Source of the DNA: an uncultured virus (IMG/VR IMGVR_UViG_3300005253_000164)
Taxonomy: Duplodnaviria > Heunggongvirae > Uroviricota > Caudoviricetes
Reading direction: 5' to 3' (one strand)
DNA length: 64,000 nt
IMG/VR virus record: IMGVR_UViG_3300005253_000164
Within the stretch, counting starts at the first letter, position 1, and each line of letters begins with the position of its first letter. Shown one piece after another: positions 1 through 64,000 of this stretch. The notes below the pieces were generated by a model, which had not been told where the DNA came from, did no database searches, and was given only the letters and a program-made list of their open reading frames with translations. The position numbers and the translations under genes are program-made.

Positions 1-77
1 CCTTATAGCAGTATATCGGTATTACAAAGCCAAATAGAACATAAACAAATCAGTGCCCTTTTATTCTCTCTCTGTCT

Positions 78-680
78 ATGTACTTTATGATGAGAAGAGT
101 ATTATTCTCTATTCTATTACTATCACTCATTATCCCTGTTAGTGGGATTACTGTAGTTGAGGTCGATTATGAGGATGGTGTTAGTCTAGCAAATTACGAT
201 TGGTATGAGGAAGTCATAACATTCACTTTTAGTTCTGTTTTATCTTCTGGTGATAAATATGCAGTTGGTGTTGGATTCGCTCGAATTGATGAAAGCTGTA
301 GTGAAAGTGTTGCAGATAATTATGACGAAGGTATTTATTTTACAATGAGTGAAGCTTCTGATATTGTAGAACACACATATATTGAGCTACTAGGGCTAAT
401 GGCAGATGAAACTACAACTGAGTCTGCAACAGATACATTTTTCGCAAGTGAACCAAATTATGTTTGGGATGCAGACAGCGACAGTCCATATTTTTGTGCT
501 ATGGTGGGTATAGTTTTCCTAACTCCAATTTCTCAAGTAACTATGAATGCTGCTGCAATAAAACTCCATCAATTTGAAGCTCCCAGTTTCTTTGCTTCCA
601 TGCCAGTATCTCCAATTCCAATATTTTTCGGATTTGTAACAATAGTGTTAATATATAGAAGAAAAGAAAACTTAAACTAA
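78..680 (+). CDS. Secreted acidic surface protein with C-terminal TM anchor and basic tail
   Basis: N-terminal signal peptide; C-terminus QFEAP...PIPIFFGFVTIVLIYRRK. Promoter motif spacing suggests the start is the ATG at 87. Confidence 0.75.
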   Translation: MYFMMRRVLFSILLLSLIIPVSGITVVEVDYEDGVSLANYDWYEEVITFTFSSVLSSGDKYAVGVGFARIDESCSESVADNYDEGIYFTMSEASDIVEHTYIELLGLMADETTTESATDTFFASEPNYVWDADSDSPYFCAMVGIVFLTPISQVTMNAAAIKLHQFEAPSFFASMPVSPIPIFFGFVTIVLIYRRKENLN

Positions 681-717
681 ACTTGTTCTTTTTATTTGGA
701 TTGGAATATTGTGATCT

Positions 718-1725
718 ATGAGAAATCGCACTCACAAACGAGTAGCAGACAAGAAGGTTTCCAATATCTCTGGAACAAAAAAACCAACAAATCATAAGAG
801 GAACGTAATCCATAGAAAATCAACGGAACCAAAAATCAAGATCTACAATAAAATCACTTTAAACAAGAAAGAAATAGATTTGATGTTTGCAGCACAAAAT
901 CAAGAGGCTGAATTTTTTGGTGCTATGGACTATGATCCTCTTTCCAAACATCCTTCAGTTATAAGATTAGAGCGAGGAGAGGAAAGTAAGGTGACACGCT
1001 TTGTGAAACGCATAGATGCGGATTATGAAATAGTTTTTCACACACATCCAATTCAACCATTGCCCACCGCCCATCTTGGTCCATCACCTGCCGATTTGTC
1101 AAATATGGCTTTTCGATCAGATGCAACTAAAATGAAACGAAATAAAGAATTTTTAGTTGAAAACGATGGGTTTCTTTACTCTTATTCAATCCCAGATAAA
1201 GCGAGTATGAAGACGTTTAATGATTCACTAAAGAATTTAGAGTATTTTTTAGTTAAAGAAGATAAAACATTATTCAAAGATATTCAGGATTCAGAGCTTG
1301 TGGATATAATTTATTTTGAGATCTGGGAAGAGGCACTTACTAATAACAAAAGTGGAGTTGGAGAGTTAAAGGAATATTTCAATGTTTACCAGAAATACCA
1401 GAATACAAATATTGATACATTTAAACTGTCAAAGCTATCACGAAAAGATAGGATGACAGTAACATCATATCAAAAGAAATTCCCCAAAATTCAAAAAGAA
1501 TTATTCGCAAAATTAGAACAAGAACTTGGTATAGTTATTAAAAAACATCCCAGAGATAAAAATATAAAAACTTATTTAGAAGTTCAGCATAATCCAATGC
1601 GAAAAGGAAGATCCAATCCTCAAAAAAGAGCAAAGAGAATCGCACAGGCAATTGTCTCAAACCCTTCTTATTTTGAAAAGAAAATGCAGAGAGATGCAAA
1701 ACGCATACTTAAAAATCATAAATAG
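718..1725 (+). CDS. JAB/MPN (JAMM)-like metalloprotease with basic N-terminal leader
   Basis: E(FFG)...IVFHTHP-x11-SPAD resembles the JAMM motif E...HxH...SxxD. Confidence 0.6.
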   Translation: MRNRTHKRVADKKVSNISGTKKPTNHKRNVIHRKSTEPKIKIYNKITLNKKEIDLMFAAQNQEAEFFGAMDYDPLSKHPSVIRLERGEESKVTRFVKRIDADYEIVFHTHPIQPLPTAHLGPSPADLSNMAFRSDATKMKRNKEFLVENDGFLYSYSIPDKASMKTFNDSLKNLEYFLVKEDKTLFKDIQDSELVDIIYFEIWEEALTNNKSGVGELKEYFNVYQKYQNTNIDTFKLSKLSRKDRMTVTSYQKKFPKIQKELFAKLEQELGIVIKKHPRDKNIKTYLEVQHNPMRKGRSNPQKRAKRIAQAIVSNPSYFEKKMQRDAKRILKNHK

Positions 1726-1782
1726 AATAAAAACTTAAACCAAACTTTTAATTTATAATACCAATTAGGAATAGGTGATTAT

Positions 1783-2430
1783 ATGGTTAATGGTTCTCAT
1801 AAGAAAAGTCGTTCTCATAAGAGAGTTGCCTCAACGGAGAAGGTTTCTAATATATCTGGAACATCCAACAAAACAAACCAAAATCGAAATATCAAACGCA
1901 AAGTGACACATCGGTTATCAAATTCTCAAAAATATTATGTTATGAGTCTTGAAGAAGGTATAAAGAAAAAATATAAAAAATTTAGAAGAACAAACTCACA
2001 GAAGGATTTTGTAGACTATCAAATGGCAATAGTTCAAGCAAAAGAATTTTATTCTCAAAAAGGACTAACAAGAAAAGATTATCAAGAAATAGATGACATT
2101 CAATTAGAAACGAGTGTCGCCCACTATTATCTCAATGAAAAACAAACAGAAATATTGTTTGATTTGGAAATTGCAATAGTAAGACGTAGAGATAGATATG
2201 AACGCTCTCCAAGTAAAACTCAATTTAGGAAATTAGAGCGACTTATCCAGCACAGAGATAGATTTCTAGCAAATGCAAATAATATTGAAGATGAAGATGA
2301 AGAAGTAGCCATGGTTCAAAAATTGGTAGCTGATAACTCGAAAGTTATTAAAGCACTTTATCTTGAAAAAGAAGATGAAAGAAAAAATAAAGAAAATGAA
2401 AGAAAAAGATATAATATTGAAAATGCTTAA
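1783..2430 (+). CDS. Hypothetical helical protein sharing the N-terminal leader of 718..1725
   Basis: HKRVA..KVSNISGT leader; GGTGA RBS. Confidence 0.7.
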   Translation: MVNGSHKKSRSHKRVASTEKVSNISGTSNKTNQNRNIKRKVTHRLSNSQKYYVMSLEEGIKKKYKKFRRTNSQKDFVDYQMAIVQAKEFYSQKGLTRKDYQEIDDIQLETSVAHYYLNEKQTEILFDLEIAIVRRRDRYERSPSKTQFRKLERLIQHRDRFLANANNIEDEDEEVAMVQKLVADNSKVIKALYLEKEDERKNKENERKRYNIENA

Positions 2431-2828
2431 ATATCATTAATAGAATGTTTATTCATTATCTCGTCTAGTTCTTCTTTAGAAAATTTAGAGTAATATGCTA
2501 TTTTAATTGCATTCCAATCTGCTTGGATTAGGTAGGCATCTAATGTTGCTGATGAGAATGATTTTTTAATATCTTTCTTGAAATAACCAATCTTATCCAG
2601 GATATATCCAATTGATCCAAACACAAATAAAATGATTGTAAATCCAAGTAAAGTCTCATTTATAGATAATCCCACACCAGTAACACCAAGGAAAATTAAG
2701 AAATATAGAAAGGTGTTTAATATTCCAACCAGAGGTAATATTTGAATATATGTTTGAGCGATTCTCCATCGTTGTCTAACAATGAAATTAATGGCCTTAT
2801 CCTTAAAGTTCAATGATACCATCCTCAA
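2427..2828 (-). CDS. Small membrane protein with 2 TM segments
   Basis: Two hydrophobic segments; overlaps the end of the upstream glycosyltransferase. Confidence 0.65.
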   Translation of the reverse strand: MRMVSLNFKDKAINFIVRQRWRIAQTYIQILPLVGILNTFLYFLIFLGVTGVGLSINETLLGFTIILFVFGSIGYILDKIGYFKKDIKKSFSSATLDAYLIQADWNAIKIAYYSKFSKEELDEIMNKHSINDI

Positions 2829-3696
2829 TTAGTGTATACAGTGTTTTTTCTCCACTGTGATGTTCTTTAACATAAGCCCTATGAGTTAATTGATTTCCTT
2901 TGTATGAATCAAAATCTATCCCATTTTCATCTATCTGAACACAATGATCAAACAGTTTATCATCTTCAATTCCATCTTCTCTTAGGTGAACAATTGGGGT
3001 GACATTCATTGCTAATGCCTCCAATCCAATTACTCCGATCCCACCGTATTTTGGCTTATACTGATCTAAAATTAAATCACATCTTTGAAGAAATCTGGGC
3101 ATGAGTGCATGGGGAATATGTCCAGTCTCATTAGTGATGATTTCAATATCAAATTTAGTTTTGGTTTTCTTTAACATTTTCATCATCTTAATGGTTCCCT
3201 CTGACTTCTCTCCAGAAGATGGAAAAACACCAACAACTAATTTTTCTGTTGGTTTAATCTCAAATGGAGGTGGCTTGAATAGTTCAAGGTCCACTATTCT
3301 ATGCAACAAAGTAAAATAAGCAGAGGTATCAAGCTTTAGCATATCTGGTGTGGAACAATATTGTTTGTGAGAATAATTTCTAGGTGAGAAAAATCGTTCT
3401 CTAATATCGCTCCCATGCCACCAGATAATCGTTTTATCAGCTTTATTGTATGAATGCGGGACTGCATTAAGTATTTCCAGATCTGTTTTGAATAATTTCG
3501 AATATATTGCTTTCTTAAATTTTCGAGAAAAGGGAATTCCCAACGTCTTTCCAATATTAACATATCTATCTGGATAATCGATTAGATCTGTATTTTTGGT
3601 TATGAAATATTTGACATCTGCATCCAAGGTTTTGTGCAACACTCTTCCCAGATTCATACCTTGTGAGGCTGTATTATTAATTATACTGACTTTCAT
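2803..3696 (-). CDS. GT-B (GT4-like) glycosyltransferase
   Basis: DLILDQ...GGIGVIGLEALAM C-terminal GT4-type motif; start MKVSII overlaps the upstream stop (ATGA). Confidence 0.7.
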   Translation of the reverse strand: MKVSIINNTASQGMNLGRVLHKTLDADVKYFITKNTDLIDYPDRYVNIGKTLGIPFSRKFKKAIYSKLFKTDLEILNAVPHSYNKADKTIIWWHGSDIRERFFSPRNYSHKQYCSTPDMLKLDTSAYFTLLHRIVDLELFKPPPFEIKPTEKLVVGVFPSSGEKSEGTIKMMKMLKKTKTKFDIEIITNETGHIPHALMPRFLQRCDLILDQYKPKYGGIGVIGLEALAMNVTPIVHLREDGIEDDKLFDHCVQIDENGIDFDSYKGNQLTHRAYVKEHHSGEKTLYTLIEDGIIEL

Positions 3697-4082
3697 ATAA
3701 GACCTGCCTCCTCTCTCTTTTTCCAATCTTCTTTGTAACAATCATCACACCAATCATTTCCATCATAATATCTGGTTTTCGTAATGTCCTTTTTACATTT
3801 AAAACAAGGAATGCCTTTTGTGAGAGTTAGTGTATTTTTAGCTCTTTTTCCAGTTTGTTCATCAGCACACACAATTTTAATTTTGTGCTCATCAATTAAG
3901 TTAGCTATTGTTCTTTGTAAAGTTCTAAGGGGAATATCTAATATTTTTGAGAGAGAATATGCTGAATGCCCTTCTTTTTCTTTAATTGCATTTAGAATTT
4001 TATTTTTACGCTTCTTGCTTCTTCTACGAAACTTGATCTTTAATTTCAATCTGGCTTTAGTTGTTCTATTTACCGCTTTCAT
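3693..4082 (-). CDS. Winged-HTH transcription regulator with C-terminal Zn finger
   Basis: SAYSLSKILDIPLRTLQRTIANL HTH; CFKC...CDDC. Confidence 0.7.
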   Translation of the reverse strand: MKAVNRTTKARLKLKIKFRRRSKKRKNKILNAIKEKEGHSAYSLSKILDIPLRTLQRTIANLIDEHKIKIVCADEQTGKRAKNTLTLTKGIPCFKCKKDITKTRYYDGNDWCDDCYKEDWKKREEAGLI

Positions 4083-4196
4083 CGATTACCACTATTAATG
4101 GATAATATATAATATCTGGTATGTTATTATTTGTAGTTTGACGATTAATAATAAAATGATATTTTTATATTCCAGAGAAGGAAAGGAATTAAATAA

Positions 4197-5303
4197 ATGA
4201 AAGTATTAGCAATTACTGGAACTAGACCACAGATAATCAAAATGGGGTTATTAATTAAGAAACTTCGGATAAAAGGACATAACGTATATCACGTAGATAC
4301 TGGACAACACTATGACAAGGAATTGTACGATGATATATATTCTTCTCTCAAATTTGAAAAACCAAATATAAATCTAGAAGTTGGATCCTCATCACATGCG
4401 ATTCAAACTGCAACAATGATGATGAAAATCGAAAAAATACTCCTCTGTAAAGAATTTGACGTTGTAATTGTTATTGGTGATACAAACACTACGTTAGCAG
4501 GTGCTTTAACCGCATCAAAAATGAATATCCCTGTTTGTCATTTGGAAGCAGGATTAAGAACTAACGATCTTGCTATGCCAGAGGAACTAAATAGAATTAT
4601 CGCAGATAATGTTTCTGATATACTGTTTGTTCCAACCACCCATGCACTACGTACTCTACTAGGGGAAAGCTTTGCAGATGAACGTCTAGAGATGCTTGGT
4701 GATACAAGCTATGATACAATACTTCATGCACATGATCTCTACGATCCAACATTAGATTTAATTGCGCAAGATATTCCTCAAAAATATTTCTTAGCAACAA
4801 TTCATCGACCTAGAAATACAGATGCCATTGAATCATTAAAAAAAATACTTTTTCTATTCAATACATTGTGTGAGCCTGTAATATTGCCTCTGCACCCACG
4901 AACAAGACAGGCAATGGTCCAATTCGGATTGAATGATAAGGAATACCCTAATATTCAATTTATTCAGCCAGTAGATTACATGCAAATGTTTTCGCTTATG
5001 AAGGGATGTCTTGCGATTTTAACTGATAGTGGTGGGATTCAAAAAGAGGCATATATGCACAAAAAACAATGCTTCACGCTTTTCCCTTCAACATCTTGGG
5101 TTGAAACTTTATTAAGTGGTGCAAATATTTTAGTAGATATAACAAATGACAATTCTATTAAGACTGTATTAAATACAGGAATAGAGCTTTCTGAAGGTAA
5201 ATCATTAGATGAGAAGATATTTCAACAAAAACTATTTGGTGATGGCCAGGCGACAGATAAAATTATCGAGTGTATTGAAAAAAGATACGGTGAAACAAAA
5301 TGA
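4197..5303 (+). CDS. wecB: UDP-N-acetylglucosamine 2-epimerase (non-hydrolysing)
   Basis: GTRPQ, TGQHYD, GDT, HLEAGLR, PEELNR and TDSGGIQKEA motifs. Confidence 0.92.
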   Translation: MKVLAITGTRPQIIKMGLLIKKLRIKGHNVYHVDTGQHYDKELYDDIYSSLKFEKPNINLEVGSSSHAIQTATMMMKIEKILLCKEFDVVIVIGDTNTTLAGALTASKMNIPVCHLEAGLRTNDLAMPEELNRIIADNVSDILFVPTTHALRTLLGESFADERLEMLGDTSYDTILHAHDLYDPTLDLIAQDIPQKYFLATIHRPRNTDAIESLKKILFLFNTLCEPVILPLHPRTRQAMVQFGLNDKEYPNIQFIQPVDYMQMFSLMKGCLAILTDSGGIQKEAYMHKKQCFTLFPSTSWVETLLSGANILVDITNDNSIKTVLNTGIELSEGKSLDEKIFQQKLFGDGQATDKIIECIEKRYGETK

Positions 5304-6454
5304 ATAAATTATCTAAGGATCTTAAAATTTTACATTTTAGTAAGATTATACCCGATGGTAGAGTAGAACGAATTGCTACTCTAGGAAATAGATTAGGATG
5401 TAAGTGCTATTTTGTAGGTAAAAAATTAGGTAAATCCGCATTAAACATAGATCCATTTATAGAAAAGTTCGAAGTCTCTATACGACCTATACATCTGGTT
5501 TTACCCGCATGGTCAAAACCCGCAGATGAGCTTAAAGAAGTTATTCTCAAAGTAAAACCCGATATAATTCATGCTCACGATATTCACTATTTCAAATTTG
5601 CTGAGATGGTTGTAAAATCTTTGAAACTTAATATTCCGATGGTTTATGATTCACATGAATATTGGTCATTGCAGATAAAACACAGGCGAGAAGGTATAAA
5701 ATATTATCTTAATCCTGTTAGGTTAACTTCTACTATATTACAAAGAATATTACTTCCCATCTGGGAAAAGAGATTTCTTAGAAAATATCCAGTAATTACA
5801 GTTTCAGAAAAAATTCGCAAGGAGTTTTTAAAGAAAAAAGGAAAGAACGTCTTTGTAATAAACAACATGCCACTCAAACAGGAAATAGATAACATCGAAT
5901 ATGATGATGTGCAAAGTCAAGATCAAGTTATATTATCCTATATAGGTTCGCCAGTAGATGAAGATGTTTCTATTTCATATAGGGATACAACTAAACTACT
6001 ACACCTGTTTAATGGGGATAATATAAATTCTAAATTATTAATTCTTGGAAGTGATCCGTCATTAACTGGGCGAAATATTGATAGTGTTGGAAAAGTAGAA
6101 CATAGTGAATGTATTCGTGTTTTGGCTAGATCACATATAGGTACTCAAGGATTTGAACCACACGAAGTTTTAGCATATTGTGATCCCAATAAAATATATC
6201 AATATGCTCATGCTGGACTATTAATTCTAATGCCACAAATAATGCTTGATAATAGTCTTAGTAGTTTAAAGGATATTTCGATTGGATATAATTCTCTCAC
6301 AGATACAGCAAATATTATAGAAAATAACAAAGATAGAATCTTAAAACATTCACACCAAAAGATAAGGCAATGGGCAAAAGAACACCTTATAATGGATAAA
6401 TTTCAAGAAACACTTGAATCTGTATATATATTAGCAAGAAGTAAAAATAAGTGA
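5300..6454 (+). CDS. GT4-family glycosyltransferase
   Basis: DGRV, PDIIHAHD, YDSHEYW, ITVSE and PNKIYQY motifs; ATGA coupling to wecB. Confidence 0.8.
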   Translation: MNKLSKDLKILHFSKIIPDGRVERIATLGNRLGCKCYFVGKKLGKSALNIDPFIEKFEVSIRPIHLVLPAWSKPADELKEVILKVKPDIIHAHDIHYFKFAEMVVKSLKLNIPMVYDSHEYWSLQIKHRREGIKYYLNPVRLTSTILQRILLPIWEKRFLRKYPVITVSEKIRKEFLKKKGKNVFVINNMPLKQEIDNIEYDDVQSQDQVILSYIGSPVDEDVSISYRDTTKLLHLFNGDNINSKLLILGSDPSLTGRNIDSVGKVEHSECIRVLARSHIGTQGFEPHEVLAYCDPNKIYQYAHAGLLILMPQIMLDNSLSSLKDISIGYNSLTDTANIIENNKDRILKHSHQKIRQWAKEHLIMDKFQETLESVYILARSKNK

Positions 6455-6524
6455 GAATAATAATTTATTTATTAAAACTTAAACCGACCAATTAGTTAAA
6501 ATAAAAACTTTGTAAATAGTAGTT

Positions 6525-6668
6525 ATGGCAGAAGAAGACTATGAATGGTATGTCTCTGGAATGGAACAAATCAGTGGTGTCATCGTTGACAATCCAATCC
6601 CATCGATAGCTATAACCCTCATACTTGTTGTAGTTATAGTTTATTTCAAATATTGGCGTAATCGATGA
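6525..6668 (+). CDS. 47-aa single-TM peptide (not in the ORF track)
   Basis: MAEEDYEWYVSGMEQISGVIVDNPIPSIAITLILVVVIVYFKYWRNR; AAAACTTAAAC motif starts 51 nt upstream, as for 718 (51) and 1783 (53). Confidence 0.7.
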   Translation: MAEEDYEWYVSGMEQISGVIVDNPIPSIAITLILVVVIVYFKYWRNR

Positions 6669-6725
6669 TATTAATCGATGTATCATTGATGCTTATCGAT
6701 ATATATCGATATTCCATCCATCGAT
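6661..6725. repeat. Cluster of ATCGAT palindromes
   Basis: ATCGAT at 6661, 6674, 6695, 6705 and 6720, plus ATTGAT at 6685. Confidence 0.85.
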
Positions 6726-6784
6726 GTGCTAATATTTGAATTCAGAACTTATGATTTGTGAAAACCGTATTAGATGACTTTTTA

Positions 6785-6806
6785 TATTTATACATTATTT
6801 ATACAT
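6785..6806 (+). repeat. 11-bp AT-rich tandem repeat, TATTTATACAT x2
   Basis: Exact copies at 6785-6795 and 6796-6806. Confidence 0.85.
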
Positions 6807-6810
6807 TGTA

Positions 6811-6941
6811 CAGGTTGCAGATTTAACCCTTCCAAACCAAAAATCTGCAGCTCTACTTCTTAGGCAGAGGAATGTGGCACCCAATCCACAACTAAAGGGG
6901 AATAGCATCTTGCGTGTGATTTGCTATTTCCTTTTTTTTTT
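6811..6941 (+). ncRNA. Candidate structured non-coding RNA or ssDNA structural element
   Basis: Stems 6814-6824/6841-6851, 6873-6877/6886-6890 and 6897-6907/6922-6932; TATA-like sequence upstream; T10 tract at the end. Confidence 0.45.
6894..6941 (+). terminator. Hairpin plus oligo-T terminator
   Basis: GGGGAATAGCA...TGCTATTTCC followed by T10. Confidence 0.6.
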
Positions 6942-7254
6942 CAATAAAATCCGACATACAACCAATAAAATCCGAGACTTTAAATTAGAAATAAAGAACG
7001 AAAAACTATGGAAATTGCAGATTGGCGACTCATTCAAATGGGATTAAGACAAGTATTCATAATAGTGGTCAATGAAGGATCTAAAGATGAGAAAAACATA
7101 AAATGTCTAAACGAAAATTGTGGTGAACAATATTTTATTATTATTAGTAGTGTGTTCAAAGGGCCGCTCACAATTAGATGTATATACTGTTGTACAGAAG
7201 CCATTTATCAGAAAGTTAATTGAGATATTACTATGTATTATCAATAAAATCCGA
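6942..7254 (+). promoter_or_regulatory. CAATAAAATCCGA direct repeat, three copies
   Basis: At 6942, 6963 and 7242; the last two directly precede TTTAAA/TTAAATA boxes upstream of 7008 and 7291. Confidence 0.7.
7008..7223 (+). CDS. Small Zn-ribbon protein
   Basis: CLNENC...CIYC. Confidence 0.6.
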   Translation: MEIADWRLIQMGLRQVFIIVVNEGSKDEKNIKCLNENCGEQYFIIISSVFKGPLTIRCIYCCTEAIYQKVN

Positions 7255-7290
7255 GATGTTAAATATCCATAAAATAACTACAATCTTGAA

Positions 7291-8079
7291 GTGACTTCTA
7301 ATATTATCTCAAAAGGAGAGATTCACGAAACAGCTATAATTGGTGATGATGTAAAAATAGGTAAGAATGTGACCATCTATCCTTATGTTGTTATTGAAGG
7401 GATTGTAGAGATTCAAAAAGATGTAACAATTCATTCTTTTACTAATATTTCTGAATCCCCAGAACATAAATATTTATCAAAAAACGATGAAGGTAAAGTT
7501 TTCATTGGAGAGAAAGCAACCCTTTTCCAACATACAGCAATCACAATACCAACAACTTCAAAAGAAACACATATTGGGAAACGAGCTTTTCTCATGGGTG
7601 GAGCACATATTGGTCATGATTGTATTGTCATGGATGATGGTATTGTAGGTGGAAATGGCATGATGGCAGGGCATTCAGTTTTGGGGAAAGGTGCATTTCT
7701 TGGAGACAGTGCAACAATTCATCAATGGACTGTGGTTGGAGCACACTCAATGATTGGAATGAATTGTCCAGTAAGACATAATGTTCTTCCATTCACAATC
7801 GCATATGGCTCACCCCCATTCTGGAAAAATATAAATCAAATTGGATTTGATAGATCTGGAATACCAATAGAAGAAAAATATTTCTTAGAAGCATTCTATA
7901 CAGGAAATATTAATGAGTATTCACTTCTTGGATTAACTAAAAAATTAGAGGAATTAAAATCTGATATTGGACCCTATCCAACAATGGATGCACTATTCAG
8001 AGAATTCATAGATCAAATTAATACAATAAGAAAATCTTCTAATACTAATAAGGGAAAATTTGTGAGGTGGAAAGAATGA
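7291..8079 (+). CDS. LpxA-like left-handed beta-helix acyltransferase
   Basis: Hexapeptide repeats; AHIGHDC, AGHS and IHQ match the LpxA catalytic His motifs; C-terminal helical domain. Confidence 0.82.
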   Translation: MTSNIISKGEIHETAIIGDDVKIGKNVTIYPYVVIEGIVEIQKDVTIHSFTNISESPEHKYLSKNDEGKVFIGEKATLFQHTAITIPTTSKETHIGKRAFLMGGAHIGHDCIVMDDGIVGGNGMMAGHSVLGKGAFLGDSATIHQWTVVGAHSMIGMNCPVRHNVLPFTIAYGSPPFWKNINQIGFDRSGIPIEEKYFLEAFYTGNINEYSLLGLTKKLEELKSDIGPYPTMDALFREFIDQINTIRKSSNTNKGKFVRWKE

Positions 8080-8813
8080 TCCCAGAAGGCTTCAATGCAA
8101 TTGTAACAGGTGGAACTAAAGGTATCGGATTGTATATTGCAGAAAAATTGTTATTAATGAGAATGAAAACATTAATTCTATACAAATCTGATGCAGAAGG
8201 AGCAAAAAAAGCTGTAAAAACATTAGAGGCAATTAATGGTGGCAATGTTAATTCATTCCAGTGTGACGTAACTAATTCAAATGATATATTAAATTTAAAA
8301 TTATATTTGAGTGCAACAAATTCACATCCAACTATTCTGGTTAACTGTGCTGGATTCAACAAAGATGCATTGATATGGAGAATGGATGACAGCGATTGGG
8401 ATAGTGTGATCGATGTTACTCTCAAAGGGGCATTCAAAATGTGTAAACTGATTGTTCCCTATATGCGATCACACGATATTGGTGTGATAATCAATGTGTC
8501 CTCTGTCGTTTCTCAAATCGGAGTAGCAGGAACATCAAATTACTCTGCTGCTAAATCTGGATTATTCGGATTTACAAAATCATTAGCAAAAGAACTTGCT
8601 CCAAAAAATATTCGAGTGAATACATTGGCATTAGGATATTTTAATACTGGCATAATTAATTCAGTTCCAACAGAACATTTGGATAAAATCATAGAAGCAG
8701 TTCCTCTGAAAAGATTAGGAACAAATTCAGATATTGGATCTGCAATTGAATTCTTAATAAATTGTAGTTTTTACACAGGGCAAGTGTTGAATGTTAATGG
8801 TGGATTATACTAG
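8076..8813 (+). CDS. FabG/PhaB-like short-chain dehydrogenase/reductase
   Basis: TGGTKGIG, NCAG, NVSS, YSAAK and TGQVLNVNGG; ATGA overlap with the LpxA-like gene. Confidence 0.88.
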   Translation: MIPEGFNAIVTGGTKGIGLYIAEKLLLMRMKTLILYKSDAEGAKKAVKTLEAINGGNVNSFQCDVTNSNDILNLKLYLSATNSHPTILVNCAGFNKDALIWRMDDSDWDSVIDVTLKGAFKMCKLIVPYMRSHDIGVIINVSSVVSQIGVAGTSNYSAAKSGLFGFTKSLAKELAPKNIRVNTLALGYFNTGIINSVPTEHLDKIIEAVPLKRLGTNSDIGSAIEFLINCSFYTGQVLNVNGGLY

Positions 8814-8819
8814 AATTTG

Positions 8820-9554
8820 TTAAACAAATGAAACTCTAAGATTTTCTACTTTTCCATGATATTCTTGACCCTTTTTAGGACCTTCATCATAATAATATTT
8901 TAGGTTATGATATTCTTTATTTTCAATTAATGGCTTTGCATTATCCAGGTTATGATAGTAACCATAAAGTCGGATTTTCTTTCCTGTAGAAGTCAATATT
9001 TGAATTGTTTGTAATTGTTCGAATGTGGGGTTTGTAATGAAGTAATCAACCAGTAAGGTGGCACCTTTAACTTTCTTCCTTGTTTTTCTAGCTTTTTCTA
9101 GTTTTTCAAACTTCTCAAGATTGTTTTTAAATTCCTCTTCTCTAGAGTAATTGTCCCAAGTTCTACCATCCAGTTTCATATAATCAAAATCAGATTCATC
9201 CAATTCTTCGATTACTCCTTTCATTTCATCAGCTATAATTAACATTGTCTCCAAATTTTTCTCATAAAATTTTAAGAAACTCTGGGAGGCTTTTGTATTG
9301 TTCTCAAGATATATTTTCAACTTATCCTTATCAGTATCCGTTACTTTAATATTCTTAATTCTAGCCAATTCTAGTTTAAATGCTTCTTTCAACTCATCAA
9401 TACTAAATATTTGAGTATGAAGTAATATCTCGCTTTTAGTTTTATAGAAAAATTTGAATAGATCAACAAATATCCTGTAATAACTTTTAACAATTGGATC
9501 TTCATAACCATGGTCTTTTACCTCTTTAATGATTCTCTCTACATTGCTATCCAT
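8820..9554 (-). CDS. Hypothetical protein
   Basis: 244-aa ORF with AGGAG RBS. Confidence 0.65.
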   Translation of the reverse strand: MDSNVERIIKEVKDHGYEDPIVKSYYRIFVDLFKFFYKTKSEILLHTQIFSIDELKEAFKLELARIKNIKVTDTDKDKLKIYLENNTKASQSFLKFYEKNLETMLIIADEMKGVIEELDESDFDYMKLDGRTWDNYSREEEFKNNLEKFEKLEKARKTRKKVKGATLLVDYFITNPTFEQLQTIQILTSTGKKIRLYGYYHNLDNAKPLIENKEYHNLKYYYDEGPKKGQEYHGKVENLRVSFV

Positions 9555-9555
9555 T

Positions 9556-9693
9556 TTATTTTTCGCTCCTTACGATTCTGTCACAAAAGAAACATGCTCT
9601 ATAACTAGACATTCCTCTGCGAACTTTCTTTCCTTTTATTTCAACAACTGTTGTAATAGGAGTCATTGGTTTCTTGCATTCTTTGCATATCAT
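9556..9693 (-). CDS. 45-aa Zn-ribbon protein (not in the ORF track)
   Basis: MICKECKKPM...RACFFCDRIVRSEK; ends immediately before the next gene's start. Confidence 0.6.
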   Translation of the reverse strand: MICKECKKPMTPITTVVEIKGKKVRRGMSSYRACFFCDRIVRSEK

Positions 9694-9768
9694 CAATTTT
9701 CATCTCTTTCAGATCAATAATAGATCTTATACTGATACTTAATTGATCTTATTTAAATGACACTATGT

Positions 9769-9812
9769 TTTTGTGAACAAATCTTTCACAAATAATGGGA
9801 AACATTAAATAT
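9769..9812 (+). promoter_or_regulatory. Class-2 promoter: TTTTGTGAACAAATCTTT...TGGGAAAC-TATA
   Basis: Near-identical copies at 22567, 38283 and 11377-11394 (minus strand). Confidence 0.75.
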
Positions 9813-9837
9813 CAATATAATCATACAAATATTATCT

Positions 9838-10554
9838 ATGGATAAACAAATAAAACTCACCATTATCCTATTTATCCTCTCACTACAATACATACCAGTG
9901 GGAATAGCTGAAAATACAGGCTTACTCCCAGAAAATTATATTGCAGAGTTTACAGGAGATGACAATATATTAAAAATAAAATCTTTGAAATACACAACAC
10001 CTAAAAATATTGAATATGTTAATCCATTATTTTTCATTTCAGTTGATGTTGTAGTTTTAGACATCGAGTTATATGAGGGTGAAGAAATGCCAACGCTCTC
10101 GAAAAATGTTATCCATAAGGTTATATTTACATTTAATTGGAATGATTTATACTATCATAACAACGAGAGCTTTGATTATTTTGTTATTGAACAAATTGTA
10201 TTAGAAGACAATTCAGCTTCATTTTTTTATCAAGACACAACAAATGATACCAAAATATCTGGTGAATATATAGCACACCTAAAAGAAATTGATAATCCCA
10301 GACACGTTCTTCCAACGTGGTTACAATGGATTTTGGCATTTATGTTGTTCTTTATTATGATTAATATGTTTACAAATTTTTCGAATCAATTGTTCAAACC
10401 AAAAACACAAATAAATATACCTGAAATAATAATGAAAAAAACAAAGAGCTATGATGATTTAGCCAATTGTTGCAAATTATCATATCGTTTAAAAGATGGG
10501 TATTGTGGTGTCTGTGGGTTAGTGGTTCCGCTTGAGGTAGAAAACTCATGGTAG
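9838..10554 (+). CDS. Type I membrane protein with cytoplasmic Zn-binding tail
   Basis: Signal peptide, TM segment, C-terminal CC...CGVCG. Confidence 0.7.
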   Translation: MDKQIKLTIILFILSLQYIPVGIAENTGLLPENYIAEFTGDDNILKIKSLKYTTPKNIEYVNPLFFISVDVVVLDIELYEGEEMPTLSKNVIHKVIFTFNWNDLYYHNNESFDYFVIEQIVLEDNSASFFYQDTTNDTKISGEYIAHLKEIDNPRHVLPTWLQWILAFMLFFIMINMFTNFSNQLFKPKTQINIPEIIMKKTKSYDDLANCCKLSYRLKDGYCGVCGLVVPLEVENSW

Positions 10555-10657
10555 TTTCTCTCTCAAATCTAAATAAATAAAATACAATTAGTTATAAACA
10601 GATCCAGTATTTAGATTATTATGAATATTATACGATTAATAAAGGGGGTGAGAAATT

Positions 10658-10759
10658 ATGAATGACATATGTGAAAGCCAAATAAGCAAAGACTGTACAG
10701 GAATGAATGATGATAGCATGAATGAAGATTGTACTAAATGCCAAGAAAAAAAGAAATAA
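10658..10759 (+). CDS. 33-aa 4-Cys peptide (not in the ORF track)
   Basis: MNDICESQISKDCTGMNDDSMNEDCTKCQEKKK after a strong GGGGGTGA RBS. Confidence 0.55.
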   Translation: MNDICESQISKDCTGMNDDSMNEDCTKCQEKKK

Positions 10760-10797
10760 CAAATGTAGGCCACATGCCTTGTTTGCCCCATTCTATA

Positions 10798-11106
10798 TTA
10801 CTCATCTTTATTTTCCTTCCTACAATTTTCTTTACAATATTCTCCACATTTTTTAGATCTAATTACAAAGTTATGACAGATACAAGTACATCCATCTTTT
10901 AATCTATTTCCCATAAATCGCCCAGACTCATCTTGTCCCTTAATATGGGGGTATTCAACCAGTGGAAGACATCTTCTACAAAATAATCGTGTTAGCTCGT
11001 ATTCGGTGTTGTGATATATTGGATGAAGATATACTGGAACGTGTCTTCGACATAATGTACATCTAATGGAATAGGTTATTAATTCTAATCTATATTGGCT
11101 CTCCAT
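10798..11106 (-). CDS. Cys-rich Zn-finger protein
   Basis: CTLC, CRRC, CTCICH, C..YC..NC. Confidence 0.6.
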   Translation of the reverse strand: MESQYRLELITYSIRCTLCRRHVPVYLHPIYHNTEYELTRLFCRRCLPLVEYPHIKGQDESGRFMGNRLKDGCTCICHNFVIRSKKCGEYCKENCRKENKDE

Positions 11107-11109
11107 TGT

Positions 11110-11328
11110 TCATACCTCAAAGACAAAAACACAATATGTACATGCTTTACAATCATGCAAAACAACTACATCTTTTAGAGGAGGATAGAGTTTTTGAGCT
11201 AATATCCACCCAGAATGTCTTTGTGAATAATACATGTTTATTTTCTTTAACTTTTCACACTGATGAGGTGGGAAAGGTGGTTTTTCTGGGTTTAAATCCT
11301 CATAAACTTCGTGTTCGTCTAAAACCAT
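11110..11328 (-). CDS. Small Zn-binding protein
   Basis: HQC...CKACTYC; the ATG at 11328 lies 66 nt from the class-2 motif. Confidence 0.55.
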   Translation of the reverse strand: MVLDEHEVYEDLNPEKPPFPPHQCEKLKKINMYYSQRHSGWILAQKLYPPLKDVVVLHDCKACTYCVFVFEV

Positions 11329-11350
11329 ATAGTTTTTTATGCACACTGAA

Positions 11351-11394
11351 TTATATAATAGTTCCCACTATATGAAAAAGATTTGTTAACAAAA
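11351..11394 (-). promoter_or_regulatory. Class-2 promoter with perfect palindrome TTTGTTAACAAA between divergent genes
   Basis: Palindrome at 11382-11393, followed on the minus strand by GTGGGAAC and ATTATATAA. Confidence 0.75.
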
Positions 11395-11444
11395 TAATAT
11401 ATTTTATGAACAATATTTAATAGTCTTGATTACCACTTTAATTT

Positions 11445-12395
11445 ATGACAATTACAAAAATAAGAAAGGGGACAAAGAAGTGGGGGTTAATACAATCTGC
11501 CAAACTTGTTACCGATCAATATGCAAAAGCAGGAATGAAATTAACTCTAAGACAGATTTATTATAGACTAGTGGCTGCAGAAGTTATTCCCAATGTTAAG
11601 GCTTCATACCAAAGTTTGGGGAAGGCTCTAACTGATGCCAGAAAGAATAGGATTATTGATCCAGAAGTATTTGAGGATAGGACCAGAACTTCAGAGATGG
11701 AAACTGATAATGTTTATGTTATGGAAAGCATGTGGAAGAGTTGGATTGAAGACTTGGAAAATAAAGTCAATGGTTATGAAATTGATAGGTGGGCTTGGCA
11801 GAGAAACAAGGTGTTTGTCGTGTTGGAAAAACAAGCATTACAATCTGTATTTGCAGCTATGTGTGATAAGCTTGGAGTGACTCTGATAGTAAATAGAGGT
11901 TATAATTCATATACCCAGATCTATGAGATTGCCAAACAAATCAAAGAAAAGGCTATGAAAGAAGTACCCAGAAATGCGAAGAATATGGTGTTCTTGACTT
12001 TTGGTGATCACGATCCATCTGGTAGGGACATAATGCGAAATTTTCAGCAACAACTTAATGATGAAGAAATTTATGGTCGTTTCAAACATTGTTCTCTTAC
12101 TCTTGAGCAAATAGAACAATACGATCTCCCACCTGCTTATGTAAAGAGGGAAGATGCGAGAGCTAAAAAATTCATTAGAGAATTTGGTGATGCCATGGTT
12201 GAATTAGATGCTCTTGAGCCAGCAGTATTACAACAACTTGTAAAAGACGAAGTTGACAAATTTTTTGATTTTGATGCTTATAATGATGATATTTTAACAC
12301 ATCAGAAAACACATCTAAAATATTTTAAATCCCAATTTTATGATTCTGGAATAAAAAACACTATTGATGAGGCAAAGAAGGAGGAAGAGGATTAG
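11445..12395 (+). CDS. Topo VI-A/Spo11-like Toprim-domain protein
   Basis: LTLRQIYYRL (WHD Tyr), VVLEK, NRGY, FGDHDPSG and ELDAL. Confidence 0.78.
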   Translation: MTITKIRKGTKKWGLIQSAKLVTDQYAKAGMKLTLRQIYYRLVAAEVIPNVKASYQSLGKALTDARKNRIIDPEVFEDRTRTSEMETDNVYVMESMWKSWIEDLENKVNGYEIDRWAWQRNKVFVVLEKQALQSVFAAMCDKLGVTLIVNRGYNSYTQIYEIAKQIKEKAMKEVPRNAKNMVFLTFGDHDPSGRDIMRNFQQQLNDEEIYGRFKHCSLTLEQIEQYDLPPAYVKREDARAKKFIREFGDAMVELDALEPAVLQQLVKDEVDKFFDFDAYNDDILTHQKTHLKYFKSQFYDSGIKNTIDEAKKEEED

Positions 12396-12396
12396 A

Positions 12397-12618
12397 ATGT
12401 TCCTAGATAAATCAAAATTGTTTTCTATACACAGTGTCATAGGTGCTTTCATTTCCAGTGGAATCGCAGTTATCATCTATAAAACTGAAAATCAAATTAG
12501 TGTGCTTGATTCGTTTATATTCTTGTTATTTGGTTTTGTGCCTTTTTATATTTTCCTTGTATTTCTTGACATGATGAATATGCTGGACACCGAAAAGGAG
12601 TTAGAGAACAATGAATAA
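12397..12618 (+). CDS. Small 2-TM membrane protein
   Basis: Two hydrophobic segments; GAGGA RBS before the ATG at 12397. Confidence 0.55.
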   Translation: MFLDKSKLFSIHSVIGAFISSGIAVIIYKTENQISVLDSFIFLLFGFVPFYIFLVFLDMMNMLDTEKELENNE

Positions 12619-12745
12619 GCGTTTAGCAATATTCAGATATAAATTCCCAAAAGAGGGTATTTGTTTCTTTTGTCAAAAAAAAGTAGACAGTAAAAATATG
12701 GCAAGGCAACATGGAAAAATAACTCATCAGAGGTGTCCGAATTGA
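12611..12745 (+). CDS. 44-aa Zn-finger peptide (not in the ORF track)
   Basis: CFFC...HQRC; overlaps both neighbours; AAGGAG RBS. Confidence 0.5.
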   Translation: MNKRLAIFRYKFPKEGICFFCQKKVDSKNMARQHGKITHQRCPN

Positions 12746-12918
12746 GTCGCATAGTAAGAATTATACACTATATTAGGTGTAAATTAAACATACCTTATAT
12801 TTACACTAGACACGTAAATCACTTGTTTCCAGTTACTACATATTATTGTGGTTCATGTGGATTACAAATAGGTGGGGATTTTCATATAGTCAAGAAGGAG
12901 GCATTAGAAAAGAATTGA
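12733..12918 (+). CDS. Small Zn-ribbon protein
   Basis: C...H...CGSCG; coupled to neighbours. Confidence 0.5.
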   Translation: MSELSRIVRIIHYIRCKLNIPYIYTRHVNHLFPVTTYYCGSCGLQIGGDFHIVKKEALEKN

Positions 12919-13340
12919 GTAAAGCAGGAACCAATTGGGTAAAATGTGAAGGAAATATTATATCATTGTTAATAGCAAATTATGTCATACAAAGAGAAGA
13001 AGATAAGCAAGAAATGACTAAACTAAAAATGGTAAATGGTAAAATAGGACACATAAATAGATCTGTTAGATGTAGATTAAGAGTAGAAGGAAGTTGGGGA
13101 TTTTTAGGGGGATTTATTCAACACTGTATTATGTTAAATAAACACATGAACATTTCATTTACAGAAGAACTTAATATTCAAAATTATTTTCTATGTACTA
13201 AATGTCCAAATTCAGAAAATCGTAATAAAATATTAGCTATACTAAAAGATAATAATAATTGTAATTGTGGCAACATTATTATTTCTGGAAAATACTGTTT
13301 ATCTTGCCAAAATTATCAAGAGGTGGAAGAAAAGAATTGA
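12846..13340 (+). CDS. Cys-rich hypothetical protein (true start probably downstream)
   Basis: CTKC, CNCG, CLSC. Confidence 0.5.
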   Translation: MWFMWITNRWGFSYSQEGGIRKELSKAGTNWVKCEGNIISLLIANYVIQREEDKQEMTKLKMVNGKIGHINRSVRCRLRVEGSWGFLGGFIQHCIMLNKHMNISFTEELNIQNYFLCTKCPNSENRNKILAILKDNNNCNCGNIIISGKYCLSCQNYQEVEEKN

Positions 13341-14749
13341 AAGAGACAAAATCCAAGATCAGAAGTACTCTCCTTGTTAATTATGAGAGAGCACTCAATG
13401 AACAATTGCGAAGGACAAATTCAAGACATAAAAAGAAATACCCTAGAAGAATATTAGAAGTATTCAAATCCATGATTACCTATCGTAATATAATAAGAGA
13501 TGCCAAAACTATGATTGTGGATAATAAAGGAATGGATTACATCGATAAAAAAATAACAGATGTGGTGGGATTGAATTTAGCAGAGGCTCCAAATGAGCAA
13601 TTGGTTCTCTGTGTTAATGAGGATAAACTCGAAGCACTTGATCAGTTTATGTTCCTGTATAGTTCTATTTTTATTGATCTGGTTCAAAGAGCTGAACCAA
13701 AGATGCCTATTGATTATATGATTTTATATCCCTCACAGGCATTTAAATTGTCCAAAGAAAAACTTGATATGAGAGGTTTGGCTAAAGTATCTAATTCTGT
13801 TAAGAAACAAATGGATAGTGAACTTTTTACACTTCAATCAGCATATGCGGTTCTTCCTCGAAGATTAAATCCAGATGAGGATTTTGTGAGAAAAGCAAAA
13901 ATACCACCAAATATGTTCACAAGAATGATTACTACCATGGGTTGGAGTGTTGCTGATTTAGAGGAGATGAATGTGGAAACCAGAGGAGTGTTTATGAATT
14001 TTCTCTCATTGGATCTGGTTGTTATTGAGTTCGGAAGAAAACCTACTGTTGAACGTATTGAGAAAATGGGGATCACTGGAATGGAAGAGTTTGATTCCAT
14101 AAATCATGAGTTTTTACGTATATATATTAGTATGTCAAGTGGGATAATATATATTCAAGGACTGGAAGATGTGGAGGTATTAGAGGGGCAAATGATGGGG
14201 GATGATATATTTCCACCCACTCATGCTTTCTTTAGTGAAATCCTGTGGTGTATTGAGTTTATCTATGAGATGAATAAAGCATTCCAGAACAAAGTCCCTG
14301 TTACCAGAGTATTGAGGCGAAAACATAGAAGAGGGAAGATTACCAGATATAATCAAAGCAATGTTACCAAAAAACATTTGAAAAACCAGAATCCCAAATA
14401 TGCTTATAAAAACCCTAAAACAAAACATAAGACACCTAGTGGTAAATGGAAATGGAACTATGCTTCAATGGTGAGTGAATATTTTAGACACTATTATTAT
14501 TGTGATGTAGAAGATTGTGGAAAAAGAATTTTTAAGTCTGGGTTGATTATTATATGTCCCAATTGCAAAGAACCATCTTGGTATATGAATGACAAATGTA
14601 CTGATTGTGAGAGTGTATTGCCGAAACTGATGTGTTTTAGTGGTGATGAACCACATGAGATGGTGATCAGAGTAGAAAAGACTAAAATCAAATCTCATAC
14701 TCGTAGACCAGATCTACCAGAGAGGGATACAATAATAGTAACGAAGTGA
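13337..14749 (+). CDS. Virus-type hypothetical protein with basic C-terminus and Zn ribbons
   Basis: Long ORF; TTG start overlapping the upstream stop after GAGGTGG; several CxxC pairs near the C-terminus. Confidence 0.7.
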   Translation: MKETKSKIRSTLLVNYERALNEQLRRTNSRHKKKYPRRILEVFKSMITYRNIIRDAKTMIVDNKGMDYIDKKITDVVGLNLAEAPNEQLVLCVNEDKLEALDQFMFLYSSIFIDLVQRAEPKMPIDYMILYPSQAFKLSKEKLDMRGLAKVSNSVKKQMDSELFTLQSAYAVLPRRLNPDEDFVRKAKIPPNMFTRMITTMGWSVADLEEMNVETRGVFMNFLSLDLVVIEFGRKPTVERIEKMGITGMEEFDSINHEFLRIYISMSSGIIYIQGLEDVEVLEGQMMGDDIFPPTHAFFSEILWCIEFIYEMNKAFQNKVPVTRVLRRKHRRGKITRYNQSNVTKKHLKNQNPKYAYKNPKTKHKTPSGKWKWNYASMVSEYFRHYYYCDVEDCGKRIFKSGLIIICPNCKEPSWYMNDKCTDCESVLPKLMCFSGDEPHEMVIRVEKTKIKSHTRRPDLPERDTIIVTK

Positions 14750-14753
14750 TATT

Positions 14754-15152
14754 ATGAATATTATAGAAAAAACAATGAATCGATTTAAACACAGAAATAC
14801 AACACAATATTATGAGGTTGATGGAGCTTTACCATTTAATCTTTTTATTCAAAAAAATTGGAGAAAAGGGGCTGATAGGTATTTATCTATTATCGTCATC
14901 CCACTTGTTTACAACAAACATAGTGGTGAAATGTGTATTGAGATAAAAACACCTTTTTGGAGGAGAACCAAAGGAATTAGTATACCTATTGAAATTAATA
15001 AACTCATCCAGAGGGATTTAGGAATACCTACAACCATTGCCAGAGGAGATGGTCGCTTATTTGCTGATCTTCATGGTATATCAATAATAGTTGAATCAAA
15101 TGAGTATGACTATATCAAAAAAATATATCAAAAAAGCAGAGACTGGAAGTGA
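14754..15152 (+). CDS. Hypothetical protein, tandem paralog A
   Basis: Shares DG.LPF.LFI, IPLVYN..SGEM, KTPFWR and SIIVESNEYD with the next gene. Confidence 0.75.
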   Translation: MNIIEKTMNRFKHRNTTQYYEVDGALPFNLFIQKNWRKGADRYLSIIVIPLVYNKHSGEMCIEIKTPFWRRTKGISIPIEINKLIQRDLGIPTTIARGDGRLFADLHGISIIVESNEYDYIKKIYQKSRDWK

Positions 15153-15156
15153 TATT

Positions 15157-15543
15157 ATGAGAACTAACGGATTAATTAAACAATTAAAGAACAAGAACAA
15201 ACAATATGGTGAAATTGATGGAACTTTACCATTCACTCTTTTCATTCTAAAATTCTGGCGGGATCACCCCTTTGAAAACTCTAAGAGACATTTAACAACT
15301 ACTATTATTCCTCTTGTTTATAATGCATATAGTGGTGAAATGTATATTAAAGTAAAAACGCCCTTTTGGAGAAAAAACAAAGGAGTTCCTGTGCCTTTTA
15401 AAATTCAGAAACTTATTCAGAAAAAGTTAGGGGGAATTCCTACAAAAATTATTCTGGAGAATACTTTATTAGCTGAGGGGACATCAATAATAGTTGAATC
15501 AAATGAGTATGACGATATTTTGGAACTACTGAAGGTGATCTAA
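15157..15543 (+). CDS. Hypothetical protein, tandem paralog B
   Basis: Same GAAGTGATATTATG start context as paralog A. Confidence 0.75.
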   Translation: MRTNGLIKQLKNKNKQYGEIDGTLPFTLFILKFWRDHPFENSKRHLTTTIIPLVYNAYSGEMYIKVKTPFWRKNKGVPVPFKIQKLIQKKLGGIPTKIILENTLLAEGTSIIVESNEYDDILELLKVI

Positions 15544-15545
15544 TC

Positions 15546-16196
15546 ATGAAATTACATGCAGAGAGAATTACTTACAGAAAAAAGAAGAAAAATTTATTTC
15601 GGATAAAATTTAATTCCCAAGGAAGAGTAATAACACGACCAAACACATACACATATTGTGGATTGACAGCTAAAAAAGAACTTCTAGATGAAAATAATAA
15701 AATATGTGAAAAATGTGCGCAGCTATATTGTTTTGAACATAGAGACGAAAAACAAGGAGTGTCGAATATGTATCCCTCGAATGAAAATGATTTGGAATAT
15801 GGGGCTTGTGGAACTTGTTTACATCAAAAATATTTCACACCAGAATTGTATTTGGAATTGCAGCTACTTAACATTAAATGGAAGTTAAGTTTTGGAGGGA
15901 CACTAACTGTTTTTTCAGATATTATACCTAAAAATGCATACTATTTGAGATTGGTGATGATCTTGCATACTCATCAGAGATTAACCAAGGATTTCTATAT
16001 TACTATGAAAAAACGTAAAATGCATACTGTAGTTCAGATGATGGATCCACATGCCATTGTTCATAATTGGCATCAGCACCAGAGAAGAATAATTCATAAT
16101 CCAAATAGCATGTTGAAAGGTTTCATTGTGATTCATGGATGTAGAACTTATTGCCAAAATAAAAATTATAGAAAACTTGAGGCTAAAAAGAAATGA
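15546..16196 (+). CDS. Cys/His-rich hypothetical protein
   Basis: CEKC, CGTC; GGTGA RBS. Confidence 0.6.
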   Translation: MKLHAERITYRKKKKNLFRIKFNSQGRVITRPNTYTYCGLTAKKELLDENNKICEKCAQLYCFEHRDEKQGVSNMYPSNENDLEYGACGTCLHQKYFTPELYLELQLLNIKWKLSFGGTLTVFSDIIPKNAYYLRLVMILHTHQRLTKDFYITMKKRKMHTVVQMMDPHAIVHNWHQHQRRIIHNPNSMLKGFIVIHGCRTYCQNKNYRKLEAKKK

Positions 16197-16519
16197 AGGA
16201 TATAAATAGATGGAAATTGATTTGGACAGTTTTAAGACCAAAGAATAGAGGACCTGCTAATATTTCCAATCATGAGAATTGGGGGCATACCCACATGAGA
16301 ATTAAACATTATTATTTGAGATATAAGTATATAATCAAAGCAATAATATCCATAGCTTTTGGAATGAAGAAAGATTATCTTTTTGGGGATTGGGAAATAA
16401 TATATTATGGAGGTGGTGGAACACCATGGATGTCTGGGGGATATGGATCTTATTGGATGCAAGTTGATGTTAGTACCACAGAATGGGGATATGCCCACTT
16501 TTCGAATAGCAGTGAATAA
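16193..16519 (+). CDS. Hypothetical protein
   Basis: ATGA-coupled ORF. Confidence 0.6.
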   Translation: MKDINRWKLIWTVLRPKNRGPANISNHENWGHTHMRIKHYYLRYKYIIKAIISIAFGMKKDYLFGDWEIIYYGGGGTPWMSGGYGSYWMQVDVSTTEWGYAHFSNSSE

Positions 16520-16541
16520 ATAGTTGACATATTTTTTAAAT

Positions 16542-16569
16542 CATAAACAATTCTAAGAAGTTATATATT
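16542..16569 (+). promoter_or_regulatory. 28-bp promoter identical to 36324-36351
   Basis: CATAAACAATTCTAAGAAGTTATATATT at both sites. Confidence 0.85.
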
Positions 16570-16589
16570 AAATATTTTAAATCAAACTT

Positions 16590-16694
16590 ATGGCAAAATC
16601 AAGAAATAGAAAGATAATTGAGATCATACTTTCAATTTTCGCAATTATATCAATTATATTTTCTTCCTTTCTTATTTATACTCTCTGGGAATGA
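16590..16694 (+). CDS. 34-aa single-TM peptide (not in the ORF track)
   Basis: MAKSRNRKIIEIILSIFAIISIIFSSFLIYTLWE downstream of the duplicated promoter. Confidence 0.55.
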   Translation: MAKSRNRKIIEIILSIFAIISIIFSSFLIYTLWE

Positions 16695-16759
16695 TTTTAC
16701 AGGACTTATCCTATTGGATGTGATAAATCTTTGGAAATTCTATTGAGTGTATAAATAAA

Positions 16760-17191
16760 GTGAAAACATTTATTTATCAAATAAAACAATTGTTGTTTAT
16801 GGGATTGAATTTTTATCCACATGTATTATTTTACATGTTAACTATGGTGGTAATTTTACTTTTATTAAAACCAATTATTACGATTCGACAGAAGAGTAAA
16901 TTGGTTACCAATTTTGTTATATTAAGTAAACAAGATGAGATTATAGAACAACAACCATATTTGTCAAAAATGGATACATATGGAAGACGATGGTTACAAT
17001 TAGAAAAAAATAAGTGGGTGGTAATGCCAGATAAACTTAAGATAAAATTTAAGTATGTTTTTCATCTATCAGTTGAAGGGATCGAAATATTGATAAAAAT
17101 GATAAAAGAAAGCGATTGGGTTGCTTTGAAAAAACAAATTGACAACCAAACACCTCATAGAAAGGTAAAGGATGAACACAAATTCAAGTAA
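16760..17191 (+). CDS. Membrane-anchored hypothetical protein
   Basis: N-terminal TM segment. Confidence 0.55.
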   Translation: MKTFIYQIKQLLFMGLNFYPHVLFYMLTMVVILLLLKPIITIRQKSKLVTNFVILSKQDEIIEQQPYLSKMDTYGRRWLQLEKNKWVVMPDKLKIKFKYVFHLSVEGIEILIKMIKESDWVALKKQIDNQTPHRKVKDEHKFK

Positions 17192-17234
17192 ATAAGATAC
17201 AACTAATTATAAAGTAGACTTGATATAAATTATT

Positions 17235-17663
17235 ATGAATAAAAAGATTGATTTTTTCTTCTATGGCAAGTATTTTATTCTTCTCTTTGCCTTACTTGGA
17301 ACCGCATTTTTAATTTTTTTCTGGACACCACCTTTACCACCAGTAGAACCAAAAGATCTAGTAGAATCATATATTGTTGATGGTAATGTTAGAATTCATT
17401 TCCTCTGGGAAAACGGTTATTCAAATTCATCATTAGCATTAATATTTTCAATTACTAATTTAACAATTGGTGAGTATTATTCGTTTAGTTTCGATTTGGT
17501 TAATAATTTAAATATTTCAAATATACATATTGTAATTGATACATTTTTTATAATTTATCGCTACAAAGATTTTGAAGAAAATAAATTTGTTTTTTTCATA
17601 CAAACAATTCAAAACAGAACTGCATTTTATTTTTATTTCCAAGAAATAATGATAGTTAAATAA
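17235..17663 (+). CDS. Secreted or membrane-anchored hypothetical protein
   Basis: N-terminal TM, Pro-rich linker, N-X-S/T sequons. Confidence 0.6.
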   Translation: MNKKIDFFFYGKYFILLFALLGTAFLIFFWTPPLPPVEPKDLVESYIVDGNVRIHFLWENGYSNSSLALIFSITNLTIGEYYSFSFDLVNNLNISNIHIVIDTFFIIYRYKDFEENKFVFFIQTIQNRTAFYFYFQEIMIVK

Positions 17664-17699
17664 ATAAGATGGATATGTTAATATTTTCTAATAAAATTC

Positions 17700-18152
17700 A
17701 TGGGCAAATATTCTGACTAACATTTCTTTCTGCATACTATTTAGTTTATTTGGAGAAGGGATGTTCTGCATATCACAAATGAAATTAATAGACCTGGTTT
17801 GTTTACCTCGAATCGAGTATAATTTACTATTGTAGATGACCATGTTAATGCATTAAATATAGCCTTATTCACATATGTATCATTATCATTTTCCAGTTAT
17901 ATCATCTCAGTACGTGCAAAGCTCGTCAGCAACATTCACTTCCAAATGAAAATTAAAACCTTTTCTGTAACCCTGTCAACTCAAGAACAAAACTAATAAC
18001 ATATACTTCCTACATTTATGAGAAAATCGAGATCAATCCAGCAACGGAAAAGTAAATCTTTAAACAAGATAATCAAGAGAACCAGTGTTTCTACAATAGG
18101 GTTATTGTTAATAGGAATAACTGCAATACGATTAAAAAATTATAAAAAATAG
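17700..18152 (+). pseudogene. Possible decayed anchored-surface-protein gene
   Basis: About 450 nt without a long ORF behind a promoter-like motif; ends in TIGLLLIGITAIRLKNYKK* (frame 18018..18152). Confidence 0.35.
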
Positions 18153-18162
18153 TAAATTAATT

Positions 18163-18615
18163 TTAAAGTAGAAACCATTTTTCATTGAAATCCATTTCTT
18201 TGTTTTTCTTGGGAGGAAATTGTGAGTGTTTCTTTATAGAAAGGATTATTGGTTTATCTTTAGAAATTTTCTTCATATGATTATAAGCTAGGCTATGAGC
18301 CTTATTTTCGTGGCTTGGTATCCAAATTAAATTAAATTCATATTTCTTAATTTCTGATATTAGTTTATTTAATTCGGCTTTTTTTGGAGAAGAGAGTCCC
18401 TTTACAAATTTGGTGACAATCAACGCATCTGTAAAAATAGTTGTTATATTATCAAAGTTCTGTAAAACGTGTAAAATGGCCATGCCTTCAGCATAGGTAA
18501 CATCCATATTCGGTTTTAGTTCTATTTCCTTAGCATCCATGTAATAATCATTGTAATAAGAAATGGTTGTTATGTTCTTCTCTATGTTATAAGATGCATC
18601 AGTATAGAACTTCAT
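18163..18615 (-). CDS. Ribonuclease H (type I-like)
   Basis: YTDAS, AEGMA, FTDA and WIPSHENKAHSLA. Confidence 0.8.
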   Translation of the reverse strand: MKFYTDASYNIEKNITTISYYNDYYMDAKEIELKPNMDVTYAEGMAILHVLQNFDNITTIFTDALIVTKFVKGLSSPKKAELNKLISEIKKYEFNLIWIPSHENKAHSLAYNHMKKISKDKPIILSIKKHSQFPPKKNKEMDFNEKWFLL

Positions 18616-18708
18616 AATTTATAGAATCAGTAAAAGTATTTAAAATCTATTTTCTTTATTAGATAAATAAGATGGATATATTAATATCATAGTTAATCCC
18701 TTTATGAA

Positions 18709-18918
18709 TTGATGGCAGAAACAAAATTGGGAAATAAACCATTTATAGTCATGTTAATTTGCTCTTTAATTTTTGGGGCAATTGATACGACATTTCTTGT
18801 TGAACCTGCTTGGTATTATGTAATATTGTTTACAGCAAAATATTTTGTTTTTGTTGTAACAGTGTTATTGTACGTATTAGGCCAGAATAAAAAACCATGT
18901 GGAGTTGAAGACCTATGA
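18709..18918 (+). CDS. Small 2-TM protein
   Basis: Two hydrophobic segments. Confidence 0.6.
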   Translation: MMAETKLGNKPFIVMLICSLIFGAIDTTFLVEPAWYYVILFTAKYFVFVVTVLLYVLGQNKKPCGVEDL

Positions 18919-19544
18919 CTCAACCATGGTTTTATTTCAAAGGAAGCATAAAATATTTTGTAGAAAAAGTATTTGTATCATTTATAATAATATTATTTTT
19001 TGCGTATATTATTGGTAGTGTTGCATCTATTGGAATATTGTGGAATTATCAGATGGGAGATGGATATATTCTTTCTAATAAGTGGCTAGAAGTCGTTGAG
19101 CTTTTTGTATTCTTAGGCTCTATGTTGGTAGTAGTAGTATTATTGATGTTTGCATATTATAAATTGCTCCATGGAAGATTTTTTGATTCTTGGAAAGGAA
19201 TAAATATTTTGGAAGAGGTAATATCTCCAAGTATGATTGTATTCTTTGTTGGATTTGTTTTGTTAGGGCTTATCGCTGCGTTTTCTAATGTTATAGCGTA
19301 CATTGCTACATTTTTCTATCTGGCATATTACGCGTATTATATTAGTGGTAAGTACAAAGAATTGAAAATTATTCATGATAACCCCGAACTAAAAGAATTG
19401 CATAAGAAAAGAGATGAGATCAAAGACAAATTATATAAAACAATTGATAATAGTCTATCATCTCCCAAAATGGATCAACTTGAAGTTACTGCTCTACATA
19501 CTAAACTAACAGCAATTCAAATAGAGATAGAATCATTCCTTTAA
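18915..19544 (+). CDS. Multi-TM membrane protein with C-terminal coiled coil
   Basis: 3-4 hydrophobic segments; ATGA coupling. Confidence 0.7.
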   Translation: MTQPWFYFKGSIKYFVEKVFVSFIIILFFAYIIGSVASIGILWNYQMGDGYILSNKWLEVVELFVFLGSMLVVVVLLMFAYYKLLHGRFFDSWKGINILEEVISPSMIVFFVGFVLLGLIAAFSNVIAYIATFFYLAYYAYYISGKYKELKIIHDNPELKELHKKRDEIKDKLYKTIDNSLSSPKMDQLEVTALHTKLTAIQIEIESFL

Positions 19545-19626
19545 CATATTAGAAATATTGCTCTAAATCACTAACTACTTCCCATTTCTTATGATCAACC
19601 AATTTAAATAATACCACCGTATTGCC

Positions 19627-20604
19627 TTGGTTTTCCCAAATACTATATACTTTGTTACACAATATAATATTGTGTCAAGCACAGTTACCGATCAGGATTT
19701 AACTGATCTTCAAAAAATGACAAAATTAAAAATTACAGGATTATACAAAGTTTGGGAATGGATAGCAGCCAAGCATTATGACCAGAGTAAAGATTTAAAG
19801 AACCAATGCAAGGGAAGAATACAGCTATGCCCTTGTGATATAGCTAAAGATTGGAGACAAGTAGAAGATACAATTTTTGTACTAATGAAATATAAGGTGG
19901 AACACACATGAAAGAATTACTGAAAAGACTTGATTTAGAAATCAAAGAATATAAAAAAGCCATCTATGTTTTTCCAACGAGTAAAGTTGATGTGGGTAGA
20001 TTGATGGGATTGGAAGTGGCAAGGGAATTGATAGTAATAAGAATGGATGAAGAGAGAGGATTATAATGAAAAAATATGAATTACAAGACAATATGGGTCT
20101 TCACATAAAAACTAATGATTTTAAAGAAATCATCGAAACAATAACTTTTCATGGTGTAATACATGTTTCTGGATTTCCAGCTTATGCTTGTGGAACCGCA
20201 AATAGTTATTCATGTGAACATGGAGTAGGAACCGCCTACGAGCTATTCTGTAATGATACAACTTGGGAAAAATTAAAGGAGTTAGGAAACCAATGAAGCT
20301 ACAAGAACTACAAGAAAAACTTTTAACAAAAAACATAATAAAATACGATGATATTAGTCAAATTATATATAAAATATGTATATATGATTCTGTGACTAAC
20401 GATGAGAGAATAGGAGTATCAGCAACAAACGCTGAAGATTTAATTGATGTTGCCAAGGATACCATCAACGAGATCATGGAGAAAACGTCATTATTCATAA
20501 CAGAAACCCTGGCTAAATGTGAAGACATAGATTTAGTTATTTATGACGGATACGATCAAGTTTCTGGTAGATATGAGTTTAGAGTGGAATCTATTATATT
20601 ATAA
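19627..20604 (+). CDS. Run of four small coupled hypothetical ORFs (..19911, 19908..20066, 20066..20296, 20293..20604)
   Basis: ATGA/TAATG overlaps; 19908..20066 (52 aa) is absent from the ORF track. Confidence 0.55.
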
Positions 20605-20700
20605 ATTTAATTTAAGCAACAACATCAAAAAACAAAACACCTTACATGGATCACTTTTAACTGTGTCTCTCTGTATGTTCAAATATTTCTACTACTTATA

Positions 20701-20970
20701 TTGACTATGGCTATTACCATGAAATACCCACCAAAAGGAAAATGTTCTGATTGTAGTTTAATCTTCGATTGGATCAAATATAACGAATGTCCAGAATGTA
20801 ACCCAGATAGTTTTTTGAATAAACTACCTCTAGTTGCTTTTGTTCCTACAATCCCACTACACTGTAAAACTTCTGATGATGGTAGGCATATCATGACGAC
20901 CAAACCATCCAAGGACAGTGTGAAAACCTATAGTTATTGCATCAAATGTGGAATCATTGATAAATTTTAA
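20701..20970 (+). CDS. Double Zn-ribbon protein
   Basis: CSDC..CPEC; C..H..CIKCG. Confidence 0.6.
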   Translation: MTMAITMKYPPKGKCSDCSLIFDWIKYNECPECNPDSFLNKLPLVAFVPTIPLHCKTSDDGRHIMTTKPSKDSVKTYSYCIKCGIIDKF

Positions 20971-21063
20971 ATAGGTGTTAATAGTGAACTTATTTGCAAT
21001 GGTAAAAATTATATACAATATTACGTATAATATTTTGTGGCACAACGTACTGAATGTTCAAAA

Positions 21064-21837
21064 TCATAAATCAAGGATAGTGAACGATTCTTGACCATGA
21101 TCAACTAAATGGTGTCGTCTCATCATACTTTCTGTCTCATAACATGCCTTACAAGTTTTAGGATCTTTTATACATCTAAGTCGATTTTTCCCTCCAAATT
21201 CAGAGATTTCAAAACCATCATATTTTTCAAAAAGTTCATACATCGATGCTTTAAATTTATTAGAACCACCCATACTGACATGCCTCACGTACTCTACATC
21301 GAATCCTAATCTTCTTAATCTTTTTTGAGCAACTCTTCCTATTGCAATTATTTTTCTGAATTCAGTATTATTAAAGAAATACTCAACTGCAGAATTACAT
21401 GTGAGATGATCTAGATTGTTAGGTGTTCGATTAGTAAATTGTTCACCTTTGAATGGGTGTAATGGAATTATGTTCCATAGGATAGGCGGATTAACTAATC
21501 TGGGTAGAACAGACCATACATGATGGGCAGATAATTCTTTGTAATATTCTTTCTTGGTTGCGATTTCAAATCCTTTCATTCCCCATGTTTTCTCTGCAGT
21601 CTTGAGTATATGATTGGATGTAAAAGCCAATCCTGTTTTTCTTGCTCCTATATGGCCAGGTGCTTCACCAACTAGTATGGTATCAAATCGATCTATATTG
21701 TCAAGAAATATTCTTAGATTATTTGTTCTTATCTCTGGGGCATTGGGTTTGTCCAATTCACATAAATCAGTATAGGGGTTGAATAGATTGTTACTATTAA
21801 CATTTTGTAATATTTCAATAAATAATTCAGATTCCAT
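21064..21837 (-). CDS. Uracil-DNA glycosylase-superfamily protein with C-terminal C2H2-like finger
   Basis: ILVGEAPGHIGARKTGLAFTS, WNIIPLHPF, NRTP, IAIGRVA, VRHVS; C..C...RRHHLVDH. Confidence 0.75.
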   Translation of the reverse strand: MESELFIEILQNVNSNNLFNPYTDLCELDKPNAPEIRTNNLRIFLDNIDRFDTILVGEAPGHIGARKTGLAFTSNHILKTAEKTWGMKGFEIATKKEYYKELSAHHVWSVLPRLVNPPILWNIIPLHPFKGEQFTNRTPNNLDHLTCNSAVEYFFNNTEFRKIIAIGRVAQKRLRRLGFDVEYVRHVSMGGSNKFKASMYELFEKYDGFEISEFGGKNRLRCIKDPKTCKACYETESMMRRHHLVDHGQESFTILDL

Positions 21838-21841
21838 TTTA

Positions 21842-22219
21842 TCATCGCCTCCTTGGATCTGTTTTCAAACATGACATAAATATGAAATAATCATCTGAAC
21901 CTTCAAACCACAGCTCTAATTGAGAATCGATATAATCTTTTTCCATATATTTAGGGTGTAATTTTTTATAAATCTGACTCAAATAATATTCAAAACTGTT
22001 CCAATCGTTTTGATTATCACAATCTACACAATTAAAAATAAAATCTACAAACGCAAATGGAGGGGCCTCGTTTCTCTTAACAAAGAAAATTTCTTTACAA
22101 ACCAAACATCTTAGGGGGAATCCTGCTTGATCCCCAATTGATTCAACATATTGTTCATCACCACCAACGTATAGTCCATCAATCCACTTGTAGCCTAGAT
22201 CTCTAAATACTGTTTCCAT
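21842..22219 (-). CDS. Zn-ribbon hypothetical protein
   Basis: CLVC...CVDC. Confidence 0.6.
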   Translation of the reverse strand: METVFRDLGYKWIDGLYVGGDEQYVESIGDQAGFPLRCLVCKEIFFVKRNEAPPFAFVDFIFNCVDCDNQNDWNSFEYYLSQIYKKLHPKYMEKDYIDSQLELWFEGSDDYFIFMSCLKTDPRRR

Positions 22220-22518
22220 TAATATTCACTTCTCCATTCTGCATAGGCTTTCTGAACAAATTTATTCTTAGTAACATATTCTGTTACGATCTTGTTCATT
22301 TCTTCTGGATCCTTCAATCCTTCTTCACGCATTGCTTGTAGTTCTTCACCTTGTCCATAGATCATATCATATGCTAACATCCCTACTAGTTTATTTTTTA
22401 CATATGCAGGATCACTTTTTTGATATAGTGTGATAAATGCATACATCGATGATACAAATGATTCATCTCTGTTTACGTATCTAATTGATACACTAAATCT
22501 TTCTTTTTCTGCCATCAA
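22219..22518 (-). CDS. Hypothetical protein
   Basis: Coupled (TAATG) to the next gene; GGAG RBS. Confidence 0.6.
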   Translation of the reverse strand: MMAEKERFSVSIRYVNRDESFVSSMYAFITLYQKSDPAYVKNKLVGMLAYDMIYGQGEELQAMREEGLKDPEEMNKIVTEYVTKNKFVQKAYAEWRSEY

Positions 22519-22634
22519 TCTCCAATATAAATTATATGTAATAAATATTGTTTAAAATTAAGATTATTTTGTGAACAAATCTTTTATAGGTCGTGACAAA
22601 CATTATATATTTTAACACTGATAAGAAATTCAGA

Positions 22635-23327
22635 ATGAAATTTACACCATTAATCCTAGTAATAATAATACTTACAGTCGCATTTGTTTTTAATAATAAA
22701 ACAACTATTGAGATCGAAAACAATCCTCCCATGAAACAAGGAGATAATATTTATCTAACCCAGGCTTCAATTAGTTCTCCAGATCACATGTATTGGGGAA
22801 AAGACACATCAGAGTATCAAACTAATTCTACTCATACTTGGGTTGATGTCCTTTTTGATTTGACATTTCTTAATTATACTATTACTGAAATTGGATATGG
22901 TAAATTTAAATATCGTGTTTACGTTTCTCATAACTATTCGGTGTCCTATGCTTGGAATGTGGTAGGGAATACTAGTTATTTTGGGCTTCCAAAAAATGAG
23001 GAGTTTTATGCTTCATTATCGCTTAGTGCCACAACTGAAACAGATGCTCTTTGTGAAACTCCAGTATGTCTTGTAGATGAAATTGCAGATATTCAGTTAC
23101 GTTTCTTTATCGATGTTCCTACACTCCCTATAGTAGATTGGTTAGAGAAAGGTTACCTTTTATCCAATCTTGAATATGATGTCTATTTGATCACCTTTGT
23201 AGTTACATTTATGTCTCTATTCCTTTATTATTTATTTAAATCATATCAAATAGTTATGAATGAAACTGAAACCGATCCTACAGATCGATTACAGATCGAT
23301 TATGATCATAAACCCATCAATCCTTAA
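22635..23327 (+). CDS. Membrane protein with N- and C-terminal TM segments
   Basis: MKFTPLILVIIIL start 68 nt after the class-2 motif at 22567; sequons; C-terminal TM. Confidence 0.65.
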   Translation: MKFTPLILVIIILTVAFVFNNKTTIEIENNPPMKQGDNIYLTQASISSPDHMYWGKDTSEYQTNSTHTWVDVLFDLTFLNYTITEIGYGKFKYRVYVSHNYSVSYAWNVVGNTSYFGLPKNEEFYASLSLSATTETDALCETPVCLVDEIADIQLRFFIDVPTLPIVDWLEKGYLLSNLEYDVYLITFVVTFMSLFLYYLFKSYQIVMNETETDPTDRLQIDYDHKPINP

Positions 23328-23362
23328 AATATCTCTAAGGCGGAAAATCACTATGGAGGAAT

Positions 23363-23644
23363 TTGAGTAAAATGACTAAATTGATAAAATCTAATTGTCA
23401 AATCTCAATTGAGAATCCAGATTTGGGCATTTTATGTGGATGTGATGATTTGTGCGAACATGGTATATGCCCTTGGGATTGTACAAAGTGTGAAGGAGAG
23501 GGGCATATAACAATAAGTAAGGCATTTCATACAATGCCACCTACCAAATTTCTTGAACTAAAAAAGAAAAAGAAAATAATATGGAGAGGAAAAACATACA
23601 TTTTAGAGGAGGCCCCTCTACAAGAAAAGAAGGAGAAAATTTAA
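23363..23644 (+). CDS. Cys-rich small protein
   Basis: CGC..LCEHGIC..DCTKC; GGAGG RBS. Confidence 0.6.
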   Translation: MSKMTKLIKSNCQISIENPDLGILCGCDDLCEHGICPWDCTKCEGEGHITISKAFHTMPPTKFLELKKKKKIIWRGKTYILEEAPLQEKKEKI

Positions 23645-23647
23645 ATC

Positions 23648-25621
23648 ATGACTAATATAGAATGGACAGAAAAAACCCTAAACGTAACTGCAGGCTGTAG
23701 TAAGATTTCTGAAGGCTGTAAAAACTGTTACGCTGAAAAGATGCATAATAATAGACTATTGAATGCGGGACAACCAAAATATCAGCAACCATTTAATGTG
23801 ATAGTTGAACATCGTAGTGGTAAAGGAACAATGCAATCAATATTCGATGAGATCTGGAATAGGAAGAAACCAACAATATATTTTGTCAATTCAATGTCTG
23901 ATCTATTTCACGAAGAAGTATCAATGGATTGGATCTATACCACAATGCATAATCTTATGTCTAACAATCAACACATCTTCCAGATATTGACTAAACGACC
24001 AGAAGGAATTCTGGAATATGAAAAATCAACTCATGACACACTTATGGGACCAATTAAAGGCAAGGATCTTTGGTCGCCTAATATCTGGATGGGAACTTCA
24101 GTTGAGAACCAAAAAAGAGCAGATAAACGAATTCCTCATTTAATCAAAAGTTCCGCTCATCTAAAGTTTCTGTCCTGTGAACCCCTATTAGGACCTCTTG
24201 ATTTGAGTAAATATTTACCAGATCTAGATTGGGTGATAGTTGGTGGTGAATGTCTAACCAAAAATGCCCTCATTAGTACACCTAACGGATATAAACGCAT
24301 TTATGAATTATCAATTGGAGACAATGTTTATAGTTATGACGGTGAACTATATTCGGATGCATATAAAAAACCAACAACTAACATAAAAACCAAGATGATA
24401 ATTTCTAAAATAAAAAATAAAATGGAGAATGGAATAAAAGAGATCTTTGAATTAAAAACTAAAACAAGAACCATTCAAGCAAGTCAAAAGCATAAATTTT
24501 TGAGATTAAACATAAAACCAATTCAAATTGGATCTGAATTAATTCGACATGAATATAGTTTAGAATGGACCCAATTGAACGAATTAAAAAAAGGTGATTT
24601 CATTGTAATACAAAAATCAGCTCCAGAACAAAAAACTCCATTATTGATCTACACAGAAGATTTTATGAGAATTGTAGGTTTATTTATCGGAGACGGATGG
24701 ATCAGACTGAAAAGACACGAATTATCCTTTGCTATGAATACAGACAGTAATAATAGACTAAAATATATTCCACTACTTGAGAAAGAGTTTAAGAAAAAAA
24801 TTCATACAGATAAATCACAAATTCATATCTATGATAAAGAAATATCAAAACTATTTGATGATTTAGATTTGAATTACAAAGAACTTGAAAAACATATTCC
24901 CGATTGGGTGTGGCAATTACCAAAAAATCATAAGAAGTCTCTTATTGATGGATATCTTGATTCAGATGGGACAATAGATAATAGTAGAAAAAGTCCAACT
25001 TGGGTATTTGAAGCTAGAAATAAAACACTAATTGAAGAAATGTGGGCCCTCTGTCTGGATGTTGGATATCATGTCACAAGTATTCACTCAAGAGAAAGGA
25101 TAAGAGGAATTTGGAAAACCAAAAACAAGGATTACAATTATAATAAGCCAGTTACGAACTATTATTTTAAAGTTTCACATAATCGAATAGGCTATAAGGC
25201 AACATCGATTAGAAGTATAAGTCCTGTCCTCAAAGGCTTCTTACCAACTAATTTTGCTGTAGATCATATTCAATATATAAAACCAATAGGAAGTGAACTA
25301 ACATATGATTTAGAGATTGAAAACTCACATAACTATATAGCAAATGGTATTCTTGTACATAATTCTGGCACAAAAGCAAAAATTAGGGAATTTGATCTGG
25401 AATGGGCAAGAGATATTAGAATGCAATGTTTCAAATATTCAACTCCCTTCTTTTTCAAACAATCTGGTACTTTACTCCCATGTACAACAGAGGCACATAA
25501 AAAATGTAGTAAGAAAGGATGCACAGCAGACCCATGCAAGAATAGAAAACACAGGTCGTGTGGTGCTAAAGGTTGTACTTTTCTTGATGGGGTAAAATAC
25601 AAGGAGATGCCAAAGAGGTAA
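23648..25621 (+). CDS. Phage Gp37/Gp68 (DUF5131, radical-SAM-like) protein containing an intein
   Basis: TNIEWT, GCSKISEGCKNCYAE, FVNSMSDLFH, ILTKRP, FLSCEPLLG, WVIVGGE|SG and FFFKQ. Confidence 0.88.
   Translation: MTNIEWTEKTLNVTAGCSKISEGCKNCYAEKMHNNRLLNAGQPKYQQPFNVIVEHRSGKGTMQSIFDEIWNRKKPTIYFVNSMSDLFHEEVSMDWIYTTMHNLMSNNQHIFQILTKRPEGILEYEKSTHDTLMGPIKGKDLWSPNIWMGTSVENQKRADKRIPHLIKSSAHLKFLSCEPLLGPLDLSKYLPDLDWVIVGGECLTKNALISTPNGYKRIYELSIGDNVYSYDGELYSDAYKKPTTNIKTKMIISKIKNKMENGIKEIFELKTKTRTIQASQKHKFLRLNIKPIQIGSELIRHEYSLEWTQLNELKKGDFIVIQKSAPEQKTPLLIYTEDFMRIVGLFIGDGWIRLKRHELSFAMNTDSNNRLKYIPLLEKEFKKKIHTDKSQIHIYDKEISKLFDDLDLNYKELEKHIPDWVWQLPKNHKKSLIDGYLDSDGTIDNSRKSPTWVFEARNKTLIEEMWALCLDVGYHVTSIHSRERIRGIWKTKNKDYNYNKPVTNYYFKVSHNRIGYKATSIRSISPVLKGFLPTNFAVDHIQYIKPIGSELTYDLEIENSHNYIANGILVHNSGTKAKIREFDLEWARDIRMQCFKYSTPFFFKQSGTLLPCTTEAHKKCSKKGCTADPCKNRKHRSCGAKGCTFLDGVKYKEMPKR
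24251..25363 (+). mobile_element. Intein (371 aa) with LAGLIDADG homing endonuclease
   Basis: N-terminus CLTKNALI; GLFIGDG and GYLDSDG motifs; C-terminus YDLEIENSHNYIANGILVHN followed by Ser. Confidence 0.92.
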
Positions 25622-25653
25622 AATCTAGGAGAAAATAGAATGAGGTTAATTAG

Positions 25654-26064
25654 ATGAGTGAAACAATCGCTATTAAAAGAATTAAATGGAATCGTTTCAT
25701 GGGTAAACTACCCACCAATACTAAAATAGTCACACGTAGGAGTAGATGGGGGAACCCATTCAATCTATCAGAACATACAAGAGGGGAATCATTAAAAAAA
25801 TATAGAAAATGGTTACGAGATCAAATTCAAGCAGACAAACAGTTTATTGAGCCACTTAAAGGATATAATCTTGCTTGTGGGTGTGATATAACTGAAAAGT
25901 GTCATGCAGATATTATCTTAGAATTTTTCCAATGTCATGTAATTCTTGGAATAAAAGATGTTGATCAATGCTTAGCTAATAATCCATGTAAAATTCATAA
26001 TTGTGGTAGTTGGGAGGGGCATTGTTATTGTCCTAATATTTGGGAGGTTGATGATAAAAAATGA
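25654..26064 (+). CDS. DUF4326-like phage protein
   Basis: RRSRWGNPF...LKGYNLACGC...CHADII. Confidence 0.8.
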   Translation: MSETIAIKRIKWNRFMGKLPTNTKIVTRRSRWGNPFNLSEHTRGESLKKYRKWLRDQIQADKQFIEPLKGYNLACGCDITEKCHADIILEFFQCHVILGIKDVDQCLANNPCKIHNCGSWEGHCYCPNIWEVDDKK

Positions 26065-26492
26065 ATTTTTTTGAAATCTTTGTGGGATTATTACTACTGG
26101 CTTTTACAATAGGAACTATAATTGTTATTGGCAATTTCTTAAAAATAGGAATGGAACAGGAAAAACCAAAAGAGCTTCCTAGAAAAAAATTCCACCCAAA
26201 ACATAAAAAACATTCAACAAGAAGAGCTGCCCATATGAGAAAAAGGAAAACTATAAAGCCAATCAAGACCTATAACTCTAGTCAATTAGCAGAGAAATTT
26301 GAGTCTCTGGCATATAGTGAAATGAATTGTAATGGATGTGGATCAAAAAATCCATCAGATTCTATATACTGTACAAATTGTGGAATAACAATTAAATTTA
26401 ACAAAATTCCAACAAATCAAATCTGTGCAGAATGTGGGCAGAAGAATAGTCATGATGCAAAGAATTGCATAGTATGTGGTGTTAAATTATGA
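26061..26492 (+). CDS. TM-anchored double Zn-ribbon protein
   Basis: N-terminal TM; CNGCG..CTNCG and CAECG..CIVCG. Confidence 0.75.
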   Translation: MNFFEIFVGLLLLAFTIGTIIVIGNFLKIGMEQEKPKELPRKKFHPKHKKHSTRRAAHMRKRKTIKPIKTYNSSQLAEKFESLAYSEMNCNGCGSKNPSDSIYCTNCGITIKFNKIPTNQICAECGQKNSHDAKNCIVCGVKL

Positions 26493-26938
26493 ATGAAGAA
26501 GAATTAAAAGAACAAACCAGATTGTATTTGCAACGAAAAATGGATAATTATCAAGCAAAGAATTCACCAGATCCAGAACAAAATGAATGCACCAAATGTT
26601 TCTTAACAGAACAGATGCACATCAAACATCCAATCAATACATGTGCAAACTTCACTAAGGAGAGAAATTAAATGAAAAAACAGGTAACTGTTCAAGAAAG
26701 TAATATAATGGAATACAAACAAGAATCCATTTTGGAACGCATTGCCAATCTTTTATCGAGTTTCTTTTTGTATTGGATGGCTTTGTCAATAATAGGATGG
26801 GTTTTAATTCCAAGAATGAGAGAAAAGGACATAATAAATCTATATTTAATTTTTATCATTGTCATTAACAGCATCATCGTATTTCTTCGCTTTTTAATAA
26901 TATTAAAGCATAAAACTTCGATGGAGGAAATAGAATGA
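26489..26938 (+). CDS. Two small ORFs: 26489..26671 (Zn finger) and 26672..26938 (2 TM)
   Basis: CTKC..H..C; hydrophobic segments; coupled. Confidence 0.55.
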
Positions 26939-26994
26939 AAATACATATCAAATTTGTGTGCATCTTTATTTACATTGATGTGGGTGTTCTTTAG

Positions 26995-27102
26995 ATGAGC
27001 TGTGAATGTTATTGCCCACATGAAAATTGTGAATCATGTGATATGGGATTCTGCTATGATTGTAGTGGTTGCCCATGTGATTGTGAGGCTGATAGAAAAT
27101 GA
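26995..27102 (+). CDS. 35-aa metallothionein-like peptide with 10 Cys (not in the ORF track)
   Basis: MSCECYCPHENCESCDMGFCYDCSGCPCDCEADRK; ATGA overlap with 27099. Confidence 0.6.
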   Translation: MSCECYCPHENCESCDMGFCYDCSGCPCDCEADRK

Positions 27103-29097
27103 AATTTCATAGAAAAGCAAAATTATTTATAAGTTTAAACTTCCCAACTAACAAAGACACAAGGATCAATGTGGGTTGGATAGGCATTAAAGATGATGGG
27201 GAACGATATTTTATTCCCAAACAATCAATTCTCTCTAAAATTATTTCTGGGAGAAAGCATTATTCACTAGGATTAGATGAATTTAATGAATATGTGGAAT
27301 TCCAAGATGATGGAACATATTTAATTTACTTTCAATCATTAGATGGAAATGATCTATCATATTTGAAAAAATATGAAGAAGAAAACAAGAAGAGAATGGA
27401 AATGGAGGACAAATGGAGAAAGAAATATCTACAAGACTACCAAAATAAGGGGATAAATGAATAAAATGCCCGAAAGAATACATTGTCGGCTCTGCTTTAA
27501 AAAATTCACCAAAAGAGGAATGCGTAGACATGAGAATAATTGTAAACGTAAACTTAATGTTAAAAACAAGGAGAAGGCTATTGGTGATGCATCACAATTG
27601 GGAAAGAAGCTATTTGATCATTATAAGGAGAAAAAGGAATAAAATGAAAATGGAAAAATACACAAACGAAGAACTGGCAACAGATTATATTCGGCAATTT
27701 GGGATGGCAAACACCTACTATGGTGAGATGAGACGAAAAGCCATCCACGAAGCATTTGAAGAACGATTAGGGCTAAAACCTAAAGATAAAACATTAAAGA
27801 AAATCCTGCAATATTTAGAAAAGCCAAGTAATATAAATTTTCCATTAAAAGATATTGCCGATTATAATCAAATACTTGATTGGGAGGAATCAGAGATCTG
27901 GAAATGGGGGACAATACTTTATAAATTTCTGGATATAAAATTCGGTTTCAAAATGGAGGGTAAGAATTAATATGAACGAAGGTGTAAAAATGGATGAAAT
28001 AGGTAGAAGTATTTTGGAGTCCACACAAATTAGTAATGGAGTTGAATTAGCAATCTATCTTAAAGGAAAAGGGCTTGGTGATGATTTTCTTAACATAGAT
28101 GCAATAAGAGAAACTGAAGATCTAAAAAATCTTTTAATCAGAACACTTCTAAACATACTATATTCTGACGAATTTAATCTGGGTGTTAATACAGTAAATG
28201 AAGTCTTATTAACTCCACTGAAATCAATTGATGATTTTATGAGTTATGGAACTGCTATTGAGAAAGATTTGTGGAATCAAGTTAAAGAAGATAGGAAATG
28301 TGAGGATTTTTAGATGAATAGTGTGCCTAAACAAATGATAAAGACACCAGACCATTATCATTTAGAATTCATTTCAATATCAAAAGGAACTGCACAATAC
28401 AGGCACATATATAGTAAAGGACATCTTGTATTGTGTGACATCTTAGACTGTGATAATGAAGAATGGTTCGATGAAAATAAATGGTATTTAGGAATAAATC
28501 CATTGAAAGATGTAGATCTACTACAAGTTTGTAATTGCTGTGGGGAAATTAGAGATATACATCGTGGTGTAGACAAAACACTCTGTAGAAAATGTTGGGG
28601 GATTTTCCATTAATGCAGGTGGTCTTTAGATGAGTAGAAGATTTCAAAGATTGAAGAGAAGACTTCATAATCAATTGGGTATCACTCTTTCAGACAATTA
28701 CAATTCCACCAGAGCAGGAAAACATCAGAGAAAAAATGGGATGTCTAGATGGCATTCTAATTTAGATTTTGATGAAGGCCCATTTATTTATGAAGATGGT
28801 AGTTATCTGGGATTTAGTAGTCAATACACTGTGGCTTATTTATTAGACGCACACTGTCTAAAATTAGTTCAAAATACCAATGATTGTGAACTTCTTGATG
28901 TGGTTCCATGTGATCATGAGAAATGTAAACACCTTGATGCGAAATATAATGGACATGCTAATAACCGTAATTTTTGGAAATGTTCAGATTGTAATAGAAC
29001 TATAACAAAACCAAAGGGGTGGAAACCAAAATCGAAAATTGAAATATTAGTTGGTAAAAAGAAAAATTCTATGAGTTTAGATAAATATTTTAAGTAA
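27099..29097 (+). CDS. Run of six small hypothetical ORFs (27099..27464, 27457..27642, 27643..27970, 27972..28313, 28314..28613, 28630..29097), several with Zn fingers
   Basis: Abutting ORFs with GGAG/GAGG RBS; CRLC..H..C and CNCC..CRKC. Confidence 0.6.
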
Positions 29098-29767
29098 GTA
29101 GCCTTGTTGTAGTTCCTGAAGTACCATCAGCAGTCTCACCAGGAGCACCACCACCACTTGTATATTCTCCACCACTTGCAACAATTGCCGCCTCTCTTTG
29201 TGCAGGAGACATATCCAATATTTGATCAATAGTATACCCGATGTTTCCCAATGCATCATATGTTGCATTATTTCCAAATACGTCAGTTTGTCCTAACGAT
29301 AAGTTTTCAGAAGAGGTTCCAAATAAGTCAGCCAATCCACCAAAAGTATAATGTGTTATTTTTCTATTCTTAGGGGGGGTATATCCTTTCAATCGATAAT
29401 CTAAAACAGCATGAAGTAAGGAATCATCAATATCAGAAACAGCAATACGGACATCATATAGGAAATCTTGATCTTTAACAATAGTGAGACTAGTGAAAAC
29501 ATTGATTAAATCTTCATTTCCATCTAAGATCAAATCCCTATGGAATTCATCATCTCGGATGTTTTTAAGTATATCTCGTTTTAAGCTTGGATCTTCTTGT
29601 TTAAAATAAGCCTCTGCTAATTTATTATCATCTCTGGTAATGGTTGCAGTTTTTAATTTATTTGCTATAATATTCCTTTGCTGTGCTAACTTTGGATCTA
29701 TCTTTTTTCCAGCTCTTCTAATTGCACTTTTTTTATGAACTGAATAGTAGCTTCGTTTTTCATTCAT
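29090..29767 (-). CDS. Hypothetical protein with basic N-terminus and acidic Gly/Thr-rich C-terminus
   Basis: 225-aa ORF; AAAATATAAAC motif 54 nt upstream. Confidence 0.7.
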   Translation of the reverse strand: MNEKRSYYSVHKKSAIRRAGKKIDPKLAQQRNIIANKLKTATITRDDNKLAEAYFKQEDPSLKRDILKNIRDDEFHRDLILDGNEDLINVFTSLTIVKDQDFLYDVRIAVSDIDDSLLHAVLDYRLKGYTPPKNRKITHYTFGGLADLFGTSSENLSLGQTDVFGNNATYDALGNIGYTIDQILDMSPAQREAAIVASGGEYTSGGGAPGETADGTSGTTTRLLT

Positions 29768-29870
29768 CTATGTATCATATAATTTTTATTTAAAAAAAGG
29801 ATTGTGTATTGTTTATATTTTAATAAATAAGATACATAATAATTTAAATATAATTTGGTATCTTTTTTCT

Positions 29871-31667
29871 ATGATAGATTATTTAAAGATGAAAATATAT
29901 GGGAAAATAATTTTCATACTGGCTTTATTATTATTTTGTTCATTATATTTATTCCCTCAAGATAATGAAATAATCGTAAGAGTTGGTTTTATGGATACAG
30001 GTATTGAGTATCCTCACACAGAAGTAATACACAAATCATTTGTGAGTAGAGAAAATTATTATCAAAACAATGAGAGAGAATATGATCTACATCTACATGG
30101 AACAACAAACTATGAACTATTCTATGATGCAATCAAAGAATTAGGAATTGAAAAAAACATACAAACTTATTCTGCAAAAGTGATGAACAAATGGGGCCAA
30201 GGATCTGGAATGGGATTAACAAAAGGAATGAATTGGTTAATTGATAATGAGGTAAACATAATCGGAATGCCTCTTGGAGCAGAGCCAGATGTAGAAAACG
30301 TACTTCCTAAACAAATAGATCAATATGTTTCTGAAAATAATGGAGTAGTAATTGCTGCTTCTGGGAATAGGGGATTTGAATCATATACAAATGGACAAGG
30401 GGATGTTCCAGCGATTTATCCCAATGTAATTGGGGTTGGTGCAATAACTGAACTTGGAGATATGGCATATTATACTTCAAGGGGAAAATCAACTTTAGAT
30501 AGTTATGCAGTTGAATTTGTTGAAGATGGAGAATCTGGTAATAGATTGAATCCAGGGACATCATTTGGAGTTCCTAGATTAATGGCAAAAGCAACTTATA
30601 TTCAAGTAAAAGCAATAGACATAATTGGTCGTTTATTATCAACAGATGAATTGGGGGCAATAATGGCAGAAAGTACAGAGGCTCCTTTTTCTAAAGAATT
30701 CGGTTGGGGTGTTGTTAACATAGAAAATGCTGTCGCGGTTCTGAATAATGGTGTCAGTATTAGAAAATGGCAATATGATCCCACAATTGAGTACACTAGG
30801 TTGGTGGGAGAGAATACGAGTGTAGGGGCATATTTCCGTCAATATATTACAGATGTATTTGATCGTGAACCTTCCATCATGATTTTAGTTAATACAACAA
30901 GTGAAGTTGAATTAAATGCAATGGATCCAGTAGGATTTAATTATAGAGTGATAGAAGAATCTGGTTGGCATTACTTACAATACTATGGAATAACAGAAAG
31001 AACCACATATTATTATTTTGATCAAACATATGAATTACCCACAACAATAATTGGATCTGGATACAAACTCTTGATCGATTTGAGTAATGTAAACACTCTG
31101 GGGTATGGTCGATATGGGGCATTCACTAGTTTTGAAGAAGGATTGAGATTACAAGGATTTGAAGTTGACTATATTCTTCCATTTACTGATTTTCCAACTA
31201 TCTACGAACCATTGGGTAGTAATTATGATGTAATTTATTATCCGTTCCAGAATACGATCTGGAATACAAATACAAATAATAGAAATGCAACTCTGAAAAT
31301 AGAAAGCTATGCTGAATATGATGATATTAGGAAACAAATCATTACTGTTGATAATCATACAGGTAATATTCTTAAATTATACAGATACGAATTAGATGAG
31401 ATTGACACATTCAATGATGAAACAGAATTAACAAGAACTTTTACTAATAATTTACCACAAATTCTGTTTAAAGGAGTGGGGCTAAACTTCACAGATGGCA
31501 TTCCTCTGGCTTGGAATGAGTTTGGTCATGCTTTACTATATTATTTTGAGGATAGTCAAAAATTAATTTATGGAAGCACTCATAGTCAATTAGATCCATA
31601 TGTGCAGGACACAAACACAATATTCAATAATTTAATGGCCTTTGTCAAATTAATAGGTTCGACCTAA
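29871..31667 (+). CDS. Secreted or membrane-anchored subtilisin-like (S8) serine protease
   Basis: FMDTG, LHGT, AASGN and PGTSFGVP catalytic motifs; N-terminal TM. Confidence 0.85.
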   Translation: MIDYLKMKIYGKIIFILALLLFCSLYLFPQDNEIIVRVGFMDTGIEYPHTEVIHKSFVSRENYYQNNEREYDLHLHGTTNYELFYDAIKELGIEKNIQTYSAKVMNKWGQGSGMGLTKGMNWLIDNEVNIIGMPLGAEPDVENVLPKQIDQYVSENNGVVIAASGNRGFESYTNGQGDVPAIYPNVIGVGAITELGDMAYYTSRGKSTLDSYAVEFVEDGESGNRLNPGTSFGVPRLMAKATYIQVKAIDIIGRLLSTDELGAIMAESTEAPFSKEFGWGVVNIENAVAVLNNGVSIRKWQYDPTIEYTRLVGENTSVGAYFRQYITDVFDREPSIMILVNTTSEVELNAMDPVGFNYRVIEESGWHYLQYYGITERTTYYYFDQTYELPTTIIGSGYKLLIDLSNVNTLGYGRYGAFTSFEEGLRLQGFEVDYILPFTDFPTIYEPLGSNYDVIYYPFQNTIWNTNTNNRNATLKIESYAEYDDIRKQIITVDNHTGNILKLYRYELDEIDTFNDETELTRTFTNNLPQILFKGVGLNFTDGIPLAWNEFGHALLYYFEDSQKLIYGSTHSQLDPYVQDTNTIFNNLMAFVKLIGST

Positions 31668-31756
31668 ATATTTGCAGATATGATAATGCATATTTAGCAG
31701 TTAATTCTAAACAAAACAATTACCTTAAAAATAATATTTCCTAAGTCCTGCTAAGG

Positions 31757-31775
31757 AAGAGTGAAGATCACTCTT
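31757..31775 (+). promoter_or_regulatory. 5'-UTR hairpin
   Basis: AAGAGTGA-aga-TCACTCTT, a perfect 8-bp stem just before the GAGGT RBS. Confidence 0.65.
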
Positions 31776-31792
31776 ACGAGGTTAATTATAAC

Positions 31793-33151
31793 ATGCAAAA
31801 AACTAAACTGACAGGCAGTCTTGTCATAGGTCTTTTCATATTCGGTCTTTTTATGGCACCAACCGTTAGTAGTGGTGAAGCCTTAGTAAATGCCGCAGAC
31901 GATAGGTCTTTGTTTAAGAGTGCTGACTTACTAGCTAAATATAGCTATAATGCAACAGATATTTCTGGCACAGGAGAGATGTCATTCGGTATGGGTGGCT
32001 TCAACATCCATACTACAAATGTTGATCGTGCTAACGAATCCATAGGCGACTTAGGTGTGTCAAAGGGTGCTACTGCTGATGGGCGACCATCAGACTTTAA
32101 TATCACAGGCGGAATTGGAATGAGTTCCTCACTGTATAATGATCTGGTTGATACTCCTAAAGGTTTTGAAACTGCTTCAAGACTAGGAACATCAAGAGAT
32201 ATTGGTCAAATGGAAGACACTCAGTTGTCCACATTTGGTGAAGATGGAGCGTTCCAATACTTCGGTTATGAATCACTCAAAATGGAAGAGATTGAAGCTG
32301 AAATCGGTCAAAGTTGGGATAATGATTGGGGTGTTGCAGATATTGATATTACTGCAATTTACCTAAGATACCAATTGGACCTTACCATTGCACAAGCAAT
32401 AGTAAATGATATTATCGGTCATGAGGATTATCAAGATTCAGAAACAACTGCAATGACTGAAACAGAACTTGCAAATGTTATTGAGGAAACCCTTCCAGAA
32501 CACCTTGGTGGTATACTGTTGGGTTACGCTAATCTAACAGAATTAAATGAGGCCAGTGGTAAATCTACATTTACTGCTACAACAGAGATTGCAGACACAT
32601 TCGATGACAGCAATGTCAACGATACTGACAACACGCTAACCTCATTCGAAACTGGAACCACTTTCATGACTCTTGCCCTAATCTCCTACTTAATGGAAAT
32701 TGGAGTAGAAACATTAGATGCCACTGCCGCACTATTAACTCCTGGTGACTTCATCGTTCTCGATAATGTAGGAAGAGGTAATTTTGTAGGTGCAAGATTA
32801 GTATACGGTGAAAACGGAGCAGAAGTTGAAGTCGCTCAAGACACCAGCTCAATTCTTGCAACAACTGCGAACCTTACAAGAGGTTATGTAGCAACCATTT
32901 TCAGTTGGTTTGGATATGAAGTTCCCCCAGATGTAATCCCTTGGATTCCATTATTCCTCTTATTCGTATTTATTAACTTATTTACGACATGGGCAATGGG
33001 TATGATTGTTAAAGATCATGCTAAAGGTTCATGGAGAAAGGGTAACATTGAAGCCTACTACGAGTGGGTTGGCAAGAAAGGATCCAACATGTTCACTCTC
33101 CTTATCAATTGGGGACTGCCAATCTGGATGCTAGCTGCATATTTCTTCTAG
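31793..33151 (+). CDS. Putative major envelope/surface glycoprotein
   Basis: Signal peptide, acidic ectodomain with sequons, two C-terminal TM segments; structured leader; visibly more C-ending codons than neighbours. Confidence 0.65.
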   Translation: MQKTKLTGSLVIGLFIFGLFMAPTVSSGEALVNAADDRSLFKSADLLAKYSYNATDISGTGEMSFGMGGFNIHTTNVDRANESIGDLGVSKGATADGRPSDFNITGGIGMSSSLYNDLVDTPKGFETASRLGTSRDIGQMEDTQLSTFGEDGAFQYFGYESLKMEEIEAEIGQSWDNDWGVADIDITAIYLRYQLDLTIAQAIVNDIIGHEDYQDSETTAMTETELANVIEETLPEHLGGILLGYANLTELNEASGKSTFTATTEIADTFDDSNVNDTDNTLTSFETGTTFMTLALISYLMEIGVETLDATAALLTPGDFIVLDNVGRGNFVGARLVYGENGAEVEVAQDTSSILATTANLTRGYVATIFSWFGYEVPPDVIPWIPLFLLFVFINLFTTWAMGMIVKDHAKGSWRKGNIEAYYEWVGKKGSNMFTLLINWGLPIWMLAAYFF

Positions 33152-33165
33152 GAGCGTAATTAAAG

Positions 33166-33489
33166 ATGGTTGAATTTCTTGATTGGCTTTCCTTGAATAC
33201 ATGGATTTTATGGACAGCAGGTGGATTATTAATCCTGCTGTTACTCCTCTGGAAAGGCAAAGTAATCGGTGAAAGATTATGGAGCATTGTATCAAACAAA
33301 AGCTTTGTAAAATTTCTCTTGATTTTTATCGGTGTTATAGTAATCCTTTCGGTAACTGTTATACCACTTGTTGGTCTTGCTAATCCCGATGCACCTCTTA
33401 TAAGCTCTATGGGCTTCCTTGATTGGTGGATGACAATGATTGGCATGGGCTATGCACAAATCTTAAGTTGGTTTTCTTCCAGCCCTTGA
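33166..33489 (+). CDS. Small hydrophobic membrane protein, paralog 1
   Basis: W-TAG, GLANPDA and F.D...G..Q shared with 33567. Confidence 0.7.
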   Translation: MVEFLDWLSLNTWILWTAGGLLILLLLLWKGKVIGERLWSIVSNKSFVKFLLIFIGVIVILSVTVIPLVGLANPDAPLISSMGFLDWWMTMIGMGYAQILSWFSSSP

Positions 33490-33566
33490 GAAACCGTCTC
33501 TAAATTATACTCACAAAAATCTAAACAAAACTCTTTATTTATAAAAACAAAAAACAATCTTAATCT

Positions 33567-33944
33567 ATGACAACAATCCAAGAATTCTTTGTTCTTTGGT
33601 ATACTGAATATGCATTTACCTTTTGGTTAACAGCAGGTATAGTCGTATTGCTTATTCCAATGTTATTTTGGGATTGGTATCGAGAACAAGTTGTCACATT
33701 CGCTGCAGAGCATGGTATAGCAATTTTAAAAGTAGGTGGGATTGGCTTAATTGTAGGTGCAGTACTTGCATTGCTGTTTTCATTAGGTATCGGGTTAATG
33801 CACCCAGATGCAGATTTTGTCTTAATGAAAGAAAACTTCTGGGACTTCCTTATTGATGTACTATCAATAGGATGGATCCAATTAACTGAAGTATGGTTTA
33901 TTGCGGCATGGGATTGGATTGTAGGATTATTTGGAGATGAATAA
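33567..33944 (+). CDS. Small hydrophobic membrane protein, paralog 2
   Basis: WLTAG, GLMHPDA, FWD...GWIQ. Confidence 0.7.
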   Translation: MTTIQEFFVLWYTEYAFTFWLTAGIVVLLIPMLFWDWYREQVVTFAAEHGIAILKVGGIGLIVGAVLALLFSLGIGLMHPDADFVLMKENFWDFLIDVLSIGWIQLTEVWFIAAWDWIVGLFGDE

Positions 33945-33946
33945 AA

Positions 33947-34864
33947 ATGAGTGTAGCTAAAATTAGTGCAACAGCAACATCAAAAGCAGGAACATATGCT
34001 ATAATCGGTTTCTTTTATGTTGCTAAATATGTGGCATTAGGAGTAATAATTATGGGTGTAATGATTGCAGTAGAATCTTGGTTGGCTAGCGATGTTGATC
34101 TGAGTTACTTCTGGAACCTTTATAATGTAATGATGGCTATGACTGCGATGGTGGCTTCCTTATTGAAAGGTATATGGTATGGTTTAGGATCCAATGATGT
34201 AGAGGCAGCATTTAATTGGACATTAACAGTTGCATCTGGTAAAGCAATGATCGGCCATTTAGCTGTATCAATACTGGATGTATTCTTTACTGCATTATTC
34301 GGATTTCTTAGAATAATGACCACTCTTTTTGGATTTTTCATGGATGACAGTGTTGTTGTAGTATCAAACTTGGGATTCAGACTTCCAGCCTCCTGTACTC
34401 CCGAAGGTTATCCAGATTGGGTATGGGGAGATGTAGTTTTTGTAAAGTGGTTATCTGATGGATTAAATACAGTATTTGATTTTAAATTATCAATCAATCA
34501 AGAAGTATGTGTTGGTGATCTAGTATTTGATTGGTTTGGAACGAACACATGTGCAACTTTCGCATGGGAATCGCCAACTGTGGGTGAATTAGTGCCAGAT
34601 TTCTACGCTACAGTACAAAGTTCATTGAACACATCATTTGTTCCAACATTTCTTTTTGATTGGTTAACTGGAGTATTTCAAGAAACTTTATCCTTTTTAT
34701 TTGGAGACTATTCTGGGAGAGATATATTTGGCCACCACTTCACTTTAGGATTCCAAAAATTAGAACATAATGCTGATGGATCTGCTATAACATCTGTTGG
34801 TTCTAAACCCTTTGAGACTTATATTTCAAGGAAAATGGCTCAAGGATTTGGGTGTCCAGCTTAA
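33947..34864 (+). CDS. Membrane protein with Cys-containing C-terminal domain
   Basis: Three N-terminal hydrophobic helices; four Cys. Confidence 0.7.
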   Translation: MSVAKISATATSKAGTYAIIGFFYVAKYVALGVIIMGVMIAVESWLASDVDLSYFWNLYNVMMAMTAMVASLLKGIWYGLGSNDVEAAFNWTLTVASGKAMIGHLAVSILDVFFTALFGFLRIMTTLFGFFMDDSVVVVSNLGFRLPASCTPEGYPDWVWGDVVFVKWLSDGLNTVFDFKLSINQEVCVGDLVFDWFGTNTCATFAWESPTVGELVPDFYATVQSSLNTSFVPTFLFDWLTGVFQETLSFLFGDYSGRDIFGHHFTLGFQKLEHNADGSAITSVGSKPFETYISRKMAQGFGCPA

Positions 34865-34880
34865 AGGAGAGAATTGAATT

Positions 34881-35327
34881 ATGGTAAAAAAATCATCTTG
34901 GCTTGAAAAATTAAATAAAATAATTTTTAGTAAAGAGACTTACAAAAAAATTGGTAAAATCATAGTCTTTTACTTTGCATTGATGGTAAGACCACATTTC
35001 CTTTGGTTTAAAAAACAATTAAAGATGGGTGATAAACCTATGAAACCTTTGCGAAAAATAGGACACTACTTCCTCTGGTTATTATTATTTTTTACATTCA
35101 CTATTTATCTTTACGTGGTATTTATTATCACAGCCTTGCTGATATTATTAATTACACAAATTTTGACAATTATTTCAATGCCTATTCTGATAGTAATCTC
35201 TGTTGTTATTATGTATAAATTCTACAAAATAATGTGGATGATTGGTGACAAGATTGATGATCAATTTATTGAAATGAGTGTAACATATAGAAAACATAAG
35301 AAAAAGCCTAGACGCTTACTGAAGTGA
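34881..35327 (+). CDS. Basic membrane protein
   Basis: Long hydrophobic hairpin flanked by Lys-rich ends. Confidence 0.7.
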   Translation: MVKKSSWLEKLNKIIFSKETYKKIGKIIVFYFALMVRPHFLWFKKQLKMGDKPMKPLRKIGHYFLWLLLFFTFTIYLYVVFIITALLILLITQILTIISMPILIVISVVIMYKFYKIMWMIGDKIDDQFIEMSVTYRKHKKKPRRLLK

Positions 35328-35331
35328 TTTT

Positions 35332-36321
35332 ATGGGTAGAAACAGTGGAAATAAAGAAAATTTTATATCGGTGATCCTTATTGGATTCGTGCTTGTCTTG
35401 ATGGCAATAGCATTCTTAGGACTTTGGAAGTTCAAAGGATTTATCGCAGAGGGAGAACTGTATAATGCATCTCTTCTGGGTTATGTTGGAGAAATATTAG
35501 CTGCACCACTTGCAAGATTTGTACATCTTTCAATGATCCCGATTATTATTGCTTTGTTAGCAGGGGTAATTGAGAAATTCCCTCTTGTTAGGAGAAAGAT
35601 GAAAAATAAGACTATTAGTCCTCTGAATCAATTACTTGCTACTTTTATTGCTTATACGATCCAGCTTGCACCTGCAGTTATAGGAATGAAAACAACAAAA
35701 GGAAACTTGATTTCACCAACTTGGTTGAGTGATCTGATTATGGTTCCTTGGGGATATGGTGCATTATCATTTGTATTCATAGCAAGCATGATTGTTGGTT
35801 TGCTCTATATTGTATTTGGGTTCTTTCTGGCAGAACAAAAAAAAGGAGAGGTAGATTATAAACCTCTGTTCTATTCAATTGGTATTATTTATCTATCAGT
35901 GATCTCATTCACAGGAGCAGGAAAGATGGTAGGCTTCTTAAGGGAATATGGGGTTACATCAATTGATGAATTTGTCCAGAGATACGATTTCATCTATTTA
36001 TTCTATGATGGTCCATTTACAAGGTATTCCAGACTTATTCTAATCCCCGCAATTGCTGGATCAATAGTCTTTATTTATACAGTTGTAATGAAAGATAAGA
36101 GTAAAATAAAAATTGCTCCAATCAGTAGGTTAAGTTTATTTGCATTTATAGTGATGCTACTTCAAATTGTTCCAGCAGTAGTAAATGGAACCAATCCGAC
36201 AGTCATTGTTGATGAAATAGTAAGTGAAGGTGGATATATTCTTCTCGCCCTGGCATACTTAGCAGGAATATTTATTGGTCTATATAGGTCGTTAACTGGA
36301 AATGTACTACATCAGAAATAA
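35332..36321 (+). CDS. Polytopic membrane protein (about 8 TM)
   Basis: Repeated hydrophobic segments; internal QLAPAV/QIVPAV repeat. Confidence 0.75.
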   Translation: MGRNSGNKENFISVILIGFVLVLMAIAFLGLWKFKGFIAEGELYNASLLGYVGEILAAPLARFVHLSMIPIIIALLAGVIEKFPLVRRKMKNKTISPLNQLLATFIAYTIQLAPAVIGMKTTKGNLISPTWLSDLIMVPWGYGALSFVFIASMIVGLLYIVFGFFLAEQKKGEVDYKPLFYSIGIIYLSVISFTGAGKMVGFLREYGVTSIDEFVQRYDFIYLFYDGPFTRYSRLILIPAIAGSIVFIYTVVMKDKSKIKIAPISRLSLFAFIVMLLQIVPAVVNGTNPTVIVDEIVSEGGYILLALAYLAGIFIGLYRSLTGNVLHQK

Positions 36322-36370
36322 AACATAAACAATTCTAAGAAGTTATATATTTAAAATTAAATTATATCTC

Positions 36371-36799
36371 ATGGCTATGAAAAAGTCACTACCAACAGGT
36401 CCATTACCCGCAGTTTTGTTAATATTCATAATTTTGGTTATTGATTACACTTACATTGCTTTTCTGGATCCAAGATGGGTTACCACAAATATAAGCATTG
36501 ATGTTATCGGAATTAATAAAGAACAGGCAGGATGGCAATTCATGTTTGGCTTCCTTTTTGGATTTATTGCAACCTTGATGATCGCTCTCTCACTTTTCTT
36601 GTTAGCAATTGTCTTTTCATTATTTTTGAAAAATGCTAAACACCCAAGTGCAAATAAGACCGACAGAATTTTCGCAATTTTATTGTATCTTACTATTCTA
36701 GTTTACTTTTTAATTGGGGCTTCAACAATACTAGGTTATTACGTCATAGGTGGTGTAGTAATCGCATTTGCGTTAATTTATTTCAAACTATTGAAGTGA
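36371..36799 (+). CDS. Membrane protein (3-4 TM)
   Basis: Hydrophobic segments; follows the duplicated 28-bp promoter. Confidence 0.7.
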   Translation: MAMKKSLPTGPLPAVLLIFIILVIDYTYIAFLDPRWVTTNISIDVIGINKEQAGWQFMFGFLFGFIATLMIALSLFLLAIVFSLFLKNAKHPSANKTDRIFAILLYLTILVYFLIGASTILGYYVIGGVVIAFALIYFKLLK

Positions 36800-36804
36800 T
36801 TTAA

Positions 36805-37332
36805 ATGGGTAAAAGAACTGCATATCAAATACGTGGGGGGATAGCTGTTAAAGCCAGATCCAGACACACAGTAGAATATGCAAAAAAGAATAAGAAAAGA
36901 ATTTACCTTGGTTTATTCATTTTTATTTTGATGATTTGTTTAATCTATTATCTCATTTCAAACATAACTCTAAATCCTAGGTTCGAATTATATATTGGAT
37001 ATATCAGACTACACTTGGCAAAAGTGTCTCCACTTGTTAGTATATTGGCTGCTATATCATTAGTACTACTCGCCTTTGGTGCAATCGGGACTCCCCCCCA
37101 TCCTGCAATATTTATTTTTGGATCTGGGATTACTCTTACTGCAATAATTCTGTTTTATTATGCAAATGATGTTTTAACAGGCAATATTGCCTTTCAAATC
37201 TTAGGTGTCGGATATTTAATTCTTGGTTTAACTTGGTTAGTTACAAGACGAGCCAAAGACAATATTGAAAGACATGGAATAATGATTTTGAGCGTATTAC
37301 TAGTAGTGAATTTTTTTGTTCTAAAAATATAA
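36805..37332 (+). CDS. Membrane protein (about 5 TM) with basic N-terminus
   Basis: Hydrophobic segments. Confidence 0.7.
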   Translation: MGKRTAYQIRGGIAVKARSRHTVEYAKKNKKRIYLGLFIFILMICLIYYLISNITLNPRFELYIGYIRLHLAKVSPLVSILAAISLVLLAFGAIGTPPHPAIFIFGSGITLTAIILFYYANDVLTGNIAFQILGVGYLILGLTWLVTRRAKDNIERHGIMILSVLLVVNFFVLKI

Positions 37333-37375
37333 ACAAAAACCGATATTTAAGAATGTAAATTGAATATGAACATAT

Positions 37376-38251
37376 ATGAAAAAATTCATTTTATTTTCTT
37401 TGTTAGCTTTATTATTTATAACATCTGTTTCTGGAGAACAACAATCACTACCAAAAACAGATATTATAAATTTAATAGTTGATGGTGGGACAACAGATAT
37501 ATCAGTTACAGTGGATGGTAATATGACACATGTTTGTCGTGCTATATTTGCATTAACATTTAATGATAACGCACTTGATGTTAATGCATATGGAAATGGT
37601 GCAAATGGAGTTCTTTCAACAGGTGTTGGAATGAAATATGATAATTATTTTCTGTTTGAAAAAAACATTACTAGAAATGGAGATTTCAGTCATTGGGCTT
37701 TTGATATAATCTATCAACAAGATGCAAAGAACCCAAAAGCCAATGTAATTACCTCTAGATTAAGTTTTAATAAATTCACAGAAGGTGGTGAATGTCTAGA
37801 TATTTCTGATGGTCGTGATCTGGAAATGACAATTGGTGACGACATGACTAATTCAACCTTTGCAGATGTTACAGAATTTTCAGTAACTTTTGAAGGATAC
37901 TTTGATCTGGGTTTAGGAGCAGGAGAGACACCTGTTTTGTTGGCAAATGTTGCAGGAGCAGTTTCTGGTCTTGGTGATTTTGCGATTGATATAAGTCCAG
38001 TCTTAATTATCTATTTCTTGGCTTATCCATTTTTATTATCCAAATATTATGATCCTAAAGATACAAAACGGAAAATCTTTGGAAAAGTAGCACTAATCGG
38101 GATCTTCTCATTGATCACTTCTTACATCTTCTTTGGATTGATTAGCTCATTCTTTACAAATCCAAATACTAGATTATTAATTTCGGCAGGAATATTTATG
38201 ATTGCAAATATTATTGGAACACTATTCTTTATGATGAAAAAAGGAAAATAA
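37376..38251 (+). CDS. Signal peptide plus beta-rich ectodomain plus 3 C-terminal TM
   Basis: MKKFILFSLL signal; C-terminal hydrophobic helices. Confidence 0.72.
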   Translation: MKKFILFSLLALLFITSVSGEQQSLPKTDIINLIVDGGTTDISVTVDGNMTHVCRAIFALTFNDNALDVNAYGNGANGVLSTGVGMKYDNYFLFEKNITRNGDFSHWAFDIIYQQDAKNPKANVITSRLSFNKFTEGGECLDISDGRDLEMTIGDDMTNSTFADVTEFSVTFEGYFDLGLGAGETPVLLANVAGAVSGLGDFAIDISPVLIIYFLAYPFLLSKYYDPKDTKRKIFGKVALIGIFSLITSYIFFGLISSFFTNPNTRLLISAGIFMIANIIGTLFFMMKKGK

Positions 38252-38347
38252 AAACATTTAAATTATCAGATTATTAATATGATTTTGTGAACAAATATTT
38301 TAGGTTTCGTGGGAAAGGTTATATTTTAGTAATTATAACAATAATAT

Positions 38348-38818
38348 ATGGTAGATGAAAAGGGTTTAAACGATATTACTTTGTGTCTTGGATGCACCCG
38401 AAAATTACATGATAAATTAGTAGGAGTAGCTAATTATTGCTGTCAGAATTGCACTTTAGATAATCCTTGTAAAAAACCAGAATGTGCTACTGTGGTATGC
38501 AAAAAACATGGAACACAAATGCATTTCCATCCAGAAGAAGGTTATGGATGCAATCAATGTGAGCGTGAAATGTGGGACAATGAGGCAAACCATATAATTA
38601 GGGGGTTTAAGTGTCCTGTTTGTCTTCGTTCTGTAAAAGTTGAGGAGTATGATGCTGGATATGTTGCTTTCCGCTGTGAATATGTTTTTGATACAGATGG
38701 TAATTTTGCGAAACCCCCATGTCCAGTATTCAGAGTGCAATTATGTGATGAGTGTAATCAAGCATCATGTGTTTGTCAAGAATATCCAGAACACCCAGAA
38801 CAAGAGAGTAGATTCTAA
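38348..38818 (+). CDS. Cys-rich multi-Zn-finger protein
   Basis: Many CxxC pairs; class-2 motif at 38283. Confidence 0.65.
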   Translation: MVDEKGLNDITLCLGCTRKLHDKLVGVANYCCQNCTLDNPCKKPECATVVCKKHGTQMHFHPEEGYGCNQCEREMWDNEANHIIRGFKCPVCLRSVKVEEYDAGYVAFRCEYVFDTDGNFAKPPCPVFRVQLCDECNQASCVCQEYPEHPEQESRF

Positions 38819-38819
38819 T

Positions 38820-39140
38820 ATGAAAACTACAAAACCTAGTTTGGAAGAAATCATACAGAATATTGAGCTTCAAGACAATTTTAAAATTTTTGAAGCAGTT
38901 ATTGGGATTTGTGGGGAAGTTGGAGAGTATGCCAACCTTGTTAAGAAAAAGTATAGAGACAATATAAATAATATGGCTGCCATGAAAGATGAAATTGCAG
39001 ATATTTTTATTTACACTGTCATTAATGCTTTGTTTTTCAATATTGATTTGCGTGAAGCAGTTATGGATAAATTGATGAAAAATGAATCTAAAAGAGGGGA
39101 AAAGAATTTCGAATATAAATTGAGGAGATTTGAGATTTGA
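38820..39140 (+). CDS. MazG-like nucleotide pyrophosphohydrolase
   Basis: GEVGEYANLVKK...DEIADIFIY...KLMKN..R. Confidence 0.8.
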   Translation: MKTTKPSLEEIIQNIELQDNFKIFEAVIGICGEVGEYANLVKKKYRDNINNMAAMKDEIADIFIYTVINALFFNIDLREAVMDKLMKNESKRGEKNFEYKLRRFEI

Positions 39141-39314
39141 GATTTAATAAATATGATTGTCATTTTTACATAAAAAGATTATATGTTGGTATTTATCTTG
39201 AAAGACAAATTGCTATAGGAATAAGCAAAATAAAACACGATAATTTATTAAGGATTTATATTCTTATGTTCAAAATAGTTCTTAGTATACATTCTAAGAA
39301 GGAGTAAAAAGAAT

Positions 39315-39560
39315 ATGAAAATTACAATATTTGAAATATGGTCTACTATAATATGTGCGATTGGATGTTTCCTTTTGTATTTTATATTTATATCCAGTCC
39401 ACCTTCTATTCTTTCTTCAATTATTACTGTCATGATTATTGTAATACTATTTGTTTTATGGTTTATTGTGTTTTTTATTATGGGGATGTATTATTCATTT
39501 TCAAATTCCGAACCAAAAGTTTATTTTAAATTTAAAGCTAAAGAAGAGGTTAATACATGA
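39315..39560 (+). CDS. Small 2-TM protein
   Basis: Hydrophobic; AAGGAG RBS; ATGA overlap with the methyltransferase. Confidence 0.55.
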   Translation: MKITIFEIWSTIICAIGCFLLYFIFISSPPSILSSIITVMIIVILFVLWFIVFFIMGMYYSFSNSEPKVYFKFKAKEEVNT

Positions 39561-40144
39561 CTTATGAAATAATTCTGGCAGATCCAGCTTGGAATTTTAA
39601 AACATGGAGTAAGAAAGGTGAAGGCCGCTCTCCAAAATATGATAAAATGAGTTTAGAAGCAATAAAAAATCTAAATGTAAAAAACGTAGCTGCAAAAAAT
39701 AGTATTCTTTTCTTATGGATCACCAACCCATTTTTAGAACACGCATTTGAAACAATGAGAAAATGGGGATTCAAATACAAAACAGTTGGCTTTACTTGGG
39801 CAAAATTATTGAAAAATCATGAAGAAAGAGACTTTCAAGACAAATGGAAGATGGGTAATGGATATTATACGAGGGCGAATCCAGAATTAGTATTAATCGG
39901 CACAAGAGGAAAAATATTAAAACGACTTGACAAATCTGTTCGTAATCTGGTTCTTGAACCGATTGGAGAACATTCAGAAAAGCCAGAAGAAGTTCAAAAT
40001 AGAATCGAACAATTATATGGTCTAGATTACAACATGTTAGAATTATTTGCCAGACGAAAAAGAAAACATTGGACTTGTATTGGATCTGATTTAGGCATGA
40101 CTGTAGAATCATTTTTAGATGATAACATAATAGAAAATAGATAA
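39557..40144 (+). CDS. MT-A70 family adenine methyltransferase
   Basis: ILADPAW, LFLW, WGFKY, GYYTRAN.E, HSEKP and LELFAR. Confidence 0.88.
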   Translation: MTYEIILADPAWNFKTWSKKGEGRSPKYDKMSLEAIKNLNVKNVAAKNSILFLWITNPFLEHAFETMRKWGFKYKTVGFTWAKLLKNHEERDFQDKWKMGNGYYTRANPELVLIGTRGKILKRLDKSVRNLVLEPIGEHSEKPEEVQNRIEQLYGLDYNMLELFARRKRKHWTCIGSDLGMTVESFLDDNIIENR

Positions 40145-40203
40145 ATGTTAAAAATTCACAAACAAACAACTATAATTAAATATAATATTTATAAAAACTA
40201 ATT

Positions 40204-41217
40204 ATGCAAATAAGACGGATAGGTATAACTTTCTTACTAGTTTTGTTAATGACACTTGTAGGAACGAATTCTATCGGGCTTGTGAGTGGTGCAAGTCGTC
40301 AGAGTGATACAGCAACAACTCCAAATGGAACTGAATATTTTCTTACTGTGACTGGTAGGAACACTACATTCGCCAATAACTCTATGAACTCATTTATGGT
40401 GTCTGTTGATGTTATCTCTTTTGGAGAAAACGTATCTTCGTGGTATGATGTCCGATTGGGTTTCAGATTAAGAAATGAAGCTCTTGGGTGGTCATATTAT
40501 ATGGCAAGTGATAATACTGCTATAGTCAATAGAAATCAACCTTGGTTTGATTTTGTGTTTGAAGTATACGTGAATGCCACATTTCCTAGTCAGTTCAATA
40601 TTTCTCTGGGAGTTAGATTTACAGAAAATTTACCTGCTAATGACTATAAAACTTCAAATTGGTGGAGTAATATTTTAACTATAGATGTAAGTAATGTCGC
40701 CAATCCTCTTACTCCTCCCACATCTAGAACCCCCCCAACTGTAACTGTGAATGAAACAATATTCGCTCCTCATTTTAAAATATCACCCGAAGATAAATTA
40801 TCAGATATTAATACTCTTTACAATGTTAGTTGGCAACTATTTGCCAGTCATCCATACAAATATCGAGTTAATGTTACTAATAATATACTAGGCAGGTTAA
40901 CTATAGATACAGGTTCATGGGTAGATGGACAAATTTTTACATATTTCGCTCCAATACAAGCACAAGGCAATGGCACTTACTATTATACATTAGAAGCTAA
41001 CGATGATTATGGGAACTATTTTCAAGACACTATAAGAGTTGCAGTTCTAAATGTGACCAGATACAATGAATTATATCCAGACTTAATTAATGATCTAGGT
41101 GCAGATCTTGGAGGAGTAGATCAATTTCAAGCTCCTTTCCCATTTATACCAACAATAATAGGAATATTTTTGTTAGGCATTACTTATAGAAAGAAAACTA
41201 CAATTAGTTCTCTTTAA
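40204..41217 (+). CDS. Surface glycoprotein with C-terminal TM anchor
   Basis: Signal peptide, many N-X-S/T, Pro/Thr linker, QFQAPFPFIPTIIGIFLLGITYRKK. Confidence 0.8.
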   Translation: MQIRRIGITFLLVLLMTLVGTNSIGLVSGASRQSDTATTPNGTEYFLTVTGRNTTFANNSMNSFMVSVDVISFGENVSSWYDVRLGFRLRNEALGWSYYMASDNTAIVNRNQPWFDFVFEVYVNATFPSQFNISLGVRFTENLPANDYKTSNWWSNILTIDVSNVANPLTPPTSRTPPTVTVNETIFAPHFKISPEDKLSDINTLYNVSWQLFASHPYKYRVNVTNNILGRLTIDTGSWVDGQIFTYFAPIQAQGNGTYYYTLEANDDYGNYFQDTIRVAVLNVTRYNELYPDLINDLGADLGGVDQFQAPFPFIPTIIGIFLLGITYRKKTTISSL

Positions 41218-41241
41218 TTTGTAGTCGGGTGGATTTAAAAA

Positions 41242-44200
41242 TTGAATAAAATTACTACAAAAAAAATAAGGTCTTTATTAATAATTTCAATTTTATCTCT
41301 TGCTTTAATTCCAGTTGATCAAAGAGGAGGTTCCGTATTAAGCAATCTATTCGATTTAGACCCACCTATTCAACGAGCAAGTGCTGTCCCCTCTGTTTCT
41401 ATTGTATCGAGTCCAACTGCTGCCACTTGTTTTAATGGCAATACCAATATTTTATGCGAACCAGGAGATACAGTGGTTATTACTGCAACTCTTTCACCAG
41501 ACGATCCTTGTTTTACTACTATTGATGTAAAGTTTTACAGGATGGGTAGTTTAAGATATACTGATACTGCATCTCCTTGGACTTTTAATGATGCCATGTT
41601 GAGTAATAACCCAACAAATTATCGAGCAAAATATACGTGTGATACAGGCGGGGGGGCGGCATCTTATTGGTCAAGTTATATATATTTTTATCCTTACATT
41701 TCAAATGTTTCCCCAACAATTACAGATCCAACAACACCTGTAACTCAAGAGTATGCCACAACAGGAACTTTTGGAATTACATGGAATGTGGCTGATACAG
41801 ATGGCAATCTTGACTGGATCGCAGTAGACGATGCAGCAGGAGGCTATGATTATTCAAGTGGCGGTGCTTATTTTTACGATGGTACTATAAGTGGTTCATC
41901 TGATAGTATGATTACTACTTGGAATAAAGACGACTGGTTAGGTACTAAAACATTCAGAGGACGAGTAGCAGATACAGATGCAGCAACAGATACAAGTGTA
42001 AATGTTGTTGTCAATATTTTTGATACAACAGATCCAAGTGTTACTAGTACACCATCAAATTTAAATTGTGAATATGCTTCAAGTGGAACTTGCACAGTTG
42101 GTAATTGGGCAGCAACAGACTTTCTGCCTTCCCAATACAAAATTCAACGTAAAGCAGGTTCGGGAGGAAACTATGCAGATGTCAGATCGCTCACTACTTG
42201 GGTTAGTGGGAATTCATATACTTTCGATCATCCCAAAAATTTAGCTATTGGAATAGTATATTATTATAAAGCATATTTCATTGACACTTCTACAAACGAT
42301 GTCTGGAGTGGTCAAACATTAGTTACTCAACAAGATACAACAGATCCAACTCAAACAGCTAGACCTGCAACTCCAAGTAACGTAGAATATAACCCAAGTG
42401 GTTCTACAACTTTAACTTTTTGGACAGGTGATGATGAACTACCTTCACAATATCGAATTATGCGAAAATTTGATGCAGGTAGCTATGCCGAGTTAGTCAC
42501 ATGGGCTTCATGGACAACAACTACACAACAAATAACCTATCCCCATCCAAATAATCTAGCATTAGGAACATACAAATATAGAATTGAATGGAAGGATACC
42601 AGTGGTAATACTTATACTAGCACAGCTCTAGAAATCACAGTCAATCAACAAGATACAACCAATCCAGTGGTAACAGTTGCACAGAATGATATTGGTGTTG
42701 AATATGCTGCAAGTGGGACAACCCAATTATCTTGGACAGCAACCGATTTATTAGCAGATGACTATCAAATTGAACGACAACTCAACGGAGGGGGGTATGC
42801 AGTAATAGTTGCCTATGGCAATGGTTGGACATCTGGGGTTGCCACTACTTATGAACATTCAGATAATATCGCTTTGGGGACTTATGATTATCGTATCACC
42901 TTCAAAGACACAACTCCAAACACAATAACAGATATTGCAATAGTAACTCAACAGGATACCACCAATCCAGTAATGACAGTTATTCCAGACGATAAAACTC
43001 TTGAATATGCTCCTGTTGGGAGTAACCAATTTCAATGGAGGGCAACAGACTTATTAGCAGATGATTACCAGATAGAAAGAGAATTTAACGGAGAAGGTTA
43101 TTCTGTGATAAGGGCTTATGGCAATGGCTGGACAAGTGGACAGTTAATGGCTTGGAACCACGAACTCAACTTAGCAATTGGAACTTATAATTATCGTATC
43201 ACCTTCAATGATACCACAGATAACATCATAACTGATGTATTAGTGGTCACACAGCAGGACACCACTAATCCAGTTATTACAGATGCTCAAATTGATATTT
43301 CTGTAGAATATTTTATTACTGGTAGTACTCAACTCTCATGGACAGCAACCGATTATTTAGCTGATGATTATCAAATAGAGCGACAATTCAACGGAGGTGG
43401 TTATAATGTGATAGTTGCCTATGGCAATGGTTGGACATCTGGGGTTGCCATCACCTATGATCATCCAGACAACATGGCGATTGGAACTTATGATTATAGG
43501 ATCACTTTCAAGGATACAACTCCAAATATTGTACAGGACACCGCTGTAATAACTCAAATTGCGGGAGAATCCCCAACATTCACACAAACACCTAATAACG
43601 TGACATATATACATGGTAATACTTCGACAATAAATGTACAGTGGTCTTTCTCTGATAATGGTAATGTTTCTTTAGAATGGCAATTATATTATAATAATAT
43701 CACTTACACAGGAGATGGATCTGATATGACAGGTTGGACTGGATTAGGATCTTATTCTGAAATACCGTATTTAACTCCAACAGTAAAGACATTGATATAT
43801 GATGTTGGAAGTTTAACTGAAGATAGATATTTTGTAATTAGAGTTATAGATGATGCGGGATACATTGGTCTGAATGAAATTTCTGTTCTTATCTCACCTC
43901 TAATTATTGTACAACCATTTAATATTGAGGGACATGATACGGATCTAGAAATGTATTTACCTTTCGATGGTGATGTTCTTGATTATTCATTGTCTGGAAA
44001 TGATGCTTCTAATAGTGGAGCAACTTTTGTAACAGGTCAATATGGAGATGCAGCCAATTTAACTACGTCTACTGCCACTTCTATAAATTTACCAAATGCA
44101 AAATTTCCTCATTTAAATTCCTCATTTACTTGGGCTTTTTGGATGTATGTAGGTCAAAACCCATCAACATATCAAATATTTGTCAGTAAACTAGGATCAC

Positions 44201-45651
44201 CAACAGGCTTAAGATTAACTTTGTTGTCAAATGGGTTAATTGAAATGACAGCTACAAATGATGCGGGAAGCACATCATTTTCAGCAACCCCATCAATTCC
44301 TCTCGGTGAGTGGTTTCATATTGTATATACTTGGGATGGGGCTGGAACACGTAATATCTACAAAAACGGTAAATATTGGGATACTCATACTCATCCTGGA
44401 ACATATAATAACCCCTCCACCTCTTTTATGTTGGGTTATCCTAACATTCATGGTTTTGATGGTAAATTAGATGATTTCAGATTGTATTCCTCGATAAAGA
44501 ATGAATATTTCATTAAACAATTGTATCAAGAGGGTTCTCCATTAAGCGAATACTCTTCTGCTGATGAGAAATCAAAATTGGTTTTTTCTATATATGATAA
44601 TCCCCTTAATGGAACTTGGAACATTTATCGTAATGGTACTACATTAAAAGAAAATCAAATATGGAACACAACTCTTATTCTTTATGATATAACTGAAAAT
44701 GGTACGTTATTAGACGGTTTTTACAACTGGACTCTTATCGCATGGGATGATACAACTCCAACAATAAATACCACTATAATTTATTTAATCCCATATTCTA
44801 CAATAGCTCCTAATATTTACCTATCCCCCCAAAATGTTACGTATACAAATATCGCAGGGAATAAAATATCATGGAATGTGGTTGAAAACCATCCCCAAAT
44901 CTACAGAACATATTTGAACAATACAAATATTGTTAATTCTACATATAGTGAGGGCATTCCTACAATTCTGGTATTAAATAACTTACAAATCGGGATTTAT
45001 AATATAACTATTGTATTCATTGATAATGCAAATAGGTTTGATACTCATACTATGTGGTTAACACTTGTTGTTGATCAAGATGACCCAATCATTACCCAAT
45101 CACCTAAAGATACAAGATTCGCTTGGAATGCAAATAACAGCTATCTTTACTTCTCAATATACGATTTATCAAATGGGACATGGGAAATCCAACGAAATGG
45201 GACAATTGTAGATTCGGGATCTTTCTCTTCTGGCAATTTCATCATTGGTGCAAACATCTCAATAGGTTATGATATTAGTGCTACTAATGTAATATTTAAT
45301 TTCACCATCATTATTACTGATTATTTTGGGAATGAAATATTGGATCAAGTTTGGGTTTACTTTGATGATGATTTAACCAGTCCACAACTCTTAGTTACAC
45401 CAGATGATATTATTATGGTTAATGGTACTATTGGTAATATTATTAGTTGGGCTTGGTTTGATACATTTCCTAGTCATTATACTATCTCTGTCGATGGGGA
45501 ACCCATCAATAGTAATTATACTTGGTCTAATTCCGATTCGATTTATTTTAACTTAGATTATTTATCTGTTGGATCCTATATTGTCGTAATAACCGTATAT
45601 GACACCACATACGACACAAACACAGATAGTGTAAATGTAGAAGTATTTTAA
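41242..45651 (+). CDS. Large secreted adhesin: Ig-like repeats plus LamG/ConA-like domain
   Basis: Signal peptide; DTT(D/N)P-delimited repeats of about 101 aa; YLPFDG...WFHIVYTWD...FDGKLDDFRLY LamG signature. Confidence 0.8.
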   Translation: MNKITTKKIRSLLIISILSLALIPVDQRGGSVLSNLFDLDPPIQRASAVPSVSIVSSPTAATCFNGNTNILCEPGDTVVITATLSPDDPCFTTIDVKFYRMGSLRYTDTASPWTFNDAMLSNNPTNYRAKYTCDTGGGAASYWSSYIYFYPYISNVSPTITDPTTPVTQEYATTGTFGITWNVADTDGNLDWIAVDDAAGGYDYSSGGAYFYDGTISGSSDSMITTWNKDDWLGTKTFRGRVADTDAATDTSVNVVVNIFDTTDPSVTSTPSNLNCEYASSGTCTVGNWAATDFLPSQYKIQRKAGSGGNYADVRSLTTWVSGNSYTFDHPKNLAIGIVYYYKAYFIDTSTNDVWSGQTLVTQQDTTDPTQTARPATPSNVEYNPSGSTTLTFWTGDDELPSQYRIMRKFDAGSYAELVTWASWTTTTQQITYPHPNNLALGTYKYRIEWKDTSGNTYTSTALEITVNQQDTTNPVVTVAQNDIGVEYAASGTTQLSWTATDLLADDYQIERQLNGGGYAVIVAYGNGWTSGVATTYEHSDNIALGTYDYRITFKDTTPNTITDIAIVTQQDTTNPVMTVIPDDKTLEYAPVGSNQFQWRATDLLADDYQIEREFNGEGYSVIRAYGNGWTSGQLMAWNHELNLAIGTYNYRITFNDTTDNIITDVLVVTQQDTTNPVITDAQIDISVEYFITGSTQLSWTATDYLADDYQIERQFNGGGYNVIVAYGNGWTSGVAITYDHPDNMAIGTYDYRITFKDTTPNIVQDTAVITQIAGESPTFTQTPNNVTYIHGNTSTINVQWSFSDNGNVSLEWQLYYNNITYTGDGSDMTGWTGLGSYSEIPYLTPTVKTLIYDVGSLTEDRYFVIRVIDDAGYIGLNEISVLISPLIIVQPFNIEGHDTDLEMYLPFDGDVLDYSLSGNDASNSGATFVTGQYGDAANLTTSTATSINLPNAKFPHLNSSFTWAFWMYVGQNPSTYQIFVSKLGSPTGLRLTLLSNGLIEMTATNDAGSTSFSATPSIPLGEWFHIVYTWDGAGTRNIYKNGKYWDTHTHPGTYNNPSTSFMLGYPNIHGFDGKLDDFRLYSSIKNEYFIKQLYQEGSPLSEYSSADEKSKLVFSIYDNPLNGTWNIYRNGTTLKENQIWNTTLILYDITENGTLLDGFYNWTLIAWDDTTPTINTTIIYLIPYSTIAPNIYLSPQNVTYTNIAGNKISWNVVENHPQIYRTYLNNTNIVNSTYSEGIPTILVLNNLQIGIYNITIVFIDNANRFDTHTMWLTLVVDQDDPIITQSPKDTRFAWNANNSYLYFSIYDLSNGTWEIQRNGTIVDSGSFSSGNFIIGANISIGYDISATNVIFNFTIIITDYFGNEILDQVWVYFDDDLTSPQLLVTPDDIIMVNGTIGNIISWAWFDTFPSHYTISVDGEPINSNYTWSNSDSIYFNLDYLSVGSYIVVITVYDTTYDTNTDSVNVEVF
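42646..43554 (+). repeat. Three 303-nt intragenic tandem repeats, with diverged copies upstream
   Basis: QQDTTNPV units start at 42646, 42949 and 43252. Confidence 0.85.
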
Positions 45652-45754
45652 TATAGATCACTAACTAAAAATAAGATTTAAAATACAAACTAACAACAAT
45701 ATTCAATACCTATGTGTCTTTAATTACAACTTAGATAAACAAGGTTAAATTACT

Positions 45755-48700
45755 ATGATTGCCCAAAAACATAATAAAATCATCTCTCTTCTTTTAATTA
45801 TTCTCTTTTCAGCAATAATCGTTCCGAGTGAATTTATTCCAGATAAATTAATTTCAAATTCATTAAATGACAGTCAGTCAGAGATTGACGAGGGCTTACC
45901 ATCATTTTTAAATGATTTAAACAATAATGATGCTTTAGCACCCGATATAAATAAAACCTCATTACAAAAAAATAGTATGGTAAATAATCCTAGTGTATAT
46001 CCAACTAGTAATTTATTGGTATCTGATACTATTGCGAATACATGGTATAATGGGGAAAAAATAAAAGTTGATTTTAATTCAAAAAACAATACTGTAAAAT
46101 CATTAGATTTTTCCACCAAAACAGATTTTGATTTTTTATTGGAATGGGGATCAACTGGAACAGGTGATAGTGAATTCGATGTCCCTTATTTTATAGATGT
46201 AGATAGTACAGGTAATGTTTACGTAGCAGATATGATTAATGATCGAGTACAGAAATTTGATAGCACAGGAACTTTTTTACTAGAATGGGGAACTCCAGGA
46301 ACAGGCGATGGTCAGTTTGGTACTAACAGTCCTCAAGGTATCGCAGTTGATAGTTTTGGTGATGTTTATGTAACCGATCCCACAAATGATCGAATACAGA
46401 AGTTTAATAATACAGGTACTTACCTTTCACAATTTGGAACAGGTGGAACAGGTAATGGTCAATTTGACCTCCCAGGAGGGATCGCAGTTGATAGTTCTGG
46501 GAATATATATGTGGCTGATACTTACAATCACAGAGTACAGATATTTAATTCCACTCATGATTATATATCACTATTCGGATCATCTGGATCTGGGGATGGT
46601 CAATTTAGCTATCCTTTAGATATTGCTGTGGATAGCCTTGCAAATATTTATGTAGTAGATACAGTAAATCACAGAGTACAGAAATTTAATTCTACTAATG
46701 ATTATGTGTCACAATTCGGATCACAGGGGACAGGTGATGCTGAATTTGACTTTCCTCAAAGTATTGCAATCGATGTTAGTGGTAATTTGTATGTTGTTGA
46801 CGCACAAAACAATCGAATACAAAAATTTGATAGTTCTGCTACGTACTTATCGCAATTTGGACAAGGACCTATTGGTGGTGGTGGAACAGGAGAAGGTGAA
46901 TTTGATGGGCCTCAAAGTGTAGCTGTAGCTATAAATGGTGACATATATGTGGTAGATCAAAGTAATGATAGGATACAAAAATTTGGACAAACAGTAACAG
47001 CAACAACTCCTCTTGGAGAACTACCTTTTAGTTCAATAATTGTAGATGCTGCTAGAGCTAATGGGACTATTAGTGAAACAGTGGATTTAGGTTTTACTTA
47101 TTATGATTTAGTAAACCCTAGTGAGTTAGGAATTATTTTTTCATGGTCAACTAAAAAATCTGCAATTTATACTCCTATATTTACTCCTCAAGAACTATCA
47201 TTATCAGTGGATCCCAATGCCATTTATTCTGCAAGTGAACTAAAAATCACACTAACATTTACGTATAGTGGGCAAGGAGGTTTCACTGCTGAAATATCTG
47301 CTTTTGACACAGGCTTAAATCAACTCATATCAACGTCAACAACTAGTGGTGTTGATTATTTTGCATTTGATAATTCTATTATTAAAATAGATTCCGTATG
47401 GGCAAAATCACCTCAATTCAGTGCTGATATTCCTTCTCAATTCAAATATACTTCCAATTATGAATCCATAATCCATGTAATCAATGTTGCAGTATTCGAT
47501 TATAGAATCCCTCTAGAAATCTATGCCCCGCTTAATTGGACTTACTCTAGTATTAACCCATCCGCAATTATAACATACAATCCCACTGACAACACTTATG
47601 AGGCAACTAATACAGTACCAACCACTTATGAAATTACTTTTACATCGGGTAATAATTACTCCATGGCTATTGAAGATCGCAAAGATCTACTAAAAAGCCC
47701 TAGCTTCGAAGATAATTTTGATGATTGGGAAGAATCTACAACCAACCCTTTCGATACAATAGAACGACAAACTCAAATTGTATCTAATGGTATTTTTGCC
47801 CTAAATCTAACTGATTCCAATAGTTTTGGTGAACTTTTATTCAAACCTAGTGGTAATAATTTTTCTGATGGCACTTATTATATTAGTTTTGATTATTATG
47901 TCATAGATCTCCCAGAAGATGATTATTATTTTATATACAAAGAAAATGGGACTCTGATCTCCAATTCATTACCAACAACTCTTAATCGTTGGCATAAACT
48001 GTATTATGAAATACAATTATCTGATGGTATTATTAATCTTGTAAAATTGTCTTTCCAATCTGCTTCTGGATCTTATCATGTATTAATCGATAATGTTTTT
48101 GTTGGCAAAAATTCTCAAACAGTAATTACAAAAAATGCTTCGGAATATGTTTTTAGTGCTTATTTTATGAGATGGGATGGCTATGGCAATCCAATCTTCC
48201 CATATGTTACTGTTGACCTATCCTTGACAGATGTATTTGGTACTGAAATTTTTAATACAACTGTCTCTACTAATCAACTAGGATATTCTGAATACACTTA
48301 TTCTGGGGTTATAAGCGAGCAAAACTATTTCGTTAATTGGACAAGCCTTGAATCGGGATGGGTAAACTCACAAATCGAATCAATATTACCCCAACTGGCT
48401 TCTAAAACCTCTATTAGAGATTTTGATTTTTCTGAAGAGTCAATTGAAACAATGATTAATTTAGATGCTGATACTACTTCCTTTGAAGATAATTTATTGA
48501 ATATAACTTCAACAGGTGGTGATTATTGGGGGTTTTATAATACTTTTACAACAACAAATAAAGATTATTCCATATCTGCCAAAATGCAAAGGACAGGTGG
48601 AACCAACTCTTTCATGGGGATTACATTCTTTGATACCCCTGGAACGTCATTATCAGATGATGTGTTTTTAATTAGACCTGGTTCGTTTGATACTATTTTA

Positions 48701-51700
48701 CGAGTTGATGGAATTGAAACAAATCCAGTTCTACAAACTTTCTCTGATACTTGGTATAATATACGTGCAGATGTTACTGAAACTCAAGTAAAAGTGTATG
48801 TTAACAACATCCTCATTGCTACTAGAATAAATACTAATTCTAGAACTAATCCATCAATGGGATTATATGGTTTCGATTCTAATGCTCAAGTAGATTTTAT
48901 TAGATATTCAATGCTAAGCAACCCCGATCTTCTTATTGCTGAAACCGAAACTTATTCTAATTCATTGAATAATTCGTTAATAAATAGTGTTTATTCAGAT
49001 AATAATTATTTGGGGCAATATACCGATCTTACCTTGATTCCATTGAACCTTACTGGTGGATCCCATAATCTAACCATTCTCCCCACAAAAAATGTTGTTG
49101 ATGGATTATATACTCCCGAATATTCAGCAGTTTCAACCTATACATATACAATTAGTGAAGGTGGTCCATTCCTCGTTAATGTGCAATCATTCTCTCTTTC
49201 TGATAATTATGTACAAACATTTGTATCAGCAACCAAGGATGGAACCTATACTGTTTATGAGAACAATACCAATATTGGATCTGGTAATTTTGTATTGAGT
49301 GGAACCGCTATTCAATCAATAAGAGAGAATGAACTAGGTGTTCTAGTATTCTATGCTCTCAAATTCCAAAATGATACTGACGTGATCTGGTTCAATACTA
49401 CCTATTCAAATGCTGCACTAGCGACTCCACCCGAAGGACAACCACCAGTATTTATTGGGGTATGGTACGAGGGCGAGACAATTCATATTATTGACAGTCT
49501 ATACAATACTTTTGACATCAAATCATATTATGTTTATGTTAACGAATTTATTATCAAACATGTTGTCTGGGCAATCCCAACAAATAATCTTGATTGGCTA
49601 GAATTCTCATTGCCGACACACTGGTCCAATGTCAGCTTAAATATTATTGAAACCTCTTTGGGTGATAATACTAATAACAATTATAATTACACAACAATCT
49701 ATGCAGGAGCAGATTACGTTCTTACTGCTTATTCGGGAGAAGGTTATGGATATGATTACGCAAGACAAAAACAAATTCTCGCAATTGAAGATATTTCAAG
49801 CGATTATTTAACTGATCCAGGATTTGAAACAGGATTTAGTGATTGGTTTGGGGGTATAGCTGAACCATTTACAACTATTTCTATTAATTCCTCCATTGTC
49901 TATGATGGTTCTTTTAGTTTAAGATTAGACCAACAAAATTCATATTATGCTTATCTGAACAAAATAACAATTTTAGATGCAGGTGAATATTATATTAGTT
50001 TTGCATACTATATTGAAAGTATAGATTTTACATTTAAAATTTATACCTACAATGGTGGATGGGATATAATGGATGTTGCAAGTGCATCAAACGTATTGAA
50101 TAGGTGGAATACATTTAATTCGTTTATTACTTTAGATGGAGATACTGACGGACTTAATCGTCAAATAATATTAAATTTTGACGATCCAACTGCAAACGGT
50201 GTAATTTTCATTGATAATATTCGTCTTTGGAAAGCATCTGGGTCTATTGAAAATACTGCCTATTCAGAGAATACGTTCTCTGCACAATTTATCTCATGGG
50301 ACGGATATATGAATCCAACTCTATCAGACATTGATGTGGAGTGGAGTTTAAGAGACAGAACTGCAGACACAGAAATAATCTCACAATCACTGACCACAGA
50401 TGAGTATGGTATTGCCAGTTATACTTTCAAGGGAACTTTGGAACCAAAAGAATACACTAATGAATGGTGGTCTTGGTATGGGTTAGATTACTCTTTGCAG
50501 GAATTGGGTGATTATTGGGATTTTGATGAGGATATTGATAGTTGGCAAAATGCTAATAATTATGCAATAAGTAATGTGGATGGTACTATGGTTGGTGAAG
50601 CCACAACAGTTGGAGCAATTCATAGGGGTGGGTTAACAATTGATGCCGATATATATGATAAATTCTCATTTTATATGAACTCAAATATTAGTAGCGGATC
50701 ATATATTTCTTACTTATATTTTACAGCTTTAGGATATACTGAAGTGGTAGACATATTAGATATCTCAACAACATATTCCCTAATATCATTTGATTTATCT
50801 TCTGATTTAATTATACCTAATTGGAATGGTAGCATGTCAACCAGTGTTGGATTAAGAATAAACACACCAAATCCAATAAAAGTGACATTCGATTATATCA
50901 AACTTACAATGGCACAAAAATCATATTTCACCCCTATAAGTGCAGGATCAGCCCCTTATTCCTATGAGACTAAATATGATGGGTCTGATAATTATTTTGA
51001 TTTCTCTGAGGGAACTGAAAACACTGAAAGTAATGTGGGATCAACTATTGTTAATGAGAATGGCTATCTTAATGTTTCAGATAGTTCAATCCTTACTGCC
51101 TTCTTTGGAGGCATCAGTGTTATATCAGTTGATGCTGATTTTTATAATGTTATCCAAATTAGAATAAGGACTCCAAACACAGCAGGTTTGGGTTTGGGTT
51201 TCTTATTTTTTAATGGTGCAACTGCAATAACTGATACAAAATCCCTCGCAGCAAATGATACATGGTATACTTTAGAATTTCCAACCAATTCTGATTGGTC
51301 ATCAACAGAGACAAACATAGAATTTTATGCATACGCTATAACTGGTATTACAATAATCTTCAATATTGATTATATTCATTTAGTACACAAAACCCAAGAT
51401 AGTGGATATTCATTTGACTTCAATGAAGAATGGGGTGATATTGATGAATCAATAGGATTCAATGGTTGGACAACATTATATGATGGAGCAAGAGAATCAC
51501 TCACAATCGAAAATGGTGTAGTTGATCTTGCGATCACAAATAATTGGGGGGGTATGGTATATATTTTTGATGAAGCTCAACCATTGACAACATCAATTGG
51601 ATTTGAGGTTAAAATAAAACATATCTCTGGTGTTGATAGTCTATCATTTGAATTCAAATCTGATGGAATAAATATCAAATACTTGACAATCACAAGTATG

Positions 51701-54700
51701 CAGTTAGTGGGAATAAAAGATGGATTTGATATATATCGTTATTACCATAATATTGATGGGTTGACCTATGATCGACTAACAATTTGGGACTATAACTTTG
51801 GTGCTATGAGATATTATATTGACTATGTGAGATCATTAGATGCATCAATAGACATAATAACACCAACCGATACATATTTACAAATCAATTCAGATCTCGG
51901 AAATAAATATTCAGTCTGGCAGGATAATATTTACTTGGGAATAAAAACCCCAACTGATATAATTCTGAAAAATAATACTGTTGGAACCCATGAGTTTCTT
52001 TTTGTATTGTATGATGCCTTAGCCATAACCGATCTATTAGAAATACCTACAATTTGGGCAATATATAATTATGAAATCATAGCCTCTATTACAGCTTTTC
52101 TAGTCAACGTGCAATCTTTTACCCTTTCTGATGTCTACGTGCAAACATTTGTAACTGCAACCAAGGATGGAACCTATACTGCTTATGAGAACAATACCAA
52201 TATTGGATCTGGTTCATTTGTATTGAGTGGGACTTCAATTCAATCAGTAAGAAATAATGAATTGGGTGTACTTGTACTCTATGCATTAAAATTCCAGAAT
52301 GCCACAGATATTCTCTGGTTCAATACTACTTATTCCAATGCTGCATTAATAACTCCACCCGAAGGACAACCACCAGTGTTTATTGGGATTTGGTATGAGG
52401 GCGAGACAATTCACCTAACAACTGAGTCCAATACCTATGAAGTCAGATCATATTACAAATATATTGATTCGTTTATTATCAAACACGTTATCTGGGTGAT
52501 TCCAACTAACAACATGGATTGGTTCGAATTCTCATTACCACTACACTGGTCCAATGTTACTCTGAATGTAGTGGAAACCACTTTAGGTTCCTATACTGAC
52601 AATAATTATAATTATACAACAATCTATGCAGGAGCAGATTACGTTCTTACTGCTTTTTCGGGAGAAGGATATGGCTCTGATTATCAAAGACAAAAACAGA
52701 TAATGGCATTAGAAGATATAACATCTGATTATATGTTTGATGGTTCATTTGAAAATGGGATGGATGATTGGACAGACAACCCTTCAAACAAATTTGAAAA
52801 TGTAGGTATAACCAGTAATATTGTATCTGATGGAGAATATGCCTTAATCATCAACAGCACAGATGCAACAACAGATTATTTAGAATTCAACAAATTAGAT
52901 TCTGGTGAATACTATATTAGTTTTGATTACTATATTATTGCCTCTGATAATATTGTTTATTTTCAACCATCAATTAATGACGTAGATATAATTTTCGATG
53001 CAACAACAGAAAAAAATAAATGGCATTCTTACTTTTTTTATTTCTTGTTTGATAACTCTATTTACGATTGGATAAGATTTGATGCGTATTCATGGCAGGG
53101 AGAATTCATAATCGATAATATTCGTCTTTGGAAGGCATCTGGACAAATTGAGACAATTGAAAACCAACAATATCAATTTTCTTCTAGTTTTATTTCTTGG
53201 GATGGATACATCAATCCAACTCTACCTATCATTGATGTGGAATATTCGCTTAGGGAACGATTTACAGGTATAGAAATAACATCGCAAACTCTAACAACAA
53301 ATGAACATGGAATCGCCAGCTATACCTTCAAAGGAACTCTAGATACTAGAGAATATGAAAATAGATGGTGGTCTTCTGATTCTTGGTTTGATAATGGATT
53401 TATTGATGATAAAATTGATTTTAGTGAAGATGAAGGATTTAGTGGTGGTGTATATGAAAATTTTAATGGTGTGGATACATATAAAATAACAACTATCGCT
53501 TCTTCTACAGTTTCAATGACAAAAACTCTTTCCACATTGAAAACATATGATGACAATCTTTTATTATCATTTAGAGTTTATAGTGAATTTACTGGTTCTG
53601 GTTGGCAAATTAGAAATATACTATATGACACCGATGGACATATTTATTTCGATATTGGTAATTTAGTAATTCTAAACGAATTTACAACATTCACCTATCA
53701 GTTAAGCGAATATACTGTAACTATTGGAGATCCAGATAAACTCAACAGTTTCTCATTTGGTCATTATGCTTATTCATCTGGTCTTTATGTTTATTGGGAT
53801 TATATCAAATTTATTATGCCTCAAAAAACATATTTCACTCCATTGAGTGCTGGATATGCTCCTTATTCTTACGAGACAAAACAAAGCGGAGAAAAAAATT
53901 ATTGGGATTTTTCAGAAGAAACAACAGAAAACATTTCAGATATTGGTGACGGAACTTACTCATCGACCGATAATGGAACATTGGCTTGGATTGCAGATGG
54001 AACATTAGCTTATGCAAAATTTGAATTTACCAATCTCGATATTGATACCTCTATCTATACTCACTTACAACTGAGAGTAATGGGAAATGAAGATATAAAT
54101 ACAACACAATTATCCGAGATAAAATCGGGATCAACTTCATTCTTTGCTATTTTTGATGGAACTTACAGTACATCAACTAATTGGCAAGTCTTTGAAATAG
54201 ATTTATCAAGTGATCCTGATTGGACAGGGATCATTTCGTCATTGGCACTCACGTTTTACTCTCATGATCTGACAACACTTGAAGGGAATGAAACATTATT
54301 AATTGATCACACTTTTCTTGTTAGTAAAACATATGATGTAGGACGATCATGGGAATTTGATGAGGATCTTCAAGGATGGGATTATAGTTTTATTGGAAGT
54401 CAATTCAATGTTCGTGAATGGAGGGATGGGTCAATGTACTTAGAAACTGATGGAACAGTCGTAAGAGGAACCATTCAACAAATGAATTCCTATTCTTCTG
54501 ATATACAGGCGGGACAAACAATATCTATCAAGATCACATTATCTGGAACTACCAATGTTAGATTATATCTCTATCGCCCAGATTCAGCTAGTTGGAATGC
54601 TGTATGGTTCAATGGACTTAGTGTGGGAGTAAATTATGTCGAATACCTAGTACCTTGGACTGTAAATGGATTAGGTCTGCTATTTGATGAGGGGTATGTT

Positions 54701-57019
54701 GTAAATGGTTATGTTGGTTTCGTTCACATAATTGATGCCGATACTTCCAATCCGCCATTAGAGACAGATACATATTTCCAAATTACACCAAATTCTAATG
54801 AACAATATGCAGTTTGGTTAGATGATGTATATCTCGGTATTAATAATGGAACTAGTATTATTCTAAAAAACAATACTCTGGGTAGTCATATATTTGAATA
54901 TGCCCTTTACAAAAATATTAATAATGACTACTCACCTCAATTGACTACATTAATTCAAAGATATTCATACACTGTAACTGGTGAAGGTAATATGTATATT
55001 CGTTTCCAAAATGCTGTGGGCCAATATATCCCATTCGAATCATTCACATCATATTATAGATTTAATTCAGATCCATATTCTGCATTGGGTGATAATATTA
55101 TACATTTCAGTGAAATGACCTCAACAGTGGATATTTTCATAAATGATACTTATGGAAATACAGTCAATAATGAAATTGGAGTTACATATGATAATTTTCA
55201 TATAATTATAATTGATGCACATGAAATTTTCTTTAGTAACCAAGTATCTCAATCTCTGCTTGTACAATTAAAAATACCTAGTGCAAGTTGGTCAGAATCA
55301 GTTGGATATTGGATTGGATTGGATTCATTCAGAGCCATTATGTTATATAACGGAACCTATGATTACAGAGTTCTGGCATCAGACGGATCAACAATTCTTC
55401 TGGCTTCAACTCCTATTGATATTGATGATGACATAGCAATTGAACTTTCAGAAGAAACAGATCTGGGAATTTATAGTTACATGTGGGATGTTGGATCCAA
55501 TAACATCTCTCTAATTGTAGTGACCAATCATGGGGATGCAACCATATCAGTTTGGGATGAATCTGGTTATGTCGGACAATGGACAGAATCAGACAATATT
55601 GTTTGGGATATTCCTGCAAACATTACTCAATCTATTGTAATATTTAATGTGACAAAAGATGTTCAGAAATATGGTGTATTGGAAAGCCAATCAATCGTTA
55701 GAACATTTACTTATCCTATTACTGCTGATGATTTAGGAATTCTTCAAACAGATGTCAGATTTTTCGAATTAGATGCAGATACATATGCAGTAGAAGCAAG
55801 TTCCAATCATGAAAATACAACTATTGTGATAACACATGATGGAGTTGAAACAGACAATGAGACTTTGGGAGTATATGGATTATTTGGAATAACAAAAGCA
55901 ACAGCAGGGGGCTTCCATAACGTGACAGTAATAATTAGTTGGACCAACTCAACAGGCTCAACATTCACAAATACTTACATATTTGACTATTGGGTTGATA
56001 ATTACTATTCTGCAACATACGAAGTTCTTCCTAACTCACCTGGATTGAAAATTGCATCAAATGAAATAAATATGCGATCATTCAATGTATATGTTGACGA
56101 AGTTCTCATCACTCCTTTACTCCCAGATGATTTAAGACAACAAACAACAGCAAATATCAATTATACTGTAATCTATGATGGATATTTATTTATTCGTTCT
56201 ACAACGTACCTTCATAACATTACTATCAAAGACAAATGGGATTACCCACTATTCCGTAATGAAACAGATATGAGGGAGTATACTCATTTAGTAATTGAAT
56301 TGCCTCTTGTAAGAGCAACTTTTGTAAGTGAAAGAGATGAAGATGTTGAGGTTGATATGTATCTTTTCAATATAACTTCAGAAGAATACGAACTCTCTGG
56401 ATCAGTAAGTGTTGCAGCACACCAGATTGTTGATGGAGTCTGGGTGATTGCGGGTCAATATGCAATACGTGTCTGGGGAGTTTCAACAGATGAAGTCTTA
56501 ATAAATTCAGAAACAACAACAGTTCAAGTATTTGCAGAAGATGTTGAATATAGAGAAGGAAATAAGGAAGATTTTGGTGGTTTAAGCGGGGATGGAATCA
56601 ATTCTACTTTGTGTGCGATTAATCCTGCTTCATGTGGAGTACAATATGGATATAAAATTTTCAAATTGCAAAAATATTCATATAGTTCTGAAAGTTCTAC
56701 TGATCCCTTTTCAGATCAAGGGTGGTTAGCAACAGCTCAAATATGGATTGTACAAGTCTGGACAGATTATAAATATTGGATCATCGGTGTAGTAGTTGTA
56801 GTTATTGCGGCATTTATTCTGTTTGGGAACCTTGTAAGCATTAAAAATCTCTTCAAGAAGAAGAAAGTGAAGATAGAAAAAACTACGAAACTTCCAACTC
56901 CACAACAGCGGAGAGAGGGTGGAGCAGGAATTCCTGTGTACTCCAAGAATAAACCACCGCAAAAATCACCTCTACCAACGATTACATCAAGAAAGAAACG
57001 CAAATTACCAAAGCGATGA
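45755..57019 (+). CDS. Giant (3754 aa) type I membrane adhesin: NHL propeller plus about 970-aa super-repeats
   Basis: Signal peptide; six NHL repeats; duplicated scaffold blocks; C-terminal TM and basic Pro-rich tail. Confidence 0.85.
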   Translation: MIAQKHNKIISLLLIILFSAIIVPSEFIPDKLISNSLNDSQSEIDEGLPSFLNDLNNNDALAPDINKTSLQKNSMVNNPSVYPTSNLLVSDTIANTWYNGEKIKVDFNSKNNTVKSLDFSTKTDFDFLLEWGSTGTGDSEFDVPYFIDVDSTGNVYVADMINDRVQKFDSTGTFLLEWGTPGTGDGQFGTNSPQGIAVDSFGDVYVTDPTNDRIQKFNNTGTYLSQFGTGGTGNGQFDLPGGIAVDSSGNIYVADTYNHRVQIFNSTHDYISLFGSSGSGDGQFSYPLDIAVDSLANIYVVDTVNHRVQKFNSTNDYVSQFGSQGTGDAEFDFPQSIAIDVSGNLYVVDAQNNRIQKFDSSATYLSQFGQGPIGGGGTGEGEFDGPQSVAVAINGDIYVVDQSNDRIQKFGQTVTATTPLGELPFSSIIVDAARANGTISETVDLGFTYYDLVNPSELGIIFSWSTKKSAIYTPIFTPQELSLSVDPNAIYSASELKITLTFTYSGQGGFTAEISAFDTGLNQLISTSTTSGVDYFAFDNSIIKIDSVWAKSPQFSADIPSQFKYTSNYESIIHVINVAVFDYRIPLEIYAPLNWTYSSINPSAIITYNPTDNTYEATNTVPTTYEITFTSGNNYSMAIEDRKDLLKSPSFEDNFDDWEESTTNPFDTIERQTQIVSNGIFALNLTDSNSFGELLFKPSGNNFSDGTYYISFDYYVIDLPEDDYYFIYKENGTLISNSLPTTLNRWHKLYYEIQLSDGIINLVKLSFQSASGSYHVLIDNVFVGKNSQTVITKNASEYVFSAYFMRWDGYGNPIFPYVTVDLSLTDVFGTEIFNTTVSTNQLGYSEYTYSGVISEQNYFVNWTSLESGWVNSQIESILPQLASKTSIRDFDFSEESIETMINLDADTTSFEDNLLNITSTGGDYWGFYNTFTTTNKDYSISAKMQRTGGTNSFMGITFFDTPGTSLSDDVFLIRPGSFDTILRVDGIETNPVLQTFSDTWYNIRADVTETQVKVYVNNILIATRINTNSRTNPSMGLYGFDSNAQVDFIRYSMLSNPDLLIAETETYSNSLNNSLINSVYSDNNYLGQYTDLTLIPLNLTGGSHNLTILPTKNVVDGLYTPEYSAVSTYTYTISEGGPFLVNVQSFSLSDNYVQTFVSATKDGTYTVYENNTNIGSGNFVLSGTAIQSIRENELGVLVFYALKFQNDTDVIWFNTTYSNAALATPPEGQPPVFIGVWYEGETIHIIDSLYNTFDIKSYYVYVNEFIIKHVVWAIPTNNLDWLEFSLPTHWSNVSLNIIETSLGDNTNNNYNYTTIYAGADYVLTAYSGEGYGYDYARQKQILAIEDISSDYLTDPGFETGFSDWFGGIAEPFTTISINSSIVYDGSFSLRLDQQNSYYAYLNKITILDAGEYYISFAYYIESIDFTFKIYTYNGGWDIMDVASASNVLNRWNTFNSFITLDGDTDGLNRQIILNFDDPTANGVIFIDNIRLWKASGSIENTAYSENTFSAQFISWDGYMNPTLSDIDVEWSLRDRTADTEIISQSLTTDEYGIASYTFKGTLEPKEYTNEWWSWYGLDYSLQELGDYWDFDEDIDSWQNANNYAISNVDGTMVGEATTVGAIHRGGLTIDADIYDKFSFYMNSNISSGSYISYLYFTALGYTEVVDILDISTTYSLISFDLSSDLIIPNWNGSMSTSVGLRINTPNPIKVTFDYIKLTMAQKSYFTPISAGSAPYSYETKYDGSDNYFDFSEGTENTESNVGSTIVNENGYLNVSDSSILTAFFGGISVISVDADFYNVIQIRIRTPNTAGLGLGFLFFNGATAITDTKSLAANDTWYTLEFPTNSDWSSTETNIEFYAYAITGITIIFNIDYIHLVHKTQDSGYSFDFNEEWGDIDESIGFNGWTTLYDGARESLTIENGVVDLAITNNWGGMVYIFDEAQPLTTSIGFEVKIKHISGVDSLSFEFKSDGINIKYLTITSMQLVGIKDGFDIYRYYHNIDGLTYDRLTIWDYNFGAMRYYIDYVRSLDASIDIITPTDTYLQINSDLGNKYSVWQDNIYLGIKTPTDIILKNNTVGTHEFLFVLYDALAITDLLEIPTIWAIYNYEIIASITAFLVNVQSFTLSDVYVQTFVTATKDGTYTAYENNTNIGSGSFVLSGTSIQSVRNNELGVLVLYALKFQNATDILWFNTTYSNAALITPPEGQPPVFIGIWYEGETIHLTTESNTYEVRSYYKYIDSFIIKHVIWVIPTNNMDWFEFSLPLHWSNVTLNVVETTLGSYTDNNYNYTTIYAGADYVLTAFSGEGYGSDYQRQKQIMALEDITSDYMFDGSFENGMDDWTDNPSNKFENVGITSNIVSDGEYALIINSTDATTDYLEFNKLDSGEYYISFDYYIIASDNIVYFQPSINDVDIIFDATTEKNKWHSYFFYFLFDNSIYDWIRFDAYSWQGEFIIDNIRLWKASGQIETIENQQYQFSSSFISWDGYINPTLPIIDVEYSLRERFTGIEITSQTLTTNEHGIASYTFKGTLDTREYENRWWSSDSWFDNGFIDDKIDFSEDEGFSGGVYENFNGVDTYKITTIASSTVSMTKTLSTLKTYDDNLLLSFRVYSEFTGSGWQIRNILYDTDGHIYFDIGNLVILNEFTTFTYQLSEYTVTIGDPDKLNSFSFGHYAYSSGLYVYWDYIKFIMPQKTYFTPLSAGYAPYSYETKQSGEKNYWDFSEETTENISDIGDGTYSSTDNGTLAWIADGTLAYAKFEFTNLDIDTSIYTHLQLRVMGNEDINTTQLSEIKSGSTSFFAIFDGTYSTSTNWQVFEIDLSSDPDWTGIISSLALTFYSHDLTTLEGNETLLIDHTFLVSKTYDVGRSWEFDEDLQGWDYSFIGSQFNVREWRDGSMYLETDGTVVRGTIQQMNSYSSDIQAGQTISIKITLSGTTNVRLYLYRPDSASWNAVWFNGLSVGVNYVEYLVPWTVNGLGLLFDEGYVVNGYVGFVHIIDADTSNPPLETDTYFQITPNSNEQYAVWLDDVYLGINNGTSIILKNNTLGSHIFEYALYKNINNDYSPQLTTLIQRYSYTVTGEGNMYIRFQNAVGQYIPFESFTSYYRFNSDPYSALGDNIIHFSEMTSTVDIFINDTYGNTVNNEIGVTYDNFHIIIIDAHEIFFSNQVSQSLLVQLKIPSASWSESVGYWIGLDSFRAIMLYNGTYDYRVLASDGSTILLASTPIDIDDDIAIELSEETDLGIYSYMWDVGSNNISLIVVTNHGDATISVWDESGYVGQWTESDNIVWDIPANITQSIVIFNVTKDVQKYGVLESQSIVRTFTYPITADDLGILQTDVRFFELDADTYAVEASSNHENTTIVITHDGVETDNETLGVYGLFGITKATAGGFHNVTVIISWTNSTGSTFTNTYIFDYWVDNYYSATYEVLPNSPGLKIASNEINMRSFNVYVDEVLITPLLPDDLRQQTTANINYTVIYDGYLFIRSTTYLHNITIKDKWDYPLFRNETDMREYTHLVIELPLVRATFVSERDEDVEVDMYLFNITSEEYELSGSVSVAAHQIVDGVWVIAGQYAIRVWGVSTDEVLINSETTTVQVFAEDVEYREGNKEDFGGLSGDGINSTLCAINPASCGVQYGYKIFKLQKYSYSSESSTDPFSDQGWLATAQIWIVQVWTDYKYWIIGVVVVVIAAFILFGNLVSIKNLFKKKKVKIEKTTKLPTPQQRREGGAGIPVYSKNKPPQKSPLPTITSRKKRKLPKR
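46130..46990 (+). repeat. Six NHL repeats (6-bladed beta-propeller)
   Basis: G..G.GDGQF..P..IAVD..GNVYV.D..N.R.QKF six times. Confidence 0.9.
49169..52735 (+). repeat. Intragenic long duplication, about 49169-49807 versus 52097-52735
   Basis: FLVNVQSF.LSD.YVQTFV...PPEGQPPVFIG.WYEGETIH...IYAGADYVLTA; offset about 2.93 kb. Confidence 0.9.
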
Positions 57020-57065
57020 TAATAAAAGCACTACATTAATAAAATACCGTACACTAAATTAATAT

Positions 57066-57713
57066 GTGAGAATCAAATTATTCCTTCCGATAGTATTATT
57101 ATTTTTATTACTATTTCCATCTTTTTCATCTGCTGACTTTGAAGCAGGAGAAACTGGTGAAGGAATTCAAATTTATACCGAATCTGGTTATATGGGATCC
57201 ACTCCATTTGTCTTACTTATTGCATCAGAATTAGCAAATAATTCAGAAGCGAGAGGTTGGGAGATGTCAATTGCAGTAATTGTTAATGAGGATGTTTCAT
57301 ATTATATACAAGCAATAGATTCCCATTCTGATCTGAAAGGAGAAGAAGCAAATGCAATTCCATATGACGAAGGAAAAGTCGTTGGGACACAATCATTTGG
57401 GCCTTGGTTTGTTCGTTCTGATGACACATCGCTTTATGGTGATTTATACTGGCATATTTATGTCAGAGACTTGACAGGAAGAGAAATTTATCTTTATGTT
57501 TTCATGCGTTGGGGGGAAGGTCTTTTGGCACCCCCTGGCATCAATGATGGAATAGATGATGAAGCAGTTGTTGCAAAATATTCAACAGGGAATTTAATTG
57601 TCATTATTATGGAAGTAATGATAACATTGGTTGCAACTTTATATTTTACTTATAATAAGCAGAAGAATAAACATATTCAACCGAAAGATTTATTCAAGGC
57701 GGATGCATTATAA
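57066..57713 (+). CDS. Type I membrane protein
   Basis: Signal peptide and C-terminal TM; TAATG coupling to the next gene. Confidence 0.72.
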   Translation: MRIKLFLPIVLLFLLLFPSFSSADFEAGETGEGIQIYTESGYMGSTPFVLLIASELANNSEARGWEMSIAVIVNEDVSYYIQAIDSHSDLKGEEANAIPYDEGKVVGTQSFGPWFVRSDDTSLYGDLYWHIYVRDLTGREIYLYVFMRWGEGLLAPPGINDGIDDEAVVAKYSTGNLIVIIMEVMITLVATLYFTYNKQKNKHIQPKDLFKADAL

Positions 57714-58792
57714 TGTCAGAACAAGACTTATCCAATCAAAAATATGAAGCTAAATTTCTTGGAGAGGATGTAGGTCAAGGAACAGATGGATGGGCAGATA
57801 GAGGTGCTGCAATGTCGATCCGAGCAGATGCAACTCTCCATCATTTCAAAGACATATTTTGGTATAAAATAATTTTTGAGAATTCAAAAATGATAAAACG
57901 AATTTTCCAATTAATTTTATTAGGTATCATAATTTACATTATAGTGGTTGCTTTTCAAACAGGAGATGCAGGAATAGTTTTGGATCGAATATTAAGTATA
58001 CTCATTTTTATTTTTGAATTATTATTCGGAATTATTAAATTATTTTTTACAATATTCTTCACTAATATTTACACAGCATTTCCTTTCTGGGTATTTGCAA
58101 TAACTAGATCTCTCATCATTTTATTGATGTCACAACAACATGGAGTATTCATGTTGGGATGGTTTGAACCCCCAAAAACTTTCAAACAGGTAATTTTCCA
58201 TAAATATCTTGATGATGCATCTAGACCTTACATTGGAATTAGGACTTCTTTTTGGAGAAGATTACTTTGGGGGATAGAACGCTATCCACTTCATGAGGAC
58301 CTATATGCTAATTTTACAAACCAATTGAATATAGAAATTCAAGAAGTTGCACCTAGCTCTGGTGCAGTAGAAGTTTTTACTGGAACTGGCATTATTCTTA
58401 TAGATCCAGATTTAGAAGATGGTGAACCAATTGATGTTAATAGTATTTTCAGAATTATTGAAAGACCTTCTGGAGAGGAAGGAATGGTTTATCGTGCTGC
58501 ATACGCTGATCTTGATCATGCAGCTCCAGTTGCATTTCTTCAAAGTGTTTTCTATGGACAAACAGTTGAATATTGGAGGCAATATTCAGATGAGAGAGAA
58601 AAGAGAATGGAGATGGAAGCTGAATTGCAATATCAACAATATGGTGGTCATCTGAAGAAACTGAAAGAATTCTATCCATCTGCAGAAGGGATGGCATCAG
58701 AATATCTTGATGAAGATTGGATAGATCCAGATAGCTTCCGTTTCTTTGATAATGTCAAAGAAAGACAAAGAGCAAGGAAGGAGGCAAAATAA
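57713..58792 (+). CDS. Membrane protein (about 3 TM) with cytoplasmic domain
   Basis: Hydrophobic segments; TAATG coupling. Confidence 0.72.
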   Translation: MSEQDLSNQKYEAKFLGEDVGQGTDGWADRGAAMSIRADATLHHFKDIFWYKIIFENSKMIKRIFQLILLGIIIYIIVVAFQTGDAGIVLDRILSILIFIFELLFGIIKLFFTIFFTNIYTAFPFWVFAITRSLIILLMSQQHGVFMLGWFEPPKTFKQVIFHKYLDDASRPYIGIRTSFWRRLLWGIERYPLHEDLYANFTNQLNIEIQEVAPSSGAVEVFTGTGIILIDPDLEDGEPIDVNSIFRIIERPSGEEGMVYRAAYADLDHAAPVAFLQSVFYGQTVEYWRQYSDEREKRMEMEAELQYQQYGGHLKKLKEFYPSAEGMASEYLDEDWIDPDSFRFFDNVKERQRARKEAK

Positions 58793-60087
58793 TGTCATCA
58801 TCCAAAAGAAATGAAGAACTTCAACGATTAGCATCTTCTTTTATGTATCCTACTTATGTAGATGGGATTCATATAGGTGATTCTGGACTAACAAAAAGTT
58901 ATTTGGCAGAAGAAAGAGCACATGAAGCAGCATTCAATAAAGATTTATTTGATGTAGAAAATGAATTTTCTCCAGATAGATGGAGAAACGCAAAAGGATC
59001 TTTTTATTATGATTTAAGGGAAGAACAAGTATGGGATGAAGAGAAAGAAGATTATGTAGCTAAGCAAATTAGGGAGAAAAAAACCAGATTCCATAGAAAC
59101 ACAGTGGCAGGAAAATTATTCTTAGCTAGAATGAGAACCCATCTTCTTAGATATAGTGACGAAGCTTATGGTCGAACATCACAACGAATGGGTGATGATA
59201 ATGCCATCTTAGCAGGAGTCACTTCTAATTTCAAAGAGTTAGAAATAAGTAAAGATAAGATGGGAAATACGGACATGACAATTCATGGGAGAGACATGGT
59301 TGAAGTTGGATTAATGTATAAGAATCCATTTCAATACGCATGGTTGCAATATGAGAAATTATTGCAAAATGAAGACCATCGAATTCGTTTCGATGGGGAT
59401 GTTCAACCAGATAGGGTAGTAGAATCGGTAATAAGAAAATATATTTTAGCTATTCATCATGCATTGAACTCATATTTTGTTTTTAGGATACACAACATGT
59501 TTACAGACGCATACGATATGGGCATAAAAGATGCTCAAAAACTAAATGAGCAATTCACTCAATATCTGAACAAAGCAACAATTGCTAAAGAGGTTTGGGA
59601 AGGTGAATTCAGAGGCACTATCAGTGACGCAAACGCAGAAGTAAAAGTGTTGGGTGATAGGGCAACAAACCTCTTGAAGAATTTCGAGGTTATTATAGAG
59701 ATGATTATTACGGAAGATGGAGCAATCTCTTCTTGGGCAAAGACATTGGAACAAATATTAGCTTTTGCTGACCATGCAGATAATAGAATCGATGAAGTAA
59801 TCGATAAACTGGACATGGTTAGAAAGAAAGGAGTAGGGGCAACTAATAATATCAATAAACGTAATAAAGAAGTAATTGATGGAATAGAAGAAAGAATTGG
59901 AGTCAAAAATTTTCAGAATCTAGTAAAGAAAATTGGGACTAAAGACTTCTTTGTTATTGATCAAACACAACTTAGGACAGAAAATGATGTACTTGGTATG
60001 CCTCAAGTCAAAGCAGAGGTAGAGAACATTCCAAAAAGCAGCCACCTTGGAATGTTAATAATAAAAGTAAAGAGTTGGTTGAAATAA
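58792..60087 (+). CDS. Hypothetical protein with helical/coiled-coil C-terminal half
   Basis: 431-aa coupled ORF; GGAGG RBS. Confidence 0.72.
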   Translation: MSSSKRNEELQRLASSFMYPTYVDGIHIGDSGLTKSYLAEERAHEAAFNKDLFDVENEFSPDRWRNAKGSFYYDLREEQVWDEEKEDYVAKQIREKKTRFHRNTVAGKLFLARMRTHLLRYSDEAYGRTSQRMGDDNAILAGVTSNFKELEISKDKMGNTDMTIHGRDMVEVGLMYKNPFQYAWLQYEKLLQNEDHRIRFDGDVQPDRVVESVIRKYILAIHHALNSYFVFRIHNMFTDAYDMGIKDAQKLNEQFTQYLNKATIAKEVWEGEFRGTISDANAEVKVLGDRATNLLKNFEVIIEMIITEDGAISSWAKTLEQILAFADHADNRIDEVIDKLDMVRKKGVGATNNINKRNKEVIDGIEERIGVKNFQNLVKKIGTKDFFVIDQTQLRTENDVLGMPQVKAEVENIPKSSHLGMLIIKVKSWLK

Positions 60088-60479
60088 GCTCTTTTCCAAT
60101 GGCCTATAAAACAAAGATAGTAATTAGGGATCTATTTACTAGATCTTCATCTTTAGTTAGGATAACTCAATCAGTTATCGATCAATTTGAGGAAATGCGT
60201 CAGATTGATGGAGATATGCCTTTAGTAAAGTTAAGAGATTTCATCAATGAAATAGAGGAAGTATTATTCTATTTAGAATCAATTTTTGAATGGATGATAA
60301 TTAGATTAGAATCTCTTGTTGCAAAATATGTACAGGCAAATCAAAAACTTCTTGAGGTAGGCAATGAATTAGTGGCAGATATTGACTTGTCTCCATTGGA
60401 AGATGCAAGCATGATTTACAGTACATTATCAATACTCTCGAAATTAATAAAGGCGTTTGAACAAGATGAGCCTGAGTAA
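60075..60479 (+). CDS. Acidic helical-bundle protein
   Basis: Overlaps both neighbours. Confidence 0.6.
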   Translation: MVEISSFPMAYKTKIVIRDLFTRSSSLVRITQSVIDQFEEMRQIDGDMPLVKLRDFINEIEEVLFYLESIFEWMIIRLESLVAKYVQANQKLLEVGNELVADIDLSPLEDASMIYSTLSILSKLIKAFEQDEPE

Positions 60480-61962
60480 CATTCCTAGAGAAAAGCAAAA
60501 AAAAACTAGGTTAGATCTGGAATGGCATAATGATTTAACAGAATTATATTTGGATAGATTATTTCCACCATTGGAACAAATTATTGGAACCAAGCAACAT
60601 AAGGATAGATCCTCCGCAGGAGAATTTCTGGACTTTAATCTGGGTGAAAAAGGTGCTGCTAAGACAGAACTAACGAACTGGATAATTGAAAATGGTATTA
60701 AACGATATGGTGAAGAGAATGTTTCTGTTTATGTAACTAAGGATTTATTTGCTGTACTTGGAGTCTATATTGGACAAAGGCAACAGCATTTTGGAGATAT
60801 TTTGGATGACAAACCTATCCAAATAATAGTTCACGATGATTTACTGTCACAATTCGGGACAGATTGTACAAAAGAAATTCGTAGATTATTTGCACAAACC
60901 TTTCATAATACTCGGCATTTTATTAAACATAAAGATGAAAATGGGAACAAAACAGGAAGAATAATCTGGATTTTCAATGCACAAGATTGGTATATTATAG
61001 ACATTAATAGTAGAAGGAATGCACATGCAGTAGTTTACAAATCGTTACCCTATAATTTGAATAGTGTTAGATTATTTAGATCTGAACACCCAAGACAGGC
61101 TTATGAAATTCTGGATGATATAACCGAGAAATTACCTTTGCAATTAGAAGATCAATCATATAAAGGAACGAGTTATATTAAACTCGGTAGGAAAACTTGT
61201 GGAATAATAAAGTCAACTTTAACAGAAGAAAATTATTGTTTAGAGGGTGGTAAATATTGGGTTCCAAGCACAGATTTGAAAATGTTATTGGAGAGTGCTG
61301 ATCTGGCATGGGAAACCCAACAATGGAAGGCAAAAGAACCAGAAACCACCGTAACTCCATTGGCAATTACAGAGAAACTAGAAAAAGGAGATATTTATTT
61401 TAAGACAATATATTCTCGACCTCTTCCAATAGAATTTCTGGCAGATGCATTCAACTACGGTTTTGAAAATCCTTATCCAAGAAAAGATAAAGCAAAATAT
61501 AAACGAACTCTTCATTGGCAACCAACTTTTGACTATCTAGTAAAATTAAAGCCAGCAGCAGTAATTGCATCTGAATTAGGCATTAGTGAAAATAATATCT
61601 GGAATTCTTATGAAGAAAGAGGTTTTGTCCAGATTGTTAGAAGAGAACAATTAGGTCATTGGTGTGAAACAATAATCCCCAAATTTGACAAAGAACTCAA
61701 GTGGCAAGTTATTGCAGGACAATTCGAATCTGATCTCAAGAATCAAGAAGCAATTGATGCGGGTGTTCCAGGTCTTGGTTTGCATGGGGAAATAAAAACA
61801 AGAGAACAAAAAATCACTCCAAGCTTAAAAGATTTGAGTACAGTAGGCAAAGCACATGTAAAAGCAGGTGGTTTAACTTATTTTTATCAAATTATTATCA
61901 GACGAAATAGACAAAAATCAGCTCATGAAATAATCAAGTATCAAGTTTTTCTAAATAAATAA
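60466..61962 (+). CDS. A32/FtsK-HerA-like P-loop ATPase fused to HTH and possible PD-(D/E)xK domain
   Basis: GEKGAAKT, IIVHDD, TRH, IFNAQ, RRN; then AAVIASELGISENNI and E...SDL...EIK. Confidence 0.65.
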   Translation: MSLSNIPREKQKKTRLDLEWHNDLTELYLDRLFPPLEQIIGTKQHKDRSSAGEFLDFNLGEKGAAKTELTNWIIENGIKRYGEENVSVYVTKDLFAVLGVYIGQRQQHFGDILDDKPIQIIVHDDLLSQFGTDCTKEIRRLFAQTFHNTRHFIKHKDENGNKTGRIIWIFNAQDWYIIDINSRRNAHAVVYKSLPYNLNSVRLFRSEHPRQAYEILDDITEKLPLQLEDQSYKGTSYIKLGRKTCGIIKSTLTEENYCLEGGKYWVPSTDLKMLLESADLAWETQQWKAKEPETTVTPLAITEKLEKGDIYFKTIYSRPLPIEFLADAFNYGFENPYPRKDKAKYKRTLHWQPTFDYLVKLKPAAVIASELGISENNIWNSYEERGFVQIVRREQLGHWCETIIPKFDKELKWQVIAGQFESDLKNQEAIDAGVPGLGLHGEIKTREQKITPSLKDLSTVGKAHVKAGGLTYFYQIIIRRNRQKSAHEIIKYQVFLNK

Positions 61963-62002
61963 AATAATAGAATATTTATACTATATAGTTCAGACTATCA
62001 TT

Positions 62003-62755
62003 GTGGAGCCAGAACTTCTCATTACGCATTTTTTCATTGGTTTTCTTGCTCTGGGTGTTGTCTTTCCTTATTTTTATAAGAAGAAACCTTCTGCCCCCAT
62101 TTTCCCCATTATAATATTAAGCTTCATAATTTCATATTTGGTTTATCTCTGGGCATTAGCATGGGAAACAAACGCAATGGTTGAATTCAATCAGATAATG
62201 GCACTAAAAGTTTCTGGGTTCGAAAAATATACTTGGTATTTTACATTGCTTGCTGCATCAATTGAAGAGCTAACAAAACTAGTAGGGCTTTTCATTCTGA
62301 TGCATCTGACAGTAAAAAATTACATAATTAAAGATAAAAAATATCCTCTTCCAACATTTGGTAAACTAGGAATAATATCTGCAATTCTTATAGGTGGTCT
62401 TTTCAGTTCTTATGAAAACCTGTTGTATGTAAAATATTCAACTTATCAAGAGAGTGTTGAAATTCTAATGGATCGAGTTATTGCTGGAGTTTTCTTTATC
62501 CATGTAACTGCTGTGTATATTAATTACTATTTTATTACTCATCATAAAAAATTCATCCCAATAGGAATAATACTTTCTATCATATTCCATGCGACCTACA
62601 ATTACCTTGTTTTTATGGCTATATTTGGTAGAACATCAGATTTCTACGCATGGTTATATGCATGGGGGACATTCTTCATAATTGTTTTCCTTCCGAATGG
62701 GGGTATAAATTCTATGAACCAATTAATAAAAAAATTTAAACAAAAACAAACCTAG
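62003..62755 (+). CDS. PrsW-family glutamic intramembrane protease
   Basis: IEELTK, FSSYEN, IH and FHATYN within a polytopic membrane protein. Confidence 0.8.
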   Translation: MEPELLITHFFIGFLALGVVFPYFYKKKPSAPIFPIIILSFIISYLVYLWALAWETNAMVEFNQIMALKVSGFEKYTWYFTLLAASIEELTKLVGLFILMHLTVKNYIIKDKKYPLPTFGKLGIISAILIGGLFSSYENLLYVKYSTYQESVEILMDRVIAGVFFIHVTAVYINYYFITHHKKFIPIGIILSIIFHATYNYLVFMAIFGRTSDFYAWLYAWGTFFIIVFLPNGGINSMNQLIKKFKQKQT

Positions 62756-64000
62756 TGAACTACCATGACCTTTAGGACATGGCTTCTTGCTTCAGCAAAA
62801 AATCTTACCACTCGCAATCTCATTGGATGAGAATGTGAATAGCAGAGGATTCTTCTCCACAAATAACGAAGAAAGTCCCTTTCTCCGATTCCCATTTAGG
62901 GAATAAGCATCAAATAAGACATTTTGTGCAGCGTTATAATCTCTGGGGACAAGATGTCCACAGTTACAATTATGTGTTCTGTCTGATAATTTCTTTGGAA
63001 CTATGGTCTTACACACACTGCATTTTGGGGTTGTATTCTTGGGATCCACTTTTACTACTTTACGTCCAGCACTTTCAGCCTTGATGTTAAGCATATTGAA
63101 AAATTCACCCCAAGAGGCATCCAAAATATGTCTGTTCAAAGTTTTAGACCTCTTGGATTGTAACATATTTGTGATGTTAAGATCTTCATGAGCAATGAGA
63201 TCATAATTTCGGATATAATATGTTGACATCTTGTGTAAGAAATCAATTCTCTGATTTTCTAAAGTTTCATAAATAATCCCAAGTTGTTGTTTAACTTTCT
63301 TGCGATTATTAGACCCCTTCTTTTTCCCAGATAATTCTCTTTGTTGTTTCTTTATTTTTGTAAGAGTCTTATCTATATTTCTTGGATATTCAAATTCATT
63401 TTTATCACTATCAGTAACAAATTTTGAAATCCCAACATCCAATCCAACATCTTTCCCAGTAACTGGTAAAGGAGCTACTTGTTTATCTATCTGGACATTG
63501 ACAAACCATTTTCCAGTATTAGTTTTCTTAATTATTATCCCTTTCACCGCTCCATCAATCTTACGATGAATAATGGTGCGAATATTACCAATTTTAGAGA
63601 ATTTAATTCTATTGTTTGATTCATCAATCTTGAAACCAGATTGATTGAAATTTAATGTCTTATACCAACCCTTCCCTTTGAATCGTAATCCACCGATTCG
63701 ATTACTTTTTTTCTTGCTCTCTGAAAGACCTCGAACATTACTCCAAAGAGTATAGTTGACCATCTGAAGAACTTTGGAATATACCTTTTTCAAATAAGGA
63801 TTGGTTTTCTTCCACTCTGGTATGAAATTCTGAGTATCCACCTTGGATAATTTGTTTCCTTTTGAAATTGAAGATAATATTTGATTGTATAAGCGTCTAC
63901 AAGTTTCTAAATTTCCCTCAAGCAATAATATTTGTTGAGGTGTGGGATAAAGTCTAAACTTATAGGTATACACCAACACGTATTAATTGAGGACCTCATC
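62755..64000 (-). mobile_element. IS200/IS605-family element; right end present, left end beyond the window
   Basis: Subterminal hairpin CCATG..CC-TTTA-GG..CATGG (62763-62782) and minus-strand terminus ...GTTCAC at 62755. Confidence 0.8.
62792..63979 (-). CDS. tnpB: TnpB RNA-guided endonuclease
   Basis: YKFRLYPT HTH; RuvC GLDVG, HEDL and RDYNAA; Zn finger CSVC...CNCG. Confidence 0.93.
   Translation of the reverse strand: MLVYTYKFRLYPTPQQILLLEGNLETCRRLYNQILSSISKGNKLSKVDTQNFIPEWKKTNPYLKKVYSKVLQMVNYTLWSNVRGLSESKKKSNRIGGLRFKGKGWYKTLNFNQSGFKIDESNNRIKFSKIGNIRTIIHRKIDGAVKGIIIKKTNTGKWFVNVQIDKQVAPLPVTGKDVGLDVGISKFVTDSDKNEFEYPRNIDKTLTKIKKQQRELSGKKKGSNNRKKVKQQLGIIYETLENQRIDFLHKMSTYYIRNYDLIAHEDLNITNMLQSKRSKTLNRHILDASWGEFFNMLNIKAESAGRKVVKVDPKNTTPKCSVCKTIVPKKLSDRTHNCNCGHLVPRDYNAAQNVLFDAYSLNGNRRKGLSSLFVEKNPLLFTFSSNEIASGKIFC

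Follow-up and report, generated by a model that had tools for sequence, protein, structure and literature searches.

A basic N-terminal leader common to a JAB-like protein and to an orphan protein of a repeat-flanked optional cassette in a probable Asgard-archaeal element

Several described systems resemble, each in part, the locus analysed here. The T4 CTS of IPI-III (PMC9026906) is a short N-terminal peptide common to divergent and variable proteins of one element; in the available text of that paper it comprises the first 10 residues, is cut by gp21 within an HK97-type prohead, and is proposed as a means to load varied cargo. The PeSL cassettes of T4-type phages, according to the available part of PMC2839356, are repeated promoter-bearing segments flanking optional orphan genes that are gained and lost by recombination; they are non-coding, multi-copy and equipped with stem-loop terminators. 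MuF-type polymorphic toxins and polyvalent proteins (PMC5512222, PMC12226406, in the sections available) join a constant N-terminal trafficking part, which is a folded domain, to swappable C-terminal bodies. A Zn-protease-type motif characterizes both the Borg JAMM-fold putative deSAMPylases, which belong to an archaeal extrachromosomal element (PMC12660748), and CsRpn11/JAMM (PMC6043591), as these are presented in the accessible passages. Finally, wyrdviruses and enigmatic Asgard mobile elements, as described in the available portion of 10.1101/2021.07.29.453957, show the gene order adhesin, small block, ATPase, and a topoisomerase-VI-A-like gene.

In the window, that is, the whole stretch of 64,000 nucleotides that was analysed, two tandem plus-strand genes, A (718-1725) and B (1783-2430), have in common a basic N-terminal leader of about 30 aa. 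The comparisons reported below indicate that the leader motif is real and conserved; it belongs to a JAB-like family, as yet undescribed, of probable Asgard elements, and was swapped once onto an orphan protein in a repeat-flanked optional cassette. The features of the locus are the following (SD-like sites are scored against the consensus GGDGRD, from the available text of PMC5316973).

78-680, plus strand: upstream gene, whose 200-aa protein is hydrophobic in stretches at both termini; part of the near-identical block 82-2430
667-684, plus strand: upstream motif of A, an A-rich run with TTAAAC at 672-677, BRE/TATA-like; it overlaps the stop codon of gene 78-680
710-715, plus strand: SD-like TGTGAT of A, 5/6 to the consensus
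718-1725, plus strand: gene A, 335 aa; the basic leader is followed by a JAB/JAMM-like domain, a helical region and, at the C-terminus, a basic tail with GR-x-NPQ
721-825, plus strand: leader of A, residues 2-36, core at 6-19
1705-1728, plus strand: left 24-nt direct repeat, 21/24 identical to 2423-2446; its minus strand resembles the end of the convergent gene
1729-2446, plus strand: optional B cassette, 718 bp, with promoter-like motif, SD, gene B and end repeat; absent in a variant
1730-1747, plus strand: upstream motif of B, one base off that of A
1774-1779, plus strand: SD-like GGTGAT of B, 6/6 to the consensus
1783-2430, plus strand: gene B, 215 aa; orphan, highly charged body behind a leader whose shared part spans residues 8-42
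2423-2446, plus strand: right 24-nt direct repeat, which shares bases with the convergent gene at the 3' end of the latter
2427-2822, minus strand: convergent gene, 131-aa hydrophobic protein, which closes the slot

In an all-against-all BLASTP of the window ORFs of at least 40 aa, A and B pair with each other over the N-terminus only (53% over 43 columns, E 8e-6), and there is no third leader-bearing ORF in the window. The initial annotation had described two otherwise unrelated proteins sharing such a leader, and this description holds: both ORFs and both peptides are found at its coordinates, and the leader-versus-leader score of 89, over an aligned span of about 35 residues, was reached by 0/5000 shuffles (maximum 64). 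The body-versus-body score is 36, a value attained by 840/1000 shuffles, so that the two bodies are unrelated, although a weak likeness extends a few residues beyond the end point first given, to about A36. Full-length homology of A and B, which had been named as a possible objection, is ruled out by this body score, as far as sequence comparison goes, and chance likeness of the leaders by the shuffles together with the substitution bias described below. The core of the leader reads H-x-R-V ... K-x-S[NQ][IV][ST]G (residues 6-19 of A), and residues 1-40 of A have a net charge of +11.

It had also been observed that the codons of KVSNISGT differ only by tcc/tct and atc/ata, and that this pointed to selection on the peptide. 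The observation is correct and the conclusion is supported: the two sites taken alone give p=0.054, whereas the 28 aligned leader codons give pS=0.70 and pN=0.21 (Fisher p=4e-4, a somewhat flattering value, the alignment having been picked for peptide likeness). The differences fall 7/5/15 on the three codon positions, 11 of the 18 codons encoding the same residue differ silently, and the corrected dN/dS is about 0.12. The leader peptide is under purifying selection. A reading of N-I-S as an N-glycosylation sequon was dropped, since the A relative P0016 has Q at this position and the proteins lack signal peptides.

The similarity of the two genes begins upstream of their coding sequences. As previously pointed out, both are preceded by the same motif, AAAACTTAAACYAAACTT, which has exactly two occurrences (exact copies at 667-684 and 1730-1747), with two further matches at 3 mismatches. 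It consists of an A-run followed by TTAAAC, placed 41-48 bases ahead of either start, from which a GTGAT-type SD separates it. Archaeal promoters are described, in the part of PMC5316973 available, as a TTWTAW TATA box with a poly-A BRE and a GGDGRD SD; from this we infer that the motif may be an ordinary archaeal BRE/TATA-like promoter, the fit to the TATA box being 4/6 only. A sigma-70 scan has no bearing on archaeal promoters, and no terminator-like stem-loops (0 sites) were detected within 1-3000. The promoter-like motif reads as having travelled along with the 5' end. On the upstream side, P0005, a 95% relative of A, starts with MYFMM, the same five residues as gene 78-680 (window 78-92), as if this gene were a second optional cassette and the JAB-like gene of the P0005 strain lay directly behind the 78-680 start.

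Beyond its own 90% cluster, A has two known relatives, P0016 (32% identity) and a 316-aa protein of genome G045 (33%), and both of these distant orthologs retain the S[NQ][IV][ST]G core within a basic tail. P0016 starts H-x-R-V-x-x-K-K-x-S-Q-V-T-G, with 8/16 identities to A over leader residues 4-19 and 45/122 over the JAB-like core, and the A/P0016 leader score was reached by 7/5000 shuffles. In the G045 protein, the basic tail is 90 residues long and contains SNISG at positions 31-35; S[NQ][IV][ST]G had been defined as a pattern before this ortholog turned up, and 404 of 200000 shuffles of the tail produce it. Comparison of whole leaders with the G045 tail gives weak scores (161/5000 and 69/5000 shuffles), and the leader of B against that of P0016 is not significant (328/5000 shuffles). 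The leader is apparently older than the A/B pair, and the objection that it might not be conserved in relatives does not hold for P0016 and G045. The net charge of the leader tails ranges from +8 to +22, and the distance from the motif to the conserved Lys opening the domain is 20, 7 and about 54 residues across the ortholog groups, a variation such as a short linear motif would show if the basic tail is disordered. Compared with P0005, A has changes at 6/36 leader positions (including I17V and T20L) and at 10/296 body positions (p=0.004); this faster change would argue against a rigid signal.

The initial annotation had gone further and proposed a portable tag. What stands is that the leader occurs on an unrelated body and that its core is kept in distant orthologs of A; wide portability is unsupported, no third family having been found. 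Indeed, a profile of four leaders matched 3/602 candidates, all of them input clusters. Leader DNA patterns hit 25 metagenome loci, of which two are the present element and 23 are off-frame or internal chance matches; among the three viral loci hit none is real, two being chance matches of the same kinds and one lying out of frame in an unrelated ORF. Across 400 genomes of the Asgard phylum (that of G001) the leader profile gave no convincing new carrier: of 16 matches besides the input, 10 have internal stops and the 6 that were read show no clear N-terminal leader. Nor was a new carrier found on four contigs with ATPase relatives, or a second leader-bearing gene in the 18 kb of the G045 element. 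Leader profile A6 missed the known G045 leader, so that these blanks exclude close copies only. The leader seems to have moved at least once, onto an unrelated body; its portability would rest on this one swap, B being the only known non-JAB carrier.

As for protein A itself, which is single-copy in the window, E65, H108-T-H110, S123 and D126 make up a JAB/JAMM-like motif (E, HxH, S-x2-D), the residue pattern of JAB/JAMM enzymes. The five motif residues do not vary among A, P0005, P0016 and the G045 protein, and the same pattern is present in host Prok-JAB matches. No JAB family profile of Pfam, NCBIfam or PHROG matched A, and PF14464 gave no match on G045:C21. Alignment of the A family with 10 host JABs by hhalign gave a probability of 3.9% and E 0.011, over the motif only, with A ranking first among window ORFs at E 0.1. 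Two predicted models have pLDDT 37-38, and fold searches with them returned no match. The Atlas model (pTM 0.66) aligns with DUF4329-/RadC-like clusters at TM by query 0.32-0.42, all below the naming bar; the Atlas neighbours of A are viral and archaeal hypothetical clusters at 0.90-0.91, with JAB-type families further down. Viral JAB-like proteins are among these neighbours, as is one MuF-family cluster, and both are to be taken as leads only. We thus call A JAB-like at the level of the motif, family membership having no profile support.

The family is rare in the collections searched. A homolog search with A returned its own cluster only (1/1017 candidates), and a wider one gave 2 matches among 1.84 billion representatives. 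The G045 ortholog, recoverable by the core alone (tblastn, A 46-173, E 2.6e-9), is the sole carrier among the 400 genomes. No relative was found by viral-contig scans with A, A3, A9 and ATPase queries, nor by a genome-contig scan with the A3 query; the A9 query gave one additional weak C-terminal match over the 400 genomes, in G015. PDB sequence searches were uninformative, and searches of phage collections gave no match. At the other end of the protein, H-x-P-x(3)-G-R-x-N-P-Q-x-R (window 1591-1629, A residues 292-304) is kept in A and P0016 and absent in the G045 ortholog.

The association of a JAB-like domain with this leader raises the possibility, which we regard as improbable, that the leader is a cleavage mark, in line with a suggestion of the initial annotation: the JAMM-like domain of A would cut after the Gly of [IV][ST]G and so take off, as a maturation step, its own basic tail in cis and that of B in trans, or B would act as a decoy or regulator of A. 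In each of the three ortholog groups the motif accompanies the JAB-like domain. Its final Gly is invariant and what comes next varies (T, L, D, Y), and [IV][ST]G bears what we take to be a resemblance to SAMP1/MoaD tails, observations which would speak for such a role. JAMM proteases cut after Gly in ubiquitin/SAMP tails, according to the available text of PMC6043591; however, the same text has known JAMMs recognise a folded beta-grasp partner, the motif contains no Gly-Gly, and the protease activity of A is putative, RadC-type JABs being proposed to act on nucleic acid (PMC5512222, in the section available).

The organization of gene B is that of an optional load. The sole family match of its body is SHOCT_2 (residues 77-109), below the cut-off; a homolog search found its own cluster only (1/186 candidates), and a search of 83 genomes gave one match (E 0.003) within a 1992-aa frame, taken as chance. 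A variant devoid of B, in which 1728 is joined to 2447, is represented by one contig each in runs X1 and X2 of one study, X1 being possibly the run from which the window stems; the evidence consists of two loose contig ends, which exit at 1728 and continue with 16 letters unique to 2447. The X2 contig has 1148 bases, as does the P0004 contig, and the C-terminus expected from the 1728/2447 junction, NILKNH, is found in P0004 and also in P0005, which is more distant. An assembly artefact as the source of the tandem is unlikely, because L015 and L027 hold both genes and single X1 and X2 contigs span the B cassette. Both A and B end in the 24-nt repeat, of which no further copy at 18/24 or better exists in the window, and the left copy looks like a remnant of the convergent gene. 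The block 82-2430 differs from that of L015 at 1/2349 bases and the next gene at 20/392, which suggests a recent exchange of the block. Promoter-like motif, SD, leader and 3' junction are common to A and B, and only their bodies differ; most simply, the two may be alternative loads of one slot, joined in tandem in this strain.

The same anatomy is compatible with a relic of 5' end capture, the main rival explanation, which we consider possible, on the unlikely side, and according to which the leader matters only for the JAB-like protein. An orphan body would have replaced the middle of a diverged JAB allele, with promoter, SD and first codons kept for expression, and the synonymous bias would have accrued while both leaders were on JAB proteins. 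Indeed, the shared DNA is continuous from the promoter into the leader and the 3' end is common too, all other leader carriers are JAB orthologs, B is optional and orphan, and a pairwise dN/dS cannot assign selection to the B branch after the fusion. On the other hand, B has an unbroken frame of 215 codons, with the entire core retained in its leader; the available copies of B are near identical (0/648 differences in L015), a similarity that cannot show decay either way.

A further issue concerns the nature of the element. The TnpB at 62792-63979 is closest to Heimdallarchaeota MAGs (12/30 loci, 50-52% identity), an affinity that suggests, and does not prove, a Heimdallarchaeia host; the window probably belongs to a large mobile element of Asgard archaea with such a host. 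Its genes include a glycosyltransferase, an epimerase, a methyltransferase, a topoisomerase-like gene (match at 11445), a subtilase, PrsW, a giant adhesin and many orphan membrane proteins. No capsid gene, head protease or known secretion gene was recognised within the 64 kb, and the small hydrophobic proteins at 33166, 33567 and 36371 have no family matches. The ATPase-like gene has weak relatives in 4/400 genomes, and on G023:C67 a homolog of the 3754-aa adhesin, a small gene block and the ATPase follow in the same order as in the window, the genes between adhesin and ATPase having no sequence likeness in the two.

Other features of the element were observed. In the region 41242-61962, the genes of two giant repeat proteins (LamG; NHL) are accompanied by a membrane block and by the ATPase-like gene, whose Walker A is degenerate; this may be the morphogenetic module of a large Asgard virus not described before, and eight orphan membrane proteins in a run behind the subtilase gene (31793-38251) are capsid or envelope candidates. 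An intergenic repeat with a TTTTGTGAACAAAT core, at 9759-9813, 22557-22611 and 38273-38327 on the plus strand and 11349-11422 on the minus strand, lies upstream of several genes and is probably another promoter or operator class; a second one, of 40 nt and 93% identical, is found at 16537-16576 and 36319-36358, 19.8 kb apart. The epimerase and glycosyltransferase block (4084-6462) is missing in L015, and the L027 epimerase breaks at window 4368 into other DNA. The DUF5131 gene at 23648-25621 contains an intein and a LAGLIDADG-like domain, and at 14754-15543 there are tandem paralogs, 53% identical, without family match. A PrsW-family intramembrane protease is present in both elements with a JAB-like gene (window 62003-62755; L062:3651-4013, on the G045 carrier, where it adjoins the JAB-like gene). 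Adjoining the ATPase module of G023:C67, the gene run L085:4503-7864 resembles what we presume to be a type IV CRISPR effector set.

The gene content bears on whether a particle is involved at all. If the element were plasmid-like or integrative, the leader might serve to bring A and B into contact with some host protein, or with the nucleoid, inside the same cell, a scenario to which we attach little weight. No capsid was recognised in the 64-kb window; the G045 carrier, an 18-kb contig, is flanked by integrases at both ends and has ParB, ParE-like and IrrE-like genes; and capsid-less Asgard elements with Topo mini-A are described in the available portion of 10.1101/2021.07.29.453957, a topoisomerase match being present here as well. 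Against this scenario, the adhesin-block-ATPase order resembles a module of extrusion-type viruses. At the opposite extreme stands a long shot, namely an Asgard budding virus with a divergent JAMM maturation protease, which would recognise a linear, ubiquitin-tail-like S[NQ][IV][ST]G site in its own basic DNA-tethering leader and in swappable cargo such as B, the cargo thereby being packaged with the genome and set free by the cut.

The explanation that we prefer, tentatively, is that a basic DNA-tethering tail combined with a short docking motif addresses A, and now B, to the nucleoprotein or particle of the element. The slot would open with the promoter-like motif and the SD, continue with the basic S[NQ][IV][ST]G leader and a variable body, and close at a fixed 3' junction with the convergent gene; B might come from the same slot of a related element, set behind A by recombination, or might be lost again via the 24-nt repeat. 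The Lys/Arg-rich tail would bind the element DNA and the S[NQ][IV][ST]G core would dock on an element protein, these two assumptions forming the weakest step. Both proteins might then accompany the genome into a transfer complex or a budding particle and take effect at an early stage in the next cell, A as a JAB-like Zn enzyme likely directed against host ubiquitin/SAMP marks or nucleic acid. In favour of tether and docking we count the selection on the peptide, the core kept in orthologs, the variable spacing, the B-less contigs, the 24-nt repeat and the element context, with the Atlas neighbours as leads; against them count the single non-JAB carrier, the leader changing faster than the body relative to P0005, the non-significant B/P0016 leader comparison, the absence of a recognised capsid or known secretion gene, the dissimilar middle genes of G023:C67, the motif-level assignment to JAB and the absence of a second leader gene in the 18 kb of the G045 element. 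The JAB/JAMM-like motif of A, the optional B cassette with its 3' repeat and the ordinary-promoter reading were missed by the initial annotation.

To our knowledge, most proteins of Asgard viruses and elements are without assigned role, and little is known of internal-protein loading by non-tailed archaeal viruses. If tether and docking hold true, a 30-residue tag found across elements, on a JAB-like enzyme and on an orphan, would be a sequence handle for delivered effectors, and a simple in vitro test could distinguish a mobile-element JAMM directed at host ubiquitin-like marks from one directed at its own cargo. If the leader of B is instead a relic, the locus would still be a clear example of orphan genes gaining promoter and leader by slot replacement. 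In titles and abstracts on Asgard viruses or mobile elements with JAB, JAMM or deubiquitinase, nothing on the A family is apparent. The main texts of PMC13700489, 10.64898/2026.08.12.739948 and PMC11529989, as far as available, contain neither JAB nor MPN (their supplementary annotation tables may list A), and in the passages found of 10.1101/2021.07.29.453957 "JAB" is part of accession numbers.

Compared with the systems introduced at the beginning, the element approaches the wyrdviruses and enigmatic Asgard elements in gene order, as judged from the available description in 10.1101/2021.07.29.453957, in its topoisomerase-like gene and in its Asgard link via TnpB; its contig of 150,989 bases is far larger than WyrdV1 (15.6 kb), and no spindle-type capsid protein was identified in 64 kb. 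As the Borg JAMMs may do, A might plausibly counter ubiquitin-like marks. It differs from host Prok-JAB L073 in having 10-23 residues between HxH and S-x2-D in its family (7 in L073), and a shared basic leader is not mentioned for Borg JAMMs or CsRpn11 in the available text of PMC12660748 and PMC6043591. As in MuF-type and polyvalent proteins, a constant N-terminus precedes exchangeable bodies; here, however, it amounts to about 30 residues on two bodies, with no evident immunity gene. The presence or absence of a repeat-flanked gene between relatives, typical of PeSLs, is seen in the B cassette, whereas the repeat has two copies, lacks a terminator-like stem-loop and runs into coding sequence under selection. 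Lastly, unlike the T4 CTS, the core lies at residues 15-36 in a basic tail and ends in Gly, and neither prohead nor head protease was recognised in 64 kb; by analogy, the leader would work like a T4 CTS without being one.
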